NCBI GenBank assembly: GCA_039586895.1
Contig: JBDHJM010000007.1
Location: 11,263 to 75,262 of the forward strand
Source of the DNA: Gemmatimonadota bacterium
Lineage (GTDB): Bacteria > Gemmatimonadota > Gemmatimonadetes > Gemmatimonadales > GWC2-71-9
Length of the DNA: 64,000 bases
Direction of reading: 5' to 3'
How positions within the stretch are numbered: the stretch's first letter is position 1; each line of letters starts with the position of its first letter. The notes under the pieces were generated by a model. The model ran no database searches. It worked only from the letters and a program-made list of their open reading frames with translations, and was not told the origin of the DNA. Of this stretch, positions 1 through 64,000 are shown piece by piece. Made by a program: the position numbers and the translations under genes.

Positions 1-1296
1 GACACCGCGCTCCACGGCCTCCTTGGCCAGGGCCGCCGCCGCGGCGTATCCGATGCGGGGGGCCAGGGCGGTGACGATGGCAGGGCTCAGCTCCAGCCAG
101 CGGGCGGTCTGCTCCTCGTCGGGCTCGATCCCGGCGACGCAGCGCTCGGCCAGGACCCTGCTCGCGCTGGTGAGTATCTCCGTGGCGAAGAACAGGTTCT
201 GGGCGATCACGGGCATCATCACGTTGAGCTCGAGCTGACCCGCCTCCGCCGCGGCGGCCACCGTCGCGTCGTTACCCATGACCTGGTAGCAGACCATGTT
301 CACCATCTCGGCGATCACCGGGTTGACCTTCCCGGGCATGATGCTCGAGCCTGGCTGCACCGCCGGCAGGCGGATCTCGGCCAGTCCGGTGCGGGGACCC
401 GACGCCAGCAGCCGGAGGTCGCTGGCGATCTTGCTCAGGTCCACAGCGTAAGCGCGCAGCGCGCCGCTGAACGCCACCTGATCGCCCATGGACTGCATCA
501 GCTGCACCCGGTCCTGCCCCTCACGCAGCTCCAGGCCGCTCACCACCGCGAGCTGCTGCACGATGAGCGCCGGGTACTCAGGCTCCACGTTGAGCCCGGT
601 GCCCACTGCCGACCCGCCGATGCCGAGCTCGCGCAGCGCGGCGGCGGCGGCCGCAACGCGCGCGCGGTGGCGCTCCACCGTGTGGCCGTACGCGGTGAAC
701 TCCTGGCCCAGCCGGATGGGAGTCGCGTCCTGCAGATGGGTGCGGCCCGCCTTCACAAGCCCGTCGAAGGCACTGCCGCGCTCGAGCAGCGCCTCGGCCA
801 GCAGGGCCAGCGCCTCGTCCAGCGCCGGCAGCAGCGCGAGTGCTCCCAGCCTGATGGCCGTGGGGATGGTGTCGTTGGTGCTCTGCGCCATGTTCACGTG
901 GTCGTTGGGATGAACCGGCGCGTACTCTCCGCGCTTCCCGCCGAGCAGCTCATTGGCGCGGTTCGCGAGCACCTCGTTGACGTTCATGTTGTGGCTGGTG
1001 CCAGCTCCCGCTTGGTAGGGGTCCACCACGAACTGGTCGCGGTGCTGCCCCGCGAGGACCTCGTCGGCGGCGGCCACGATCGCGTCGGCCAGCTCGGCGT
1101 CGAGCCGTCCGGTCTCCCGGTGCACCAGTGCCGCGGAGCGCTTGATCCAGACCATCGCGTCCACGAACACGGGCAGCGGCATGAGACCCGAGATTGGGAA
1201 GTTGTGCCGCGCACGCTCCGTCTGAATGCCCCACAGCGCCCACGCCGGCACCGGCAGCTCGCCCAGTGGATCCTGCTCCAAACGAGTCTCGTTCAC
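1..1296 (-). CDS. aspA: aspartate ammonia-lyase (class II fumarase/aspartase family); C-terminus cut by window edge
   Basis: Reverse-strand translation from GTG at 1296 reads VNETRLEQDPLGE...QSTNDTIPTA...GRTHLQDATPIRLGQEF...GSSIMPGKVNPVIAEM (lyase-1 signature). QSTND and KVNPV favour aspartase over fumarase. It is absent from the ORF track because no stop lies in the window. Confidence 0.85.
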   Translation of the reverse strand, partial: MNETRLEQDPLGELPVPAWALWGIQTERARHNFPISGLMPLPVFVDAMVWIKRSAALVHRETGRLDAELADAIVAAADEVLAGQHRDQFVVDPYQAGAGTSHNMNVNEVLANRANELLGGKRGEYAPVHPNDHVNMAQSTNDTIPTAIRLGALALLPALDEALALLAEALLERGSAFDGLVKAGRTHLQDATPIRLGQEFTAYGHTVERHRARVAAAAAALRELGIGGSAVGTGLNVEPEYPALIVQQLAVVSGLELREGQDRVQLMQSMGDQVAFSGALRAYAVDLSKIASDLRLLASGPRTGLAEIRLPAVQPGSSIMPGKVNPVIAEMVNMVCYQVMGNDATVAAAAEAGQLELNVMMPVIAQNLFFATEILTSASRVLAERCVAGIEPDEEQTARWLELSPAIVTALAPRIGYAAAAALAKEAVERGV

Positions 1297-1397
1297 GTGC
1301 TCACCGCCTTCGGTCAATCCGGCGTCGGTATCGAGCCAGGAATCCGTCACGGCCGGATCGCATCAAGGGAAACACGCCGCGGTACCGAGTCGTGCCT

Positions 1398-1958
1398 TCA
1401 CCGCGTCACCTCCACCCGCAGCGCGTCGTTGAAGCGATTGAAGTAAGCGAACAAGCCGGCCACCAGCGTGATCTCAACGATCTCCCCTTCGTCCCAGTGA
1501 GCCGCCAGCTCGCCGTACGCCTCCTCGCTCACCGCGTGCCCGCTCTGGTTCACCAGCTCTGCGTGGCGCAGGGCGGCGAGCCATCCCGGCTCCATGCCGA
1601 CGAGGGATCCCGCGACATCGGAAGCCTCCTCGGGACTCTCCGCGCGCACCGCGGCGATCCACTCCTCGCGTGCTCCCAGCCGCCTCGCCAAGGCGGTGTG
1701 CGAAGCCAGTCAGTAGCGGCACCGGTTGATGGACGACACCCGCACCGAGATCAGCTCCTTGAGCAGGGGCGGTACCTCGCCCTCGGTCATCACGGTGCCG
1801 AAGTGCGCTATGAGCGTGCTGAGGTGCTTGGGCCGCACGGCCACCGTGCGGAACATGTTCGGGATGTTGCCGCGCTCGCGCAGGAACTTGTCGAAGATGC
1901 CGCGGGTCTCGGGTGTCACCTCGTCGGGCGTGCGCGGACGGATGCGGGGCTCGGTCAT
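1398..1958 (-). CDS. AhpD/carboxymuconolactone-decarboxylase-family protein with in-frame TGA (codon 83, 1710..1712), predicted selenocysteine
   Basis: ORF-track fragments 1710..1958 and 1398..1691 share one frame (561 nt = 187 codons). The junction reads INRCRY-[TGA]-LASHTAL, which is CxxCxxxH with TGA in place of the second Cys. Confidence 0.7.
1680..1696 (-). other. candidate SECIS-like hairpin downstream of UGA 1712..1710
   Basis: The mRNA sense reads CCGCC-UUGGCGA-GGCGG and begins 13 nt after the UGA. Flanking GCU/AGC could extend the stem. Judged by eye only. Confidence 0.3.
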
Positions 1959-1970
1959 GACAGTTCGGCC

Positions 1971-2195
1971 TCAGTCGGAGCAGTCGCCGAGGGGATACAC
2001 GAATCCGCAGTTGCGGCACGGGTTCTTGCAGCCGGACGCGCGCAGGGTGACCTCGAATCCACACCGGATGCAGAGATGAAGCGCGCCTGAATGTGTGGCG
2101 CCGCGAAGGCGGGGGTCCCCCTGAGCGAACGTTGGCCACTGCACAGTTCGTGAGGGGGGATCCCCCGCCACGCGGCGCCACATCCCGTCAGTCAA
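1971..2195 (-). CDS. small Cys-rich (zinc-ribbon-like) hypothetical protein
   Basis: The C-terminal half LCIRCGFEVTLRASGCKNPCRNCGFVYPLGDCSD has CxxC...CxxxCxxC spacing and strong GC3 bias. The TTG start overlaps the MBL stop, and an alternative ATG lies 4 codons in. The N-terminal half is weaker. Confidence 0.35.
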   Translation of the reverse strand: MTDGMWRRVAGDPPSRTVQWPTFAQGDPRLRGATHSGALHLCIRCGFEVTLRASGCKNPCRNCGFVYPLGDCSD

Positions 2196-2850
2196 GAGGA
2201 ATGGCTCCCGTAACGAACGGGTTCATGCGGCGCTCCGCGCCAATCGTGGTCTCAGGCCCGTGCCCTGAATAGACCACGGTCTCGTCCGGCAGCGTCATGA
2301 GCTGATCGCGGATGCTGGCCAGCAGAGTGGCCCCGTTGCCGCCGGGCAAATCCACGCGGCCCACCGATCCGGCGAACACCGCGTCACCCACGATGGCCAC
2401 GCCGTGTCCCACGAAGGCCACGCTGCCGGGGCTGTGCCCTGGCACGTGGCGCACCTCGAAGGAGAGCCCGCCCACGGTCATCACGTCACCGTGCGCCAGC
2501 TCGTGCTCGGGGGGCGGGGGCTGCTTGGCCCGCACGCCGAGCCAGGCGCCCTGCTCCTCGACTCCGTCGTACAGTGGCCGGTCGGCGGGGTGCAGGTGCA
2601 CCGGCACGCCGGTCCGCTCCACGACTTCACTCAATCCCAGGATGTGGTCCAGGTGGGCGTGCGTGAGCCACACGGCGCGTGGCGTCAGCCCCTCTGCTTC
2701 GAGGCGCCGCAAGAAGAGGTCGGCCTCCTCACCCGGATCGATGATGACGGCGTCGCCGGCTTCGCGGTCGACCAGGAGAAAGCAGTTCTCCTGGAACACG
2801 CTGTTGGTGAGGCAGATGACCTCAGGGCGAGGCAAGCGCCTCCTGCTCAT
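2188..2850 (-). CDS. MBL-fold metallo-hydrolase (glyoxalase II-like)
   Basis: Motifs seen are THAHLDH, VPGHSPGS and a C-terminal GHG. I chose the internal ATG (MSRRRLPRPEVICL...) rather than the long ORF-track start at 2967. Confidence 0.8.
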   Translation of the reverse strand: MSRRRLPRPEVICLTNSVFQENCFLLVDREAGDAVIIDPGEEADLFLRRLEAEGLTPRAVWLTHAHLDHILGLSEVVERTGVPVHLHPADRPLYDGVEEQGAWLGVRAKQPPPPEHELAHGDVMTVGGLSFEVRHVPGHSPGSVAFVGHGVAIVGDAVFAGSVGRVDLPGGNGATLLASIRDQLMTLPDETVVYSGHGPETTIGAERRMNPFVTGAIPLD

Positions 2851-3904
2851 TGGCCTCCCGGGCCTGGTCGCGCCGCTCTGTGAGGTGCTTCTCGACCGCG
2901 ATTGCCGCGGTGGTCGCATCGCCCACGGCCGTCGTGATCTGCCTGACGAGCTGGACCCTGAGGTCACCGGCGGCGAACAGCCCCTCTATGGACGTCATCA
3001 TATTGCTGTCCGTGACGATGTACCCGCCGGAGTCGTGCTCGAAGTGACCCTTGATGAGGCCGGAGTTGGGCGTGAAGCCTATGAAGATGAACACGCCGCC
3101 CACGTCGAGCTGTGAAGTCTCGCCGGTCTGCGTGTCCTTCAGCTCGAGGTGCGTGACGCCCCTGGGCGCGCCGTGGACCTCCTCCACGACCTTGTTCCAC
3201 ACGACCTCGATCTTGGGGTTGTTGAGCGCCCGCTTCTGCACGATGGGCTTGGCGCGCAGCTCGTCGCGCCGGTGCACGATGTACACCTTCTCCGCGTAGC
3301 GCGTCAGGTAGTCGGCCTCCTCGACGGCCGCGTCGCCGCCGCCCACCACGGCCAAAACCTCGCCCTTGAAGAATGCGCCGTCGCACACGGCACAGTACGA
3401 CACCCCGCGTCCCGCGTACTCCTGCTCTCCGGGCACCCCCAGCTTGCGCGGGGTGCCTCCCGCGGTGAGGATCACGGCCGGGGCGCGGTACGTGACCCCC
3501 TTCTCGGTGACCACGTCGAACTCGCCGTCCTCGCGCTTCGCTATGGACTGCACGGTGTCGGTCACCAGCTCGGCACCGAACTTGAGCGCGTGGTCGGTCA
3601 TCTTCTGTGCCAGCTCGGGTCCCTTGATGCTCTCGAACCCCGGGTAGTCCTCGACGAGCTCCGTATTCAGGATCTCGCCCCCGGGAGCTCCCCGCTCGAG
3701 CAGCAGCGTCTTGAGCATTCCCCGTCCCGAGTACATCGCTGCGCAAAGGCCTGCGGGGCCGCCGCCCACGATGATCACGTCATATGTCTGAACTCGGCTC
3801 TGCTGTTTCTCAGCCACTGGTTCCTCTGCGTGCCGTTGTCCTTCATCCTGGGCCGGGACCCTGCCCGGCCACCCGTTCGCCTCCAGCCCGAGAACGAAGC
3901 GCAC
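2822..3904 (-). CDS. trxB: thioredoxin-disulfide reductase
   Basis: Contains YDVIIVGGGPAGL (FAD site), the redox-active CAVCDG, and VVGGGDAAVEEA (NADPH site). The true start may be the GTG at 3817 (VAEKQQSRVQTYDV) preceded by GAGGAA. Confidence 0.9.
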   Translation of the reverse strand: MRFVLGLEANGWPGRVPAQDEGQRHAEEPVAEKQQSRVQTYDVIIVGGGPAGLCAAMYSGRGMLKTLLLERGAPGGEILNTELVEDYPGFESIKGPELAQKMTDHALKFGAELVTDTVQSIAKREDGEFDVVTEKGVTYRAPAVILTAGGTPRKLGVPGEQEYAGRGVSYCAVCDGAFFKGEVLAVVGGGDAAVEEADYLTRYAEKVYIVHRRDELRAKPIVQKRALNNPKIEVVWNKVVEEVHGAPRGVTHLELKDTQTGETSQLDVGGVFIFIGFTPNSGLIKGHFEHDSGGYIVTDSNMMTSIEGLFAAGDLRVQLVRQITTAVGDATTAAIAVEKHLTERRDQAREANEQEALASP

Positions 3905-3946
3905 GGCGCCGATGTTCCCGCCGCACGCCGCCCACCCGTAAAGTAC

Positions 3947-4387
3947 CTAACGCAGTGTCGCCAGGCTCTGGTCGGGGCCCGGCGCCCCGCGCGCCGCGAA
4001 CTCTACGGTGCCGTCCTGCTTCACCAGCACCACGGTGCGCTGGATCTTCTTCCCGTCGGGCTTGAGCGCACCGAAAGCCGCGATCGCGTTCCGGGTGGGG
4101 TCGCTCAGCAGCGGGAACGGCAGCTTTAGTTTGTTGGCGTACTTGAGGTGGCTGTCCACCCCGGCGAAGTTCACTCCGAAGGGCCGGACGTTGGCTGCTC
4201 TGTAGGTCTCGATCTCATCGCGCACGGCGGAGAGTTGCTTGTTTCAGCCAGGCGTGTTGTTGCCGGGATAGAAGATGAGCAGCACGTGGGACTCATCGAG
4301 CACGTCACGCAGCCTGTAGCGAGTCCCGTCGGACGCCTCCAGCGCGAAGTCCGGTGCGGCGGTGCCGACCGCGATCAAGTCATCCAT
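3947..4387 (-). CDS. peroxiredoxin (AhpC/TSA/Bcp type) with in-frame TGA (codon 48, 4244..4246), predicted selenocysteine
   Basis: Fragments 4244..4447 and 3947..4225 share one frame (441 nt = 147 codons). The junction reads LLIFYPGNNTPG-[TGA]-NKQLSAVRDEIETY, against the Prx consensus FYPxxxTPGC. The ATG at 4387 overlaps the PHP stop by 1 nt, with GGAGG upstream. Confidence 0.7.
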
Positions 4388-5238
4388 CACGTTGCCTCCG
4401 GTAGTTCGGTTCTCTGTAGGTGCAGCGTCCGGAGCCGCTCGAGCCACTCCTCCGGAATGGTGATCGACCCCAGAGCGGCGCGCTCCGGGGGAGTGGCGCA
4501 GTCACCGTGCCAGTCGGTGCCCCCGGTCGGCAGCAGGTCCAGCTCGGCGGCCAGCCGCTCCACCCGCTGCACGGTAGCCTCGTCATGCGCAGGGTGCATG
4601 ACCTCCACTCCGTCCAGTCCGGCGCCGCGCAGCTGCCGTAGGATGCCCCGGGTCGCGCGATCTCTCAAGTGTGCAGCCGAGGTCACGCCGCCCACCTCAC
4701 GCACCAGCGCGGTCACGTCGGCGACGGGCGGGAGCTCCTTGGGGACGAATGCGGGACGGCGCCACCCCAGGTACCTGCGGAACGCAGTGTCCACGTCGGG
4801 CACCAGCCCGCCGTCCACCAGAGCGCGGGCCACGTGGGGCCGGCCGATCGCCTCGCCGCTGGACGCCTGCAGCACCTGCTCCACCGTTATCACTGCCCCC
4901 GCCTTGTTGAGCCGCTCCACGATGCGCTCGGCGCGGCGGCGGCGCTTGAGCCGCTGGTCCAGCAGGAAGGCGTTGAGCCGCTCGTCGTCGGCGGGAAGGA
5001 AGTAGGCCAGCAGATGCATCTCCCCCCAAGGGGCCGCGACCGAGAACTCGCAGCCGGTGACGACGTCCACTCCCACGGCGCGCCCCTCCTGCTCGGCCGC
5101 GGGCAATCCAGCCAGCGAATCGTGGTCCGTGAGTCCGATCGTGGTGAGGCCGGCGGCCGCCGCACGCCGCACGACCTCCTCGGGCGCGCAGTCCCCATCG
5201 GACGCGGTCGAGTGCATGTGCAGATCGACCGAGCCCAC
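4387..5238 (-). CDS. PHP-domain phosphoesterase (TrpH/YciV-like)
   Basis: The N-terminus VDLHMHSTASDGD and the following GLTDHDS are typical PHP motifs. GTG start. Confidence 0.85.
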   Translation of the reverse strand: MGSVDLHMHSTASDGDCAPEEVVRRAAAAGLTTIGLTDHDSLAGLPAAEQEGRAVGVDVVTGCEFSVAAPWGEMHLLAYFLPADDERLNAFLLDQRLKRRRRAERIVERLNKAGAVITVEQVLQASSGEAIGRPHVARALVDGGLVPDVDTAFRRYLGWRRPAFVPKELPPVADVTALVREVGGVTSAAHLRDRATRGILRQLRGAGLDGVEVMHPAHDEATVQRVERLAAELDLLPTGGTDWHGDCATPPERAALGSITIPEEWLERLRTLHLQRTELPEAT

Positions 5239-5240
5239 GA

Positions 5241-5516
5241 CTATTTGGCCGTGCGACCGTAGCGCGTTTCGGGACTGGTTCGCTCCGCCTGTGAGTGATG
5301 GAACAGGTCGGAGAGCTGTCGGTCGGTGAGCTCGGTGAGCGCGGCATCCCAGCGGCGCGCGCCCAGCGGCGAGAACCGCGATACGCGCCGCACCCTGCCC
5401 GGGCCGGTGCCCTTTTCGAACACCAGCCCGAACTCATCCCTGTGGTAGCTGGTCACGCGGCCCGAGGGGTAGACGCGCCAGTGCTCGCCGTCGATCTCAA
5501 TCGTGCGGCGCGCCAC
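5241..5516 (-). CDS. hypothetical protein (91 aa)
   Basis: It fills the gap between E2 and the PHP gene on the same strand with a GTG start and GC3 bias. No motif recognised. Confidence 0.45.
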   Translation of the reverse strand: MARRTIEIDGEHWRVYPSGRVTSYHRDEFGLVFEKGTGPGRVRRVSRFSPLGARRWDAALTELTDRQLSDLFHHSQAERTSPETRYGRTAK

Positions 5517-5517
5517 G

Positions 5518-6861
5518 TCAGGCTACCCCGTCCGTGTAATCCTCGAGGTCGCGCTTCACGTCCGCCATGAACCGGTCGGCGTCGGCTCCGTCCACGATGC
5601 GGTGATCGTACGACAGCGAAAGCATCCCCATCGTGCGGATCGCGATCACGTCCTGGCCGTCTTCGAGCGTCATCACCTTGGGCCGCTTCTCGATGGCGCC
5701 GATGCCCATGATGGCAACCTGGGGCTGGTTGATGATCGGCGCGCCCGCGAACGACCCGAACCCGCCGGGGTTGGTGATGGTGAACGTGCCCTGCTGCACC
5801 TCGTCCGGGTTCAGCCGCTTGGTGCGGGCGCGCTCCGCCAGATCCGCCACGCGCTTGGAGATGCCGAACAGCGACAGCTCGTCGGCGTGCTTCAGCACGG
5901 GGACGATGAGCCCCCAGTCGAGCGCGACCGCGATACCGATGTTGATGTCCTTGCGGTAGATGATCGTGTCGCCGCTCACCGACGAGTTGACCACGCGATG
6001 CCGGCGCAGGTTGTCGGCCACCACCTCGATGATGAACGACAGGTACGTGGGGTTGGCGCCCTTCTCCGCGAAGTCCGCCTTGAGCCGGCGCCGCACCTGC
6101 GATATCGGAGTGAAGTCCACCTCGTAGAAGCTGGTCACGTGCGCCGAGATGCGGCGCGAGACGACCATGTGATCCGCGGTGAGCTTGCGGATGCGGCTCA
6201 TCGGCTGGACCTCGTCGCCGGGCCACGCCTCCACGGTGGGGTGCGCTACGTCTCCCGAAGGCGCGGCCGCGCCGGCGCGTGCCGCCGGTGCCGCCGGGGC
6301 GGCGGCCGCGGCCCCGCCCTCGATGAAGGCCATGATGTCCTTCTTCGTCACCCGCCCGGCGTGACCCGTGCCCTGCACCGAGCCGATGTCCACCCCGTGC
6401 TCTGCTGCGATGCGCCGCACCAGGGGGGTGGAGCGCCGCTTGACCCGCTCGTCCGCGCTCTCTCCCCTGCCGTCGCCGGATGGCTGTGTCGCAGGAGGCG
6501 GGGCGGGAGCTGCTGCTGCCGGAGCCGCTTCGACCTGCGGGGCCGGCGCCGCGGCCGGCGCAGCAGTTGCCGCAGGAGCAGCGGCGGCGGTCGGTGGGGG
6601 CGCGGCCTCTGCTGCGCCCTTCTCGGTCTCGATCACGGCCACCACGGTCTGCACCTCTACGGTCTGCCCCTCTTCGACCTTGATCTCGGTGAGCACACCC
6701 GAGGCCGGTGAGGGAATCTCGGCATCCACCTTGTCGGTGGAGATCTCGAGGATCGCCTCGTCCCGCTTGACCTCTTCACCCACTTGTTTCAGCCAGCGGG
6801 AGACCGTCCCCTCGGCGATCGACTCTCCCATCTGCGGCATGATTACATCTACACGCGCCAT
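5518..6861 (-). CDS. 2-oxoacid dehydrogenase E2 (dihydrolipoamide acyltransferase)
   Basis: Has a lipoyl domain (EISTDKVDAEIPSP), an Ala/Pro linker, a subunit-binding domain (PLVRRIAAEHGVD) and the catalytic SYDHRIVDGADA. AGGAG lies upstream of the ATG. Confidence 0.9.
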   Translation of the reverse strand: MARVDVIMPQMGESIAEGTVSRWLKQVGEEVKRDEAILEISTDKVDAEIPSPASGVLTEIKVEEGQTVEVQTVVAVIETEKGAAEAAPPPTAAAAPAATAAPAAAPAPQVEAAPAAAAPAPPPATQPSGDGRGESADERVKRRSTPLVRRIAAEHGVDIGSVQGTGHAGRVTKKDIMAFIEGGAAAAAPAAPAARAGAAAPSGDVAHPTVEAWPGDEVQPMSRIRKLTADHMVVSRRISAHVTSFYEVDFTPISQVRRRLKADFAEKGANPTYLSFIIEVVADNLRRHRVVNSSVSGDTIIYRKDINIGIAVALDWGLIVPVLKHADELSLFGISKRVADLAERARTKRLNPDEVQQGTFTITNPGGFGSFAGAPIINQPQVAIMGIGAIEKRPKVMTLEDGQDVIAIRTMGMLSLSYDHRIVDGADADRFMADVKRDLEDYTDGVA

Positions 6862-6945
6862 GCGTAGCTCCTGCCTGCCTGCATCAGTTCGTGGTCCACC
6901 AACATAGCCGGGTCCGGGCGGCGGCGGGAGTGCGTCGGGATCACC

Positions 6946-7923
6946 CTAGTACACCAGCAGCTGCCGTGCGGCCCGCACGATGTCGTCGGTCTGCGGCAGC
7001 ACGAAATCCTCGAGTGGCGCGGCATACGGGATCGGGGTGTCCTCTGCCGTCACGCGCAGGATCGGCCCGTCCAGCCACTCGAAGGCCTGCTCGTTCACGC
7101 GGGCCGCGATCTCCCCGGCCACGCCTCCCGTGCGGGTGTCCTCGTGCGCTACCAGCAGCCTGCTGGTCTTGCGCACCGATTCGACGATCGCCGCGTCGTC
7201 CATCGGAAGCAGCGTGCGGAGGTCGATCACCTCCACCGACGCGCCCTCGCCCTCGAGCACCGCGGCGGCCTCGAGCGCCTTCCACACGGTGGCCGACCAG
7301 CTCACGATGGTCAGGTCGCTTCCCTCACGCGCGATCCGGGCGCTGCCGATGGGAGTGAGTACGTCCTCTCCTTCCGGCAGCTCCTCCTTCACGCGGCGGT
7401 ACAGGTACTTGTGCTCGAAGTAGATGACCGGGTCGGGATCGCGCACCGCGGCCTTGATGAGCCCCTTCGCGTCCCGCGCCGTTGCCGGACACACCAGCTT
7501 GAGTCCCGGCGTGTGGAAAAAGGCGGCCTCGGGAACCTGGGAGTGGAACGGTCCGCCCCGCACGTACCCGCCGGCCGGGCCCCGCACCACCATGGACGAG
7601 TCCAGTCCGGCTCGGTAGCGCGCCGTCGCCACGTAGTTGGTGAGGATGTCGTAGGCGCACGAGATGAAGTCGATGAACTGCATCTCGACTACCGGGAGCA
7701 GCCCCATGTGCGCCGCGCCCGCTGCCGCTCCCACCACGGCCGTCTCGGATATGGGCGTGTCGATGACGCGCCCGTCGCCGAAGCGGTCGCGGAAGCCGGC
7801 GGTGAGCTTGAAGGCGCCGCCGTACAAACCGATGTCCTCACCCAGGAGGAGGACGCGCTCGTCGCGCTCCATCTCCTCCCAGAGGCCCTCCCGCAGGGCC
7901 TCGATGTAGGTCAGCTCAGGCAT
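6946..7923 (-). CDS. 2-oxoacid dehydrogenase E1 component, beta subunit
   Basis: MPELTYIEALREGLWEEMERDERVLLLGEDIG...GRVIDTPISE is a typical transketolase-like pyrimidine-binding/C-terminal E1-beta. Confidence 0.9.
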   Translation of the reverse strand: MPELTYIEALREGLWEEMERDERVLLLGEDIGLYGGAFKLTAGFRDRFGDGRVIDTPISETAVVGAAAGAAHMGLLPVVEMQFIDFISCAYDILTNYVATARYRAGLDSSMVVRGPAGGYVRGGPFHSQVPEAAFFHTPGLKLVCPATARDAKGLIKAAVRDPDPVIYFEHKYLYRRVKEELPEGEDVLTPIGSARIAREGSDLTIVSWSATVWKALEAAAVLEGEGASVEVIDLRTLLPMDDAAIVESVRKTSRLLVAHEDTRTGGVAGEIAARVNEQAFEWLDGPILRVTAEDTPIPYAAPLEDFVLPQTDDIVRAARQLLVY

Positions 7924-8131
7924 CTACCGTGGCCGCGTAACCGGTCGCGGTCACCACCTCGGCCAGGCCGTCGGCCTGCACCTTGCCGTCGTCGAAGTCG
8001 ACCTCGGCCGTGCCGCCGTCGAGGTCCACGAACGCACTCCACACTCCCGGCGTGCCGGTGAGGGCCTTCTCGACCTTGGCGACGCAGTGCTCGCAGGTCA
8101 TGCCGGATACCTTCAGTCGAACCGATGCCAT
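7916..8131 (-). CDS. copZ: heavy-metal-associated (HMA) domain metallochaperone, CopZ-like
   Basis: Carries a GMTCEHC metal-binding motif in a 71-aa ferredoxin-like protein. Confidence 0.85.
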   Translation of the reverse strand: MASVRLKVSGMTCEHCVAKVEKALTGTPGVWSAFVDLDGGTAEVDFDDGKVQADGLAEVVTATGYAATVDA

Positions 8132-8249
8132 GTGCGTCTCGATGTTGGTGGTTTGTCCGGTAACAACAATCGGCGGTCCACGGTGCCCGGAAACGGATGC
8201 CCCGCCCCAGCTCCCCGCGAACCGCCTGCCATACTGCCCTGCCGAGCGG

Positions 8250-8540
8250 TTAGTACGCCCCGCGTACCTCGTGCTCGCCGTGAATCCGGCTGTGGATCAG
8301 GCCCAGGAACCGTTTGGCGAGCTTGTCCGCCTCGCTCTCTCCGACCTGATCGGTCTTCACGGTGATCAACGTGTAGTGCCCACCCTCGGCCTGGACGCGC
8401 ATGTCGATGCGGCCCACGCCGCCCGAGAAGGATCGGGTCTGGCCGTCCGACCCGACGGGCTCGAGGCGGCTGCTGAAGTAACGGTCCGCCTCGGCCAGCA
8501 CGTCGGCCGGTGGCAGCGATGTCCGGTGGAAGTAGCGCAT
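8250..8540 (-). CDS. hypothetical protein (96 aa) between copA and copZ
   Basis: Same strand, 3 nt downstream of the copA stop, with coding bias. No motif recognised. Confidence 0.45.
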   Translation of the reverse strand: MRYFHRTSLPPADVLAEADRYFSSRLEPVGSDGQTRSFSGGVGRIDMRVQAEGGHYTLITVKTDQVGESEADKLAKRFLGLIHSRIHGEHEVRGAY

Positions 8541-8543
8541 CGT

Positions 8544-11096
8544 CTATTTCGTGAGCGAAGGGGTGAACCGTCTCAGTCTGAGGCTGTTGCCGACCACGCT
8601 GAGACTGGAGAGCGCCATGGCCGCGCTCGCGACCACCGGACTCAGCAGCAGGCCGGTGAACGGGTAGAGCACACCGGCGGCCAGCGGGATCGCCAGCGTG
8701 TTGTAAACGAACGCAAGGAACAGGTTGGAGCGGATGGTGCGGTTGGTGCGCTGCGACAGCTCGATGGCCGCCACGACGCCCCGCAGGTCGTTGCGGATCA
8801 GCGTCACGTCGGAAGCCTCGACCGCCACGTCGGTGCCGGTGCCGATCGCGAAGCCGACGTCCGCCTCGGCGAGCGCGGGCGCGTCGTTGATGCCGTCACC
8901 CACCATCGCCGTCACGTGCCCCTCCTGCTGCAGGCGCTTGATCTCGTCGGCCTTGTCGCGCGGGTCCACGTCGGCCATGACCCGCTCGATGCCGACCTCG
9001 CGCGCCACGATGTTGGCCGTCTTCTTGTTGTCGCCGCTCAGCAGGTAGACCGTGAGCCCGCGCTTCTTGAGGCTGGCCACGGTCTCCTTTGCCTCCGGCT
9101 TGATCTCGTCGGTCACGACCAGCAGACCCTGCACGGTGTCGTTGACCACGACCACGATGGGCGTGCGGCCGGCCAGGATGTGATGGTCCACCGGCCGCGC
9201 CAGGGATCCCAGCTGGAGGCTCCGCTCCTGTGCGTGGCGCACGCTAATCACCTCGACCAGGAACTTGCCCACTATGCCGCGGGCGCCGCGTCCCTCCATG
9301 GCCACGAACCGCTCGCACTGGCCCACGGGCACGTTCTTGGCCTCGGCCTCCTCCACCACGGCCTGCGCCAGCGGGTGCTCGGAGCGCGACTCCACGGCGG
9401 CCGCCAGCCGCAGCACGTCGGCCGGGCCCACCTGTGACCCGTCCTTGCGCTTGGCACCCATCACGTGAGTGACGGTGGGCCGCCCCAGGGTGATCGTCCC
9501 GGTCTTGTCGAACACGACCGCGTCCACGTTCTGAATGCTCTCCAGGGCCTCTCCGCCGCGGATCAGTATCCCGTGCTCGGCACCGCGCCCCGTCCCCACC
9601 ATGATGGCCGTGGGCGTGGCGAGCCCCAGCGCGCACGGGCATGCGATCAGCAGCACCGTCACCAGGGCGACGGTGGAGAACACGACCACCGGCTCGGGGC
9701 CTGCCACCCACCACACCACGAACGCGGCAATGGCGACGGCGATCACGACGGGAACGAAGATCCCTGCCACGCGGTCGGCGAGCCGCTGCACCGGTGCCTT
9801 GGTGCCCTGCGCCTCCTCGACCAGGCGGACGATCTGGGCCAGCGCGGTGTCGGTTCCCACCGCCGTCGCGCGGAACGTGAACGAGCCCGTCGTGTTGACC
9901 GTCCCGCCGAACACCTCGTCGCCCGTCTGCTTGGCGACCGGCATGGGCTCGCCAGTGAGCATGGCCTCGCTGACGCTGGACTCCCCCTCGACTACGATGC
10001 CGTCGACCGGCAGGGTCTCGCCCGGCCGCACCAGAACCCTGTCGCCGACCTCGACCTCCTCGACGGGGATTTCCATGTCCTCGGTGCCGCGCTGCACCCG
10101 GGCCGTCCTGGGCCTGAGGCCCAGCAGCTTGCGGATGGCTTCCGACGTGCTCCCCTTGGCCCGCGCTTCCATGAGCCGGCCCAGCAGGATCAGCGCGATG
10201 ATGGCGTTCACGCCTTCGTAGTAGACGTCGGCGGGGAGGCCCGCTCCGGCGAACAGCCAGGGCAATACCGTGGCGGCGATCGAGTAGAGCAAAGCGGCGC
10301 CGGTGCCAAGCGCGATCAGCGTGTTCATGTCCGCGGTGCGGTGCTTCATCCCGCTCCACGCACCGCGGTAGAACTGCTGCCCGCTCCACAGCACGACGGG
10401 CAGGGTGATGGCCAGCAGCGCGAGCTTGAGCAGCTGGGGGCTCGCCGCGGCGAACTCGTACAGGCCGGGGAGCACCCCGCTGAGCATGTCACTCAACGGC
10501 TGCATCAGGCGGGAAACCAGGTCGTGCTCCCGTGCCTGGTGCCCCGCCATGAGCGGCATGGAGCCCACCATCGTGACGAGTGCGGCTACCGCCGCCAGCG
10601 CGAACTTGAACGACAGCCGCTTGACCTCCGCATTGCGGCGCAGGCGCTCCCGCTCGACCGGGTCCTCGGCGGCGACCGGCTCCGCGACCTTGAATCCCGC
10701 CAGCGCGACCGCACCCTCGAGGTCCCGCGCGGTCACGAGCCCCGGCACGTACTCCACGCGCACCTGTTCGGTGGCCTGGTTGGCCGACACGCTGAGCACG
10801 CCCCCCAGCCCGGCCAGCCCGTCCTCGAGCCGGCCCACACCTGAAGCGTAGTGCAGTCCTTCGATACCGAACGTCACTATGGCCTTGGCGCAGTCGTAGC
10901 CCACGTCCCGCACGGCCCGCACCAGGTCGGCCACCTTGGCCTGCGACTGGTCGAGCTGCACCGTGGCCTTGCCGGTGGCGTAGTTGACGTTGGCATCGAG
11001 CACGCCCTGCGCCTGCGAGAGCCGCTTCTGCACGGTGACGGCGCACGCCCCACAGGTCATTCCCTCCACGGGGAGGGTTATGCGCGTGCTAGCCAT
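8544..11096 (-). CDS. copA: copper-translocating P1B-type ATPase
   Basis: Has an N-terminal [11 protein letters not shown] domain (a second HMA-like domain follows), the CPC motif ([11 protein letters not shown]), DKTGT, the GDGINDAP hinge and TGE-type actuator region. Confidence 0.95.
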
Positions 11097-11520
11097 GCTT
11101 GGCGTGCCCCTTCCCCAGATTGGCGCGGGCTGCGTCGCGCCCGACCTCGGCCACCACGCGGCCCTTTAGCACCTTCTTGCCGCAGCGGAAGGGGTAGTCG
11201 CCGGGCTCCTTGGGGGTGAACTGGACCATCGTGGTCTGGAACGCCGGCAGCTCCTCGTCGATGCCGAGCCCCTCGAAGACCACCCGCTCCGAGCACTCCG
11301 CAGTCTCGTCGCGATAGAAGTAGAGGCGGACCGGGCGGCCCGCCTCCACTGAAATCGTCGCTGGATCGTACCCGTCCTTCACGCGAACACGGACTTCCTG
11401 CACCACACTCTTGCCCGGCGCCAGGCGCGCCGGTGCGCTACGCGACCCCAGAAAGAACCAGAGCTCTCCGGCGATCAGCAGGACGCCCAGTACGATGACG
11501 ACGTAGTCGGCGGGACTCAA
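11089..11520 (-). CDS. membrane-anchored cupredoxin-like domain protein
   Basis: An N-terminal TM helix is followed by a beta-rich domain ([23 protein letters not shown]...GDYPFRCG). This type is commonly found next to copA. The TTG start overlaps the MIPS stop (TTGA). Confidence 0.6.
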
Positions 11521-12848
11521 ACGTTCTCGTACTCGTAGTATTCCACGCCGAGATGGGTAATCTGCTCCTCACCCATCAGCCAGCGCAGGGTGTTCTTGAG
11601 CTTGGTCTGCTGAATGAAGAGGTCGTGCTCCGGAGCCAGTCCGGGTGCGGCCATCGGGCTCTTGAAGTAGAACGACATCCACTCCTGGATGCCCACCAGA
11701 CCAGCCCGCTGCGCCAGGTCCAGGAACAGCGCGAGGTCGAGCACGATGGGAGCGGCCAGGATCGAGTCCCGGCACAGAAAGTCGATCTTTATCTGCATCG
11801 GGTATCCCAGCCACCCGAAGATGTCGATGTTGTCCCAGCCCTCCTTGTTGTCACCACGGGGCGGGTAGTAGTTGATCCGCACCTTGTGGTAGATGTTGCC
11901 GTAGAGGTCCGGGTACATCGACGGCTGCAGGATGTGCTCCAGCACGCCGAGCTTGGACTCCTCCTTCGTCTTGAAGGACTCGGGATCGTCCAGCACCTCA
12001 CCGTCGCGGTTGCCCAGGATGTTGGTGGAGTACCAGCCCGCGAGCCCCAGCATGCGCGCCTTGAGCATCGGCGACAGCACGGTCTTCATGAGGGTTTGGC
12101 CCGTCTTGAAGTCCTTGCCGCAGATCGCCGCACCCTCCTGCTCGGCCAGCTCCTGAATGGCCGGCATATCGACTGTCAGGTTGGGCGCTCCGTTGGCGAA
12201 CGGCACCTTCTCCTTGAGGCTGGCCCAGGCGTATACCATCGAGGGAGCGACGGCCTCGTCGTTCGCGTCCATGGCCTGCTCCAGCGCCGCTACCGACTCG
12301 TGCTGCGGGCCCGGCTTCAGGAACACCTCCGTGGAGGCGCACCACACCATCACCAGGCGGTCGCACTTGTGCTGGGCCTTGAAGCCGCGGATGTCTTCCC
12401 GCAGCTGCTCCCCCAGGTCGCGCCAGTTCTTGCCCTTCTTGACGTTGATGCCCTCGAGCCGCTTCACGTAGCGCTGGTCGAACACCGCCGGCATCGGCTT
12501 GATGCCCTGCAGGAACTCCTTTATGGGCTCGATGTGGGGCGCGTCCAGCACGCCGGCCACCTTGGCAGACTCGTATGCGTCGTCCGGAATGGGATCCCAT
12601 GCGCCGAACACCATGTCGTCGAGCGATGCGAGCGGCACGAAGTCCTTGATCAGCGGAGACCGGTTCTCGGTCCGCTTGCCCAGGCGGATCGTGGCCATCT
12701 CGCCCAACGATCCGATCGCCTTGGCGTTGCCGCGCCGGACGTTCTCCACTCCGGCTACGAAGGTCGTCGCTACTGCACCCAGCCCCACGAGGAGCACGCC
12801 GAGCGTGCCCTCTGCTGGAGCGACTTCCTTCCGGTTCGTTTCCGTCAC
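11517..12848 (-). CDS. ino1: inositol-3-phosphate synthase (myo-inositol-1-phosphate synthase)
   Basis: A 443-aa protein with a GVLLVGLGAVATT Rossmann start and the conserved C-terminal half (NILGNRDG, SKLGVLE, and others). The GTG start overlaps the upstream stop (GTGA). Confidence 0.85.
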   Translation of the reverse strand: MTETNRKEVAPAEGTLGVLLVGLGAVATTFVAGVENVRRGNAKAIGSLGEMATIRLGKRTENRSPLIKDFVPLASLDDMVFGAWDPIPDDAYESAKVAGVLDAPHIEPIKEFLQGIKPMPAVFDQRYVKRLEGINVKKGKNWRDLGEQLREDIRGFKAQHKCDRLVMVWCASTEVFLKPGPQHESVAALEQAMDANDEAVAPSMVYAWASLKEKVPFANGAPNLTVDMPAIQELAEQEGAAICGKDFKTGQTLMKTVLSPMLKARMLGLAGWYSTNILGNRDGEVLDDPESFKTKEESKLGVLEHILQPSMYPDLYGNIYHKVRINYYPPRGDNKEGWDNIDIFGWLGYPMQIKIDFLCRDSILAAPIVLDLALFLDLAQRAGLVGIQEWMSFYFKSPMAAPGLAPEHDLFIQQTKLKNTLRWLMGEEQITHLGVEYYEYENV

Positions 12849-13540
12849 TGCGGTGTCCTTTCCTTGGCCGACATTTCAGCGAGCGGAGAGGCCCAACGCG
12901 CTTGCGTGGACCGCTTCCGGACTCGCGTGATCTTTCGGACGTGATGAATGCGCTGCCCCACGGTGATCACCGCGAGCAGAGCGAGCACAGCCGTGATGCC
13001 GAGTAGCATGAAGCCGTTGGGACCGGCCCCGAATATCATGGTCGGGAAGCCGAGACCCAGCACCCGCTCGGCGCGCTGAGCGATACCCACCCTGCACTCC
13101 AGCCCCAGCCCCTCCGCGCGGGCGCGGGCGTACGACACGATGAGTCCCGCGCCCAGGGCGGTGATGCCGACTGCGGCCGCAGCGATGCGCCATGCCTCCG
13201 GCACGCCGCCCGCCACGAAGAAGATCGTGATGCCGCCGAACAGCGCCGCGTCACCGACACGGTCGAGCGTGGAGTCGTAGAACGCCCCGAACTTGGTGGT
13301 GCCGCCGCTCTTGCGGGCCACGCGGCCGTCGAGCATGTCGAGCACGCCGCTGAGCAGCAGCAAGAACCCGCCCAGCCGCACGGCGCCCAGGCCGAAGGCG
13401 GCCGCCGACCCGACGAGGACCAGTGTCCCCACCGTGGTGATCGCGTTCGGAGAGGCCCCGACCGCCACCAGACCGTTGACGATTGGGGCCAGCATGGCCT
13501 CGTTGGCGCGGCGCAGCCAACCGGGTATCAGGGACGCCAT
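12845..13540 (-). CDS. CDP-alcohol phosphatidyltransferase (phosphatidylinositol-phosphate synthase-like)
   Basis: Carries the DG(x2)AR(x8)G(x3)D(x3)D motif as DGRVARKSGGTTKFGAFYDSTLDRVGD. The protein is polytopic. Confidence 0.85.
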   Translation of the reverse strand: MASLIPGWLRRANEAMLAPIVNGLVAVGASPNAITTVGTLVLVGSAAAFGLGAVRLGGFLLLLSGVLDMLDGRVARKSGGTTKFGAFYDSTLDRVGDAALFGGITIFFVAGGVPEAWRIAAAAVGITALGAGLIVSYARARAEGLGLECRVGIAQRAERVLGLGFPTMIFGAGPNGFMLLGITAVLALLAVITVGQRIHHVRKITRVRKRSTQARWASPLAEMSAKERTPQ

Positions 13541-13591
13541 TTCTGCTCGGGTTCGGTGAGCGGTAAGAATAATGGGGAAAGGCGGTTGCGG

Positions 13592-14797
13592 CTAGTACAC
13601 GAGGTACGCCTCACGCGCCTGCCGGAACCGGTCCAGCTCGTCCACCCAGGAGGCGATCACAGCCTCCGGATCGGCGCCCTCGCTTATCGCTTGCCACAGC
13701 CTGGAGCCGCCGGCCAGCCGTGCGAGCCGGGCCTCGCGCACGGTCAGTGAATCGCCGTGCAGGCCGTGGACGGCCGCCAGCAGGCGCACCGCGGCGGCCA
13801 CCGGATCGTACGCGTCACGGTCCGTCACGAGCAGCCGCACAGCCGGGATCTCGCGGTCCGGGTACTTGCCGTCGGGCGGCTGCTCGGGGCGCACCGTGGT
13901 GTCGCTCAGCAGCGCCCCCGGCACGGCTCCCACCGCGCGGACGACGCCCGGGGCGTCCAGCCAGGGAGCACCCAGCACCTGGAATGCCACCGCAGTGCCG
14001 CGCCCCACCGAGAGGTTGGTCGCCTCGAACAGCACGGTTCCCGGATAGTGGGTCGCGCTCTCGAGATCGGGCATGCTGGGCGACGGCCGCACCCAGGGCA
14101 CGCCTGTGTCGTCATACCAGCGATCGCGGGTCCATCCCGCGGCCGGCACCACGGTCAGCCGCGCCCCGATTGCCAGCCAGTCGTTGCCGAACAGCGCCAG
14201 CTCGCCCAGCGTCATGCCGTGCCGCAGAGCCACCGGCAGCATCCCCACGAACGATGAGTACGTGGTGTCGAGGACCGGGCCCTGCACGTGGACGCCGTCG
14301 ATCGGGTTGGGCCGGTCCAGCACGAGTACCTGCACTTCGTGGACGGCCGCCGCCTCCATGGTGCGCAGGGCGGTGGAGATGAATGTGTAGGGCCGCGCCC
14401 CCACGTCGTGGAGGTCCACCAGAATGACGTCCACCTCCTGCAGCATCTCCTCCGTGGGAGCCCGCACGTTGCCGTACAGAGAGAAGATGGACGTTCCGGT
14501 AGTCGTATCGATGCCGTGCGCGATGAGCTCCTCGTCCAGCACGCCGCGATACCCGTGCTCCGGAGCGAAAATCGCTGTAACTTCGACCTCGGCCTCGAGC
14601 AGGCGCTCGAGGTCGCTGACACCGTTGCGGTCACGGCCCGTCTGGTTGGTGAGGAGTCCGACGCGCCGCCCCGCGATCAGGTGCAGCGAGTCTTCGAGCA
14701 GCACTTCGATGCCGGGGCGGACGGCCCGGTCGGCCGGAGCCGGCGGCGTGCAGCCCGCGCAGACGAGCGCCAACCACCACACAATGGGTTTATGCAT
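13592..14797 (-). CDS. namZ: DUF1343/YbbC-family protein (exo-beta-N-acetylmuramidase NamZ-like), lipoprotein signal
   Basis: Has GLLTNQTGRD, FAPEHGY and a C-terminal DUF1343-like region. The signal peptide is MHKPIVWWLALVCAGC. Confidence 0.75.
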   Translation of the reverse strand: MHKPIVWWLALVCAGCTPPAPADRAVRPGIEVLLEDSLHLIAGRRVGLLTNQTGRDRNGVSDLERLLEAEVEVTAIFAPEHGYRGVLDEELIAHGIDTTTGTSIFSLYGNVRAPTEEMLQEVDVILVDLHDVGARPYTFISTALRTMEAAAVHEVQVLVLDRPNPIDGVHVQGPVLDTTYSSFVGMLPVALRHGMTLGELALFGNDWLAIGARLTVVPAAGWTRDRWYDDTGVPWVRPSPSMPDLESATHYPGTVLFEATNLSVGRGTAVAFQVLGAPWLDAPGVVRAVGAVPGALLSDTTVRPEQPPDGKYPDREIPAVRLLVTDRDAYDPVAAAVRLLAAVHGLHGDSLTVREARLARLAGGSRLWQAISEGADPEAVIASWVDELDRFRQAREAYLVY

Positions 14798-17665
14798 TAT
14801 CGCTCACTCACCGTAGCCAGCCTGCTCCTCGTCTTTGCCTGCAGCCGGGCAGCCGCGCCCGCAGCCGAGGCGCCGCCGGTCGCGCCGGATCCCTATGCAG
14901 TACTGCCGCCCGCCGAGGTGCACGGGGCGTCGCCTAAGATAAGCATCGACTCGCTGCTGGAAACGCTCACGGTGCGGGAGAAGGTGGGCCAGCTGGTGAT
15001 GCCGTGGCTGCTGGGCAACTACGCAGCGTTCGAGAGCGAGGAGTACGACACGCTGGCCGTGTGGGTGGATTCGCTGGGGGTGGGCGGGATCATCATCTCG
15101 CTGGGTCAGCCGTTCGAGGTGGCGGCCAAGCTCAATGCGCTGCAGCGGCGCGCACGGCTTCCCCTGCTGATCGCTGCCGACCTGGAGTGGGGCAGCGGCA
15201 TGCGCCTGGCCGGGGGCACGACCTTCCCGCACGCCATGGCGTTCGGGGCCACGGGGCGCGTCGAGGACGCGTACGACCTGGCCCGCGTGACCGCGGCAGA
15301 AGCTCGCGCGGTGGGGATCCACCTGACCTTCTCGCCGGTGGCTGACGTGAACAACAACCCCGGCAACCCGATCATCAACACGCGGTCCTTCGGGGAGGAC
15401 CCGTCTGCCGCGGCCGAACTGGTTGCGGCCTATGTGCGGGGCGCCCGCGAGCACGGTCTGTTCACGACCGCCAAGCACTTCCCGGGTCACGGCGACACCG
15501 ATACCGACTCCCACATCCGGCTTCCGGTGGTGCGGGCCTGCTGGGAGCGGCTCGACACGCTCGAGCTGGTGCCGTTCCGCTCCGCGATCGAGGCCGGGGT
15601 CACTGCGGTGATGACCGCGCACGTCGCCCTGCCCTGCCTCACCGGCGACGACGCTCCGGCCACGCTCTCGCCCCAGGTGATAACCGGGGTGCTGCGGGAC
15701 TCGCTGGACTTCAAAGGCCTCGCCGTCACCGACGCCCTCACCATGGGCGCCATCGTGGAGCGCTACGGCGCGGGCGAGAGCGCGGTGCTGGCGCTGCTCG
15801 CGGGCAGCGACATGGTGCTGATGCCCAACGACGCCCGGGCGGCGATCGAGGCCGTGGTGGCGGCCGTCGACTCGGGCAGGATAAGCGAGGCGCGGCTCGA
15901 CACCTCGGTGCGCCGCGTGCTCACGCTCAAGTACAGCGCCGGACTGTTCGCGCGGCGCACCGTCCGGCTGGACAGCGTGCCGACGGTGGTGGGAAGCGAG
16001 GACTTCAAGGCCATTGCCGACGACGTGGCCGCACGTTCCCTGACTCTGGTGCAGCCCGGACCGCTCGAGCGGTTCCGCGCTCGGCGCGGCCCACTGGCCG
16101 TCGTCACGTACGCCGAGGAGTCGAACCTGACCGTCGGCAACCGCATGATCCGCGAGCTCAGGCGCCTCGGGAACTCGGTCACTTCGTTCCGCCTCTACCC
16201 GGCCTCCGGCACCCTGTCGTACGACTCGGCCCGAGCGCTGATCGCGGAACATCAGGAGATCGTCTTCGCGGTGAGCGTCCGCTTCCTCGCTTGGCGCGGG
16301 CACGTTTCGCTGCCCGACTCGCTGGCGGCGCTGGTGCTCGCGACCGACAGCGTGCGGCCCACCGTGCTGGCTTCACTGGGGAGCCCCTATCTGCTGGCGC
16401 AGTTGCCCGGGTTCGGCGGCGCCTATCTCATCGCGTGGAGCGACGCCGCCGCCACGGAGCGCGCCGTCGCGCAGGCGCTGTCGGGCGGGGCCGCCATTAC
16501 CGGGCGCCTTCCCATCACGCTCTCGGAGGCCCATCCGGTCGGGTTCGGGGTCGAGGTCCCGCCGCAGCGGCGGCTCGACCTTGAGCGCCTCGCAGCAGTC
16601 ACGCTGTTCCTCGAGGAGAGGTCGGCCGAGGGCGCCTTTCCCGGCGGCGTGTTCGAGGTGGGCCACCGCGGAGTGGTGGCGTATCGCAGCCCGGTGGGTC
16701 ACTACGCGGAGGACGACCTGCGGCCCGTGAGCGATACGACCGTGTACGACCTGGCCAGCCTCACCAAGGTCATAGGGCTCACCACGGCGGGCATGCTGCT
16801 GGTGGCCGACGGCGCACTGGACCTGGACCGTCCGGTAGTGGACTACGTCCCGGGATTCAGCGGCGCGGGCAAGGAGTCGGTTCTGGTCCGGCACCTGCTC
16901 ACGCACACCTCGGGACTGCCAGCGTGGGAGCCGATTTACGATAGGGCGGCCTCGAAGGACGAGGCCGTGGCGATGGTGCTTGCCGCGGATCTCGTGTCGC
17001 CTCCCGGCGAGCGCTACCTGTACTCCGACCTGGGCGCGATCACCCTCACGCAGGTGGTCGAGGCCGTGGCCGGGGAGCCGCTGGACAGCTACCTCGAGCG
17101 CCGCGTGTTCGGGCCGCTCGCAATGGAGCGCACCCGGTTCCGGCCCCCCCGGGACTGGCTCGAGTTCATCGCCCCCACCGAGCACGATCCGTGGCGCGGC
17201 CGCCTGCTGCACGGCGAGGTGCACGACGAGAACGCCGCGCGTCTCGGCGGCGTGTCGGGCCACGCGGGGCTGTTCTCCAACGCGCCGGACATGGCGCGCT
17301 TCGCCCTCTGGCTGCTCGACGCCTGGCACGACCGGCTGCCGCCCGACGCAGACCCATACATTCCGGGCGAGATCGTGCGCGGCTTCACCCGGCTGCAGCC
17401 CGGCCCCGACGGCTCCACCCGCGCGCTGGGATGGGACACGCCCACTCCGTCCGGCGGCGGCTCGGCGGGGCACTTACTCTCTGCCACGGCCTTCGGCCAC
17501 ACCGGGTTCACGGGGACCAGCATCTGGATCGACCCCGAGCGCGAGCTGTTCATCTTGCTGCTGACCAACCGGGTGCACCCGACGCGCGAGAACCGCGCGA
17601 TCCTGAGGATTCGCGGCGATGTTGCGGACTCGGTGGTGGAGGCGCTGCTGCAGCCCCACGAGTAG
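14792..17665 (+). CDS. fusion protein: GH3 beta-N-acetylhexosaminidase (NagZ-like) + serine hydrolase/beta-lactamase-fold domain (AmiE-like)
   Basis: Starts with the signal MHYRSLTVASLLLVFAC. GH3 motifs are KHFPGHGDT and AVTDAL, and the C-terminal domain has SLTK (SxxK). I chose the ATG at 14792, not the ORF-track start at 14288. Confidence 0.85.
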   Translation: MHYRSLTVASLLLVFACSRAAAPAAEAPPVAPDPYAVLPPAEVHGASPKISIDSLLETLTVREKVGQLVMPWLLGNYAAFESEEYDTLAVWVDSLGVGGIIISLGQPFEVAAKLNALQRRARLPLLIAADLEWGSGMRLAGGTTFPHAMAFGATGRVEDAYDLARVTAAEARAVGIHLTFSPVADVNNNPGNPIINTRSFGEDPSAAAELVAAYVRGAREHGLFTTAKHFPGHGDTDTDSHIRLPVVRACWERLDTLELVPFRSAIEAGVTAVMTAHVALPCLTGDDAPATLSPQVITGVLRDSLDFKGLAVTDALTMGAIVERYGAGESAVLALLAGSDMVLMPNDARAAIEAVVAAVDSGRISEARLDTSVRRVLTLKYSAGLFARRTVRLDSVPTVVGSEDFKAIADDVAARSLTLVQPGPLERFRARRGPLAVVTYAEESNLTVGNRMIRELRRLGNSVTSFRLYPASGTLSYDSARALIAEHQEIVFAVSVRFLAWRGHVSLPDSLAALVLATDSVRPTVLASLGSPYLLAQLPGFGGAYLIAWSDAAATERAVAQALSGGAAITGRLPITLSEAHPVGFGVEVPPQRRLDLERLAAVTLFLEERSAEGAFPGGVFEVGHRGVVAYRSPVGHYAEDDLRPVSDTTVYDLASLTKVIGLTTAGMLLVADGALDLDRPVVDYVPGFSGAGKESVLVRHLLTHTSGLPAWEPIYDRAASKDEAVAMVLAADLVSPPGERYLYSDLGAITLTQVVEAVAGEPLDSYLERRVFGPLAMERTRFRPPRDWLEFIAPTEHDPWRGRLLHGEVHDENAARLGGVSGHAGLFSNAPDMARFALWLLDAWHDRLPPDADPYIPGEIVRGFTRLQPGPDGSTRALGWDTPTPSGGGSAGHLLSATAFGHTGFTGTSIWIDPERELFILLLTNRVHPTRENRAILRIRGDVADSVVEALLQPHE

Positions 17666-17792
17666 CCGTTTCGGCACGCCTTCGGACAGCGCCGGCCGGG
17701 AACCCAGGACACACTGGATTCGTTACCTGTGTGACGGCGTAAGTCATTAACTAGCAGCGACATGCAGGATTCGGGCCAGCGTCTCCCAAGCG

Positions 17793-17821
17793 TTGACTAA
17801 TGGCCCGGGACTCCTTACCTT
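17793..17821 (+). promoter_or_regulatory. candidate sigma70-type promoter for the iscA-like gene
   Basis: TTGACT (17793..17798), a 17-nt spacer, then TACCTT (17816..17821), about 25 nt upstream of the ATG. Confidence 0.25.
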
Positions 17822-17846
17822 GCGCGCTCACACTGGAGGCACGCGC

Positions 17847-18209
17847 ATGACCACAACTCAGCGGCCACAGGTCACCGTAGCGGTCAATCTGACCGACGAG
17901 GCAGTGGCTCAGATTCGTAGTTTCATGGAGCAGGAGGACGTCCCGCAGGAGACCGCCGGTCTTCGGATCGCGGTGTTGCCGGGCGGCTGCTCCGGCTTCA
18001 AGTACGGCCTGAACATCGAAGAGCGTCCGCTTGACGACGACATCCAGGCCGAGGTCAACGGCCTCCGGGTGTTCGTGGACGCTTTCAGCGCGCAGTACCT
18101 GAACGGCACGACCGTCAACTACGTCTCCACGATGCAGGGGGCGGGGTTCACATTCGAGAACCCGAACGCCACCGGCGGGTGTGGCTGCGGCAGTTCGTTC
18201 ACGGCGTAG
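17847..18209 (+). CDS. iron-sulfur cluster insertion/assembly protein (IscA/ErpA/HesB family)
   Basis: Has GGCSGFKY and a C-terminal GGCGCGSSF. GGAGG lies 7 nt upstream of the ATG at 17847. Confidence 0.9.
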   Translation: MTTTQRPQVTVAVNLTDEAVAQIRSFMEQEDVPQETAGLRIAVLPGGCSGFKYGLNIEERPLDDDIQAEVNGLRVFVDAFSAQYLNGTTVNYVSTMQGAGFTFENPNATGGCGCGSSFTA

Positions 18210-18238
18210 CCGCTTGCGCATTCAGTTGGAGTTCTTCC

Positions 18239-18274
18239 AGGGGCCTGCGACCATCGCGGGCCCCTTTGCTTTTG
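18239..18274 (+). terminator. rho-independent terminator after the iscA-like gene
   Basis: A 12-bp stem AGGGGCCTGCGA/TCGCGGGCCCCT (one G-U pair) is followed by TTGCTTTTG. Confidence 0.6.
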
Positions 18275-18287
18275 CACCCAACCGACC

Positions 18288-19721
18288 GTGACCGCGCCAG
18301 ACATCGTCGTGATGGCGGCGTACTTCGCCGCCGTGCTCGCAATCGGCGTGTACTTCACGCGGCGCCAGCACGACGCAGCCGACTACTTCCTGGGACGGCA
18401 CCAGCTGCCGTGGTGGGCGGTGATGTTCTCCATCGTGGCCACGGAGACATCGGCGCTCACGGTGATCTCGATACCCGGCTTGGGCGCTCGCGGCGACCTC
18501 ACCTTCCTGCAGCTCCCGATCGGTTACCTGGTGGGGCGTGTCGCGGTGGCCGCATGGCTCCTGCCCGGCTACTTCACGGGCGAGCAGGAAACCGCGTATC
18601 AGAGGCTGGAGACCAGGTTCGGACCGGGCACCCGCAAGGTCGCGGCGGGGATCTTCATGGGGATCCGCGCCCTGGGCGACAGCGTGCGGGTGTTCGCGAC
18701 CGCGATTCCGTTGGCCATCGTCACGGGCTGGTCGGTATCCACCAGCGTCGTGGTCGTCGCCGCGGTCACGCTGTCCTACACCTGGGCGGGCGGCATCAAA
18801 GCCGTGGTCTGGGTGGACGTGATGCAGCTGATCATCTACGTGGTGGGAGGCGTCGCGACCGTTGCGGCCGCCGCCATCCTCCTGGGCGACTTCGGCGGCG
18901 CCATGCAGGAGGCCGCCGCCGCCGGCAAGCTGCGCGTGTTCGACTGGTCGCTCTCGCTCAGCACGACGTACACGTTCCTCGGCGGGCTGGTGGGCGGCGC
19001 CCTGCTCTCGGCGGCCTCACACGGTACCGACCACCTCATAGTGCAGCGCTTGCTGGCGACCCGCCGGCTCGGCGATGCGCGCAAAGCCCTGGTAGGATCG
19101 GGCATCCTCGTGATACTGCAGTTTGCCCTGTTCCTGTTCGTCGGCACGATGCTGTGGGCGGTCGGATCGGCCGACCCCACGCTCAGCGGTGATCAGCTGT
19201 ACCCGACATTCGTGGTCAACAGCCTGCCGCCCGGATTGGCCGGCCTCGTGGTGGCGGGCTTGCTGGCGGCGGCGATGAGCACGGTGAGCTCATCGCTCAA
19301 CTCCCTGGCCTCGGCCACTACGCACGACTTCTACGCACCGATGAGCGGACGGCGCGAGCCGCGGCACCTCCTGTCAGTAGGCCGCCGGGCGACGGTCGGG
19401 TGGGCAGTCGTGCTCACGGCTGGAGCGCTGTCGTTCCGCTCCACCGATCAGCCCGTGGTGGAGCTCGCCCTCTCGATCGCATCCATCACCTACGGAGCCC
19501 TGCTGGGCACCTACATCCTGGGCGGCATCTCGAAGCGGGCGCGGCAGATGGACGCCATAGCGGCGATAGCCGTGGCCACGGTGACGATGCTCGTGATCGT
19601 GCTGCTCGGACCAGGTGTTTTAGGCGACCTGGCGTGGCCGTGGTACGTGCCGCTCGGCACGGCGATCACCCTTCTGGTGGGCTGGCTCTCGACGGCGCTG
19701 CGCAGCAGGGTCAGGGCATGA
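18288..19721 (+). CDS. sodium:solute symporter family transporter
   Basis: About 13 predicted TM helices in a typical SSF layout, with a GTG start. Confidence 0.8.
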   Translation: MTAPDIVVMAAYFAAVLAIGVYFTRRQHDAADYFLGRHQLPWWAVMFSIVATETSALTVISIPGLGARGDLTFLQLPIGYLVGRVAVAAWLLPGYFTGEQETAYQRLETRFGPGTRKVAAGIFMGIRALGDSVRVFATAIPLAIVTGWSVSTSVVVVAAVTLSYTWAGGIKAVVWVDVMQLIIYVVGGVATVAAAAILLGDFGGAMQEAAAAGKLRVFDWSLSLSTTYTFLGGLVGGALLSAASHGTDHLIVQRLLATRRLGDARKALVGSGILVILQFALFLFVGTMLWAVGSADPTLSGDQLYPTFVVNSLPPGLAGLVVAGLLAAAMSTVSSSLNSLASATTHDFYAPMSGRREPRHLLSVGRRATVGWAVVLTAGALSFRSTDQPVVELALSIASITYGALLGTYILGGISKRARQMDAIAAIAVATVTMLVIVLLGPGVLGDLAWPWYVPLGTAITLLVGWLSTALRSRVRA

Positions 19722-20650
19722 GCGGGATCGTCGGCGTCGACGCGGGAGCCTCTCACACCGAGGCAGCGGCTGCCCCGTCCGGGCAGCCGGCCGGAGAGCA
19801 ACCGACCGGACGCGCGGTGGGCGGGGGCGGCGCGGTGCGCCTGGGCGGCGTGGAGACGGCGGCGCAGGCCATCACCGATACCGTCTCGCGGGCTCTGGCG
19901 GAGGCCGGGCTAAACCCCGCCCCGATCGCGGTGGTGGTGGGCGCGGCGGGTGCTGGCCGCGACGAAGCGGAACGCGCCCTGCTCGCCGCGCTGCAGGAAT
20001 CCTGGGGAGCCGATGCGCTCGTCCGGGTGGTCACGGACGGCGAGATCGCCCTGGAGGCGGCCTTCCCAGGCCGGCCCGGCATCCTGCTCGCGGCCGGCAC
20101 CGGCTCGATTGCCTACGCCCGGGAACCGGACGGCCGGCTGGAGCGCGTGGGGGGGCTGGGGTGGCGCGTGGGCGACGAGGGAAGCGGGTTCGCGCTGGCT
20201 CGGGCCGCCCTGCGGGCCGTGGCCCGGGCGGCCGACCGCCGTGGGCCGCATACGGATCTGGCGCAGCGCCTCACCCGGGCCGTCGGAGTCGATTCGGTCG
20301 CGCAGCTGGCCGGGATGATGCACGCGAGCAGCCACACCGATTTGGCGGCGCTGGCGCCCGCGGTGTGCGAGGCAGCGCTGGCGGGAGACGCGGTCGCGCG
20401 GGGCCTGGTGCGCGAGGCCGCGCTGGATCTGGCCCAGCACGTGGCCGCACTGCTTCCACTGTTCACCGGAGCACCCAAGGTCGCGGTGGCACTGACCGGC
20501 GGCTTGATCCAGCCCGGCTCACCGGTGCGCGACCAGCTGGTGGATCTGCTGCTGCAAGACATGCCGGCGGTCGAGCTGCACGAGGAGCGGGTAGACCCGC
20601 CCCTCGGAGCCCTGCGCATGGCGCGGCAGCTGCTGGAGCGGGTCGGTTAG
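19718..20650 (+). CDS. BadF/BadG/BcrA/BcrD-type ATPase (N-acetylglucosamine/MurNAc kinase-like)
   Basis: Has the N-terminal GVDAGASHT phosphate-1 motif and GTGS later. The ATG overlaps the symporter stop (ATGA). Confidence 0.7.
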   Translation: MSGIVGVDAGASHTEAAAAPSGQPAGEQPTGRAVGGGGAVRLGGVETAAQAITDTVSRALAEAGLNPAPIAVVVGAAGAGRDEAERALLAALQESWGADALVRVVTDGEIALEAAFPGRPGILLAAGTGSIAYAREPDGRLERVGGLGWRVGDEGSGFALARAALRAVARAADRRGPHTDLAQRLTRAVGVDSVAQLAGMMHASSHTDLAALAPAVCEAALAGDAVARGLVREAALDLAQHVAALLPLFTGAPKVAVALTGGLIQPGSPVRDQLVDLLLQDMPAVELHEERVDPPLGALRMARQLLERVG

Positions 20651-22614
20651 ACGGCTTCCCTGCTCTTCCCCAGGATCCGCACCACCGCCCAGATGGCCGC
20701 ACACCCCACGACTATCATCCCGACCGCCGCAACGGGGTGCGACCCGAACACCGTGCCCACGATCAGGGACGCGGCGACCCCCACTCCCGCCACCAGCAGC
20801 GCGTAGGGCAGCTGAGTGCGCACGTGGTCCACGTGGTCGCAGCCCGAGGCCATCGAGCTCAACACCGTTGTGTCTGAGATGGGCGAGCAGTGGTCGCCGA
20901 AGATCGCGCCGGCCAGCACGGAGGCGATGCCGCCCAGCAGGGCGCCCGTAGCGGCGCCGCCGTCCAGGTTGCCCCCCAGTGCGACCGCCAGCGGAACGAC
21001 CAGCGGAATGAGGATCGCCATCGTGGCCCACGACGTGCCGGTCGCGAACGCGATCACCGCCGCCACCACGAACACCGTGGCCGGCAGCAGCGCCAGCGGA
21101 AGCCGGTCGGAGAGCACGCTCGACAGGAAGGACGCCGTCGACAGCGAGTTGGTCACCTCACCCAGCGACCACGCCAGCACCAGGATCACCATGGCCACCA
21201 TCATGGCCTTCATCCCGCCGACCAACGCGTTCACGGCCTGCGCCAAAGACAGGATGCGCTGTGCGGTGGCCATCACGATTGCGGTGCCGGCACCCACCAG
21301 CGCGCCCCACAGCAGCGTCGAGAAGGCATCGGTGTTGTTGAGCACGTAGCGCACGGTTTCCTGGAAGCTGGCGGCACCCGAGTCTGCCAGCCCCCGCGTG
21401 CCGGTCCAGAACAGGCCCGCCAGGACCACCACGACCACCACGAGCACCGGCACGGCACCGTTCCACCAACGCAACGGTGTGTCGGGCGGCACCTCGCCCA
21501 ACTCCCCCTCCAAGTCGGCTGCCAGCTGAGCTCCCGGGCGGTACAAGCCGCCGCCCGAAGCCGCGCGCCGCTCGGCCTCGAGCATGGGCCCGAAGTCGCG
21601 CCCGGTCCACGCGAACAGCGCGACGGCGAAGATGGCCAGGATGGGATAGAACAGGTACGGGATCGACATCAGGAAGACCCCGAACGGGGAGGCGCTCGCG
21701 AGCTGCTCCGCGGCGGCCCCGGTCGCCACACCCTGGTCCACCGCGAGCTCCAGACCCTGACCGATCAGGCTGATCTCGTAGCCCACCCAGGTGGACACGA
21801 ACACGACCGCGGCGACCGGGGCGGCTGTAGAGTCCACGATGTAGGCGAGCTTTTCACGGGATATGCCGCGCCGGTCGGTGAGCGGCCGCATCGTGTTGCC
21901 CACGATGAGCGTGTTGGCGTAGTCGTCGAAGAACACGGCGAGGCCGCTGAGCCAGGTTGCCAGCTGTGCGCGGCGCGGCGTCGTGGCCAGCGGCGTCACG
22001 GCTTCCACGATGGCTCGCGTGCCACCCATGCGGCTCATCACCCCGACCATCCCTCCCAGCAGCAGCGAGAAGATCATGATCGAGGCATGATTCGGGTCCG
22101 CCAAGGCCGGCATGATGTAGCTGTCTATGCTCCGCAGCAGCGCGGCGAACGGGTTGTAGCCCGTCAGGAAGAAGCAACCCAACCACACCCCGAGGAACAG
22201 GCTGGTCACCACCTCGTGGAACACGAGCGCCAGCACGATGGCCAGCAGCGGCGGCAGGATGCTGAACCAGCCCGGAAGCGCCGGCCGCGCGAGCTCCTGG
22301 CTCTCGCCACCCACTTCCAGCTCGAGGGGCAGCTGAGCGCCGCCCGCCACGACCACGTCGTAGAACGTGACTTCGCCTATGGGCGGAATCACCGCTTCGG
22401 CGACGAGAGCCCCGTCCGCCGTCCGCAGGGTCACCGGCAAACTGTCGAGCGAGCGCGGTGCGCTGACGGTCACCGAGAACGGGATCCGCTTGAGGATCAC
22501 CAGCGGCATTCCGACATCGACATCCTGCGCCCGCGCGGGAAGGGCCCCCGCGGCCAGCAGGACTAGTGACCACCAAATGACGTGCACGGAGCGTCGGACG
22601 TTCCGGAGCGGCAC
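20647..22614 (-). CDS. Na+/H+ antiporter NhaC-family membrane protein with N-terminal periplasmic extension
   Basis: A polytopic NhaC-like core is preceded by a signal peptide (VHVIWWSLVLLAAGALPARAQ) and a beta-rich segment of about 130 aa. I chose the GTG at 22614, which has GGGAGAAG upstream. Confidence 0.75.
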   Translation of the reverse strand: MPLRNVRRSVHVIWWSLVLLAAGALPARAQDVDVGMPLVILKRIPFSVTVSAPRSLDSLPVTLRTADGALVAEAVIPPIGEVTFYDVVVAGGAQLPLELEVGGESQELARPALPGWFSILPPLLAIVLALVFHEVVTSLFLGVWLGCFFLTGYNPFAALLRSIDSYIMPALADPNHASIMIFSLLLGGMVGVMSRMGGTRAIVEAVTPLATTPRRAQLATWLSGLAVFFDDYANTLIVGNTMRPLTDRRGISREKLAYIVDSTAAPVAAVVFVSTWVGYEISLIGQGLELAVDQGVATGAAAEQLASASPFGVFLMSIPYLFYPILAIFAVALFAWTGRDFGPMLEAERRAASGGGLYRPGAQLAADLEGELGEVPPDTPLRWWNGAVPVLVVVVVVLAGLFWTGTRGLADSGAASFQETVRYVLNNTDAFSTLLWGALVGAGTAIVMATAQRILSLAQAVNALVGGMKAMMVAMVILVLAWSLGEVTNSLSTASFLSSVLSDRLPLALLPATVFVVAAVIAFATGTSWATMAILIPLVVPLAVALGGNLDGGAATGALLGGIASVLAGAIFGDHCSPISDTTVLSSMASGCDHVDHVRTQLPYALLVAGVGVAASLIVGTVFGSHPVAAVGMIVVGCAAIWAVVRILGKSREAV

Positions 22615-22705
22615 TGGCTTCTCCCAGGGGATGAGCGGTCTGACAGAGTGCACCGGACCGCGGCCTGCCGCAAGGACGGCGGCGGTCGCTGCCGGGATCG
22701 TGCTG

Positions 22706-23467
22706 CTACAGCGTGATGGGAATGACGACCACGCCGTCAACCGGCGTGCCGTCCATGGTGCGAGCCGGTGTGAATTGGAACTGGTACATCTGATCCAAGA
22801 ACTTGCGGCGGTATTCGGAGTCTTCGATCGAAGGCTCCACCTCCACCCGGGTGACCCTTCCGGTGGCGTTCACCCAGAACCGCACCTGGAATTCACGCCC
22901 CCGCACCGAGCTGGGCCGGTCGGCCGGCACGATGATGAAGCGCGGCTCCGGCGGGAAGGCCGTACCGTCCCCGGTGCCGCTGCCGGGGCCCACCCCCGAG
23001 CCGACGCCGGTGCCTTGGCCGCTGCCCGCTCCACCGCCCGTTCCGGTGCCCGCGCCGGGTCCCCCACCGGCGCCCGGACCACGGCCCAGCTGCACCGCTT
23101 GCAGCGTCGGACGCCTGAGTGCGGGCGGCTGCCAGGTCTGGATCTGTTCGGGGATCGTCGTGAGGTTGGGCTGCGGCAGCGCGAGCTCGACCGGCTCCGT
23201 CTCGGGCACCTCGGCAGCCGGCTCGCTGGATGCCCAGGCGGGCAGCTCCATGTAGCGCACGATCGCGTTGCCGCCGCCTCCGCCCCCACCGGCCGGGCCG
23301 GGCCCGGCCAGGGCGGTGAACACTTCCGCCGTGGACGCCGCCACGATGACGAACACCAGCAGCGCGCCTCCGTGGACCATCGCCGAGACGGCCACTCCGG
23401 AGGTGAAGCGCTTGTCGTCGCGCGGGAGGCGCGCCGTCGGGACCTGCAGACGCCGGGGGCGCTTCAT
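22706..23467 (-). CDS. tonB: TonB-family energy transducer
   Basis: Has an N-terminal TM anchor, a Gly/Pro-rich linker and a C-terminal TonB domain (REFQVRFWVNATGRVTRVEVEP). Confidence 0.8.
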   Translation of the reverse strand: MKRPRRLQVPTARLPRDDKRFTSGVAVSAMVHGGALLVFVIVAASTAEVFTALAGPGPAGGGGGGGNAIVRYMELPAWASSEPAAEVPETEPVELALPQPNLTTIPEQIQTWQPPALRRPTLQAVQLGRGPGAGGGPGAGTGTGGGAGSGQGTGVGSGVGPGSGTGDGTAFPPEPRFIIVPADRPSSVRGREFQVRFWVNATGRVTRVEVEPSIEDSEYRRKFLDQMYQFQFTPARTMDGTPVDGVVVIPITL

Positions 23468-23553
23468 GACTCCATTATACACCACGGGCGCGGGTGCCTT
23501 CCGGTTTCGGCCCCCGCGCCCCACCCCACCTCGTTTGGAAGGCTCCTGCTAGG

Positions 23554-23988
23554 TTAGTCGCCGCTGCCTTCTTCCTCTTGCGGCGGGGTGAATCCGATCA
23601 CCTGGACTCCCGCCCCGCGCGCTATGTCTATTGCGCCGATAACCTCCTCATACCGCCGGTTCCCCGCCGACCTCACGAACATGATCTTGGCCGGGCGGTT
23701 GTCGTAGATCCGGTGAAACTCCCGGTCCAGCGCGGCGAACTCGACCGTCTGGCCGTTGATCTCGTACGTGCCGTCACCCTTGAGGTCCAGCACGATGTTG
23801 TTGCTGGGAGTCGCGGACTGCTGCTGCTGGCTCCGTATCTCGGGCGGGACCTGTACGTCCATCGCCTTGCGGGACAGCGGAATCTGCATCATGAAGATGA
23901 TCAACAGCACCAGCAGGATGTCGATCATCGGTACCACGTTCGGCTCGGCGTTGAAGTCGCTGCCGGATTCGGGAATGTGAATCGCCAT
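23554..23988 (-). CDS. exbD: ExbD/TolR biopolymer transport protein
   Basis: EPNVVPMIDILLVLLIIFM TM segment with the conserved Asp. Confidence 0.9.
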   Translation of the reverse strand: MAIHIPESGSDFNAEPNVVPMIDILLVLLIIFMMQIPLSRKAMDVQVPPEIRSQQQQSATPSNNIVLDLKGDGTYEINGQTVEFAALDREFHRIYDNRPAKIMFVRSAGNRRYEEVIGAIDIARGAGVQVIGFTPPQEEEGSGD

Positions 23989-23994
23989 GGCCGC

Positions 23995-24456
23995 CTACTC
24001 CGATCTACCGAAGATGCCGGCGCTCTCTTCGCGCCGCTCCTCGGTCACTGCGGCCAGCACCCGCACCCCCGCGGCCCGGGCCGTCTCGATCGCCTCCTGC
24101 ACCCGCGAGAACGGCAACGACTTATCGGCGCGGAAGTACATGATCTTGTCCTTGGTCCGCGTGTCGAACACCTGCCGCAGCACGTCCTCCAACTGACCCT
24201 CGGGAACCATGCCGATCTGACCCGTGCCGGGATCCAGATAGAACTGGCCCTCGTTGTCGATGCCGAGGACGACGTCTTCCGGTTCGTCCTGCCGCGACTC
24301 GACGTGCTTCGCCATCGGTATCTGGGCCTGGAAACCGGCCGTGATCACGGGCGTCACGATCATGAAGATGATCAGCAACACCAGCATGATGTCGATCATC
24401 GGGACCACGTTCGGCTCGGCCTTCAGTGAGCCGCCGCCACCTACCTGCATGCCCAT
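23995..24456 (-). CDS. exbD: ExbD/TolR biopolymer transport protein (second copy)
   Basis: EPNVVPMIDIMLVLLIIFM, a paralog of the adjacent gene. Confidence 0.9.
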   Translation of the reverse strand: MGMQVGGGGSLKAEPNVVPMIDIMLVLLIIFMIVTPVITAGFQAQIPMAKHVESRQDEPEDVVLGIDNEGQFYLDPGTGQIGMVPEGQLEDVLRQVFDTRTKDKIMYFRADKSLPFSRVQEAIETARAAGVRVLAAVTEERREESAGIFGRSE

Positions 24457-24490
24457 AGTTCAGGACTCCTCGTAGTGGACTCGAACCCGG

Positions 24491-25234
24491 CTACTTGCTC
24501 ACGTGTCCCGTCGAGGCCGCCTGCTGGGCCTGGAACTCCTTCGTGAAGATCGACCGCCCGAACTCGCTGCCGACGCTCTTGATGAGGTAGTCGACGAGCT
24601 CCTTCGAGGTGTAGGTCATCTCGACGGTCATGTTCTCCACTTTGGTCTGGAAGTAGTTGAACAACCACACCGCCGGAATCGCCACGGCCAGACCGAACGC
24701 GGTCGTGATGAGTGCCTCGGCGATACCAGCCGACACTGCGGCGAGGCCGCCGGTACCGGAGGTCGCCATGCCCGTGAAGGAGTTCACGATGCCCATCGTG
24801 GTGCCGAGCAGGCCCACGAACGGGGCCGTCGAGCCCACGGTGGCCAGGATGCCGGTGCCGCGCTTCAGCTCGGACAGAATGATGAGCATCTGCCGCTCGA
24901 TGGCGCGCTCGGCGGAGTTGATGTCCGCACTGGTAATGGTGGCCCGATCGCGCAGCAGGGGCTTCACCTCGGCCAGGGCCTCACCCAGCACCCGCGCCAC
25001 GTGCGACTCCTTGGCGTTCTCGGCCAGCTCGATCGCCTGGTCCAGCTGCTCTTCCTGCAGGTAGCGCGCGAACTCGGGGGCGAAGTTGGCCGTGGCCTTC
25101 CGCGCCTTGAGGAACCGCCACCACTTCTGCACGCCCGTGCCCAGCGAGATCACCGACATGAAGCCCAGCAAGATGATGATCCCCTTAGCGAACCATCCGG
25201 CGTCATGCCACAGTATGAGTAGTGATACTTCCAT
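24491..25234 (-). CDS. exbB: MotA/TolQ/ExbB proton-channel protein
   Basis: Three TM helices with the conserved LGTVGSTAPFVGLLGTTMGI segment. Confidence 0.9.
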   Translation of the reverse strand: MEVSLLILWHDAGWFAKGIIILLGFMSVISLGTGVQKWWRFLKARKATANFAPEFARYLQEEQLDQAIELAENAKESHVARVLGEALAEVKPLLRDRATITSADINSAERAIERQMLIILSELKRGTGILATVGSTAPFVGLLGTTMGIVNSFTGMATSGTGGLAAVSAGIAEALITTAFGLAVAIPAVWLFNYFQTKVENMTVEMTYTSKELVDYLIKSVGSEFGRSIFTKEFQAQQAASTGHVSK

Positions 25235-25293
25235 GGTTTACTGCGCCTCCCTTACGAGGTACGTCGTTGCTTTCAATCCGACGGCGGGGTGGA

Positions 25294-26013
25294 TTATCCG
25301 CCCGAAGTCAGGTTGAAGAAGATCGGCATCTGAACCAGCACACGCACGGGGCGCGCCCGCACGCGACCGGGCCGGAACAGGCACCGGGCTATCAGGTTGC
25401 GGGCCGGGCCCTCGAAGGCCTGGTGGCTCGCACTCAATGTCTGGATCGACTCGCCCTTCACGTGGCCGTCGGTCTCCACCACGAACTGCAGCAGCACCTG
25501 ACCCTCGATGTTGGCCTGCCGCATCATCCGGGGATATTCCAGCGGCGGGCAGGAGATCCGCTCGGGGACCTCATCCACGACCGCCTCGGCGAAGACCTGC
25601 TCCAGGTCCACCGGGCCGGTCCCACCCTCGACGCCGCTGAATACACCACCCTCGACGCCCACACCGCTGTAGTCCCGCGGGTCGAAGCGCTCCTCGAGAT
25701 CGATGGGCGGGATTTCGGTGGGGATGTCCACGGGCGCCGACAGGACTTGGAACCCCCGCGGGGGTGGATTGAGGGACGTGATGACCGGTGGGGGCGGCTC
25801 TTCGGGCTGCTCCTCCTCCGGCTCGGGCTCGTCCATCACCAGCATGATGGTGTCGATGTCGACTTCCGTGACTTCCTCGGCAACACCCATCGTCGCCATC
25901 ACGGCGGCGATGATCACGATGGTCTGGCCCACCGTCGAGGTGACCATGCCCATGATCGTGCCCTTGAAGTCGCGCCTGCCGCGTCGATTGGATTCCACGA
26001 GAACGTCAAACAC
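25294..26013 (-). CDS. tonB: TonB-family energy transducer (second)
   Basis: Has a TM anchor, a Glu/Pro-rich linker and a C-terminal TonB domain (EGQVLLQFVVETDGHV). The GTG at 26013 lies 6 nt after GGAGGT. Confidence 0.8.
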   Translation of the reverse strand: MFDVLVESNRRGRRDFKGTIMGMVTSTVGQTIVIIAAVMATMGVAEEVTEVDIDTIMLVMDEPEPEEEQPEEPPPPVITSLNPPPRGFQVLSAPVDIPTEIPPIDLEERFDPRDYSGVGVEGGVFSGVEGGTGPVDLEQVFAEAVVDEVPERISCPPLEYPRMMRQANIEGQVLLQFVVETDGHVKGESIQTLSASHQAFEGPARNLIARCLFRPGRVRARPVRVLVQMPIFFNLTSGG

Positions 26014-26047
26014 GCCTTTACCTCCGGTCCTCGTTCGCGTTGCACAA

Positions 26048-26055
26048 ATTCTACA
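26048..26055 (-). promoter_or_regulatory. candidate extended -10 element (TGTAGAAT) for the tonB-exbB-exbD operon
   Basis: The minus-strand sequence ggTGTAGAATttg lies about 35 nt upstream of the GTG start. No good -35 element is present. Confidence 0.3.
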
Positions 26056-26197
26056 CCTGCGCGCACGCGATTGGCTACCAGCGAGCCGGGCAAAGCTCTT
26101 CAAGTGAGATTACAAAACGCTAACAATCTGGTTACGGCCGCTGCTATGTGACGTGCTGCGCAGCGCGGGATAAACTGGGCCGCGGTCCCGGGTCGCG

Positions 26198-27667
26198 CTA
26201 GTGGTCGGCGGGCTCCTCCTGATCGTGGCCCACGGGCACTACCACGGTGAAGGTCGTGCCCCGCCCGGGCTTGCTCTGCGCCTCGATCGAGCCGCCGTGC
26301 GCCTCGGCGATCCAGCGACAGATGGCGAGCCCCAGACCGGCTCCAGGCCGCGCTCCGGTCCGGCTGCGGGCCGGATCCGCCCGCCAGAACCGGTCGAAGA
26401 TGCTCTCGAGATCCCCCGGGGCGATCCCGATCCCCGAGTCGCGCACGGTGAGGACGACCCTGCCGTCTTCCCGTCGGGAGGAGACGTGGACTTTCCCGCC
26501 GGCAGGCGTGTACTTGACCGCGTTGGACAGCAGATTCTGCAGCAGCTGGCGCAGGCGGCCCCGGTCGGCACGCATCAGCAGAGCGTCGTCAGGGACGTCC
26601 ACTGCCACCTCCACCGACGCCTGCTCTCCCAGGATTCCCGCCGTCTCGGCCAGCTCGAAGAGCAGCTCGCGCAGATCGAGCTCGTCCAGATGGAGTGGCG
26701 CCCGCCCCTCGTCGGCCCGGGCGAGGGTGAGGAGCGAATCGACCAGCTCCGCCATGCGGTTCACCTCGAGCAGCGTCTCGTCCAGCGTCTCCATCACTTC
26801 GGCGGACGTCGTGGGATGTGTGAGTGAGCGCTCGATTCCGGAGCGCAGCACGGTAAGCGGCGTCTTCAGCTCGTGGCTCGCGTCCGCCGTGAACCGCCTC
26901 AGGGTGCCAAAGCTCTGCTCCAGGCGCTCCAGCATGGCGTTGAGCGTGGCCGTGAGCCGCGCCAACTCGTCCTGCCCCCCCTGCTCGGCCAGCCGCTTGT
27001 GCAGGCCGCGCCCATCGGTGATGGCCCGAACCTCGTCGACGATCTGCTCGACCGGCTTGAGCGTGCGCCCCACCAGCATGTAGCCAATCACGAGAGACAC
27101 CGCGAGGATGAACGGCGTCGTCCACAGCATCGCAGTCATGAGGCGGGGCGGACTCACGACGAAGCCTGAGGTGGGTGCCGCTGATATCACCGCCGCGACC
27201 AGCGCGCCCGCCTCCGTTATGGGCCGCACGTAGTAGCGCACCTGTCCCACGGGCGGAGCCAGGTCCACCAACCCGAAGCTCCCGGATGCCGCCGGGTCCT
27301 CGGCCGCGTCGATCAGGGCCCGGTAGGCTCCGAACGGCAGCGCTCGCGTCTCTGCCGAAAGGTGCAGCACCATGCGCTCCGGCCCGAGCACGATCACGTA
27401 GCCCGGCACGCCCTCCAGCAGGGACGCCACGTCGGGCGTGAGCGCCGGCTGTCCGGTCTGGGGATGGGGCCACACGACGCGGGAGCGGGCGCTGTAGGCC
27501 TCGCTCAGGATCGCGGAGATGAGATCCGACTCCACGCGCACGCGGCTGTCCAGCTCCGCGAACGCCCGGGAGCCCTGGGCCACGTACACTATGGCGCCGA
27601 ATACGAACAGGGTGGCGCCCAGCGCCAGGGCGTAGCCCACCGCGAGGCGCGCGCGGATGGTCTGCAT
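26198..27667 (-). CDS. sensor histidine kinase, heavy-metal-sensor (CusS/CopS)-like
   Basis: Two TM helices, a HAMP domain, the HisKA box FTADASHELKTPL and HATPase N/G boxes. Confidence 0.85.
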   Translation of the reverse strand: MQTIRARLAVGYALALGATLFVFGAIVYVAQGSRAFAELDSRVRVESDLISAILSEAYSARSRVVWPHPQTGQPALTPDVASLLEGVPGYVIVLGPERMVLHLSAETRALPFGAYRALIDAAEDPAASGSFGLVDLAPPVGQVRYYVRPITEAGALVAAVISAAPTSGFVVSPPRLMTAMLWTTPFILAVSLVIGYMLVGRTLKPVEQIVDEVRAITDGRGLHKRLAEQGGQDELARLTATLNAMLERLEQSFGTLRRFTADASHELKTPLTVLRSGIERSLTHPTTSAEVMETLDETLLEVNRMAELVDSLLTLARADEGRAPLHLDELDLRELLFELAETAGILGEQASVEVAVDVPDDALLMRADRGRLRQLLQNLLSNAVKYTPAGGKVHVSSRREDGRVVLTVRDSGIGIAPGDLESIFDRFWRADPARSRTGARPGAGLGLAICRWIAEAHGGSIEAQSKPGRGTTFTVVVPVGHDQEEPADH

Positions 27668-27673
27668 GGGCCG

Positions 27674-28345
27674 CTATTCCGCCTTCAGCACGTACCCCAC
27701 GCCGCGGATGGTGTGGATCAGCTTGGGGCTGAACCCCTGATCCACCTTCTTGCGCAGGCGGTTGATCACCACGTCCACGATGTTGGTGCCCGGATCGAAG
27801 TGATAATCCCAGGCGTATTCGGTGATCAGGGTGCGCGACATCACGCGGCCGGAGTTGCGCGCCAGGTACTCCAGCACGGCGTATTCCTTGGGAGTCAGCT
27901 CGATCGCGTCATCGCCGCGGCGCACCTGGTGGCGTCCGGTGTCCACCACGAGGTCGGCGACCTCGAACACGGGCGGCACGATCTCCTTGGGACGTCGGCC
28001 CAGCGCCTCGACCCGGGCCAGCAGCTCCTCGAACGCGAACGGCTTGGTAACGTAGTCGTCGGCGCCGGTGCGCAGGGCCTGCACCTTGGACTCCACCGCG
28101 TCCTGGGCAGTGAGCACCAGCACCGGCGTCGCCACGCCCCGGTCGCGCAGGGTGCGCAGCACCTCCACGCCCGACATGCCTGGCAGCCGCAGGTCGAGCA
28201 CTATCACTTCGTAGGCCGCCTGCGAGGCGCGCTCCAGCGCTTCGAGCCCGTCCTCAACCAGATCCACATGGTAGCGCTGCTCCTCCAGCCCGCGGCGCAC
28301 GAACTGCCCCACCGTGCGGTCGTCCTCGACCACGAGGACCTTCAT
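27674..28345 (-). CDS. OmpR-family response regulator, CusR/CopR-like
   Basis: MKVLVVEDD...DLRLPGMSG...DDYVTKPFAFEELLARV...TIRGVGYVL aligns by eye along the whole length with E. coli CusR. The ATG overlaps the upstream kinase stop (ATGA). Confidence 0.9.
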   Translation of the reverse strand: MKVLVVEDDRTVGQFVRRGLEEQRYHVDLVEDGLEALERASQAAYEVIVLDLRLPGMSGVEVLRTLRDRGVATPVLVLTAQDAVESKVQALRTGADDYVTKPFAFEELLARVEALGRRPKEIVPPVFEVADLVVDTGRHQVRRGDDAIELTPKEYAVLEYLARNSGRVMSRTLITEYAWDYHFDPGTNIVDVVINRLRKKVDQGFSPKLIHTIRGVGYVLKAE

Positions 28346-29982
28346 GCGTGCCCCTCTCCACCACCTCCCACAGGCAGCGTCACCTGAAACACCGAACCCT
28401 GGCCCAGCTGCGACTCGACGCTGATGCGGCCTCCGTGCTCCTGCACGATGCCGTAGCAGATCGAGAGCCCCAACCCCGTGCCCTGCCCCGGCAGCTTGGT
28501 TGTCCAGAACGGCTCGAAGATCTTGGGCAGATCCTCGCGCGGAATGCCGCCGCCCGTGTCGTGGAACTCGACTATCACGTCGTCGCTGCGCTCCGGGCTG
28601 GGATAGGTGCGCACCGTCAGCACGCCCTTCCCTTCCATCGCGTCGATCGCGTTCATCATCAGCGACAGGAACACCTGGATGAGCTGCTCCGCGTTGCCGT
28701 CCACCGCCGGCAGGCCCTCGGCCAGATCCCGCTCCAGCGTTATGCGTCGGAACTTGTCGTGGTGCTTGACCAGGAAGAGGGCGTCCTCTACGACCTGGTT
28801 CACCTCGCACGCCTTTTTCACACGCGTCTTGGGCCGCGAGAAATCGAGCAACCCGTCCACGATCGACTTGCAGCGAGCGAGCTCGGACTCGATGATGCGC
28901 AGGTACTCCTCGTGTCCCGCCCGCTCCAGCTCCGGGAGCTCCTCGACACGCAGGGAGAGCGCCTCGACGCAGGCCCCAATGGTGGCCAGCGGGTTGTTGA
29001 TCTCGTGCATGACACCGGCCGCCAGCTGGCCCACCGCCGCGAGCTTCTCGGAGTGGGACACCTGCTGCTGCACCCGCTTCCAATCGGTGATGTCCTCGCC
29101 GATGGTGATGACGTGGGTCACGTCATCGTCGTGCACCCGCATTGGGATCTTGCTCACACGGTAGTGGCGCAGCTCTCCGGAGGCCGTCGACTCCGTTTCC
29201 ATCTGCTCCATCTGGCCCGTGTTGAACGCCCGGTCGAACTCGCGCTTGAGCAGCACGCGGGGCTGTCGGTGCAGCACCTCGAACACGGTGCGGCCCATCA
29301 CCTCGCCGCGGTCCACGCCGCGGGTGCCCGTCTCGCGCTTGCGGTTCCACGCCTGGATGCGGTACTCCCGGTCCACCACGTAGAGGCCGACCGGGAGCGA
29401 GTCGATGATCTTGGATGTAAAGCGGCGCTGGGCCTCGATCTCGCGCGTGCGGGCGGCCACTTCGCTCGCCAGATCCTCGGAGAGCTCGAAGGAAGCGATC
29501 AGTGGCGACAAGACGTTGGCGACGACCTCCACGACCTGCCGCAGGTTGCGGGACGCCTCGTCGTCCGGTACGCGCGCCTCCAGCAGGCCGAGCCGCTCTC
29601 CTTCGTACGCCAGCGGCAGGCGCAGCCGCCAGGTCCCGTCCTCGCGCTGCTCGGATTCGGTCCCGGCGATCCATCGCGCCACGTCCTCGGCCGAGAGGGG
29701 ATCCGGCAGCACGTCGCCCTCACCGACGAGGGCACGATACTCCGTGCCGTCCGCGGCGCGGATCCAGATGCGGCAGTAGTCGCTCCCCAGCCCGCGCGCC
29801 AGCACGCCTGCCACCCGGGAGAGGACCTCCTGCGACCCCATCCCGGCGGCCAGGAAGCCCGCCACGTCGGCCAGGATGCGCAGGCTGCGCTCGTCCAGCG
29901 GCTCCCGGATTTCGGGAGTGGAGCCTTCACCGGATGGTTGTGTCATGTCCGTGAACGTATGGGACCCCGTGCGTCGCTTCAA
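28342..29982 (-). CDS. cytoplasmic GAF-PAS sensor histidine kinase
   Basis: A GAF-like N-terminus, a PAS domain, the HisKA box [10 protein letters not shown] and an HATPase domain. No TM helix. The start is uncertain (TTG at 29982 or ATG at 29946). Confidence 0.85.
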
Positions 29983-30060
29983 GTGAGCACGCCCGCGTCA
30001 GGGCGCCGTCTCGGGTGCGGCCGCCGGCCAGCGCCTTGTGCTGGCCCGCCCGCCATGTCT

Positions 30061-30087
30061 AATTACGTTCCCCATAAGGAATTACGT
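30061..30087 (+). promoter_or_regulatory. direct repeat AATTACGT-N11-AATTACGT in an AT-rich patch upstream of sod
   Basis: The copies are at 30061..30068 and 30080..30087, 40-65 nt upstream of the sod ATG. This is the only AT-rich patch in that intergenic region. Confidence 0.25.
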
Positions 30088-30127
30088 GTACCCAAGGCAA
30101 TCAAGCAGCGAGAAGGAGCAGCACATC

Positions 30128-30736
<609 letters not shown>

Positions 30737-30760
30737 TAGGCGGAGGCACCTGACACGACC

Positions 30761-31348
30761 ATGAAGAGATCGCTCTGGCTGGCCCTGACCCTGGTTCTGG
30801 TCGCGGCGCCCGCGCGCGCTCAGACCAGCGCCATCCTGCTGTTCGCGAACGGAGGCCGCTGGTGGCCCGTCTCCGACATGTCGTCCGAGACGGGCGACAA
30901 GTTCAGTGCCGAGTGGAGCTACGGCGGAGGGCTGGGCTGGCAGTTCCACGACCGGGCCGCGCTCAGGCTGAGCGTGAACCATCTGCAGACCAACTGGATC
31001 GGCGACCGACTGTTCGAGGTCTTCCCCACGGTCACCGACCGGCGCTTCAACCGCACCTACTTCATGGCCGACATCCAGTACGGCTGGCCCACTGCCAAGG
31101 GGCTGATCCCGTACATCTACGCGGGAGGCGGCGCGGTCTACACGTCGCCCAAAGACGACGAGCTGGAGAGCTTCACCGACTTCACCGGGCGGTTCGGCGG
31201 CGGGCTCAACATCATCTCCGCCATCGGCGTGTGGTTCCTGGAGACGGACATGGCGGCGTGGCGCCTCAACTCGCTGGACGTCGAGTTCCACGGCCTGAAG
31301 ATCGAGCTCTCGCTGCGGGTGGGCTGGGTCCTGGTCATTCCGTACTAG
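30761..31348 (+). CDS. outer-membrane beta-barrel protein (OmpW/OmpA-barrel-like)
   Basis: Signal peptide ending ARAQ, alternating amphipathic beta strands and a C-terminal aromatic residue (VLVIPY). Confidence 0.6.
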   Translation: MKRSLWLALTLVLVAAPARAQTSAILLFANGGRWWPVSDMSSETGDKFSAEWSYGGGLGWQFHDRAALRLSVNHLQTNWIGDRLFEVFPTVTDRRFNRTYFMADIQYGWPTAKGLIPYIYAGGGAVYTSPKDDELESFTDFTGRFGGGLNIISAIGVWFLETDMAAWRLNSLDVEFHGLKIELSLRVGWVLVIPY

Positions 31349-31371
31349 CCGGCGCGGCGGCGGGCAAACGA

Positions 31372-31403
31372 AGAGGCGCCCCGGACGAGTCCGGGGCGCC
31401 TCT
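31372..31403. terminator. bidirectional hairpin terminator between the OMP gene and tRNA-Ala
   Basis: A perfect 14-bp stem AGAGGCGCCCCGGA/TCCGGGGCGCCTCT with loop CGAG. Confidence 0.6.
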
Positions 31404-31417
31404 CTCATGCTCGCTGA

Positions 31418-31490
31418 TGGAGCGGATGGGATTCGAACCCACGACCCCCGGCTTGCAAAGCCGGTGCTCTCCCAACTGAGCTACCGCCCC
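31418..31490 (-). tRNA. tRNA-Ala (anticodon UGC)
   Basis: The reverse complement GGGGCGGTAGCTCAGTTGGGAGAGCACCGGCTTTGCAAGCCGGGGGTCGTGGGTTCGAATCCCATCCGCTCCA folds as a cloverleaf. It has the G3:U70 Ala identity pair and a GGTTCGAATCC T-arm. CCA is not encoded. Confidence 0.9.
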
Positions 31491-31553
31491 GATGCACGCG
31501 AGACAAAAACTAGACCCCGCCGGGCCTAACTCCAAGCCCCCGAACGACCCGCC

Positions 31554-33233
31554 CTACTGCGTCTGCTGCCCCAGCCGCTCGAACCGCAGGCCGCGCGAGC
31601 GGCCGTTGCTGATGGACAGGCTCGTCACCCGTCCCTCTTCGTCGCGGTGGAACCGCACCGAGCGCAGGAACCACGCCTCGCCCCGAAACTCGTCCTCAAG
31701 CAGCGGGATCAGCACGATGTCGCCGTGGCGCGGGTGGCGCATGACGAGATCGGCCTCCCGCGGCACCACCCGGTAGGCGGTTTGGAGCTCCTCGCTCGCG
31801 TAGGCGCCTTCGTACTCGGGCAACTCCTCGGGCAGGGGCGGCCGCAGCTGGACCCGGTCGGCCACGATGTCGAGGTAGGTGAGATACGTGACCGCTCCCG
31901 TGGTGTCGCGCCGGAAGCGCATCGCAGCGCCGTAGGCGGGCACGTAGAACTCCGACAGAGAGATGGCCCGCGTGTGGAACCGCGGCTCCGTCGTGGCCTG
32001 AACCAGGAGGCTGTCGCCGTCGCGGGTGAAAGTCACCAGCCGGCCGGGGCCGAGCATGTAGGTGCCGACGTACTCGTCCAGCATCTCGCCCGGCACGTCC
32101 ACCTTGGGGAGCAGCGCCCAGTTGGTCGCCGCCGCCGGCTGAGGGGTGAGCCGCTCAGACAGGTAGATGTCGGCGATCTGATGCGCGCGCCGGCCGGCAG
32201 CCATGCGCGCGTCGTTGGCCAGCACGACCACCCCGAAACGCTCCTCCGGGAAGTGCAGCAGGAAGGTCCGGAACCCGGCCCACGAGCCGCCGTGGCTCAC
32301 CGTGGACCTCCCCCGGTACGGACGCACGTTGACGCCGTAGGCGTAGCTGATCTCCCGGCCGCTGGTGAGCACCCCACGGGTGCGCATCCGTTCGATCACC
32401 GCAGTGCCGCCCACGCGGTGGTCGTCAAAGTTGAGCAGCCACGCGCCGAGGTCGTCGACCGTGGTGAACAGCGAGCTGGAGCCGAGCGCGGTGAGCCCGT
32501 TTGCGATGTTGCTGTAGACACCGTCGTCGAAACCGTAGGCGGCAGCACGGTTGGGAACCAGCTCGGTGTGATCGTCCTGGAAATGCGTGTGCGACATGCC
32601 CAGCGGCGCGAAGATGTGCCGCTCGGTCCACTCGCGGAACGACTGTCCGGTCACGCGTGCCACCAGCTCTGCCAGCAGGTTGTAGCCCGTATTGGAGTAC
32701 GAGTACTCCTCACCCGGCACGAAGTTGAGCCCCCGCTGGTTCCATACCATCTGCAGGATCTGTTCGAACGAGATCACGTCGTCCATCTGCCACCCGGCCA
32801 CGGCCAGCGTGCCCGGCCAGTCCCGGACCCCGCTCATGTGATGCACCAGGTGCCTGACCGTAATCGTGACGCCGAAGTCCGGCACTTCCGGTATGTACTC
32901 GCGGATGTCGTCGTCCAGCCCGATCACGCTGTCCTCGACCAGCATGGCGATCGCCATCCCGGCGAACTGCTTGGATACCGAAGCGATGTCGAACACCGTC
33001 TCGGGCGTGATGGGAATGCCGTGCTCCAGGTCGGCGCTGCCGTACCCCCTGCGGTGCACGACCTCACCTTCCCTCACCACGAGCACCGCCGCACCCGGCG
33101 ACTCGGCGCCGTACACGTCCGAGAACAGGGCATCCACCTGGGCCGACAGCTCCCGGGCATCCTGGGCGCAGAGGGGCGTCCCGTACGAGAGGGCTGCGAG
33201 AAGCAGGAGTCGGATTGGTCTGTGTATCGTCAT
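31554..33233 (-). CDS. secreted serine hydrolase, beta-lactamase/class C family, with C-terminal extra domain
   Basis: Signal MTIHRPIRLLLLAALSYGTPLCAQ, SVSK (SxxK) and YSN (YxN). I chose the ATG at 33233. Confidence 0.8.
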   Translation of the reverse strand: MTIHRPIRLLLLAALSYGTPLCAQDARELSAQVDALFSDVYGAESPGAAVLVVREGEVVHRRGYGSADLEHGIPITPETVFDIASVSKQFAGMAIAMLVEDSVIGLDDDIREYIPEVPDFGVTITVRHLVHHMSGVRDWPGTLAVAGWQMDDVISFEQILQMVWNQRGLNFVPGEEYSYSNTGYNLLAELVARVTGQSFREWTERHIFAPLGMSHTHFQDDHTELVPNRAAAYGFDDGVYSNIANGLTALGSSSLFTTVDDLGAWLLNFDDHRVGGTAVIERMRTRGVLTSGREISYAYGVNVRPYRGRSTVSHGGSWAGFRTFLLHFPEERFGVVVLANDARMAAGRRAHQIADIYLSERLTPQPAAATNWALLPKVDVPGEMLDEYVGTYMLGPGRLVTFTRDGDSLLVQATTEPRFHTRAISLSEFYVPAYGAAMRFRRDTTGAVTYLTYLDIVADRVQLRPPLPEELPEYEGAYASEELQTAYRVVPREADLVMRHPRHGDIVLIPLLEDEFRGEAWFLRSVRFHRDEEGRVTSLSISNGRSRGLRFERLGQQTQ

Positions 33234-33376
33234 CGCGCTCAAATTCGCTGGATCATTTTGGCCCAACACCTGAACTCCATGAGGGAGTGAAAGGTTGCAT
33301 GTTGCCGCAACTTCGGGCAACGCTTAGTGTGGGGAATGGACACCGGGCAGGTTTCCATCACTGGAGGTCCGAGATC

Positions 33377-33811
33377 ATGCGCGTTCCGTTGGCCCTAGGC
33401 ATTCTGCTCGTCGCGGCGCCCGCGACGGCTGCAGCGCAGCAGTGCTGGAACAACCTGGGCGTGAAGCAGGAGTACGAGCCGGCGGCACAGCTGCAAGAGA
33501 TGCGCCAGCTCATCGAGCACCACGACTGTCCGGTGCTGGTGATGATGTGGCGGATTGAGATCACGGAGGAGCGGCGCAGCATACTGATCTGGGATGCCGA
33601 GTCGGAGACCATGTGGCGCGTCCACGCAGGAGACGAGAACGCGCAGTGGGAGGGCTGGCCCGGCTCCGGCCGGGAGCAGGTCCTCTCCGACAGCTACATG
33701 GGCGTGCTCTCTCGCGGTGCCGCCCACGGCTTCGGCAAGGTGCCGGCCTCGCAGGAAGTGAAGCACTTCGTCCAGACGCGCGGCAGCGGCCTCTTCGCGG
33801 CCGCGTTCTGA
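33377..33811 (+). CDS. secreted hypothetical protein (144 aa)
   Basis: GGAGGT lies upstream of the ATG at 33377, and the signal peptide is MRVPLALGILLVAAPATAAAQQ. No motif recognised. Confidence 0.5.
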   Translation: MRVPLALGILLVAAPATAAAQQCWNNLGVKQEYEPAAQLQEMRQLIEHHDCPVLVMMWRIEITEERRSILIWDAESETMWRVHAGDENAQWEGWPGSGREQVLSDSYMGVLSRGAAHGFGKVPASQEVKHFVQTRGSGLFAAAF

Positions 33812-33821
33812 TCCAACAGTG

Positions 33822-33852
33822 ACGGGATCGCCTGGTCACCAGGCGATCCCGT
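33822..33852 (+). terminator. hairpin after the 144-aa gene
   Basis: The arms ACGGGATCGCCTGG/CCAGGCGATCCCGT form a 13-14 bp stem. There is no clear U-tract. Confidence 0.45.
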
Positions 33853-33963
33853 AGTCCTCCCCGTAGTCGCTCGCCCCACCCCAGAAGCTCCCGTTCTCCC
33901 AGTCGAGGAACTCACTCCGACCGGACGGTTGCGGCAGCGGCCCCGCCTGCTTTGCTTCGAGCC

Positions 33964-36900
33964 ATGAACCGACTCAGCTCTCGTTTCGCACTCGCGGCCC
34001 TGCTGGCTGCTCCCGCGCTACCCCACGCCCAGCTCCGCGCCCAGGAGGCGTCCGCAGACTCGCCTCCAGAGCTGCCGGCGGGTGCCGCCTCGACCCAGGC
34101 CTTCACACCCGCACTCTTCTCGGGACTCGAATACCGCATGATCGGGCCCTCGCGGGGCGGCAGGGTCACCGCCGTAGCCGGCCATGCAGCCCACCCCGGC
34201 ACGTTCTACATGGGCGCCACCGGTGGAGGAGTGTGGCAGACCACCGACTACGGCCAGACCTGGCGCAGCATTTCCGACGGCTACTTCGGCACCGGATCGA
34301 TCGGCGCCATCCGCGTGGCGGACTCCGATCCGGACGTGATCTGGGTGGGGACCGGCTCCGACGGCCTGCGCAGCAACGTGATCGGCGGCCGCGGCGTGTA
34401 CCGCTCGGCCGACGGAGGGGAAACGTGGGACTTCGCCGGGCTGCGCGACGCGGGGCAGATCGGTGCCGTGCTGATACACCCGGACGACCCCGATCTCGTC
34501 TATGTCGCCGCCATCGGTCACGCGTTCGGTCCCGCCCCCCAGCGCGGCGTGTACCGCACGAAGAACGGAGGCACGACATGGGAGCTGGTGCTGTTCGTGT
34601 CGGACTCCACGGGAGCAGTGGACCTCGAGTTCGCGCCCGACGACCCGCGCCAGATCTACGCCGCCATGTGGCGGGCCGAGCGCAAGCCGTGGACCATCAT
34701 CAGCGGTTCGCGCGAGGGGGGCGTGTACCGCTCCGCCGACGGCGGCGACACGTGGCGCCGCCTCGGCGGCGGCCTGCCCGACGGCCTGGTCGGCAAAAGC
34801 GACCTGGCCGTGTCGGCGGCCGATCCCGGGCGCCTCTACGTGCTGATCGAGGCGGAGCCCGGCGGCGGGCTGTACCGATCCGACGACCGGGGTGAGTCGT
34901 TCGAGCTGGTGAGCACGCAGGACGGGCTGCTGAACCGGCCGTTCTACTACACCAACGTGGACGCCGACCCGAGCGACGCCGACGTCGTGTACGTGAGCAA
35001 CGAGAGCTTCTTCCGGTCCACGGACGGCGGGCGCGCTTTCACCCGCCGCTCCACGCCGCACGGCGACAACCACGACATGTGGATCAGCCCAGACGACCCC
35101 GACCTGTACGTCCAGTCCAACGACGGCGGCGCCAACGTGACACGCGACGGCGGCGAGACCTGGTCCACGCAGCAAAACCAGCCGACCGCCGAGCTCTATC
35201 AGGTGAACGTGGACGACCGGTTCCCCTATTGGGCTTACGCCGGCCAGCAGGACAACTCGACCATCATGGTCCCGAGCATGCCGCCGTTTTCGGCACCGGG
35301 GGGCCACACCGCTCATTGGCGGGCGGTCGGCGGCTGCGAGACGGGCCCGGTCGTGCCCAAGCCGGGCAATCCGGACATCGTCTACGCAAACTGCAAGGGC
35401 CGGTTCGGGCGCTACAACCTGGCCACGGGACAGGAAAAGCAGTACTACGTGGGCGCCCAAAACATGTACGGGCACAACCCGCGCGATCTCCCGTTTCGGT
35501 TCCAGAGGGTCTCGCCGATCGAGATCTCCCCGCACGACCCGGGCGTCATCTACCACGCTTCGCAGTACGTGCACCGCACGAGCGACGAGGGCGCTACCTG
35601 GGAGACGATCTCGCCCGACCTGACCGCCAACCCGCCGGAGGGACAGGTGATCTCGGGCAGCCCGATCACACGCGACATCACGGGCGAGGAGTTCTACAGC
35701 ACGATCTACGCAGTGCGCGAGTCGCCGCACGAGCCGGGCGTCATCTGGGTTGGGGCCAACGACGGCCCGATCCACCTGACGCGCGACGGAGGGCGCAGCT
35801 GGTGGGACGTCACCCCGGACGATCTCCCGCCGGGCGGACGGGTCCAGAACATCGAGCCCTCGCCGCACCGGCCGGGGAAGGCGTACGTCGCGGTGTACCG
35901 CTACCTGTTGGGCGATTGGCAGCCCTACCTATACCGCACCGACGACTACGGCGAAACCTGGGTGCGGCTCACCACCGGGACTAACGGGATCCCCGCCGAC
36001 TATCCCACGCGCGTGGTTCGCGAGGACCCCGACCGCGAGGGACTGCTGTACGCGGGTACCGAGTTCGGGATCTTCATTTCGTTCGACGACGGAACCAGCT
36101 GGCAGCCGCTCCAGCTCGACCTGCCCGTCACGCCCGTCACCGACATCCGGGTGCACCGCAAAGACCTCGTGCTCTCCACCATGGGGCGCTCTTTCTGGGT
36201 GCTGGACAACCTCACGCCGCTGCACCAGTTGAACGGCGTAGATGCGGGGGCGCCGTCCCATCTGTTCCGGCCGCGCGACGCCCACCGCATGCGCTACGGC
36301 GCGGCCGGCTACCGTGGCCGCCAACCCGGAGAGCCCGAGTACCCGCAACCGGGAGCGATGATCGACTACATCCTGAGGGAGCAGCCAGCGGGGACCGTGG
36401 CACTGGAGATACTGGACGAGGAGGGCGTGGTGGTGCGCCGCTTCACAGCCGCGGCTGCCAGTGAAGAAGTCCAGCGCACGCCGGGCATGGGAGGTCCGCC
36501 CGTGCGCCACGCGGCTCCCACACCCGACACCGACCGCGGAATGCACCGCTTCATCTGGGACCTGCGTTACCCGGGACCGGTCAACGCCGAGAGCGGCGAG
36601 CCGGAAGGCCGCGGGCCGCTGGCGGTCCCGGGATGGTACAGCGTGCGGCTCACCGTGGGCGATTGGAGCGCAGAGGAGCGCCTCCGCGTGCTGATCGACC
36701 CGCGGGTTGCAGAGGACGGTGTCACCGAGGAAGATCTGCAGGAGCAGCTCGCGCTCGGCCTGCAGGTGCGGGACGCCATCAGTGAGGCCCGCCGCGCTGC
36801 GCGGCAGGTCGATTCGGCGCGCACTGCGCTCGACGCTGCACACGAGGAGGACCGGGCCGGGTGGACGGGCGCCGAGCTGGAGCTGATGCAGCGGGAGCTT

Positions 36901-37104
36901 GCCGTGCTCGACTCGGCTCTGGTCACTCGGGAGGGGCGCTACCAGCAGCCGATGCTGCTCGACCAGCTGCAGTACCTGTATTCGATGCTGGACCGGGCCG
37001 ACCAGCTGCCCGGCCGCGATGCACACGTGCGCTACGCAGGCCTGCGCACCGCCCTGGACGGGATTCTCTCGCGCCTCGCGGGGCTGCTCTCGGCGGCTGA
37101 TTGA
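33964..37104 (+). CDS. secreted BNR/Asp-box repeat protein (sortilin/VPS10-like beta-propeller)
   Basis: Has at least 9 Asp-box-like repeats (SADGGETW, TKNGGTTW, SADGGDTW, STDGGRAF, TRDGGETW, TSDEGATW, TRDGGRSW, TDDYGETW) and a signal peptide. Confidence 0.8.
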   Translation: MNRLSSRFALAALLAAPALPHAQLRAQEASADSPPELPAGAASTQAFTPALFSGLEYRMIGPSRGGRVTAVAGHAAHPGTFYMGATGGGVWQTTDYGQTWRSISDGYFGTGSIGAIRVADSDPDVIWVGTGSDGLRSNVIGGRGVYRSADGGETWDFAGLRDAGQIGAVLIHPDDPDLVYVAAIGHAFGPAPQRGVYRTKNGGTTWELVLFVSDSTGAVDLEFAPDDPRQIYAAMWRAERKPWTIISGSREGGVYRSADGGDTWRRLGGGLPDGLVGKSDLAVSAADPGRLYVLIEAEPGGGLYRSDDRGESFELVSTQDGLLNRPFYYTNVDADPSDADVVYVSNESFFRSTDGGRAFTRRSTPHGDNHDMWISPDDPDLYVQSNDGGANVTRDGGETWSTQQNQPTAELYQVNVDDRFPYWAYAGQQDNSTIMVPSMPPFSAPGGHTAHWRAVGGCETGPVVPKPGNPDIVYANCKGRFGRYNLATGQEKQYYVGAQNMYGHNPRDLPFRFQRVSPIEISPHDPGVIYHASQYVHRTSDEGATWETISPDLTANPPEGQVISGSPITRDITGEEFYSTIYAVRESPHEPGVIWVGANDGPIHLTRDGGRSWWDVTPDDLPPGGRVQNIEPSPHRPGKAYVAVYRYLLGDWQPYLYRTDDYGETWVRLTTGTNGIPADYPTRVVREDPDREGLLYAGTEFGIFISFDDGTSWQPLQLDLPVTPVTDIRVHRKDLVLSTMGRSFWVLDNLTPLHQLNGVDAGAPSHLFRPRDAHRMRYGAAGYRGRQPGEPEYPQPGAMIDYILREQPAGTVALEILDEEGVVVRRFTAAAASEEVQRTPGMGGPPVRHAAPTPDTDRGMHRFIWDLRYPGPVNAESGEPEGRGPLAVPGWYSVRLTVGDWSAEERLRVLIDPRVAEDGVTEEDLQEQLALGLQVRDAISEARRAARQVDSARTALDAAHEEDRAGWTGAELELMQRELAVLDSALVTREGRYQQPMLLDQLQYLYSMLDRADQLPGRDAHVRYAGLRTALDGILSRLAGLLSAAD

Positions 37105-37111
37105 AGAGAGG

Positions 37112-46884: not shown

Positions 46885-49002
46885 CTAACGCAGCTGCCGC
46901 ACGATGCGGCCGAAGGAGTCCACCTCATAGAGCGGACCGCGCCAGATGTCGTCGCCGAGATTGATCCTGAGCCCTCCACGTGCGGCAAACGCCGGTGGCG
47001 CCGGAGGAACCGTGTATGACTCTGATCCAGCGAGATTCACCTCATAGCCGAGATCCCACAGCGAGGCCGTCGTGAGCCGGCTGAGCGGGTCCGTCGCAGC
47101 GTTGAGGAACGGCGTCATGAGCTCGGTGCCCAACTCGATTTCCCGCCAATGGGCATCTGCCTGGCCCTGTACCGCGGTATTCTCCACGGGCACGCTGTCA
47201 CCTGTCACGTAGTCGTTCCCTCCCAAGGCGTCGAACTCTGCGTTGGCGATGGGGCCCGTGAAATGTGTATCCACGCCCGGGCTGCTCGGCCGGGACGGGT
47301 TCGCCAGGAACCCGAGGTTATCCCAGAGGGTCCCCACCCCAATCACGTGGCCCATCTCATGCAGGACTATGCGCTCCAATGATGCGGCGAATGCCGCCGT
47401 GTCGGCTTCGTCGAACACCATGATGCCCAACACGGTGAGGCTTCCCGTTGTCCGGATGAGGCACGGTCCGCCAAACCCCAGCGTGGACCCCGGGCCGTCG
47501 ATGCTGTCCACCTGAGCGATGATCAGCAGGTCATCCACCGTCTCGCTGATCGCCGGGAGGCTGTCCAAGCCGCATGATCCCTGCGCGACCGAGAGCGGGA
47601 TGTCGGTCAGCTCACCGATGACGAGCTGTTCCCACTTTGCTTCCGCGCTGGTGAACGCTGCAGCGATCGTGCCGGAGAGTGTAGTCCCGATGGCCGGCCG
47701 GATCTCGACATCGTAGGAGCTGTTAACGCCTGTGGCCGTGAACGACGTGGTGATCGCGGTGCTCTGCACAGTCGCGTCGAGCGTGTTGGTGCCCGTCGCC
47801 CCACCGAGGATCCAACTGCCGACCTCGGCCATTCCCTGCGCGTCCGTCACGACGCTGCCGCCCGTCACGCCGCCTCCACCCATGCTCACCGTGAAGTCGA
47901 CCGTCGCGCCCGGGAACGGTGTGCCGACAAGATCCCGCACGATGACCGTCGGATTCACGTTCACTGCGAATCCCACGAGGCCCGTCTGCCCGTCACCGGT
48001 ATCGACTGCGATGCTTGCGGGTGCCACATCCAGTGCCGTGGCACCGACCGACACTGGCGAGTTCACGAGCGGCGTGCCCATCTGGACGGAACTGCCTGAG
48101 ATCGACTGGCCCCCGCCGATCTCCGGCCCCAGGGTCCACTCGGTTGCGGCGAGGCCGGCAGCGTCGGTGTTCACGGTGGTCGGACTCACCGAGCCCGTCC
48201 CGCCCGTGACCGAGAAGTCGACCTGGTGCGCCGACACGGCATTGCCGTACTGGTCGTCCACCCGCATGACTACCGAATCGGGCAGCGCCGAGCTGATCTG
48301 CTGGGTCTGTCCGCCCCCTGATACGAGCGCAAGCGTGTCCGCAACATCCGGATCTGCCGTGCCGTCGAACGCCGCACTCCCAGTACCCGTTGCCGGCTGC
48401 GCCGTCACCGTGTGCGCTCCGGCGGTCGTGCCGAAGGTCCACTCTGTAGCCACCCGGCCGTCAGAGCCGGTCGTGCCGCTCACCGGCATCACCGTCCCAC
48501 CGTTGGTCGAGACCGTGAAGTTCACGGTCACACCGGAGATGGGGTTACCCATGGCGTCGTTGACCTGGGCCTTCAGCGAGTCGGTGAGCGTCGCAGTCAC
48601 TGCATCCGTCTGCGCGTCGCCCGCGGTCTTCTGCACCTGTGCCGGTGTCTGAGCCACCGTCACGGCTGCATTGCTGTTCGCGCTGCCCACCGTCGCGGTC
48701 ACCGTTGCGCTGCCGTTGGTCACTGCCGTGACCAGGCCGGAAGTGCTCACCGTCGCCACCCCAGTGGCGCTAGACGTCCAGGTCGGCGTCTGGCCAGACA
48801 TCGTGTTGCCGTTCTGGTCCCTGACGACGGCCGTCAGTTGATCGGTGGCCCCGATCGCGTTGAGCGTAACGGTCGTCTTGTTGAGCTCGATACTGGTCGG
48901 GACCGGGGTGGGACCGGTACTGCTGCTGGAGTCGCTGCATGCCCAGATGACCGTGGCGGCCGCGAGGACCGCGCCCGTGAGGTGGGTGAGACGAGGCTTC
49001 AT
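46885..49002 (-). CDS. surface lipoprotein with Ig-like (Big) repeats and a C-terminal leishmanolysin (M8)-like zinc metalloprotease domain
   Basis: Signal and lipobox VIWAC, then repeated Big-like modules (VTATV...NAAVTVAQ, and others). The catalytic part has HEMGHVIG (HExxH) followed by AHWRE...ELMTP. I chose the ATG at 49002. Confidence 0.7.
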   Translation of the reverse strand: MKPRLTHLTGAVLAAATVIWACSDSSSSTGPTPVPTSIELNKTTVTLNAIGATDQLTAVVRDQNGNTMSGQTPTWTSSATGVATVSTSGLVTAVTNGSATVTATVGSANSNAAVTVAQTPAQVQKTAGDAQTDAVTATLTDSLKAQVNDAMGNPISGVTVNFTVSTNGGTVMPVSGTTGSDGRVATEWTFGTTAGAHTVTAQPATGTGSAAFDGTADPDVADTLALVSGGGQTQQISSALPDSVVMRVDDQYGNAVSAHQVDFSVTGGTGSVSPTTVNTDAAGLAATEWTLGPEIGGGQSISGSSVQMGTPLVNSPVSVGATALDVAPASIAVDTGDGQTGLVGFAVNVNPTVIVRDLVGTPFPGATVDFTVSMGGGGVTGGSVVTDAQGMAEVGSWILGGATGTNTLDATVQSTAITTSFTATGVNSSYDVEIRPAIGTTLSGTIAAAFTSAEAKWEQLVIGELTDIPLSVAQGSCGLDSLPAISETVDDLLIIAQVDSIDGPGSTLGFGGPCLIRTTGSLTVLGIMVFDEADTAAFAASLERIVLHEMGHVIGVGTLWDNLGFLANPSRPSSPGVDTHFTGPIANAEFDALGGNDYVTGDSVPVENTAVQGQADAHWREIELGTELMTPFLNAATDPLSRLTTASLWDLGYEVNLAGSESYTVPPAPPAFAARGGLRINLGDDIWRGPLYEVDSFGRIVRQLR

Positions 49003-49205
49003 AGTGGCACCGTGGATAGGAGGTTCCGGCAAACCTACGCCTGGCTGAGAGTTCGAGCAAATTGCAGTGTGGCTCAAGGACGGCGGGCGGCGCGGTGAGC
49101 CAGCGCACATGGCGCCCGGACCGCGCGGATTCTCGGGATGCGATTCGCCCCCGGCATCCGCGAACGGACACCGAGGGCGAAAGCGCTGACCCAGAAACCT
49201 CGGCG

Positions 49206-49592
49206 CTACTGAACCGTCAGCGCCATCCCTGTGACCGTCACCAGCTCGTAGTCCGGCTCCGAAGCCTCCAGCAGCTGGCCGATGTACGCAGCCGCCTGTC
49301 GCGTGTCGGGCACGGCGATTCTCAGCAGCGGCCCGGCCACTACAGTGCCGGTGACCACCCCCCGCACTTCGGTCGTGCTGATGCGCGTGGTGAATACCTG
49401 ACACGACGTGCAGGCTGCCGTCACCGTATCTATGGTGGCGGGCTCGACCGACGTTACTCGGAACGAGACCGCTCCGAGGCTGGGCACCGGGGTGGTGAGG
49501 TCCATCGTCAGGTTGCCGGCCGTCGGGCCGGAGTCGCAGGCGACGGAAAAGGCAGCCGCCAGGGCGAGCAATGCAACGATCTTGGTTCTCAT
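49206..49592 (-). CDS. hypothetical lipoprotein (128 aa)
   Basis: Has the lipobox FSVAC. The ATG overlaps the upstream M6 protease stop (ATGA). Confidence 0.55.
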   Translation of the reverse strand: MRTKIVALLALAAAFSVACDSGPTAGNLTMDLTTPVPSLGAVSFRVTSVEPATIDTVTAACTSCQVFTTRISTTEVRGVVTGTVVAGPLLRIAVPDTRQAAAYIGQLLEASEPDYELVTVTGMALTVQ

Positions 49593-51616
49593 CGCCCCCT
49601 CCCGCGCAGCGCCGCGATCCGCTCGGCAAGTGCTGCAGCCGTGACCGGCGAGTCACCGCTGTCCACCCAGGCGTGGAAGTCGCCCACGTCATACGCGAAG
49701 TTGCGGTTCCCCAGAAGGTCCAAGTATAGCAGCTCTTCCGCGGTGAGCGTCTGCTCCACCTCGAGCAGCTCGTCGAGCACGGCGCCGACCGCCAGCAGCG
49801 GCGCGGTTACATCGAGCGCAATCATCTGGTCTTCCGTCTGAATGCCGGACGAAACCTGCACCGTGGCGGAGAAGCTCCCTGTCTCGGCAGGCACGCCCGC
49901 CAGCTCCCCCGTGCTGCCGTTCAGGGTCAGCCCCTCGGCCAGTGCGCCGGCCGTGACCTGCCAGGTGTAGCCGCCCAGACCACCACTCGCCGTGAACTGG
50001 TACTGATACGCAGAGCCCATCAGGCCGTCCGGCGGGTCGGCGGGATCCATCACGAGCAGCGCCGCGCTATGAGTGACGACCACGCGGATCGCCCCGGCCG
50101 GACCCAGGGGATCGAGCTGTTCAACCGAGTCCACCGTCACCGCTGTCGGGCTGCCGTCGTTCTTGGCGCTTGACGGATCGGTGTCGAAGCTGAACCGGGT
50201 GGCTGCAGAGCTGCCCGGCCAGGGATCTCCCGGATCGCCCCGATTGACGCCCAACCCGAGTCCATCCGAGCCGTCGGCCTGCATGAGCCGCACCGCCTCG
50301 GGGGAGGTCGCGTTCACCGTGTTCGACCCGGAGCGGATTCGAGCCATCACCGAGTCCACGTGCCAGATGAGGAGCCCACGCCGGTGCAGAGCCACGTCCG
50401 AGCCGACCAGCTGGCGATTCTCCAGCAGGAAGTACTCGTTGGAGGAAGGGATCGGGATCACGTACGCCGTATCGGAGAGCGCCACCGCCGATATGGCCAC
50501 GGCTGTGTCGTTGGGCAGCATCACTTCGGTGACCCAACCCAGCTCGGCCCGCGACCAGGCCTCCATGTGGGCCGGGGTGTCGGGATCGTTCCAGTTGCCG
50601 GAGCCCATCAGGCCCCAGTGGCCGATCCCCTCGCTGTTACGGGCACCGTTGGTGTTGTACAGGTCCGGCAGACCGAACAGGTGGCCGGTCTCGTGCGAGA
50701 TCAATCCCGGCGCCTGGGGCTGCAGCGGTGTGCAGCCGCTGCTGCCTCCCTGGCCACCCTGGACGATGTAGTCATTGACGTCGATCACGCCGCCCCCGGC
50801 CGCCGGGTCGTTCGTGTTGAGCGGTGAGCCGGTCCACCCGCTGTAGACCCACCTATGCGCCCAGATGTTGCTAGTGCCGCACGCGCCGTCCACTTCGGGG
50901 TGCATGATTACGATGGCGTCCACGAGACCGTCGTCGTCGCCGGAGTTGGGCACGCCGTCTGGCCCGTCGTTGTCGAACTGGCCGAAGTCGATGGCACCGT
51001 CGTGGGCCGCGACCATCTCGGCGATGAGCTCGCCCATGGCTCCATCGCCGCCCAAGCCGTTGCTGCTGCCCTCGTAGTAGGTGTCGACGCTGTCCAGGCG
51101 GGTCCATTCCAGCACGGTACCGTTCACCCGCAGGGAGTCGTTAGAGATCTCGAGATAGTAGGTATGCACCGAGTACGGCGGCGCCGCACTCGTGCTGAAC
51201 AGCGTCGTCTCCAACGCGGTGCGCGGAATCGCGGTCACCAGCGCAGTCGAGTCGGTGTTGTCGTACATGGCCAGGAACACAGGCATGTAGACGTCGCCCA
51301 CCAGGATGCCGTTGGCATTCGTGTGAGCCCGCTGCGGGCCCAGCATGCCGGACGCGAGCTGACCCCGCATCGCCCCGCGCCGCGCCGCTATCTCGCGGCC
51401 GCGCCGGATCCAGCCGTTGTTCTGGGAGAACCGGAACGCCCTGGGGTGGCGGTTCAGCATCTCGTAGTAGCCTGGCGGCGGCCTCACCCCGTATCTCTTG
51501 CCCAGCTCCTCAACGTCCGTCTGGGCCAGCAGCACACGGGGGCCCAGGAGGCCCACAGTCAGCGTTAGGAGGGCAACGGCCGTTGGCAGCAAGCGGCGGG
51601 TTGGGCGATCTGGCAT
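49589..51616 (-). CDS. secreted M6-family (immune inhibitor A-like) metalloprotease with C-terminal Ig-like domain
   Basis: HETGHLFGLPDLY (the HExxH...DLY motif of M6), a signal peptide, and a putative Ig repeat YQYQFTASGGLGGYTWQV. Confidence 0.8.
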   Translation of the reverse strand: MPDRPTRRLLPTAVALLTLTVGLLGPRVLLAQTDVEELGKRYGVRPPPGYYEMLNRHPRAFRFSQNNGWIRRGREIAARRGAMRGQLASGMLGPQRAHTNANGILVGDVYMPVFLAMYDNTDSTALVTAIPRTALETTLFSTSAAPPYSVHTYYLEISNDSLRVNGTVLEWTRLDSVDTYYEGSSNGLGGDGAMGELIAEMVAAHDGAIDFGQFDNDGPDGVPNSGDDDGLVDAIVIMHPEVDGACGTSNIWAHRWVYSGWTGSPLNTNDPAAGGGVIDVNDYIVQGGQGGSSGCTPLQPQAPGLISHETGHLFGLPDLYNTNGARNSEGIGHWGLMGSGNWNDPDTPAHMEAWSRAELGWVTEVMLPNDTAVAISAVALSDTAYVIPIPSSNEYFLLENRQLVGSDVALHRRGLLIWHVDSVMARIRSGSNTVNATSPEAVRLMQADGSDGLGLGVNRGDPGDPWPGSSAATRFSFDTDPSSAKNDGSPTAVTVDSVEQLDPLGPAGAIRVVVTHSAALLVMDPADPPDGLMGSAYQYQFTASGGLGGYTWQVTAGALAEGLTLNGSTGELAGVPAETGSFSATVQVSSGIQTEDQMIALDVTAPLLAVGAVLDELLEVEQTLTAEELLYLDLLGNRNFAYDVGDFHAWVDSGDSPVTAAALAERIAALRGRGR

Positions 51617-51788
51617 GTCTCGAAAGTCCTCCGGCTTTGAACGCGCAAGCTAACGACGAAGGGCGCCTCGACCAACACTCTATTGGCCCGCCGGCAGCTC
51701 GCGCCGTGCGCCCGCTCACGCGGGGTCCGGGGTCTTCGGGCCAATCCTGGTAACCCCTTTTGTTACACCGAGTTCCCGCTCCGGGGCC

Positions 51789-51817
51789 TTGTGTTGGAGA
51801 CCGGTCGGCGGTAAAAT
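51789..51817 (+). promoter_or_regulatory. candidate sigma70-type promoter for the spt operon
   Basis: TTGTGT (51789..51794), a 17-nt spacer, then TAAAAT (51812..51817), about 65 nt upstream of the GTG start. Confidence 0.3.
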
Positions 51818-51882
51818 CGTAGAGCCCGTATCCCGGGTTGCGGGTCGGGCGTGTGCGGTTTTCCCTAATGGGTTGAGGATCC

Positions 51883-53085
51883 GTGGACATACACACGCTG
51901 CAGCAGGTCGCGCTGTTCGATAAGTGCAAGAACTTCACGACCGCGCGCGAAATTCAGGCCGCCGGCCTGTACCCCTACTTCAAGCCCATATCACAGGCGG
52001 AAGACACCGTCGTGGTGATCGAGGGTGAGAAGAAGGTGATGATGGGCTCGAACAACTATCTGAGCCTCACTCACCACCCGAAGGTGCTCGAGTCCGCCAA
52101 GCTGGCCCTCGAGCGGTACGGATCGGGCTGCACCGGCAGCCGGTTCCTCAACGGCACCCTGGACCTCCACGAGCAGCTCGAGTGCCGCCTGGCAGAGTTC
52201 TTCGGCAAGGAAGCTGCCCTCGTCTTCTCCACCGGCTACTCCGCCAACCTGGGCCTGATCTCCGGGCTGGTGGGGCGCGGCGACGTGGTCCTTATCGACA
52301 AGCTGGATCACGCCTCGATCGTCGACGGCGCCAAGATGGCCTACGGCGAGACGGTGCGCTTCGGACACGGCAACCTGGAGCAGCTCGAGCGCATGCTGCA
52401 GAAGCACAGCAAGCGCGGCATGATGATCATCGTAGACGGCGTGTACTCGATGGAGGGGGACATCGCCGACGTGCCGAACCTGCTCAAGCTGGCGCAGCGC
52501 TACGGAGCGGCACTCGCCATCGACGACGCACACGCCGTGGGCGTGCTGGGACCCCGGGGCGACGGCACGGCGGCGCACTTCGGGCTGGCCGACGAGGTCG
52601 ACATCGTGGTGGGCACGTTCTCAAAGTCGCTGGCGTCGATCGGCGGGTTTGTGGCGGGCTCCGACACCGTCATTCATTATCTGAAGCATCACAGCCGGCC
52701 GCTCATCTTCACCGCGGCCCTGCCGCCGGCCAACACCGCAGGCGTGCTTGCGGCCCTCGAGATCATGATCGCGGAGCCGGAGCGGCGCGACCAGCTGTGG
52801 CAGAACACCAAGCGATTCCAGGAAGGTGTGCGCAGCCTCGGGTTCGACATCGGTCCCACCGAGACGCCCATCGTGCCGGTGCTGATCGGCACGCTGCACA
52901 ACACGTTCGCATTCTGGCGCAAACTGTTCGACGCCGGCGTGTTCACGAACCCGGTGGTGCCGCCTGCGGTGCCGGCCGACGAGTGCCGCCTGCGCGCCAG
53001 CCTGATGGCCACGCACACAGCGGATCAGATAGACTTCGCCCTGGACACGTTCCAGCGGCTCGGACGGGAGATGGGGGTCATTTGA
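51883..53085 (+). CDS. spt: alpha-oxoamine synthase, serine palmitoyltransferase-like
   Basis: Similar along its whole length, by eye, to Sphingomonas SPT: GSGCTGSRFLNGT, FSTGYSANLG, HASIVDG, the PLP lysine in VVGTFSKS, RPLIFTAALPP and the C-terminal GVI. The N-terminal YPYFKPI is typical of SPTs. Confidence 0.75.
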   Translation: MDIHTLQQVALFDKCKNFTTAREIQAAGLYPYFKPISQAEDTVVVIEGEKKVMMGSNNYLSLTHHPKVLESAKLALERYGSGCTGSRFLNGTLDLHEQLECRLAEFFGKEAALVFSTGYSANLGLISGLVGRGDVVLIDKLDHASIVDGAKMAYGETVRFGHGNLEQLERMLQKHSKRGMMIIVDGVYSMEGDIADVPNLLKLAQRYGAALAIDDAHAVGVLGPRGDGTAAHFGLADEVDIVVGTFSKSLASIGGFVAGSDTVIHYLKHHSRPLIFTAALPPANTAGVLAALEIMIAEPERRDQLWQNTKRFQEGVRSLGFDIGPTETPIVPVLIGTLHNTFAFWRKLFDAGVFTNPVVPPAVPADECRLRASLMATHTADQIDFALDTFQRLGREMGVI

Positions 53086-54209
53086 CGGTGACGGTGGTCG
53101 TGCGGCCGGTTGAGACGGCCCGCGACCTCGAGCGCTTCATCGCATTTCCATATCGACTTCACCGGGGGGACCCCATGTGGGTCCCCCTGTTGCGCATGGA
53201 CGTGCGGACGATGCTGTCGCGCGAGAAGAACCCCTTCTTCCAGCACGCGGAAGCCCAGTACTTCGTGGCCGAGCGGGGCAGCGGGCGTCGCAGCGTCGTG
53301 GGCCGCATCGCGGCCATCCATAACCACGGGCACAACGAATTCCACGGGGACCGTGTCGGCTTCTTCGGGTTCTTCGAGTGCGAGAACGACCAGGCCGTGG
53401 CCGACGCCCTGTTCGAGGCAGCCGCCGAGTGGCTCAAGGAGCGGGGCCTCGACACGATGCGCGGGCCGGCTTCGTTTTCCACCAACGACGAATGCGGGCT
53501 GACCGTGGAAGGGTTCGACACGCCGCCCACGATCATGAACCCGCACAACCCTCCCTACTACATAGATCTCGTAGAGCGTGCCGGCTTCACCAAGGCGATG
53601 GACATGCACCAGTTCCGCACGGTGAGCAACCAGCTCCCCGACCGGCTGGTGCGCGGGGCCAAGCTGATCAAGAAGCGCCAGGGCATCACGCTGCGCACGC
53701 TGGACGTGAAGCGGTTCTACGAGGAAGTGGACCGCATCAAACCGATGTACAACGCCGCGTGGGAGAAGAACTGGGGCTTCGTGCCGATGACCGAGGCGGA
53801 AATCGACCACATGGCGAAGCAGCTGAAGCCGGTCGTGGTGCCCGATCTCGTGGTCTTCGCCGAAAAAGACGGCGAGACAATCGGATTCGCGCTGGCGCTG
53901 CCGGACCTGAACGTGGCGCTCAGGAAGAACCCGTCGGGAAGGCTGTTTCCGGGCATCCTCAAGGTCCTGTGGGCGGCCCGCAAGGTCACCCGCATGCGGA
54001 TAGTCGCCCTGGGTGTGCTCGAGCAGCACCGCAACACAGGAGCTGACGCCGTGCTGTACCACTGGATCTGGGACCGCGGCTACCAGATCGGATACCGCTG
54101 GGCGGAGGCCGGGTGGATACTCGAGGACAACGCGCCGATGGCCAACGCCCTGGTCCGCATGGGCTTCGAGGCGTACAAGACACTGCGGCTGTACGACCGA
54201 CGACTGTGA
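53082..54209 (+). CDS. GNAT-fold N-acyltransferase-like protein (candidate bacterial ceramide synthase)
   Basis: A protein of about 375 aa. The TTG start overlaps the spt stop (TTGA), and a GTG lies 2 codons later. The fold assignment comes from family recollection (FGFFEC..., WAEAGWILEDN) and the function from gene context. Confidence 0.55.
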   Translation: MTVTVVVRPVETARDLERFIAFPYRLHRGDPMWVPLLRMDVRTMLSREKNPFFQHAEAQYFVAERGSGRRSVVGRIAAIHNHGHNEFHGDRVGFFGFFECENDQAVADALFEAAAEWLKERGLDTMRGPASFSTNDECGLTVEGFDTPPTIMNPHNPPYYIDLVERAGFTKAMDMHQFRTVSNQLPDRLVRGAKLIKKRQGITLRTLDVKRFYEEVDRIKPMYNAAWEKNWGFVPMTEAEIDHMAKQLKPVVVPDLVVFAEKDGETIGFALALPDLNVALRKNPSGRLFPGILKVLWAARKVTRMRIVALGVLEQHRNTGADAVLYHWIWDRGYQIGYRWAEAGWILEDNAPMANALVRMGFEAYKTLRLYDRRL

Positions 54210-55204
54210 GAGCCTTCGTCACGGGCGCGACCGGCTTCGTAGGGTCACACCTCGTCGACACACTCATCGAACAGGGCCATCAGGCCGTGTGCCTGGTCCG
54301 CAATCCCGCCAAAGCCAAGCGCCTGTTCCCCGACCGCGCACCCGAGACCGTGAGCGGAGACCTCTCCGACGAAGGTGCGATGCGGGAGGGCATCGACGGC
54401 GCCGACGTGGTATTTCACATAGCCGGCGTCACGTCCGCCCGCACCCGCGCGGACTTCTTCACCATAAACACCGAAGCCACACGCCGCGTGCTGCGCGCGG
54501 CACAGGCCGCAGCACCCGGCCTCAAGCGCTTCGTGTACGTGAGCAGCCTCTCCGCGGCCGGCCCCACACAGCGCGGCGGGATGCTGACCGAGACGGACCC
54601 GCCCGCACCTGTGAGCGCGTACGGCCGCAGCAAACTCGCGGCCGAGGAGGCGGTACGGGAAGGACCGCTGCCCTGGACGATCCTGCGGCCGCCGGCCGTG
54701 TACGGCCCGCGCGACGTGGAGCTGCGCAGGGTTTTCACCTTCGCACGCTGGGGCATCGCGCCTGTGTTCGGCGACGGCGGACAGGAGCTCACGATGATCC
54801 ACGTGGACGACCTCGTTGCGGCTCTGCTGGCTGCGGCGGGTTCCGACCACACCGCCGGCGGAGTCTACTTCGCCACACACCCCGAGGTCGTCACGGCGAA
54901 GCAGTTCCTGGAGCGGGTGCACCAGACGGTGCGGGAGGTCCAGGGAAGGTCCGCCCGGGCGCCCACCGAGCTTCCCGTACCGCACTGGCTGGTTCGTGGC
55001 TTCCTCGCGGCCAGCTGGGCCAGCGCCCGGCTCACCGGACGGGCCACGGTGCTGTCGCCCGACAAGGCCGACGAGTTCCTGGCTCCTTCATGGGCCTGCT
55101 CGCCCGCGGCGCTGGAGCGGGATACCGGCTGGCGGGCCCGGATCGCGCTCACGGAGGGACTGGAGCAGACCGCCCGCTGGTACCGGGACCAGGGATACCT
55201 ATGA
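54206..55204 (+). CDS. NAD(P)-dependent epimerase/dehydratase-family (extended SDR) protein, candidate ceramide reductase CerR
   Basis: VTGATGFVGSHLV (GxxGxxG) and YGRSKLAAE (YxxxK). The GTG overlaps the upstream stop (GTGA). Confidence 0.7.
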   Translation: MRAFVTGATGFVGSHLVDTLIEQGHQAVCLVRNPAKAKRLFPDRAPETVSGDLSDEGAMREGIDGADVVFHIAGVTSARTRADFFTINTEATRRVLRAAQAAAPGLKRFVYVSSLSAAGPTQRGGMLTETDPPAPVSAYGRSKLAAEEAVREGPLPWTILRPPAVYGPRDVELRRVFTFARWGIAPVFGDGGQELTMIHVDDLVAALLAAAGSDHTAGGVYFATHPEVVTAKQFLERVHQTVREVQGRSARAPTELPVPHWLVRGFLAASWASARLTGRATVLSPDKADEFLAPSWACSPAALERDTGWRARIALTEGLEQTARWYRDQGYL

Positions 55205-56055
55205 GCCGGCTCGACGCGCTGAACCCCGTCGACAAGCTGATCGCCGTCTATCTCGCCTTCGTGACTCTGATGGCGGTGGTCAACCTGGGGCTGGGCGACA
55301 GCTACTTCTGGTGGATTCTCCTGTCGCACGTGCTGATCGGCGTCCTGCTGTACCTGTTCACGCTCCTCACGCCGCGGCAGCGGGCGGGGCAGGTCCTGCA
55401 CGACCTGTACCCGCTCATCCTCATCCCCGCGCTCTACACCGAGCTGGCGTTTCTCAATGTGGGGCTGGGACTGGACACGGTGTTTGCGCACGATGCGATC
55501 GTACAGGGCTGGGAGGAGGCTCTGTTCGGCGAGCAGATATCCTACACATGGATCCGGAACCACCCGTCGGTGTTCTGGTCGGGTCTGCTGCACGTCGCCT
55601 ACGTCACCTACTATCCGATCGTCTACCTCGGCCCGATCCTGCTGCTGGCACGGGGCAAGAGACAGGGCGCACGCAACGTGCTGTTCGCCACGATGGTGGC
55701 CTACCTTATCTGCTACACCGTCTTCATCGTGTTCCCGGTTGCCGGCCCCAACTGGGTGTTCGATCACCCGACCGGCCCGGTGCGCGACGTGTGGAGCGCG
55801 CGCATGGTGTACGGCCTGCTCGGCACCGGCTCGTCGGTCGGCACGGCGTTCCCGTCCTCGCACGTGGCGGCCACGTTTGCAGCGGTGTTCGCCAACTGGA
55901 GGGAGTGGCGCACGCTGGCGGTGATCTTCCTCGTGCCGGCGTCGTTCATGGCGGTGGCCACGGTGTACTGCCAGATGCACTACGCGGTGGACGCCCTGGT
56001 GGGGTTGGCGCTCGCGGTCGCGGTCGCGCTGGCCACACGGCGCGTGCAGGCCTAG
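55201..56055 (+). CDS. PAP2-superfamily polytopic membrane protein, IPC-synthase/sphingomyelin-synthase-like
   Basis: About 7 TM helices. FPSSHV and MHYAVDAL match the H...H-x3-D catalytic pattern of AUR1/SMS-type PAP2 enzymes. The ATG overlaps the upstream stop (ATGA). Confidence 0.6.
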   Translation: MSRLDALNPVDKLIAVYLAFVTLMAVVNLGLGDSYFWWILLSHVLIGVLLYLFTLLTPRQRAGQVLHDLYPLILIPALYTELAFLNVGLGLDTVFAHDAIVQGWEEALFGEQISYTWIRNHPSVFWSGLLHVAYVTYYPIVYLGPILLLARGKRQGARNVLFATMVAYLICYTVFIVFPVAGPNWVFDHPTGPVRDVWSARMVYGLLGTGSSVGTAFPSSHVAATFAAVFANWREWRTLAVIFLVPASFMAVATVYCQMHYAVDALVGLALAVAVALATRRVQA

Positions 56056-56076
56056 ACGCACCCGGACCTGCAACAA

Positions 56077-56111
56077 AGAAAGCCGGCCGGGTCAGTCCCG
56101 GCCGGCTTTCT
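56077..56111. terminator. bidirectional hairpin terminator
   Basis: A perfect 15-bp stem AGAAAGCCGGCCGGG/CCCGGCCGGCTTTCT with a 5-nt loop, between convergent genes. Confidence 0.65.
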
Positions 56112-56132
56112 CCATTTGCGTCGCCTTGAGGG

Positions 56133-57248
56133 TCAGTGCTGGTGCGCCGAGTGGTCGTCCATGGGCGCCATTTGCCCCGGCTCCATCGCGACTATGTCCT
56201 CGTAGCGGCCCCGCACCTGCTGCAGGTAGTGGCTCCGGTCGAGTTGGTACAGTTCGTTCGAGACGTCCGCGAGCGGCCACATCATGCTCTCGCCAGGCGA
56301 GAAGACGCCTCCAACCACCCCCATGCCACCGGCGAACAGCGTGTCGGCAAACGGGTTCTCGTAGGTCACGGTGACCCGGTACACGTGATCGGGCGTGATC
56401 TTCACGCCCAGCTTGCGGTACAGGCGTCCTATCGTCACGCCCACCACGCGCTCGCCCTCGTCGGTGATCGAGCGTCCTTCCCAAATCAGCTCGCCCGACG
56501 TGACGTCCTCGAACCTGATGCCGGTGGCGTACTCATGCAGGTGGCCGCCGATCGCCATGATGCGGCCAGCCATGGCGGGCCGCGCCTCGTACGACTTGCT
56601 CGACTCGCCGGGCGGCAGATCGAAGGCCTTGTCACCGGCCGGGAACGCCACGTCCAGCTGGAACGGGTAAACACTCATGAAGGGCCAGGGCCGTCCGGCC
56701 TTCACGTACTTGAGCCGCACCCGCACGGTCACACCCGGATGGTCCACCTCGTGCGGATTGTGCAGCATCGCCGACACGACCATCCTCGTCCCTCCTGGCA
56801 CCGGGTAGCCCATGAGGAGCCACGGCATGGACTGATCGCCGGTCTCCTTGCCCACGGCCAGCATGCGCTGCGAGATGGGGAGGAAGAGCTCGCGGTTGGC
56901 GGGGTTGATGAGGTTGAGGTGGTGCACCAGCTCGGTCGGAAGCTGCTCGCCGCTGCTGTCGAGCACCTCGTAGCTGAAGCCGTATAGGTACCCGCCCGAG
57001 GGGAAGGTGAGCTCGGTGACCGGCGGGAAGATCGCGCCATGCCCACCATGGCCTCCGTGACCGCCCGGATCTTCCGGCACCATAGCCATGGCCGGGAGAT
57101 CGACTGGGCCGATGACGACCACGAACTCCCCGGCGTCCTCGTCGTGAACCAGGCGCACCGTGTCGGCCGACTCCTGCGCCTCACTCGCCACCGCCACACA
57201 GAACAGCGCAAGGCTGCACGCAGCCAGTCTCCGGACCTTCGCCATCAT
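56133..57248 (-). CDS. secreted His-rich protein with PHM/DBH-like (type II copper monooxygenase) ligand spacing
   Basis: Has a signal peptide and a GGHGGHGGHG tract. Candidate ligands are H109-H110, H163/H166, H236-x-H238 and M309, compared with rat PHM H107/H108/H172 and H242/H244/M314. Confidence 0.45.
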   Translation of the reverse strand: MMAKVRRLAACSLALFCVAVASEAQESADTVRLVHDEDAGEFVVVIGPVDLPAMAMVPEDPGGHGGHGGHGAIFPPVTELTFPSGGYLYGFSYEVLDSSGEQLPTELVHHLNLINPANRELFLPISQRMLAVGKETGDQSMPWLLMGYPVPGGTRMVVSAMLHNPHEVDHPGVTVRVRLKYVKAGRPWPFMSVYPFQLDVAFPAGDKAFDLPPGESSKSYEARPAMAGRIMAIGGHLHEYATGIRFEDVTSGELIWEGRSITDEGERVVGVTIGRLYRKLGVKITPDHVYRVTVTYENPFADTLFAGGMGVVGGVFSPGESMMWPLADVSNELYQLDRSHYLQQVRGRYEDIVAMEPGQMAPMDDHSAHQH

Positions 57249-57333
57249 CTCGCCTCGCTGAGAAAACCCGCTCGAGTAGTACGGAATGGAGCCTAATGCA
57301 ACAGCCTGCGGGCCGATAAATCAAGCCCGACGC

Positions 57334-58794
57334 TCACCCCGCTATTCGGCGTTCCTCGTCCAGTTGGGGCACCCGGCCGTCGATGCCCAACGGAATGGGG
57401 AGGCCAAGGAAGTTCAGCACGAGCGGAAACAGATCCACGGTGCGCATTGCGGCAGGGAGCTGCTGGTTGGCCGCCACCAGGCAGCGCATGTGGTCGTGGA
57501 CGAGCGATCCGTGTCCCGAGCGGTGCTCCGGCACCTCCCAGTCGAACCGCAGGTCGAACCCCTCCGCAGCCGTCACGACCAGGTCACCGGCGCGCGGCGA
57601 CCGAAACAGCTGAGTGAGCTGCACGGGGGCATCCGGAAAGCGGGCCGCGAGCGAGCCCTCGAACCACTCCCGCTCCCCTCGCACACCCTGCCCCAGCCCG
57701 AGCACGTCGCCACTGACGTGCCGGTACTCGATGCGTCCGTCGGGCAGCTCCAGCAGGGTGGCGCGCCCGGCGTGCGACACCAGCTCCACGCCGGATTCGG
57801 ACGTACCGGCAACCAGCGCCACGCCGGGCAGCGCTGCGATGTCGCGCACGAGATGGCGCGAGATGCCGGCCACCTCGCCCTCTTCGATCGCCTCGACCGT
57901 GTGCCGGTGAGGCCGCCGCACTCCCGGACGCAGGTAGAGCTGCGCCGACCCGTTGCCCGAGATCATCACCGCCACCTGCGGGTTGCGGCGCCAGATGAAG
58001 GGATAGTGCAGCACGGGGACGCCGTCCCTCTCCAGCGCGAGGGCGACGTCGGTGTGGCGGTCCACACGCGAGAGCCCGTGGTCGCTCACGAGCAGAGTGA
58101 GCTGATCGCCGTCGAAGCCCCCGGCCGCGGCATAGCGCCCCACGATGCCGTCGAACGCGCGGTACATGTCCAGCACGTCGGGGTGCCAAGGATCCCAGAA
58201 GTGGGTCACGCCGTCCACGCCGGGGAACACGGCGAACACGAACCGCGGGCGCTCCCGCACCGTGCCGCACAGCGCGTTTCCAACGGCGCGCTCGAGAGCA
58301 TCGTAGTAGCCGGTGTAGTGTGCGACTGCTCCCCAGAAAGCGCGTTGGAGCTTCACACGGTCCCGGGAGGGAGGGAGGCCCCGATTGAACGGACTGCACA
58401 AGGCCACCGAGTCCGGGATCATGTCGAACAGGGTGGGCATCTCGTGGGGGATGTCGCTGTTGAGCAGGCCGCTCTGCGGGCCGCAGTAGCTGCGCAGGTG
58501 TACCCGGTCGCGCAGCCAACGGCCGGCGTAGCCCCGCGGGTCGAGCCAGCGGATGCCCGGCACGTTGCAGGTACCCGGATAGCAGCCTGTCAGGAACGGC
58601 AGGTAGGCGACACCGGTAGTGGAGGGGAATACGGTCACGGCGGGCACGGTGCCGCCCGGCTCGAGCAGGTGCCGGCTGATGTGGGGCAGCTGCCCGGCCG
58701 ACACGAGATGCTCGAACACGTCGGCTCGCGCCCCGTCCAGCAGCAGCAGCGTGACCCTGCGGCCCGCCCCGCTCCGCACCTCACTACCTGCCAT
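57334..58794 (-). CDS. alkaline-phosphatase-superfamily protein (type I phosphodiesterase/nucleotide pyrophosphatase-like)
   Basis: LLLLDGARAD, FPSTTGVAY (nucleophile Thr region) and VSDHG. I chose the ATG at 58794, which has GGAGGG upstream. Confidence 0.7.
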   Translation of the reverse strand: MAGSEVRSGAGRRVTLLLLDGARADVFEHLVSAGQLPHISRHLLEPGGTVPAVTVFPSTTGVAYLPFLTGCYPGTCNVPGIRWLDPRGYAGRWLRDRVHLRSYCGPQSGLLNSDIPHEMPTLFDMIPDSVALCSPFNRGLPPSRDRVKLQRAFWGAVAHYTGYYDALERAVGNALCGTVRERPRFVFAVFPGVDGVTHFWDPWHPDVLDMYRAFDGIVGRYAAAGGFDGDQLTLLVSDHGLSRVDRHTDVALALERDGVPVLHYPFIWRRNPQVAVMISGNGSAQLYLRPGVRRPHRHTVEAIEEGEVAGISRHLVRDIAALPGVALVAGTSESGVELVSHAGRATLLELPDGRIEYRHVSGDVLGLGQGVRGEREWFEGSLAARFPDAPVQLTQLFRSPRAGDLVVTAAEGFDLRFDWEVPEHRSGHGSLVHDHMRCLVAANQQLPAAMRTVDLFPLVLNFLGLPIPLGIDGRVPQLDEERRIAG

Positions 58795-58978
58795 GCAGCC
58801 CTCCGCTGAACGAGGATGCCGTGACCGACGAGGCAAGCCGCACGACCCCGGCGAGCCGTGCGGCGCCACTCCGGCCGATAATCTAGCGTGCCGGGTAGGC
58901 TTGAGAAACGTGCCTCTCCCCCCGGGTATGTAACCGGGAGGTTGAATTTTCCGGTCAATCAGAGAACTTGAGGGCACC

Positions 58979-59383
58979 ATGAGACTGCTTGTAGTGCTCG
59001 CCGCGGCGATCGTAGCCGCCTCAGCATGCGTTCCGGGCAGCCCCGTTTACGTGGGGCCCTACGCCGTCGTCACGTTCGAGGGCAACATCTACGTGTTCGA
59101 GACCCGGGAGCCGGCCGGTCTGGCCGAGGTCTGCGCCTTCGGCGCCGACACGACGTGCATCCGGGCGGACGAGAAGGGCCACTATTGGATGCAGATCAGG
59201 GCGGAGATACTGGGGGACAGCGGCGAAGTGACCCTGCGCTTCCTGGCGCAGGGAATGCACCCGGCCGCCGTACACCTGTCTGACCTCGAGGTCGACTCCA
59301 AGACGTTCGTGGACTGCTCCATCAGCAACCGCGCGAGCCTCAGCAGCGAACCGAGAGCCTGCCTGCCCCCGCCAGAAGACTGA
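58979..59383 (+). CDS. hypothetical lipoprotein (134 aa)
   Basis: Has the lipobox VAASAC and six further Cys residues. No motif recognised. Confidence 0.5.
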   Translation: MRLLVVLAAAIVAASACVPGSPVYVGPYAVVTFEGNIYVFETREPAGLAEVCAFGADTTCIRADEKGHYWMQIRAEILGDSGEVTLRFLAQGMHPAAVHLSDLEVDSKTFVDCSISNRASLSSEPRACLPPPED

Positions 59384-59387
59384 CCTG

Positions 59388-60158
59388 ATGCCCACACCGC
59401 CGCCGTGCACGAGACTCGGCCGACAATGCCGGGAGCTCGCAGTAACACTGCGCATTGCAGAGTCGGATGACAGCCGCACACTGCAGGATGCGGCCGCCAC
59501 CTGGCTGCTGGGACACACCGAGCGCATCACCATGGGCAAGCCCTACTGGAGCGACGATGAGTTCCTGGTGGACGCCACGCTGCATGTGCCGTGCAAGTAC
59601 CTGAAGGAGCAGGGCAAGTCGGGGCGTGCGCACTGTACCGCCCACGGCTTCAGGGGGCCGATGCCTTTGAGCAGCCAGCGTGTGGGTGAGCAGCGCGAGG
59701 AGCTCTTGCTGGACAACGGCACATACGTTCTGGTCTACAAGGGACGCCAGCGCGCCCTCGACCTCCCGCTCAAGAAGGCCGCGCGGCGAGCGCTGCCGGT
59801 AGTGCAGAACCACAACCCCTGCCTCGATGCTCCCTGCCGCACGGGGGACAACAAGCGCGGCGCGGCCTGCTGCAGGGACCTCACGCTCGAGCTCGACCTG
59901 CCGGAGCCGTCCACGCGCATGATGGCCCTGCTGCGCGCCCGCAAGTCTCCATACCTGTGCAAGGTCACCCGCGAAGGCCCGAACGCGGTCGAGGTCGAGG
60001 TGATCTCCGCCTGTGGATACCTGGGCGACGACGGAATCAGCTGCGTGCTGCACGACCGGGTGCTGCCCAACGGGCGCCTCGCGAAACCTTCAATCTGCAT
60101 GGAGTGGCCGGACCTCGACGATGACGACGAGGGCCATCCCGGCTGTGCACTCACCTGA
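59388..60158 (+). CDS. cysteine-cluster protein (partly YkgJ/UPF0153-like)
   Basis: Thirteen Cys residues including PCLDAPC...AACCRD and ACGYLGDDGISCVLHD...PSICMEWP. It starts 4 nt after the upstream gene. Confidence 0.5.
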   Translation: MPTPPPCTRLGRQCRELAVTLRIAESDDSRTLQDAAATWLLGHTERITMGKPYWSDDEFLVDATLHVPCKYLKEQGKSGRAHCTAHGFRGPMPLSSQRVGEQREELLLDNGTYVLVYKGRQRALDLPLKKAARRALPVVQNHNPCLDAPCRTGDNKRGAACCRDLTLELDLPEPSTRMMALLRARKSPYLCKVTREGPNAVEVEVISACGYLGDDGISCVLHDRVLPNGRLAKPSICMEWPDLDDDDEGHPGCALT

Positions 60159-60192
60159 AGCCCGTTACAGCGACAACCGAAGGACGGACCAC

Positions 60193-61335
60193 ATGATGGT
60201 GCCCGAGATCACTCCCGACGAACTGGCCCGCGCGCTGGAGGCGGGCGACCCGGTGCAGGTGCTCGACGTCCGGGCGCCGCAGCGCCTGGCCGCCGGCCGC
60301 ATCGAGCTGGCGCCCGAGGACAGGTTTCACAACATCGTGGGGTCCCGGATCGTCCAGATGCGCTCCGCCGACGAGACCGGCCTGGACGCGGCCGCACCCG
60401 TGGCGGTCGTGTGCGGGCACGGCAACGACAGCAAGGTCGTGGCCACCCTGCTGAACCGGTTCGGCTTCGAGGCCGCGTCGCTGCACGGCGGCATGGCTGG
60501 ATGGAACCTGCTCACGCTGCCGCGCGAGCTGCCGGCGACGGATTCCCTGGACCGGCTGGTCCAGTTCGACCGCATGGGCAAGGCCGCACTGGGCTATCTC
60601 CTGGTGAGCGACGGTGAGGCCATGGTCGTAGACGCGCCGCGGGAGTTCTCGACTTACCTCGCCGCGGCCGACGAGGCTGACGCCCAGATAGTGGCCGTGG
60701 CCGACACTCACTGTCACGCCGACTACATCAGTGGCGGCCCGCACCTGGCGCGTGCGCTGGGCGCTCCCTACTACCTGCACGAGGCAGACAGCAGCTACCC
60801 CTACGACGGTACGCCCGGCCGGCTCCGGTTCGAGCCGCTAGAGGACGGGACGTCCATCCGCGTGGGACGCGCCACGGTGCGCGTACAACGCACGCCGGGC
60901 CACACCGAGGGCAGCGTCACGTTCCTGGTGGACGAGCAGGCGGCCTTCACCGGCGACTTCATATTCGTGGCCTCGATCGGGCGGCCCGACCTGGCCGGCA
61001 AGTCGGCCGAGTGGACGGTGCAGCTGTGGGACAGCCTGGCCGCGGCGAAGTCCGACTGGCCGGCGGACGTGGCGATCTACCCGGCGCATTACGCGCTGGA
61101 GGAAGAGCGCAACGCGGACCGCTCGGTAGGGCGGCCGCTGGGAGAGCTGCTGCGCACCAACGAGCCGCTCGCGATCGGCGACCGTGGCACGTTCGTTCAG
61201 TGGGTGGAGGCCCGCACCGGCACGTTCCCGGAACAGTACCGCGTAATCAAGGCCGTGAACGTGGGCCTCACTCCGGTGACGGAGCTGCAGGCCGAAGAGC
61301 TGGAGATGGGAAAAAACGAGTGTGCGCTGGGGTAG
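60193..61335 (+). CDS. rhodanese-persulfide dioxygenase (MBL-fold) fusion protein
   Basis: The N-terminal rhodanese has the loop VCGHGNDS. The MBL part has DTHCHADYISGG and TPGHTEGS. I chose the ATG at 60193. Confidence 0.8.
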   Translation: MMVPEITPDELARALEAGDPVQVLDVRAPQRLAAGRIELAPEDRFHNIVGSRIVQMRSADETGLDAAAPVAVVCGHGNDSKVVATLLNRFGFEAASLHGGMAGWNLLTLPRELPATDSLDRLVQFDRMGKAALGYLLVSDGEAMVVDAPREFSTYLAAADEADAQIVAVADTHCHADYISGGPHLARALGAPYYLHEADSSYPYDGTPGRLRFEPLEDGTSIRVGRATVRVQRTPGHTEGSVTFLVDEQAAFTGDFIFVASIGRPDLAGKSAEWTVQLWDSLAAAKSDWPADVAIYPAHYALEEERNADRSVGRPLGELLRTNEPLAIGDRGTFVQWVEARTGTFPEQYRVIKAVNVGLTPVTELQAEELEMGKNECALG

Positions 61336-61344
61336 CGCCGGGGT

Positions 61345-62097
61345 TCAGGGCGTGTAGCTGGCCATGAACTCCCCGGCCACTGGGCGTCCCTCCACCGTCC
61401 GGGCCGGATAGAATACCCACTGACGCAGCCGCTGCAGCAGAGCGCGCCGGAACGCGGAGTCCTCGAGTTTCGGCTCGATCTCCACCTTGGTCACCGCACC
61501 ACGCCGGTTTACCCAGAAGTGCAGCGTAAACTCCCTGCCCTTCACCGAAGGGGGCGCTTCCTCGAAGGGATACAGCACGGCGCGCGGCTCGGGTGCGTAG
61601 GCCACGCCACCGCCGCCCGTACCCGGACCCTCGTAGCGCCCCACACCGGTTCCACGTCCGGAGCCGACACCACCCCCACTGCCGGTCCCGGTTCCCTCAC
61701 CTTCTCCGGTGCCCTGCCCGGCTCCCTCCTCCACTATCACCACCCGTCGCGGAGCCACTGTCTCGAGCACCACTTCCTGGTCCGCTTCCTCGATGCTCGG
61801 ATCGGGGAGGGCCACTGCCGTCTGGTCGGGGGCCTCCGCCTCCTCGCGGCTTGCGGATGCCGCCGCCGGCATGGGAGGCAGCTCGATGTACTGCACGTTG
61901 TCGTTGCCGCCCCCGCCTCCTCCGCCGATCGGCCCCGGACCGTAGCCCTCGCCGGCGTACGCGCCCACCGCCGTTCCGGCTACTATGATCAGGACCACCG
62001 CCGCTCCGTGCAGCGCTACCGACAGCACGACACCCGCTCCATAGCGGCGGTCCTGGCGCGGGGGTAGTACCGTGGGCTTCGGTCTGCGTCGCGGCAT
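61345..62097 (-). CDS. tonB: TonB-family protein (third; paralog of 22706..23467)
   Basis: Same architecture and shared strings: GGGGGGGN..V.Y.ELP, and REFTLHFWVNRRGAVTKVEIEP against REFQVRFWVNATGRVTRVEVEP. Confidence 0.75.
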   Translation of the reverse strand: MPRRRPKPTVLPPRQDRRYGAGVVLSVALHGAAVVLIIVAGTAVGAYAGEGYGPGPIGGGGGGGNDNVQYIELPPMPAAASASREEAEAPDQTAVALPDPSIEEADQEVVLETVAPRRVVIVEEGAGQGTGEGEGTGTGSGGGVGSGRGTGVGRYEGPGTGGGGVAYAPEPRAVLYPFEEAPPSVKGREFTLHFWVNRRGAVTKVEIEPKLEDSAFRRALLQRLRQWVFYPARTVEGRPVAGEFMASYTP

Positions 62098-62150
62098 GTC
62101 CTGTCTCTATACACCTAACGGGGCTGCCTGGCGCCCCCAGTCTACCGACC

Positions 62151-64000
62151 CTACCGCCGCCGCACTTCCTCCCGCAGGCGCTGATACTGATCTGGTGCGA
62201 GGAAGTAGACTCGCTCAAACGCCTCGTTGGTCTTGCTGTCCTCCGCTCCGACCGCGTCCAGGAAAACCCTGCGGTACCGGGATGCAAGGGTCGGTGCGTA
62301 GAAGTCGAGGATCAGCGCGCCGCAGCGAACCGCTGCCCGGCGCCTGAGGTCCTCGAGCTCGAATCCACCGATGCCGGCACCCAGCACCTGGTCGTCCACC
62401 AGCAGGAAGCAGAGCTCCTTCAGGAACGCGAAGATCGTGACCTCCGGCTCGTCCGTTCCCAGAGGCATCTGCACCGAGACGATCTGGTCGTCGCGCTGCA
62501 GCTCGTCGAACTCCACGATGCGCCCCTCGGGTCCCATGGGCGGCGACGGGAACACCAGCCCCGCGGTGATCCGGCGGCGCTCGAGGTATGTCCCGATATG
62601 GGGCACGAACAGTGTGTCCCACATCATCTGCATCGCCTCGAACCGCGGAGCCTGCTCCTGAACGTACTCGTCCCAGTAGTCCCGGTAGAAGACCTCCCAC
62701 TCGATCTCCGCGGCCTCCACCAGCCGCTTCAGCAAATCGCGCGAGCGCCCCGACTGCAGCGACTGATCCAGTATGAACATGCCGAACGCGGCGTCCATCG
62801 GATTGCCGCGCGGGCGCGCCGTGGCCTCTTCGCCGGGCTGCGTGGGCTGCACGCCCTGGGGAACGCCCCTCTCTGCGCCGGGGCGCATGCCCATCAGTTC
62901 GTTTCGGGACGGCAGCTGCCGGTTGGCCACACGCCTCAACGCCTCCAGCAGCTGCTCGGGCCCCACCAGCGGGAAGTACAGGGGCACGAAGTGCAGCACG
63001 TCCAGATCGCCGCGCTCCGTGATGTTCTCACGCAGGTCGATGGCGAGCGAGTCGAGCGGAGTGGGGTAGACGCCGCGCTCCCGCTTGATGTCCCTTATGC
63101 GGCGCGCGTAGTCGGCGCTGTACATGCCCAGGGGGCCGGGTTGATCGGCCGCGATCACCGCCAGAGTGTGGAACCAAAGATCGGCGTGTGCAGCGGGGCG
63201 CAGGATCCACGAGGTCGGACCGGTCGGCTGCACCATCTCCACCGGCGCCTCCGCCACCCGGGGAGCCGTGCGCTGACGCAGGGCGTCGAGCACCGTGCGC
63301 TCCACGAAATACACCTCTGCGAAGGTCATGCCGGCCACTTCGGGGCGGCTCTCCAGCGCGGCCGCAAGGAAGACCGCCTCGTAACGCTCCACCTGCTCCG
63401 GAGCGTTGGCCTCGAGCAGCAGGGAACCGCATCGCACGGCAGTGCGGCTCATGGTGTCGGAGTCGGACCCGTCCAGGCCGGCGCGCACGGCGTCCGCCGC
63501 GGTGGAGAAGCACGACTCGCGCAGGATGGCGTAGGCCGAGGCGTCCGGATCGCGCGGCTCCTGCGGTGAGCGCACGGCCACGACGTTGTCGAGGCGGCGG
63601 AACGGGCTGCCCTCGTAGATCCGGCCCTCGGGCCCCAGAGCGGCAGACACCAGCACCGTCCCGGCGTCCACGGCACGCGACTCCAGGAACGGCATCACGG
63701 GCGGGGCCACTTCTTCGGTCCAGCGGCGCTCGACCTCGGCCACGTGCGCTGAGTCAGATCCGATAGTGCGGGTCCAGTAGTCGGCAAAGAACTCCGCCCA
63801 CTCCGCCTGCAGCACCTCCACGAAGCGCTCCAGCACCTCGCGGTGGTCGCCCTCGCGGAAGATCCCGGCCGCCTCCCTGATACCGAACCGCGTGCGCGAA
63901 TCGAAGAACTGCGCCTGGCTCATGTTGCGCTGGGCCACCGCCTGGAGCGCGAACAGCATCTCCTCGGGTTCCGCCTGCGCGAAGTAGAGCGGGATGAAAT
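62151..64000 (-). CDS. hypothetical protein with internally duplicated modules; N-terminus lies beyond the window
   Basis: The frame stays open upstream of the ORF-track Met at 63959 to the window edge (..FIPLYFAQAEPEEM..). Module pairs recur: AEWAEFFADYW/EIEWEVFYRDYW, GPEGRIYEG/GPEGRIVEF, AVRCGSLLLE/AVRCGALILD. Confidence 0.6.
   Translation of the reverse strand, partial: FIPLYFAQAEPEEMLFALQAVAQRNMSQAQFFDSRTRFGIREAAGIFREGDHREVLERFVEVLQAEWAEFFADYWTRTIGSDSAHVAEVERRWTEEVAPPVMPFLESRAVDAGTVLVSAALGPEGRIYEGSPFRRLDNVVAVRSPQEPRDPDASAYAILRESCFSTAADAVRAGLDGSDSDTMSRTAVRCGSLLLEANAPEQVERYEAVFLAAALESRPEVAGMTFAEVYFVERTVLDALRQRTAPRVAEAPVEMVQPTGPTSWILRPAAHADLWFHTLAVIAADQPGPLGMYSADYARRIRDIKRERGVYPTPLDSLAIDLRENITERGDLDVLHFVPLYFPLVGPEQLLEALRRVANRQLPSRNELMGMRPGAERGVPQGVQPTQPGEEATARPRGNPMDAAFGMFILDQSLQSGRSRDLLKRLVEAAEIEWEVFYRDYWDEYVQEQAPRFEAMQMMWDTLFVPHIGTYLERRRITAGLVFPSPPMGPEGRIVEFDELQRDDQIVSVQMPLGTDEPEVTIFAFLKELCFLLVDDQVLGAGIGGFELEDLRRRAAVRCGALILDFYAPTLASRYRRVFLDAVGAEDSKTNEAFERVYFLAPDQYQRLREEVRRR

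What the first reader, a model, noticed from the sequence alone, without database searches (positions are those of the whole stretch)
51883..56055. Four-gene translationally coupled operon matching the bacterial ceramide pathway (Spt, GNAT-type CerS, CerR) plus a head-group transferase candidate
The gene junctions are TTGA, GTGA and ATGA overlaps. A candidate promoter (TTGTGT-17-TAAAAT) lies upstream and a perfect 15-bp terminator hairpin lies downstream.
- Gene 1 resembles serine palmitoyltransferase along its whole length.
- Gene 2 is a GNAT-like acyltransferase.
- Gene 3 is an extended-SDR epimerase/dehydratase-family protein (GxxGxxG, YxxxK).
These are the three enzyme classes shown in Caulobacter crescentus to make ceramide: Spt, bCerS and CerR. 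There they are not arranged as one compact operon. A compact spt-cerS-cerR-PAP2 cassette would predict sphingolipid synthesis in this GC-rich lineage.
Basis: partly seen in the sequence, partly recalled or inferred. Interest (0 to 1): 0.75.

Follow-up and report, generated by a model that had tools for sequence, protein, structure and literature searches.

The report
Gemmatimonadota ceramide operon with Aur1-like transferase
This is a real, tightly coupled four-gene operon, conserved across the soil phylum Gemmatimonadota, that encodes the three known bacterial ceramide-making enzymes plus a membrane enzyme resembling yeast inositol-phosphorylceramide synthase, so it predicts that these bacteria make sphingolipids carrying a phosphate-linked head group.

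Summary
Four + strand genes (51883-56055) are joined by TTGA, GTGA and ATGA overlaps and end in a 15-bp hairpin. The upstream TTGTG / TAnnAT boxes are the only invariant blocks in otherwise diverged intergenic DNA of five relatives.

- **Gene 1** is a serine palmitoyltransferase of the Bacteroidota type. It scores well above BioF and Kbl.
- **Gene 2** belongs to the YghO-like GNAT family. It is 35-41% identical over its full length to the ceramide synthase gene of the Sphingomonas, Roseomonas and E. coli sphingolipid clusters.
- **Gene 3** is a full-length homologue (27-40% identity) of the reductase (cerR) gene of those clusters.
- **Gene 4** is a PAP2_3 protein with a His-His-Asp triad and no phosphatase C1 motif. 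Its best sequence and fold matches are yeast Aur1, the inositol phosphorylceramide synthase.

The cassette keeps this order in 57 of 59 testable Gemmatimonadota genomes. The window also encodes a myo-inositol-phosphate synthase and a phosphatidylinositol-phosphate synthase, 38 kb away.

Best reading: dihydroceramide synthesis followed by phospho-head-group transfer, with inositol phosphorylceramide the leading candidate. A compact spt-cerS-cerR operon is not unique, because Streptomyces has one. I rate it a new member of a known kind, of moderate interest. No biochemistry was done.

The parts
51789..51817 (+). Promoter-like site: TTGTGT (-35-like), 17-nt spacer, TAAAAT (-10-like), 66 nt upstream of the g1 start.
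   Evidence: Read directly from the sequence. The consensus scan does not call it (8 of 12 matches). TTGTG and TAnnATCGTA are invariant in a 6-genome upstream alignment that is otherwise about 55% identical.
51875..51879 (+). Shine-Dalgarno-like GAGGA, 3 nt before the GTG start of g1.
   Evidence: Read directly. The position is at least 70% conserved in alignment A2.
51883..53085 (+). g1: serine palmitoyltransferase (Spt), 400 aa, Bacteroidota (acyl-CoA) type.
   Evidence: NCBIfam: Spt-CFB 530 bits, Spt-beta 411, BioF 406, Kbl 385-404. PDB: Sphingobacterium multivorum SPT 432 bits with 49% identity over 384 positions, Sphingomonas SPT about 302, Kbl 272, cysteate acyltransferase 245, BioF about 205-222. 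Motifs DHAS142, DDAH214 and GTFSKS244 (PLP-binding lysine) are present.
53082..54209 (+). g2: bacterial ceramide synthase (bCerS) candidate, a YghO-like GNAT N-acyltransferase, 375 aa; TTGA overlap with g1.
   Evidence: Weak Pfam GNAT hit only. Full-length BLASTP identity is 41% to Roseomonas, 36% to Sphingomonas, 35% to E. coli YghO and 40% to Streptomyces (E 5e-65 to 1e-87). All of these lie in sphingolipid clusters. A natural Spt-GNAT fusion exists, P0245.
54206..55204 (+). g3: ceramide / 3-keto reductase (CerR) candidate, an extended SDR, 332 aa; GTGA overlap with g2.
   Evidence: Pfam Epimerase 132 bits. GATGFVG at 7-13 and YGRSK at 139-143. Full-length identity is 34% to the Sphingomonas gene upstream of acp-spt (E 2e-40), 40% to Streptomyces, 31% to Prevotella and 27% to E. 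coli. The best solved SDR scores only 77 bits.
55201..56055 (+). g4: Aur1-like PAP2_3 membrane enzyme, 284 aa, candidate ceramide phospho-head-group transferase; ATGA overlap with g3.
   Evidence: PF14378 70 bits against PF01569 38 bits. PSSH218-221 and HYAVD260-264 are invariant and there is no K-x6-RP motif. A family profile against the PDB gives AUR1 as best hit, E 0.02. The AF2 model (pLDDT 81) has as its top two Foldseek hits inositol phosphorylceramide synthase structures, TM 0.62-0.64 over the full length. It follows cerR in 57 of 59 testable Gemmatimonadota loci.
56077..56111 (.). Perfect 15-bp GC-rich hairpin with a 5-nt loop, between g4 and the convergent gene 56133-57248; a likely bidirectional terminator.
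   Evidence: Read directly. The 80-nt fold is -42.8 kcal/mol, z -4.2, and 0 of 200 shuffles fold as well. The terminator scan does not call it because there is no T-run.
12845..13540 (-). Phosphatidylinositol-phosphate synthase candidate (CDP-alcohol phosphatidyltransferase, 231 aa). Possible supplier of the inositol-lipid donor; not part of the operon.
   Evidence: PF01066. NCBIfam PIP synthase 147 bits (cut-off 170) and BT_1523-type PIPS 107 bits. Best PDB hits are the Renibacterium and Mycobacterium PIP synthases.
11517..12848 (-). myo-inositol-1-phosphate synthase (443 aa), overlapping the PIP synthase gene by 4 nt.
   Evidence: PF07994 324 bits and PF01658 115 bits.

Best explanation
The four genes form one transcription unit that makes a sphingolipid. 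Three steps are inferred from homology and synteny. Spt (g1) condenses serine with an acyl-CoA to give 3-ketosphinganine. The YghO-like GNAT (g2, bCerS) N-acylates the long-chain base. The extended SDR (g3, CerR) reduces the 3-keto group, giving dihydroceramide. The order of the last two steps is disputed even in Caulobacter.

The fourth step is inferred from fold, motifs and strict gene linkage. The Aur1-like PAP2_3 membrane enzyme (g4) uses its His-His-Asp triad to transfer a phospho-alcohol head group from a glycerophospholipid onto the C1 hydroxyl of ceramide, releasing diacylglycerol.

The donor is not determined. Phosphatidylinositol is the leading candidate, which would make the product inositol phosphorylceramide, because the same genome fragment encodes a myo-inositol-phosphate synthase and a phosphatidylinositol-phosphate synthase. 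Ceramide phosphoethanolamine or phosphoglycerol remain possible.

There is no dedicated ACP or acyl-ACP synthetase gene. Together with the Bacteroidota-type Spt, this suggests an acyl-CoA-dependent pathway, unlike the proteobacterial one.
For: Spt identity.

bCerS and CerR family membership:
- g2 and g3 are full-length homologues of the genes in the Sphingomonas parapaucimobilis (cerR-acp-spt ... lptF-lptG ... N-acetyltransferase) and E. coli PN43 (acyl-AMP ligase-epimerase-acp-spt-lptG-lptF / yghO) clusters; g2 also matches the GNAT of the Roseomonas mucosa cluster (acp-spt ... lptF/G-desaturase-GNAT-NTP transferase).
- These clusters reproduce the published Caulobacter layout, where cerS is CC_1154, cerR is CC_1164, LptF2/G2 are CC_1156/1155 and CC_1152 is CpgD (PMC11324152, PMC13228409).
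- g2 and g3 are about as similar to these proteins as the proteobacterial proteins are to each other.

Functional coupling:
- A natural Spt-GNAT fusion exists.
- The same spt-GNAT-SDR order with 4-nt overlaps occurs in Streptomyces.
- All four genes are in order in 57 of 59 testable Gemmatimonadota loci, down to 42% identity for g4, and the two exceptions carry 100-N gaps.

g4:
- PAP2_3 is its best Pfam family, the one whose hits here include Aur1.
- The triad is invariant and the C1 phosphatase motif is absent.
- AUR1 is the best PDB sequence hit and supplies the two best fold hits at full length. Phosphatases align over only part of the model, TMq 0.44 or less.
- A cerR-like SDR followed by a PAP2_3 gene is also conserved in Prevotella and Segatella copri, with unrelated flanks. 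S. copri makes phosphoethanolamine and phosphoinositol dihydroceramides (PMC10865984).
- Bacterial precedent: the Aur1 homologue BT_1522 is genetically required for phosphoinositol dihydroceramide in Bacteroides (PMC9246714).

Inositol supply: MIPS and PIP synthase are in the window.
Against: - There is no biochemical or lipidomic evidence for any step. No report of sphingolipids in Gemmatimonadota was found in the searchable literature.
- g1 scores below the NCBIfam equivalog cut-off (530 against 640). g2 and g4 hit no NCBIfam model.
- The Caulobacter CCNA_01212 and CCNA_01222 sequences and the BT_1522 sequence could not be obtained, so the comparisons are with synteny-defined orthologues.
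- The g4-to-Aur1 sequence match is weak (E 0.02 and only over the C2-C3 region). The fold match has rmsd 6.7 A at 18% identity. The g4 model is poor at residues 188-211, next to the active site.
- PAP2 phosphatases share the same triad, and LpxE is the third-best hit.
- MIPS and PIP synthase are 38 kb away and lie within 7 kb of the cassette in none of 80 related loci. Genome-wide co-occurrence was not tested.
- No PIP phosphatase was identified.
- The YghO-like GNAT family is very large (8890 representatives at 50% identity). It includes members from Cloacimonas, whose MAGs are reported to have no bCerS or CerR within 10 ORFs of the spt-like gene (PMC11334938). Family membership alone therefore does not prove ceramide synthase activity.
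Confidence: 0.6

Rival explanations
1. g1-g3 make dihydroceramide, but g4 is a lipid phosphate phosphatase rather than a transferase. It might dephosphorylate ceramide-1-phosphate or a long-chain-base phosphate, phosphatidylinositol phosphate, or another envelope lipid, and so tune rather than build the head group.
For: g4 belongs to the PAP2 superfamily, and phosphatases use the same His-His-Asp triad. LpxE, Bacillus PgpB and E. coli PgpB are ranks 3-5 in the fold search, and LpxE is the third sequence hit. The PIP synthase route needs a phosphatase, and none was identified in the window.
Against: There is no K-x6-R-P (C1) motif and not even an RP dipeptide. PAP2_3 outscores classical PAP2, 70 against 38 bits. 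Only the Aur1 structures align over the whole protein (TMq 0.62-0.64 against 0.44 or less). Strict operon linkage directly after cerR fits a step that consumes ceramide.
Confidence: 0.2
2. The cassette makes a related but non-canonical amino lipid. Examples are a sulfonolipid (capnine-type, made from cysteate), a 1-deoxy-sphingolipid made from alanine or glycine, or another N-acylated amino-ketone.
For: Alpha-oxoamine synthases change amino-acid substrate with few residue changes. The cysteate-C-fatty acyltransferase structure still scores 245 bits against g1. g1 is below the NCBIfam Spt equivalog cut-off. 1-deoxyceramides and sulfono-1-deoxyceramides are reported among environmental bacterial sphingolipids (PMC11334938).
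Against: g1 is far closer to biochemically characterised Spt enzymes (432 bits, 49% identity to Sphingobacterium SPT) than to the cysteate enzyme (245 bits). An Aur1-like enzyme needs the C1 hydroxyl that only a serine-derived base provides (established knowledge of Aur1 and sphingomyelin-synthase chemistry).
Confidence: 0.1
3. g1 is a BioF or Kbl paralogue, and the four genes are an unrelated co-transcribed set with no role in lipid synthesis.
For: BioF and Kbl models still give 385-406 bits. g2 and g3 carry only generic Pfam domains.
Against: Spt models and structures score 120-160 bits higher. g2 and g3 match the cluster-encoded cerS and cerR genes of known sphingolipid producers. An Spt-GNAT fusion exists. 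The cassette is conserved across the phylum.
Confidence: 0.03

Closest known systems
Caulobacter crescentus ceramide pathway: Spt CC_1162/CCNA_01220, CerS CC_1154/CCNA_01212, CerR CC_1164/CCNA_01222 (PMC11324152, PMC11087976, PMC10865984)
   Same: The same three enzyme classes are present: an alpha-oxoamine synthase Spt, a GNAT-type N-acyltransferase and an extended-SDR reductase. g2 and g3 are full-length homologues of the synteny-defined orthologues in Sphingomonas and E. coli (g2 also in Roseomonas), at 27-41% identity.
   Different: There are no dedicated ACP (AcpR), acyl-ACP synthetase (AasR) or LptF2/G2 genes. The Spt is of the Bacteroidota type rather than the alphaproteobacterial type. 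cerS lies between spt and cerR in one overlapping operon, whereas in Rhodobacteria cerS is said always to be in a separate operon (PMC11324152). The head-group genes differ: Caulobacter uses a ceramide kinase and Cpg enzymes for ceramide phosphoglycerate, and this cassette has an Aur1-like PAP2_3 enzyme.
Actinobacterial compact operon: Streptomyces sp. NBC_01001 plasmid, spt-GNAT-epimerase-condensation domain (L004)
   Same: The spt-cerS-cerR order and 4-nt overlapping junctions are identical. Identities to the window proteins are 47%, 39-40% and 40%.
   Different: The fourth gene is a condensation-domain protein, not a PAP2_3 enzyme. The phylum differs and the operon is plasmid-borne.
Yeast Aur1 inositol phosphorylceramide synthase and its Bacteroides homologue BT_1522, with the BT_1522-1526 inositol lipid cluster (PMC9246714; PDB 9vj4, 9ivc)
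   Same: g4 shares the PAP2_3 family and the PSxH ... HYxxD triad, and Aur1 is its best full-length fold match. MIPS and a PIP synthase are present in the same genome fragment, as in the Bacteroides cluster.
   Different: Identity to Aur1 is only about 18-19%. No Kei1-like partner was seen. g4 is embedded in the ceramide operon rather than next to the inositol genes. It was not compared with BT_1522 directly. The donor lipid is unknown.
cerR-like SDR followed by PAP2_3 in Prevotella sp. oral taxon 299 and Segatella copri (L087, L090)
   Same: The adjacency and order are the same as g3-g4. The proteins are homologous (SDR 30-31%, PAP2_3 25-30% identity).
   Different: In Prevotella and Segatella, no spt or cerS homologue was found within 6-7 kb of the pair. 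The function of the Prevotella PAP2_3 protein is, as far as I could find, untested.

Membership tests
Serine palmitoyltransferase (alpha-oxoamine synthase, Spt clade) | Scores higher against Spt than against BioF, Kbl, HemA or CqsA models and structures. | tested here: met
   NCBIfam: Spt-CFB 530, Spt-beta 411, BioF 406, Kbl 385-404, ALAS 247 bits. PDB: SPT 432, Kbl 272, BioF 222 or less.
Serine palmitoyltransferase (alpha-oxoamine synthase, Spt clade) | Reaches the curated NCBIfam equivalog cut-off. | tested here: not met
   530 bits against a cut-off of 640 for the CFB model. This is expected for a phylum outside the model's seed, but it means NCBI's rule would not name the protein Spt.
Serine palmitoyltransferase (alpha-oxoamine synthase, Spt clade) | PLP-binding lysine and the catalytic His and Asp motifs. 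| tested here: met
   GTFSK248S, DH143AS and D215AH217 align with Sphingobacterium SPT.
Serine palmitoyltransferase (alpha-oxoamine synthase, Spt clade) | Condenses L-serine with a long-chain acyl thioester. | not testable with these tools
   Needs an enzyme assay.
Bacterial ceramide synthase (bCerS; YghO-like GNAT) | Full-length homology to the cerS gene of established sphingolipid clusters. | tested here: met
   35-41% identity over at least 96% of the length to the Sphingomonas, Roseomonas and E. coli cluster genes, E 5e-65 to 1e-72. This is comparable with the 38-46% identity among those proteins.
Bacterial ceramide synthase (bCerS; YghO-like GNAT) | Direct similarity to Caulobacter CCNA_01212. 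| not tested
   The sequence was not obtainable. The link is through synteny with the published CC_1152-1168 map (PMC11324152).
Bacterial ceramide synthase (bCerS; YghO-like GNAT) | Genomic association with spt. | tested here: met
   Adjacent with a 4-nt overlap here and in 53 of 63 related loci. Fused to Spt in P0245.
Ceramide reductase (CerR; extended SDR) | N-terminal Rossmann GxxGxxG and catalytic YxxxK. | tested here: met
   GATGFVG at 7-13 and YGRSK at 139-143.
Ceramide reductase (CerR; extended SDR) | Homology to the SDR encoded next to acp-spt in sphingolipid clusters, above the generic SDR background. | tested here: met
   BLASTP bits: Sphingomonas 134, Streptomyces 173, Prevotella 161, E. 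coli 98. The best solved SDR scores 77 bits. The best NCBIfam hit, HpnA at 125 bits, is far below its cut-off of 368.
Ceramide reductase (CerR; extended SDR) | Reduces the 3-keto group of oxo-ceramide or 3-ketosphinganine. | not testable with these tools
   Needs an assay. The substrate order is disputed even for Caulobacter (PMC11087976).
Aur1 / inositol phosphorylceramide synthase-like phosphotransferases (Pfam PAP2_3) | Passes the PF14378 gathering threshold and scores above classical PAP2. | tested here: met
   70.2 bits (cut-off 27) against 38.2 bits for PF01569.
Aur1 / inositol phosphorylceramide synthase-like phosphotransferases (Pfam PAP2_3) | His (C2) and His/Asp (C3) triad, without the phosphatase C1 motif K-x6-RP. 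| tested here: met
   PSSH221 and H260YAVD264 are invariant in 20 homologues. There is no K-x6-RP motif.
Aur1 / inositol phosphorylceramide synthase-like phosphotransferases (Pfam PAP2_3) | Fold closest to Aur1 over the whole length. | tested here: met
   9vj4_A E 4e-5, TMq 0.64; 9ivc_A E 1.5e-4, TMq 0.62. The next hit, LpxE, has TMq 0.42.
Aur1 / inositol phosphorylceramide synthase-like phosphotransferases (Pfam PAP2_3) | Significant direct sequence similarity to Aur1 or BT_1522. | tested here: inconclusive
   The profile against AUR1 gives E 0.02 over 82 residues only.
Aur1 / inositol phosphorylceramide synthase-like phosphotransferases (Pfam PAP2_3) | Transfers phosphoinositol from phosphatidylinositol to ceramide. 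| not testable with these tools
   Only the capacity to supply the donor is shown, through MIPS and PIP synthase.

The most novel reading that the evidence does not exclude
Gemmatimonadota, an abundant soil phylum for which I found no report of sphingolipids in the searchable literature, carry a phylum-wide, single-operon route from serine to inositol phosphorylceramide. In this reading a bacterial Aur1-type synthase is hard-wired to the ceramide genes and draws on a MIPS / PIP synthase-made phosphatidylinositol pool. The same cerR-PAP2_3 module in Prevotella and Segatella would then mark a so far unassigned phosphosphingolipid synthase of the Fibrobacterota-Chlorobiota-Bacteroidota (FCB) group.
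Probability: 0.3. Interest if true: 0.65.

Novelty: new member of a known kind. Interest (0 to 1): 0.45.

Why it matters
If the prediction holds, a widespread and mostly uncultured soil and sediment phylum makes sphingolipids, probably phosphosphingolipids. This would bear on how ceramides and inositol lipids in environmental lipidomes are interpreted, and on how the outer membrane of these bacteria is built.

The operon is small, at 4.2 kb. It needs no dedicated ACP or acyl-ACP synthetase genes. It is therefore a convenient cassette for reconstituting bacterial ceramide and head-group synthesis in E. coli.

The strict linkage of an Aur1-like enzyme to cerR, also seen as a gene pair in Prevotella and Segatella, gives a concrete candidate for bacterial phosphosphingolipid synthases that are still unassigned. 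One example is the enzyme that makes phosphoethanolamine dihydroceramide in Bacteroidota, which is still produced when BT_1522 is deleted (PMC9246714).

Tried and rejected
- **Caulobacter sequences.** The paper that defined bCerS and CerR (Stankeviciute 2022) is not held. The Caulobacter sequences could not be compared directly, so I used synteny-defined orthologues from the plasmid collection.
- **Curated models.** NCBIfam has no model matching g2 or g4. The PDB has no sequence match for g2, and none for g4 as a single sequence.
- **Promoter and terminator scan.** I kept both on other evidence.
- **Naming distant GNAT relatives.** The cluster look-up gave only Candidatus Cloacimonas names.
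- **Literature on Gemmatimonadota.** Searches with sphingolipid terms found nothing relevant. The Black Sea study does not name the phylum in its text or its held supplement.
- **Inositol genes next to the cassette.** I looked for MIPS or PIP synthase beside the cassette in 80 related loci and found none within 7 kb.
- **BT_1522 type or not.** I tried to decide whether the Prevotella PAP2_3 protein is of the BT_1522 type. Its neighbours are not inositol genes, but without the BT_1522 sequence this stays open.
- **BioF or Kbl reading of g1.** Considered and rejected on family scores.
- **Spurious opposite-strand ORFs.** The ORFs at 53025-54062 and 54865-76 on the - strand were considered and rejected, on third-position GC and homology of the + strand frames.

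Full report
**Anatomy**

The + strand of 51883-56055 carries four reading frames: g1 51883-53085 (400 aa), g2 53082-54209 (375 aa), g3 54206-55204 (332 aa) and g4 55201-56055 (284 aa).
- Each stop codon overlaps the next start by four bases. The junctions are TTGA, GTGA and ATGA.
- Third-position GC is 0.84-0.92 in all four.
- A 266-nt intergenic region precedes g1. It contains TTGTGT, a 17-nt spacer and TAAAAT at 51789-51817, and a GAGGA three bases before the GTG start.
- Downstream, a perfect 15-bp hairpin (56077-56111) separates g4 from a convergent gene.
- The consensus scanner calls neither signal. The promoter matches only 8 of 12 positions, and the hairpin lacks a T-run.
- When the upstream region is aligned with those of five related genomes, TTGTG and TAnnATCGTA are invariant blocks in DNA that is otherwise about 55% identical.

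**Source organism**

Named database relatives of g2 and g4 are all Gemmatimonadota (Gemmatimonadales) metagenome-assembled genomes. The window has 65-71% GC.

**Gene 1**
- The best NCBIfam model is the Bacteroidota-type (CFB) serine palmitoyltransferase, at 530 bits. Other scores are betaproteobacterial Spt 411, BioF 406, Kbl 385-404 and ALA synthase 247.
- The score is below the curated equivalog cut-off of 640, as expected for a different phylum.
- Against solved structures, Sphingobacterium multivorum SPT scores 432 bits with 49% identity over 384 positions. Sphingomonas SPT scores about 302, Kbl 272, cysteate acyltransferase 245 and BioF 222 or less.
- The PLP-binding lysine (GTFSKS) and the DHAS and DDAH motifs are present.

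**Gene 2**
- Pfam sees only a marginal GNAT signal and NCBIfam sees nothing.
- The family is very large. There are 8890 representatives at 50% identity with E of 0.001 or better.
- A tblastn search of the plasmid collection was decisive. g2 matches, over its full length, E. coli YghO and GNAT genes of Roseomonas mucosa, Sphingomonas parapaucimobilis and Streptomyces.
- The annotated contexts are sphingolipid clusters:
  - Sphingomonas: NAD(P)H-binding protein - ACP - PLP aminotransferase ... LptF - LptG - desaturase - N-acetyltransferase.
  - E. coli PN43: acyl-AMP ligase - epimerase - ACP - PLP aminotransferase - LptG - LptF ... yghO.
  - Roseomonas: ACP - PLP aminotransferase ... diacylglycerol-kinase-family protein, CDP-alcohol transferase, two LptF/G paralogues, desaturase, the GNAT, NTP transferase.
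- These reproduce the published Caulobacter region CC_1152-CC_1168 (PMC11324152; PMC13228409 for CpgD). There aasR, cerR, acpR and spt are CC_1165-1162, LptF2/G2 are CC_1156/1155, cerS is CC_1154 and CC_1152 is a nucleotidyltransferase.
- g2 is 35-41% identical to these cerS genes. They are 38-46% identical to each other.
- A 780-aa protein in the database is a natural fusion, 58% identical to g1 in its N-terminal half and 51% identical to g2 in its C-terminal half.

**Gene 3**
- It is an extended SDR with GATGFVG at residues 7-13 and YGRSK at 139-143.
- It aligns end to end with the Sphingomonas gene upstream of acp-spt (34%, E 2e-40). It also aligns with the Streptomyces operon SDR (40%), the E. 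coli cluster epimerase (27%) and a Prevotella SDR (31%).
- The best solved SDR reaches only 77 bits.
- Like the proteobacterial CerR proteins, it starts directly with the Rossmann motif.
- Whether it acts on 3-ketosphinganine or on oxo-ceramide cannot be told. This is disputed for Caulobacter too (PMC11087976).

**Gene 4**
- PAP2_3 (PF14378) scores 70 bits, against 38 for classical PAP2.
- In 20 homologues, FPSSH221 and YCQMH260YxxD264 are invariant. The phosphatase C1 motif K-x6-RP is absent.
- A profile of the family finds yeast AUR1 as the best solved-structure sequence match. The match is weak (E 0.02) but aligned exactly over the two catalytic motifs. LpxE comes next.
- An AlphaFold model (pLDDT 81, pTM 0.84; residues 188-211 are poor) has as its two best Foldseek hits the inositol phosphorylceramide synthase-ceramide complex and the Aur1-Kei1 complex. 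These have E 4e-5 and 1.5e-4 and TM 0.62-0.64 over the whole chain. Lipid phosphatases align over only part of the model, TMq 0.44 or less.
- There is a bacterial precedent. The Aur1 homologue BT_1522 is required for phosphoinositol dihydroceramide in Bacteroides thetaiotaomicron (PMC9246714).

**Conservation**
- A scan of species-representative genomes found 396 relatives of g4. The best 80 are all Gemmatimonadota.
- Where at least 3.5 kb of upstream sequence exists, 57 of 59 loci carry spt-cerS-cerR-PAP2_3 in this order. The two exceptions have 100-N gaps.
- Identities to the window proteins range over 70-92% for g1, 57-79% for g2, 43-65% for g3 and 42-80% for g4.
- The overlapping junctions are themselves conserved.
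- Outside the phylum, a Streptomyces plasmid has spt-GNAT-SDR with 4-nt overlaps followed by a condensation-domain gene.
- In Prevotella sp. oral taxon 299 and Segatella copri, a cerR-like SDR is followed directly by a PAP2_3 gene homologous to g4, with unrelated flanking genes.
- S. copri makes phosphoethanolamine and phosphoinositol dihydroceramides (PMC10865984).

**Inositol genes in the same window**
- At 11517-13540 on the - strand, a CDP-alcohol phosphatidyltransferase overlaps a myo-inositol-1-phosphate synthase by 4 nt.
- The transferase's best family is phosphatidylinositol-phosphate synthase, at 147 bits against a cut-off of 170. Its best solved relatives are the Renibacterium and Mycobacterium PIP synthases.
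- The organism can therefore probably make phosphatidylinositol, the donor used by Aur1-type enzymes.
- These genes are not near the cassette in any of the 80 related loci. Genome-wide co-occurrence could not be tested.

**Interpretation**
- I take g1-g3 to make dihydroceramide. Confidence is high, about 0.85.
- I take g4 to add a phospho-alcohol head group to it. Confidence is moderate, about 0.55-0.6.
- Inositol phosphorylceramide is the favoured product, at about 0.3-0.35.
- The main rival is that g4 is a lipid phosphatase.
- Nothing here is biochemical evidence.

**Novelty**
- The pathway, the gene families and the tendency of the three genes to cluster are published (PMC11334938, PMC11324152).
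- One published statement, that cerS always lies in a separate operon, applies to Rhodobacteria and does not hold here or in Streptomyces.
- I found no report of sphingolipids or of this cassette in Gemmatimonadota. The supplementary phylum lists of the two key surveys were not readable, so the phylum may already be listed there.
- The strictly linked Aur1-like fourth gene, and the shared cerR-PAP2_3 module with Prevotellaceae, are the parts most likely to be new.
- I rate this a new member of a known kind, with moderate interest.

Noticed in passing
window 11517-13540 (- strand): A phosphatidylinositol-phosphate synthase gene overlaps a myo-inositol-1-phosphate synthase gene by 4 nt. A cupredoxin gene (11089-11520) and a copper P-type ATPase gene (8544-11096) follow, also overlapping. 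This is an inositol-lipid gene pair in a phylum for which I found no report of inositol lipids.
   Followed up: partly
L005 (E. coli PN43, NZ_MG591698.1) 1-10128: E. coli yghO sits beside a complete proteobacterial-type sphingolipid cluster: acyl-AMP ligase, epimerase, ACP, Spt-like aminotransferase and second LptF/LptG copies. YghO is therefore the E. coli member of the bCerS family.
   Followed up: partly
protein P0245 (780 aa; longest contig 819 kb): A natural Spt-GNAT (Spt-CerS) fusion protein, 58% identical to g1 and 51% identical to g2. P0241 (784 aa) matches g2 in two separate stretches.
   Followed up: partly
L087 4750-6762; L090 5984-7960: Prevotella sp. oral taxon 299 and Segatella copri keep a cerR-like SDR followed by a PAP2_3 gene, with unrelated flanks. 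This PAP2_3 protein may be an unassigned phosphosphingolipid synthase of Bacteroidota.
   Followed up: partly
window 56133-57248 (- strand): A convergent 371-aa protein with a signal-peptide-like N-terminus, a HGGHGGHGGHG run and no Pfam hit. It is conserved directly downstream of g4 in 35 related loci. Function unknown.
   Followed up: partly
window 57334-58980 (- strand): A type I phosphodiesterase / nucleotide pyrophosphatase family protein (PF01663), present downstream of the cassette in 16 related loci. It could act on phospholipid head groups, but this is untested.
   Followed up: no
window 46885-51616 (- strand); L001 512-5891: Large secreted metalloproteases (an M6 immune-inhibitor-A type and a leishmanolysin-like protein with Big_1 and Big_2 domains), each followed by a small ORF, lie upstream of the cassette. 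The M6 protease is kept upstream in 44 related loci.
   Followed up: partly
L001 6038-6718: In GCA_040961615.1, a second, classical PAP2 gene (226 aa) lies divergently upstream of spt. It is absent from this window, where only 266 nt separate the protease gene from spt.
   Followed up: no
window 53082-53198: Some automatic gene calls start g2 38 codons late (337 aa, P0001). Homology to YghO and the Streptomyces GNAT, and the conserved TTGA junction, support the 375-aa form.
   Followed up: yes
window 41545-46009 (- strand): A molybdopterin oxidoreductase (1017 aa) next to a fused 4Fe-4S / NrfD-like membrane subunit (512 aa). This is a respiratory complex of the polysulfide / Psr type.
   Followed up: no
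window 13592-17665: A NamZ-like exo-N-acetylmuramidase gene next to a 1125-aa fusion of a glycoside hydrolase family 3 domain and a beta-lactamase-fold domain. This looks like a cell-wall recycling locus.
   Followed up: no
proteins P0275 and P0396-P0402: Candidatus Cloacimonas encodes a g2 homologue at 41% identity, although the Black Sea study reports no bCerS within 10 genes of the spt-like gene in Cloacimonadota (PMC11334938).
   Followed up: no
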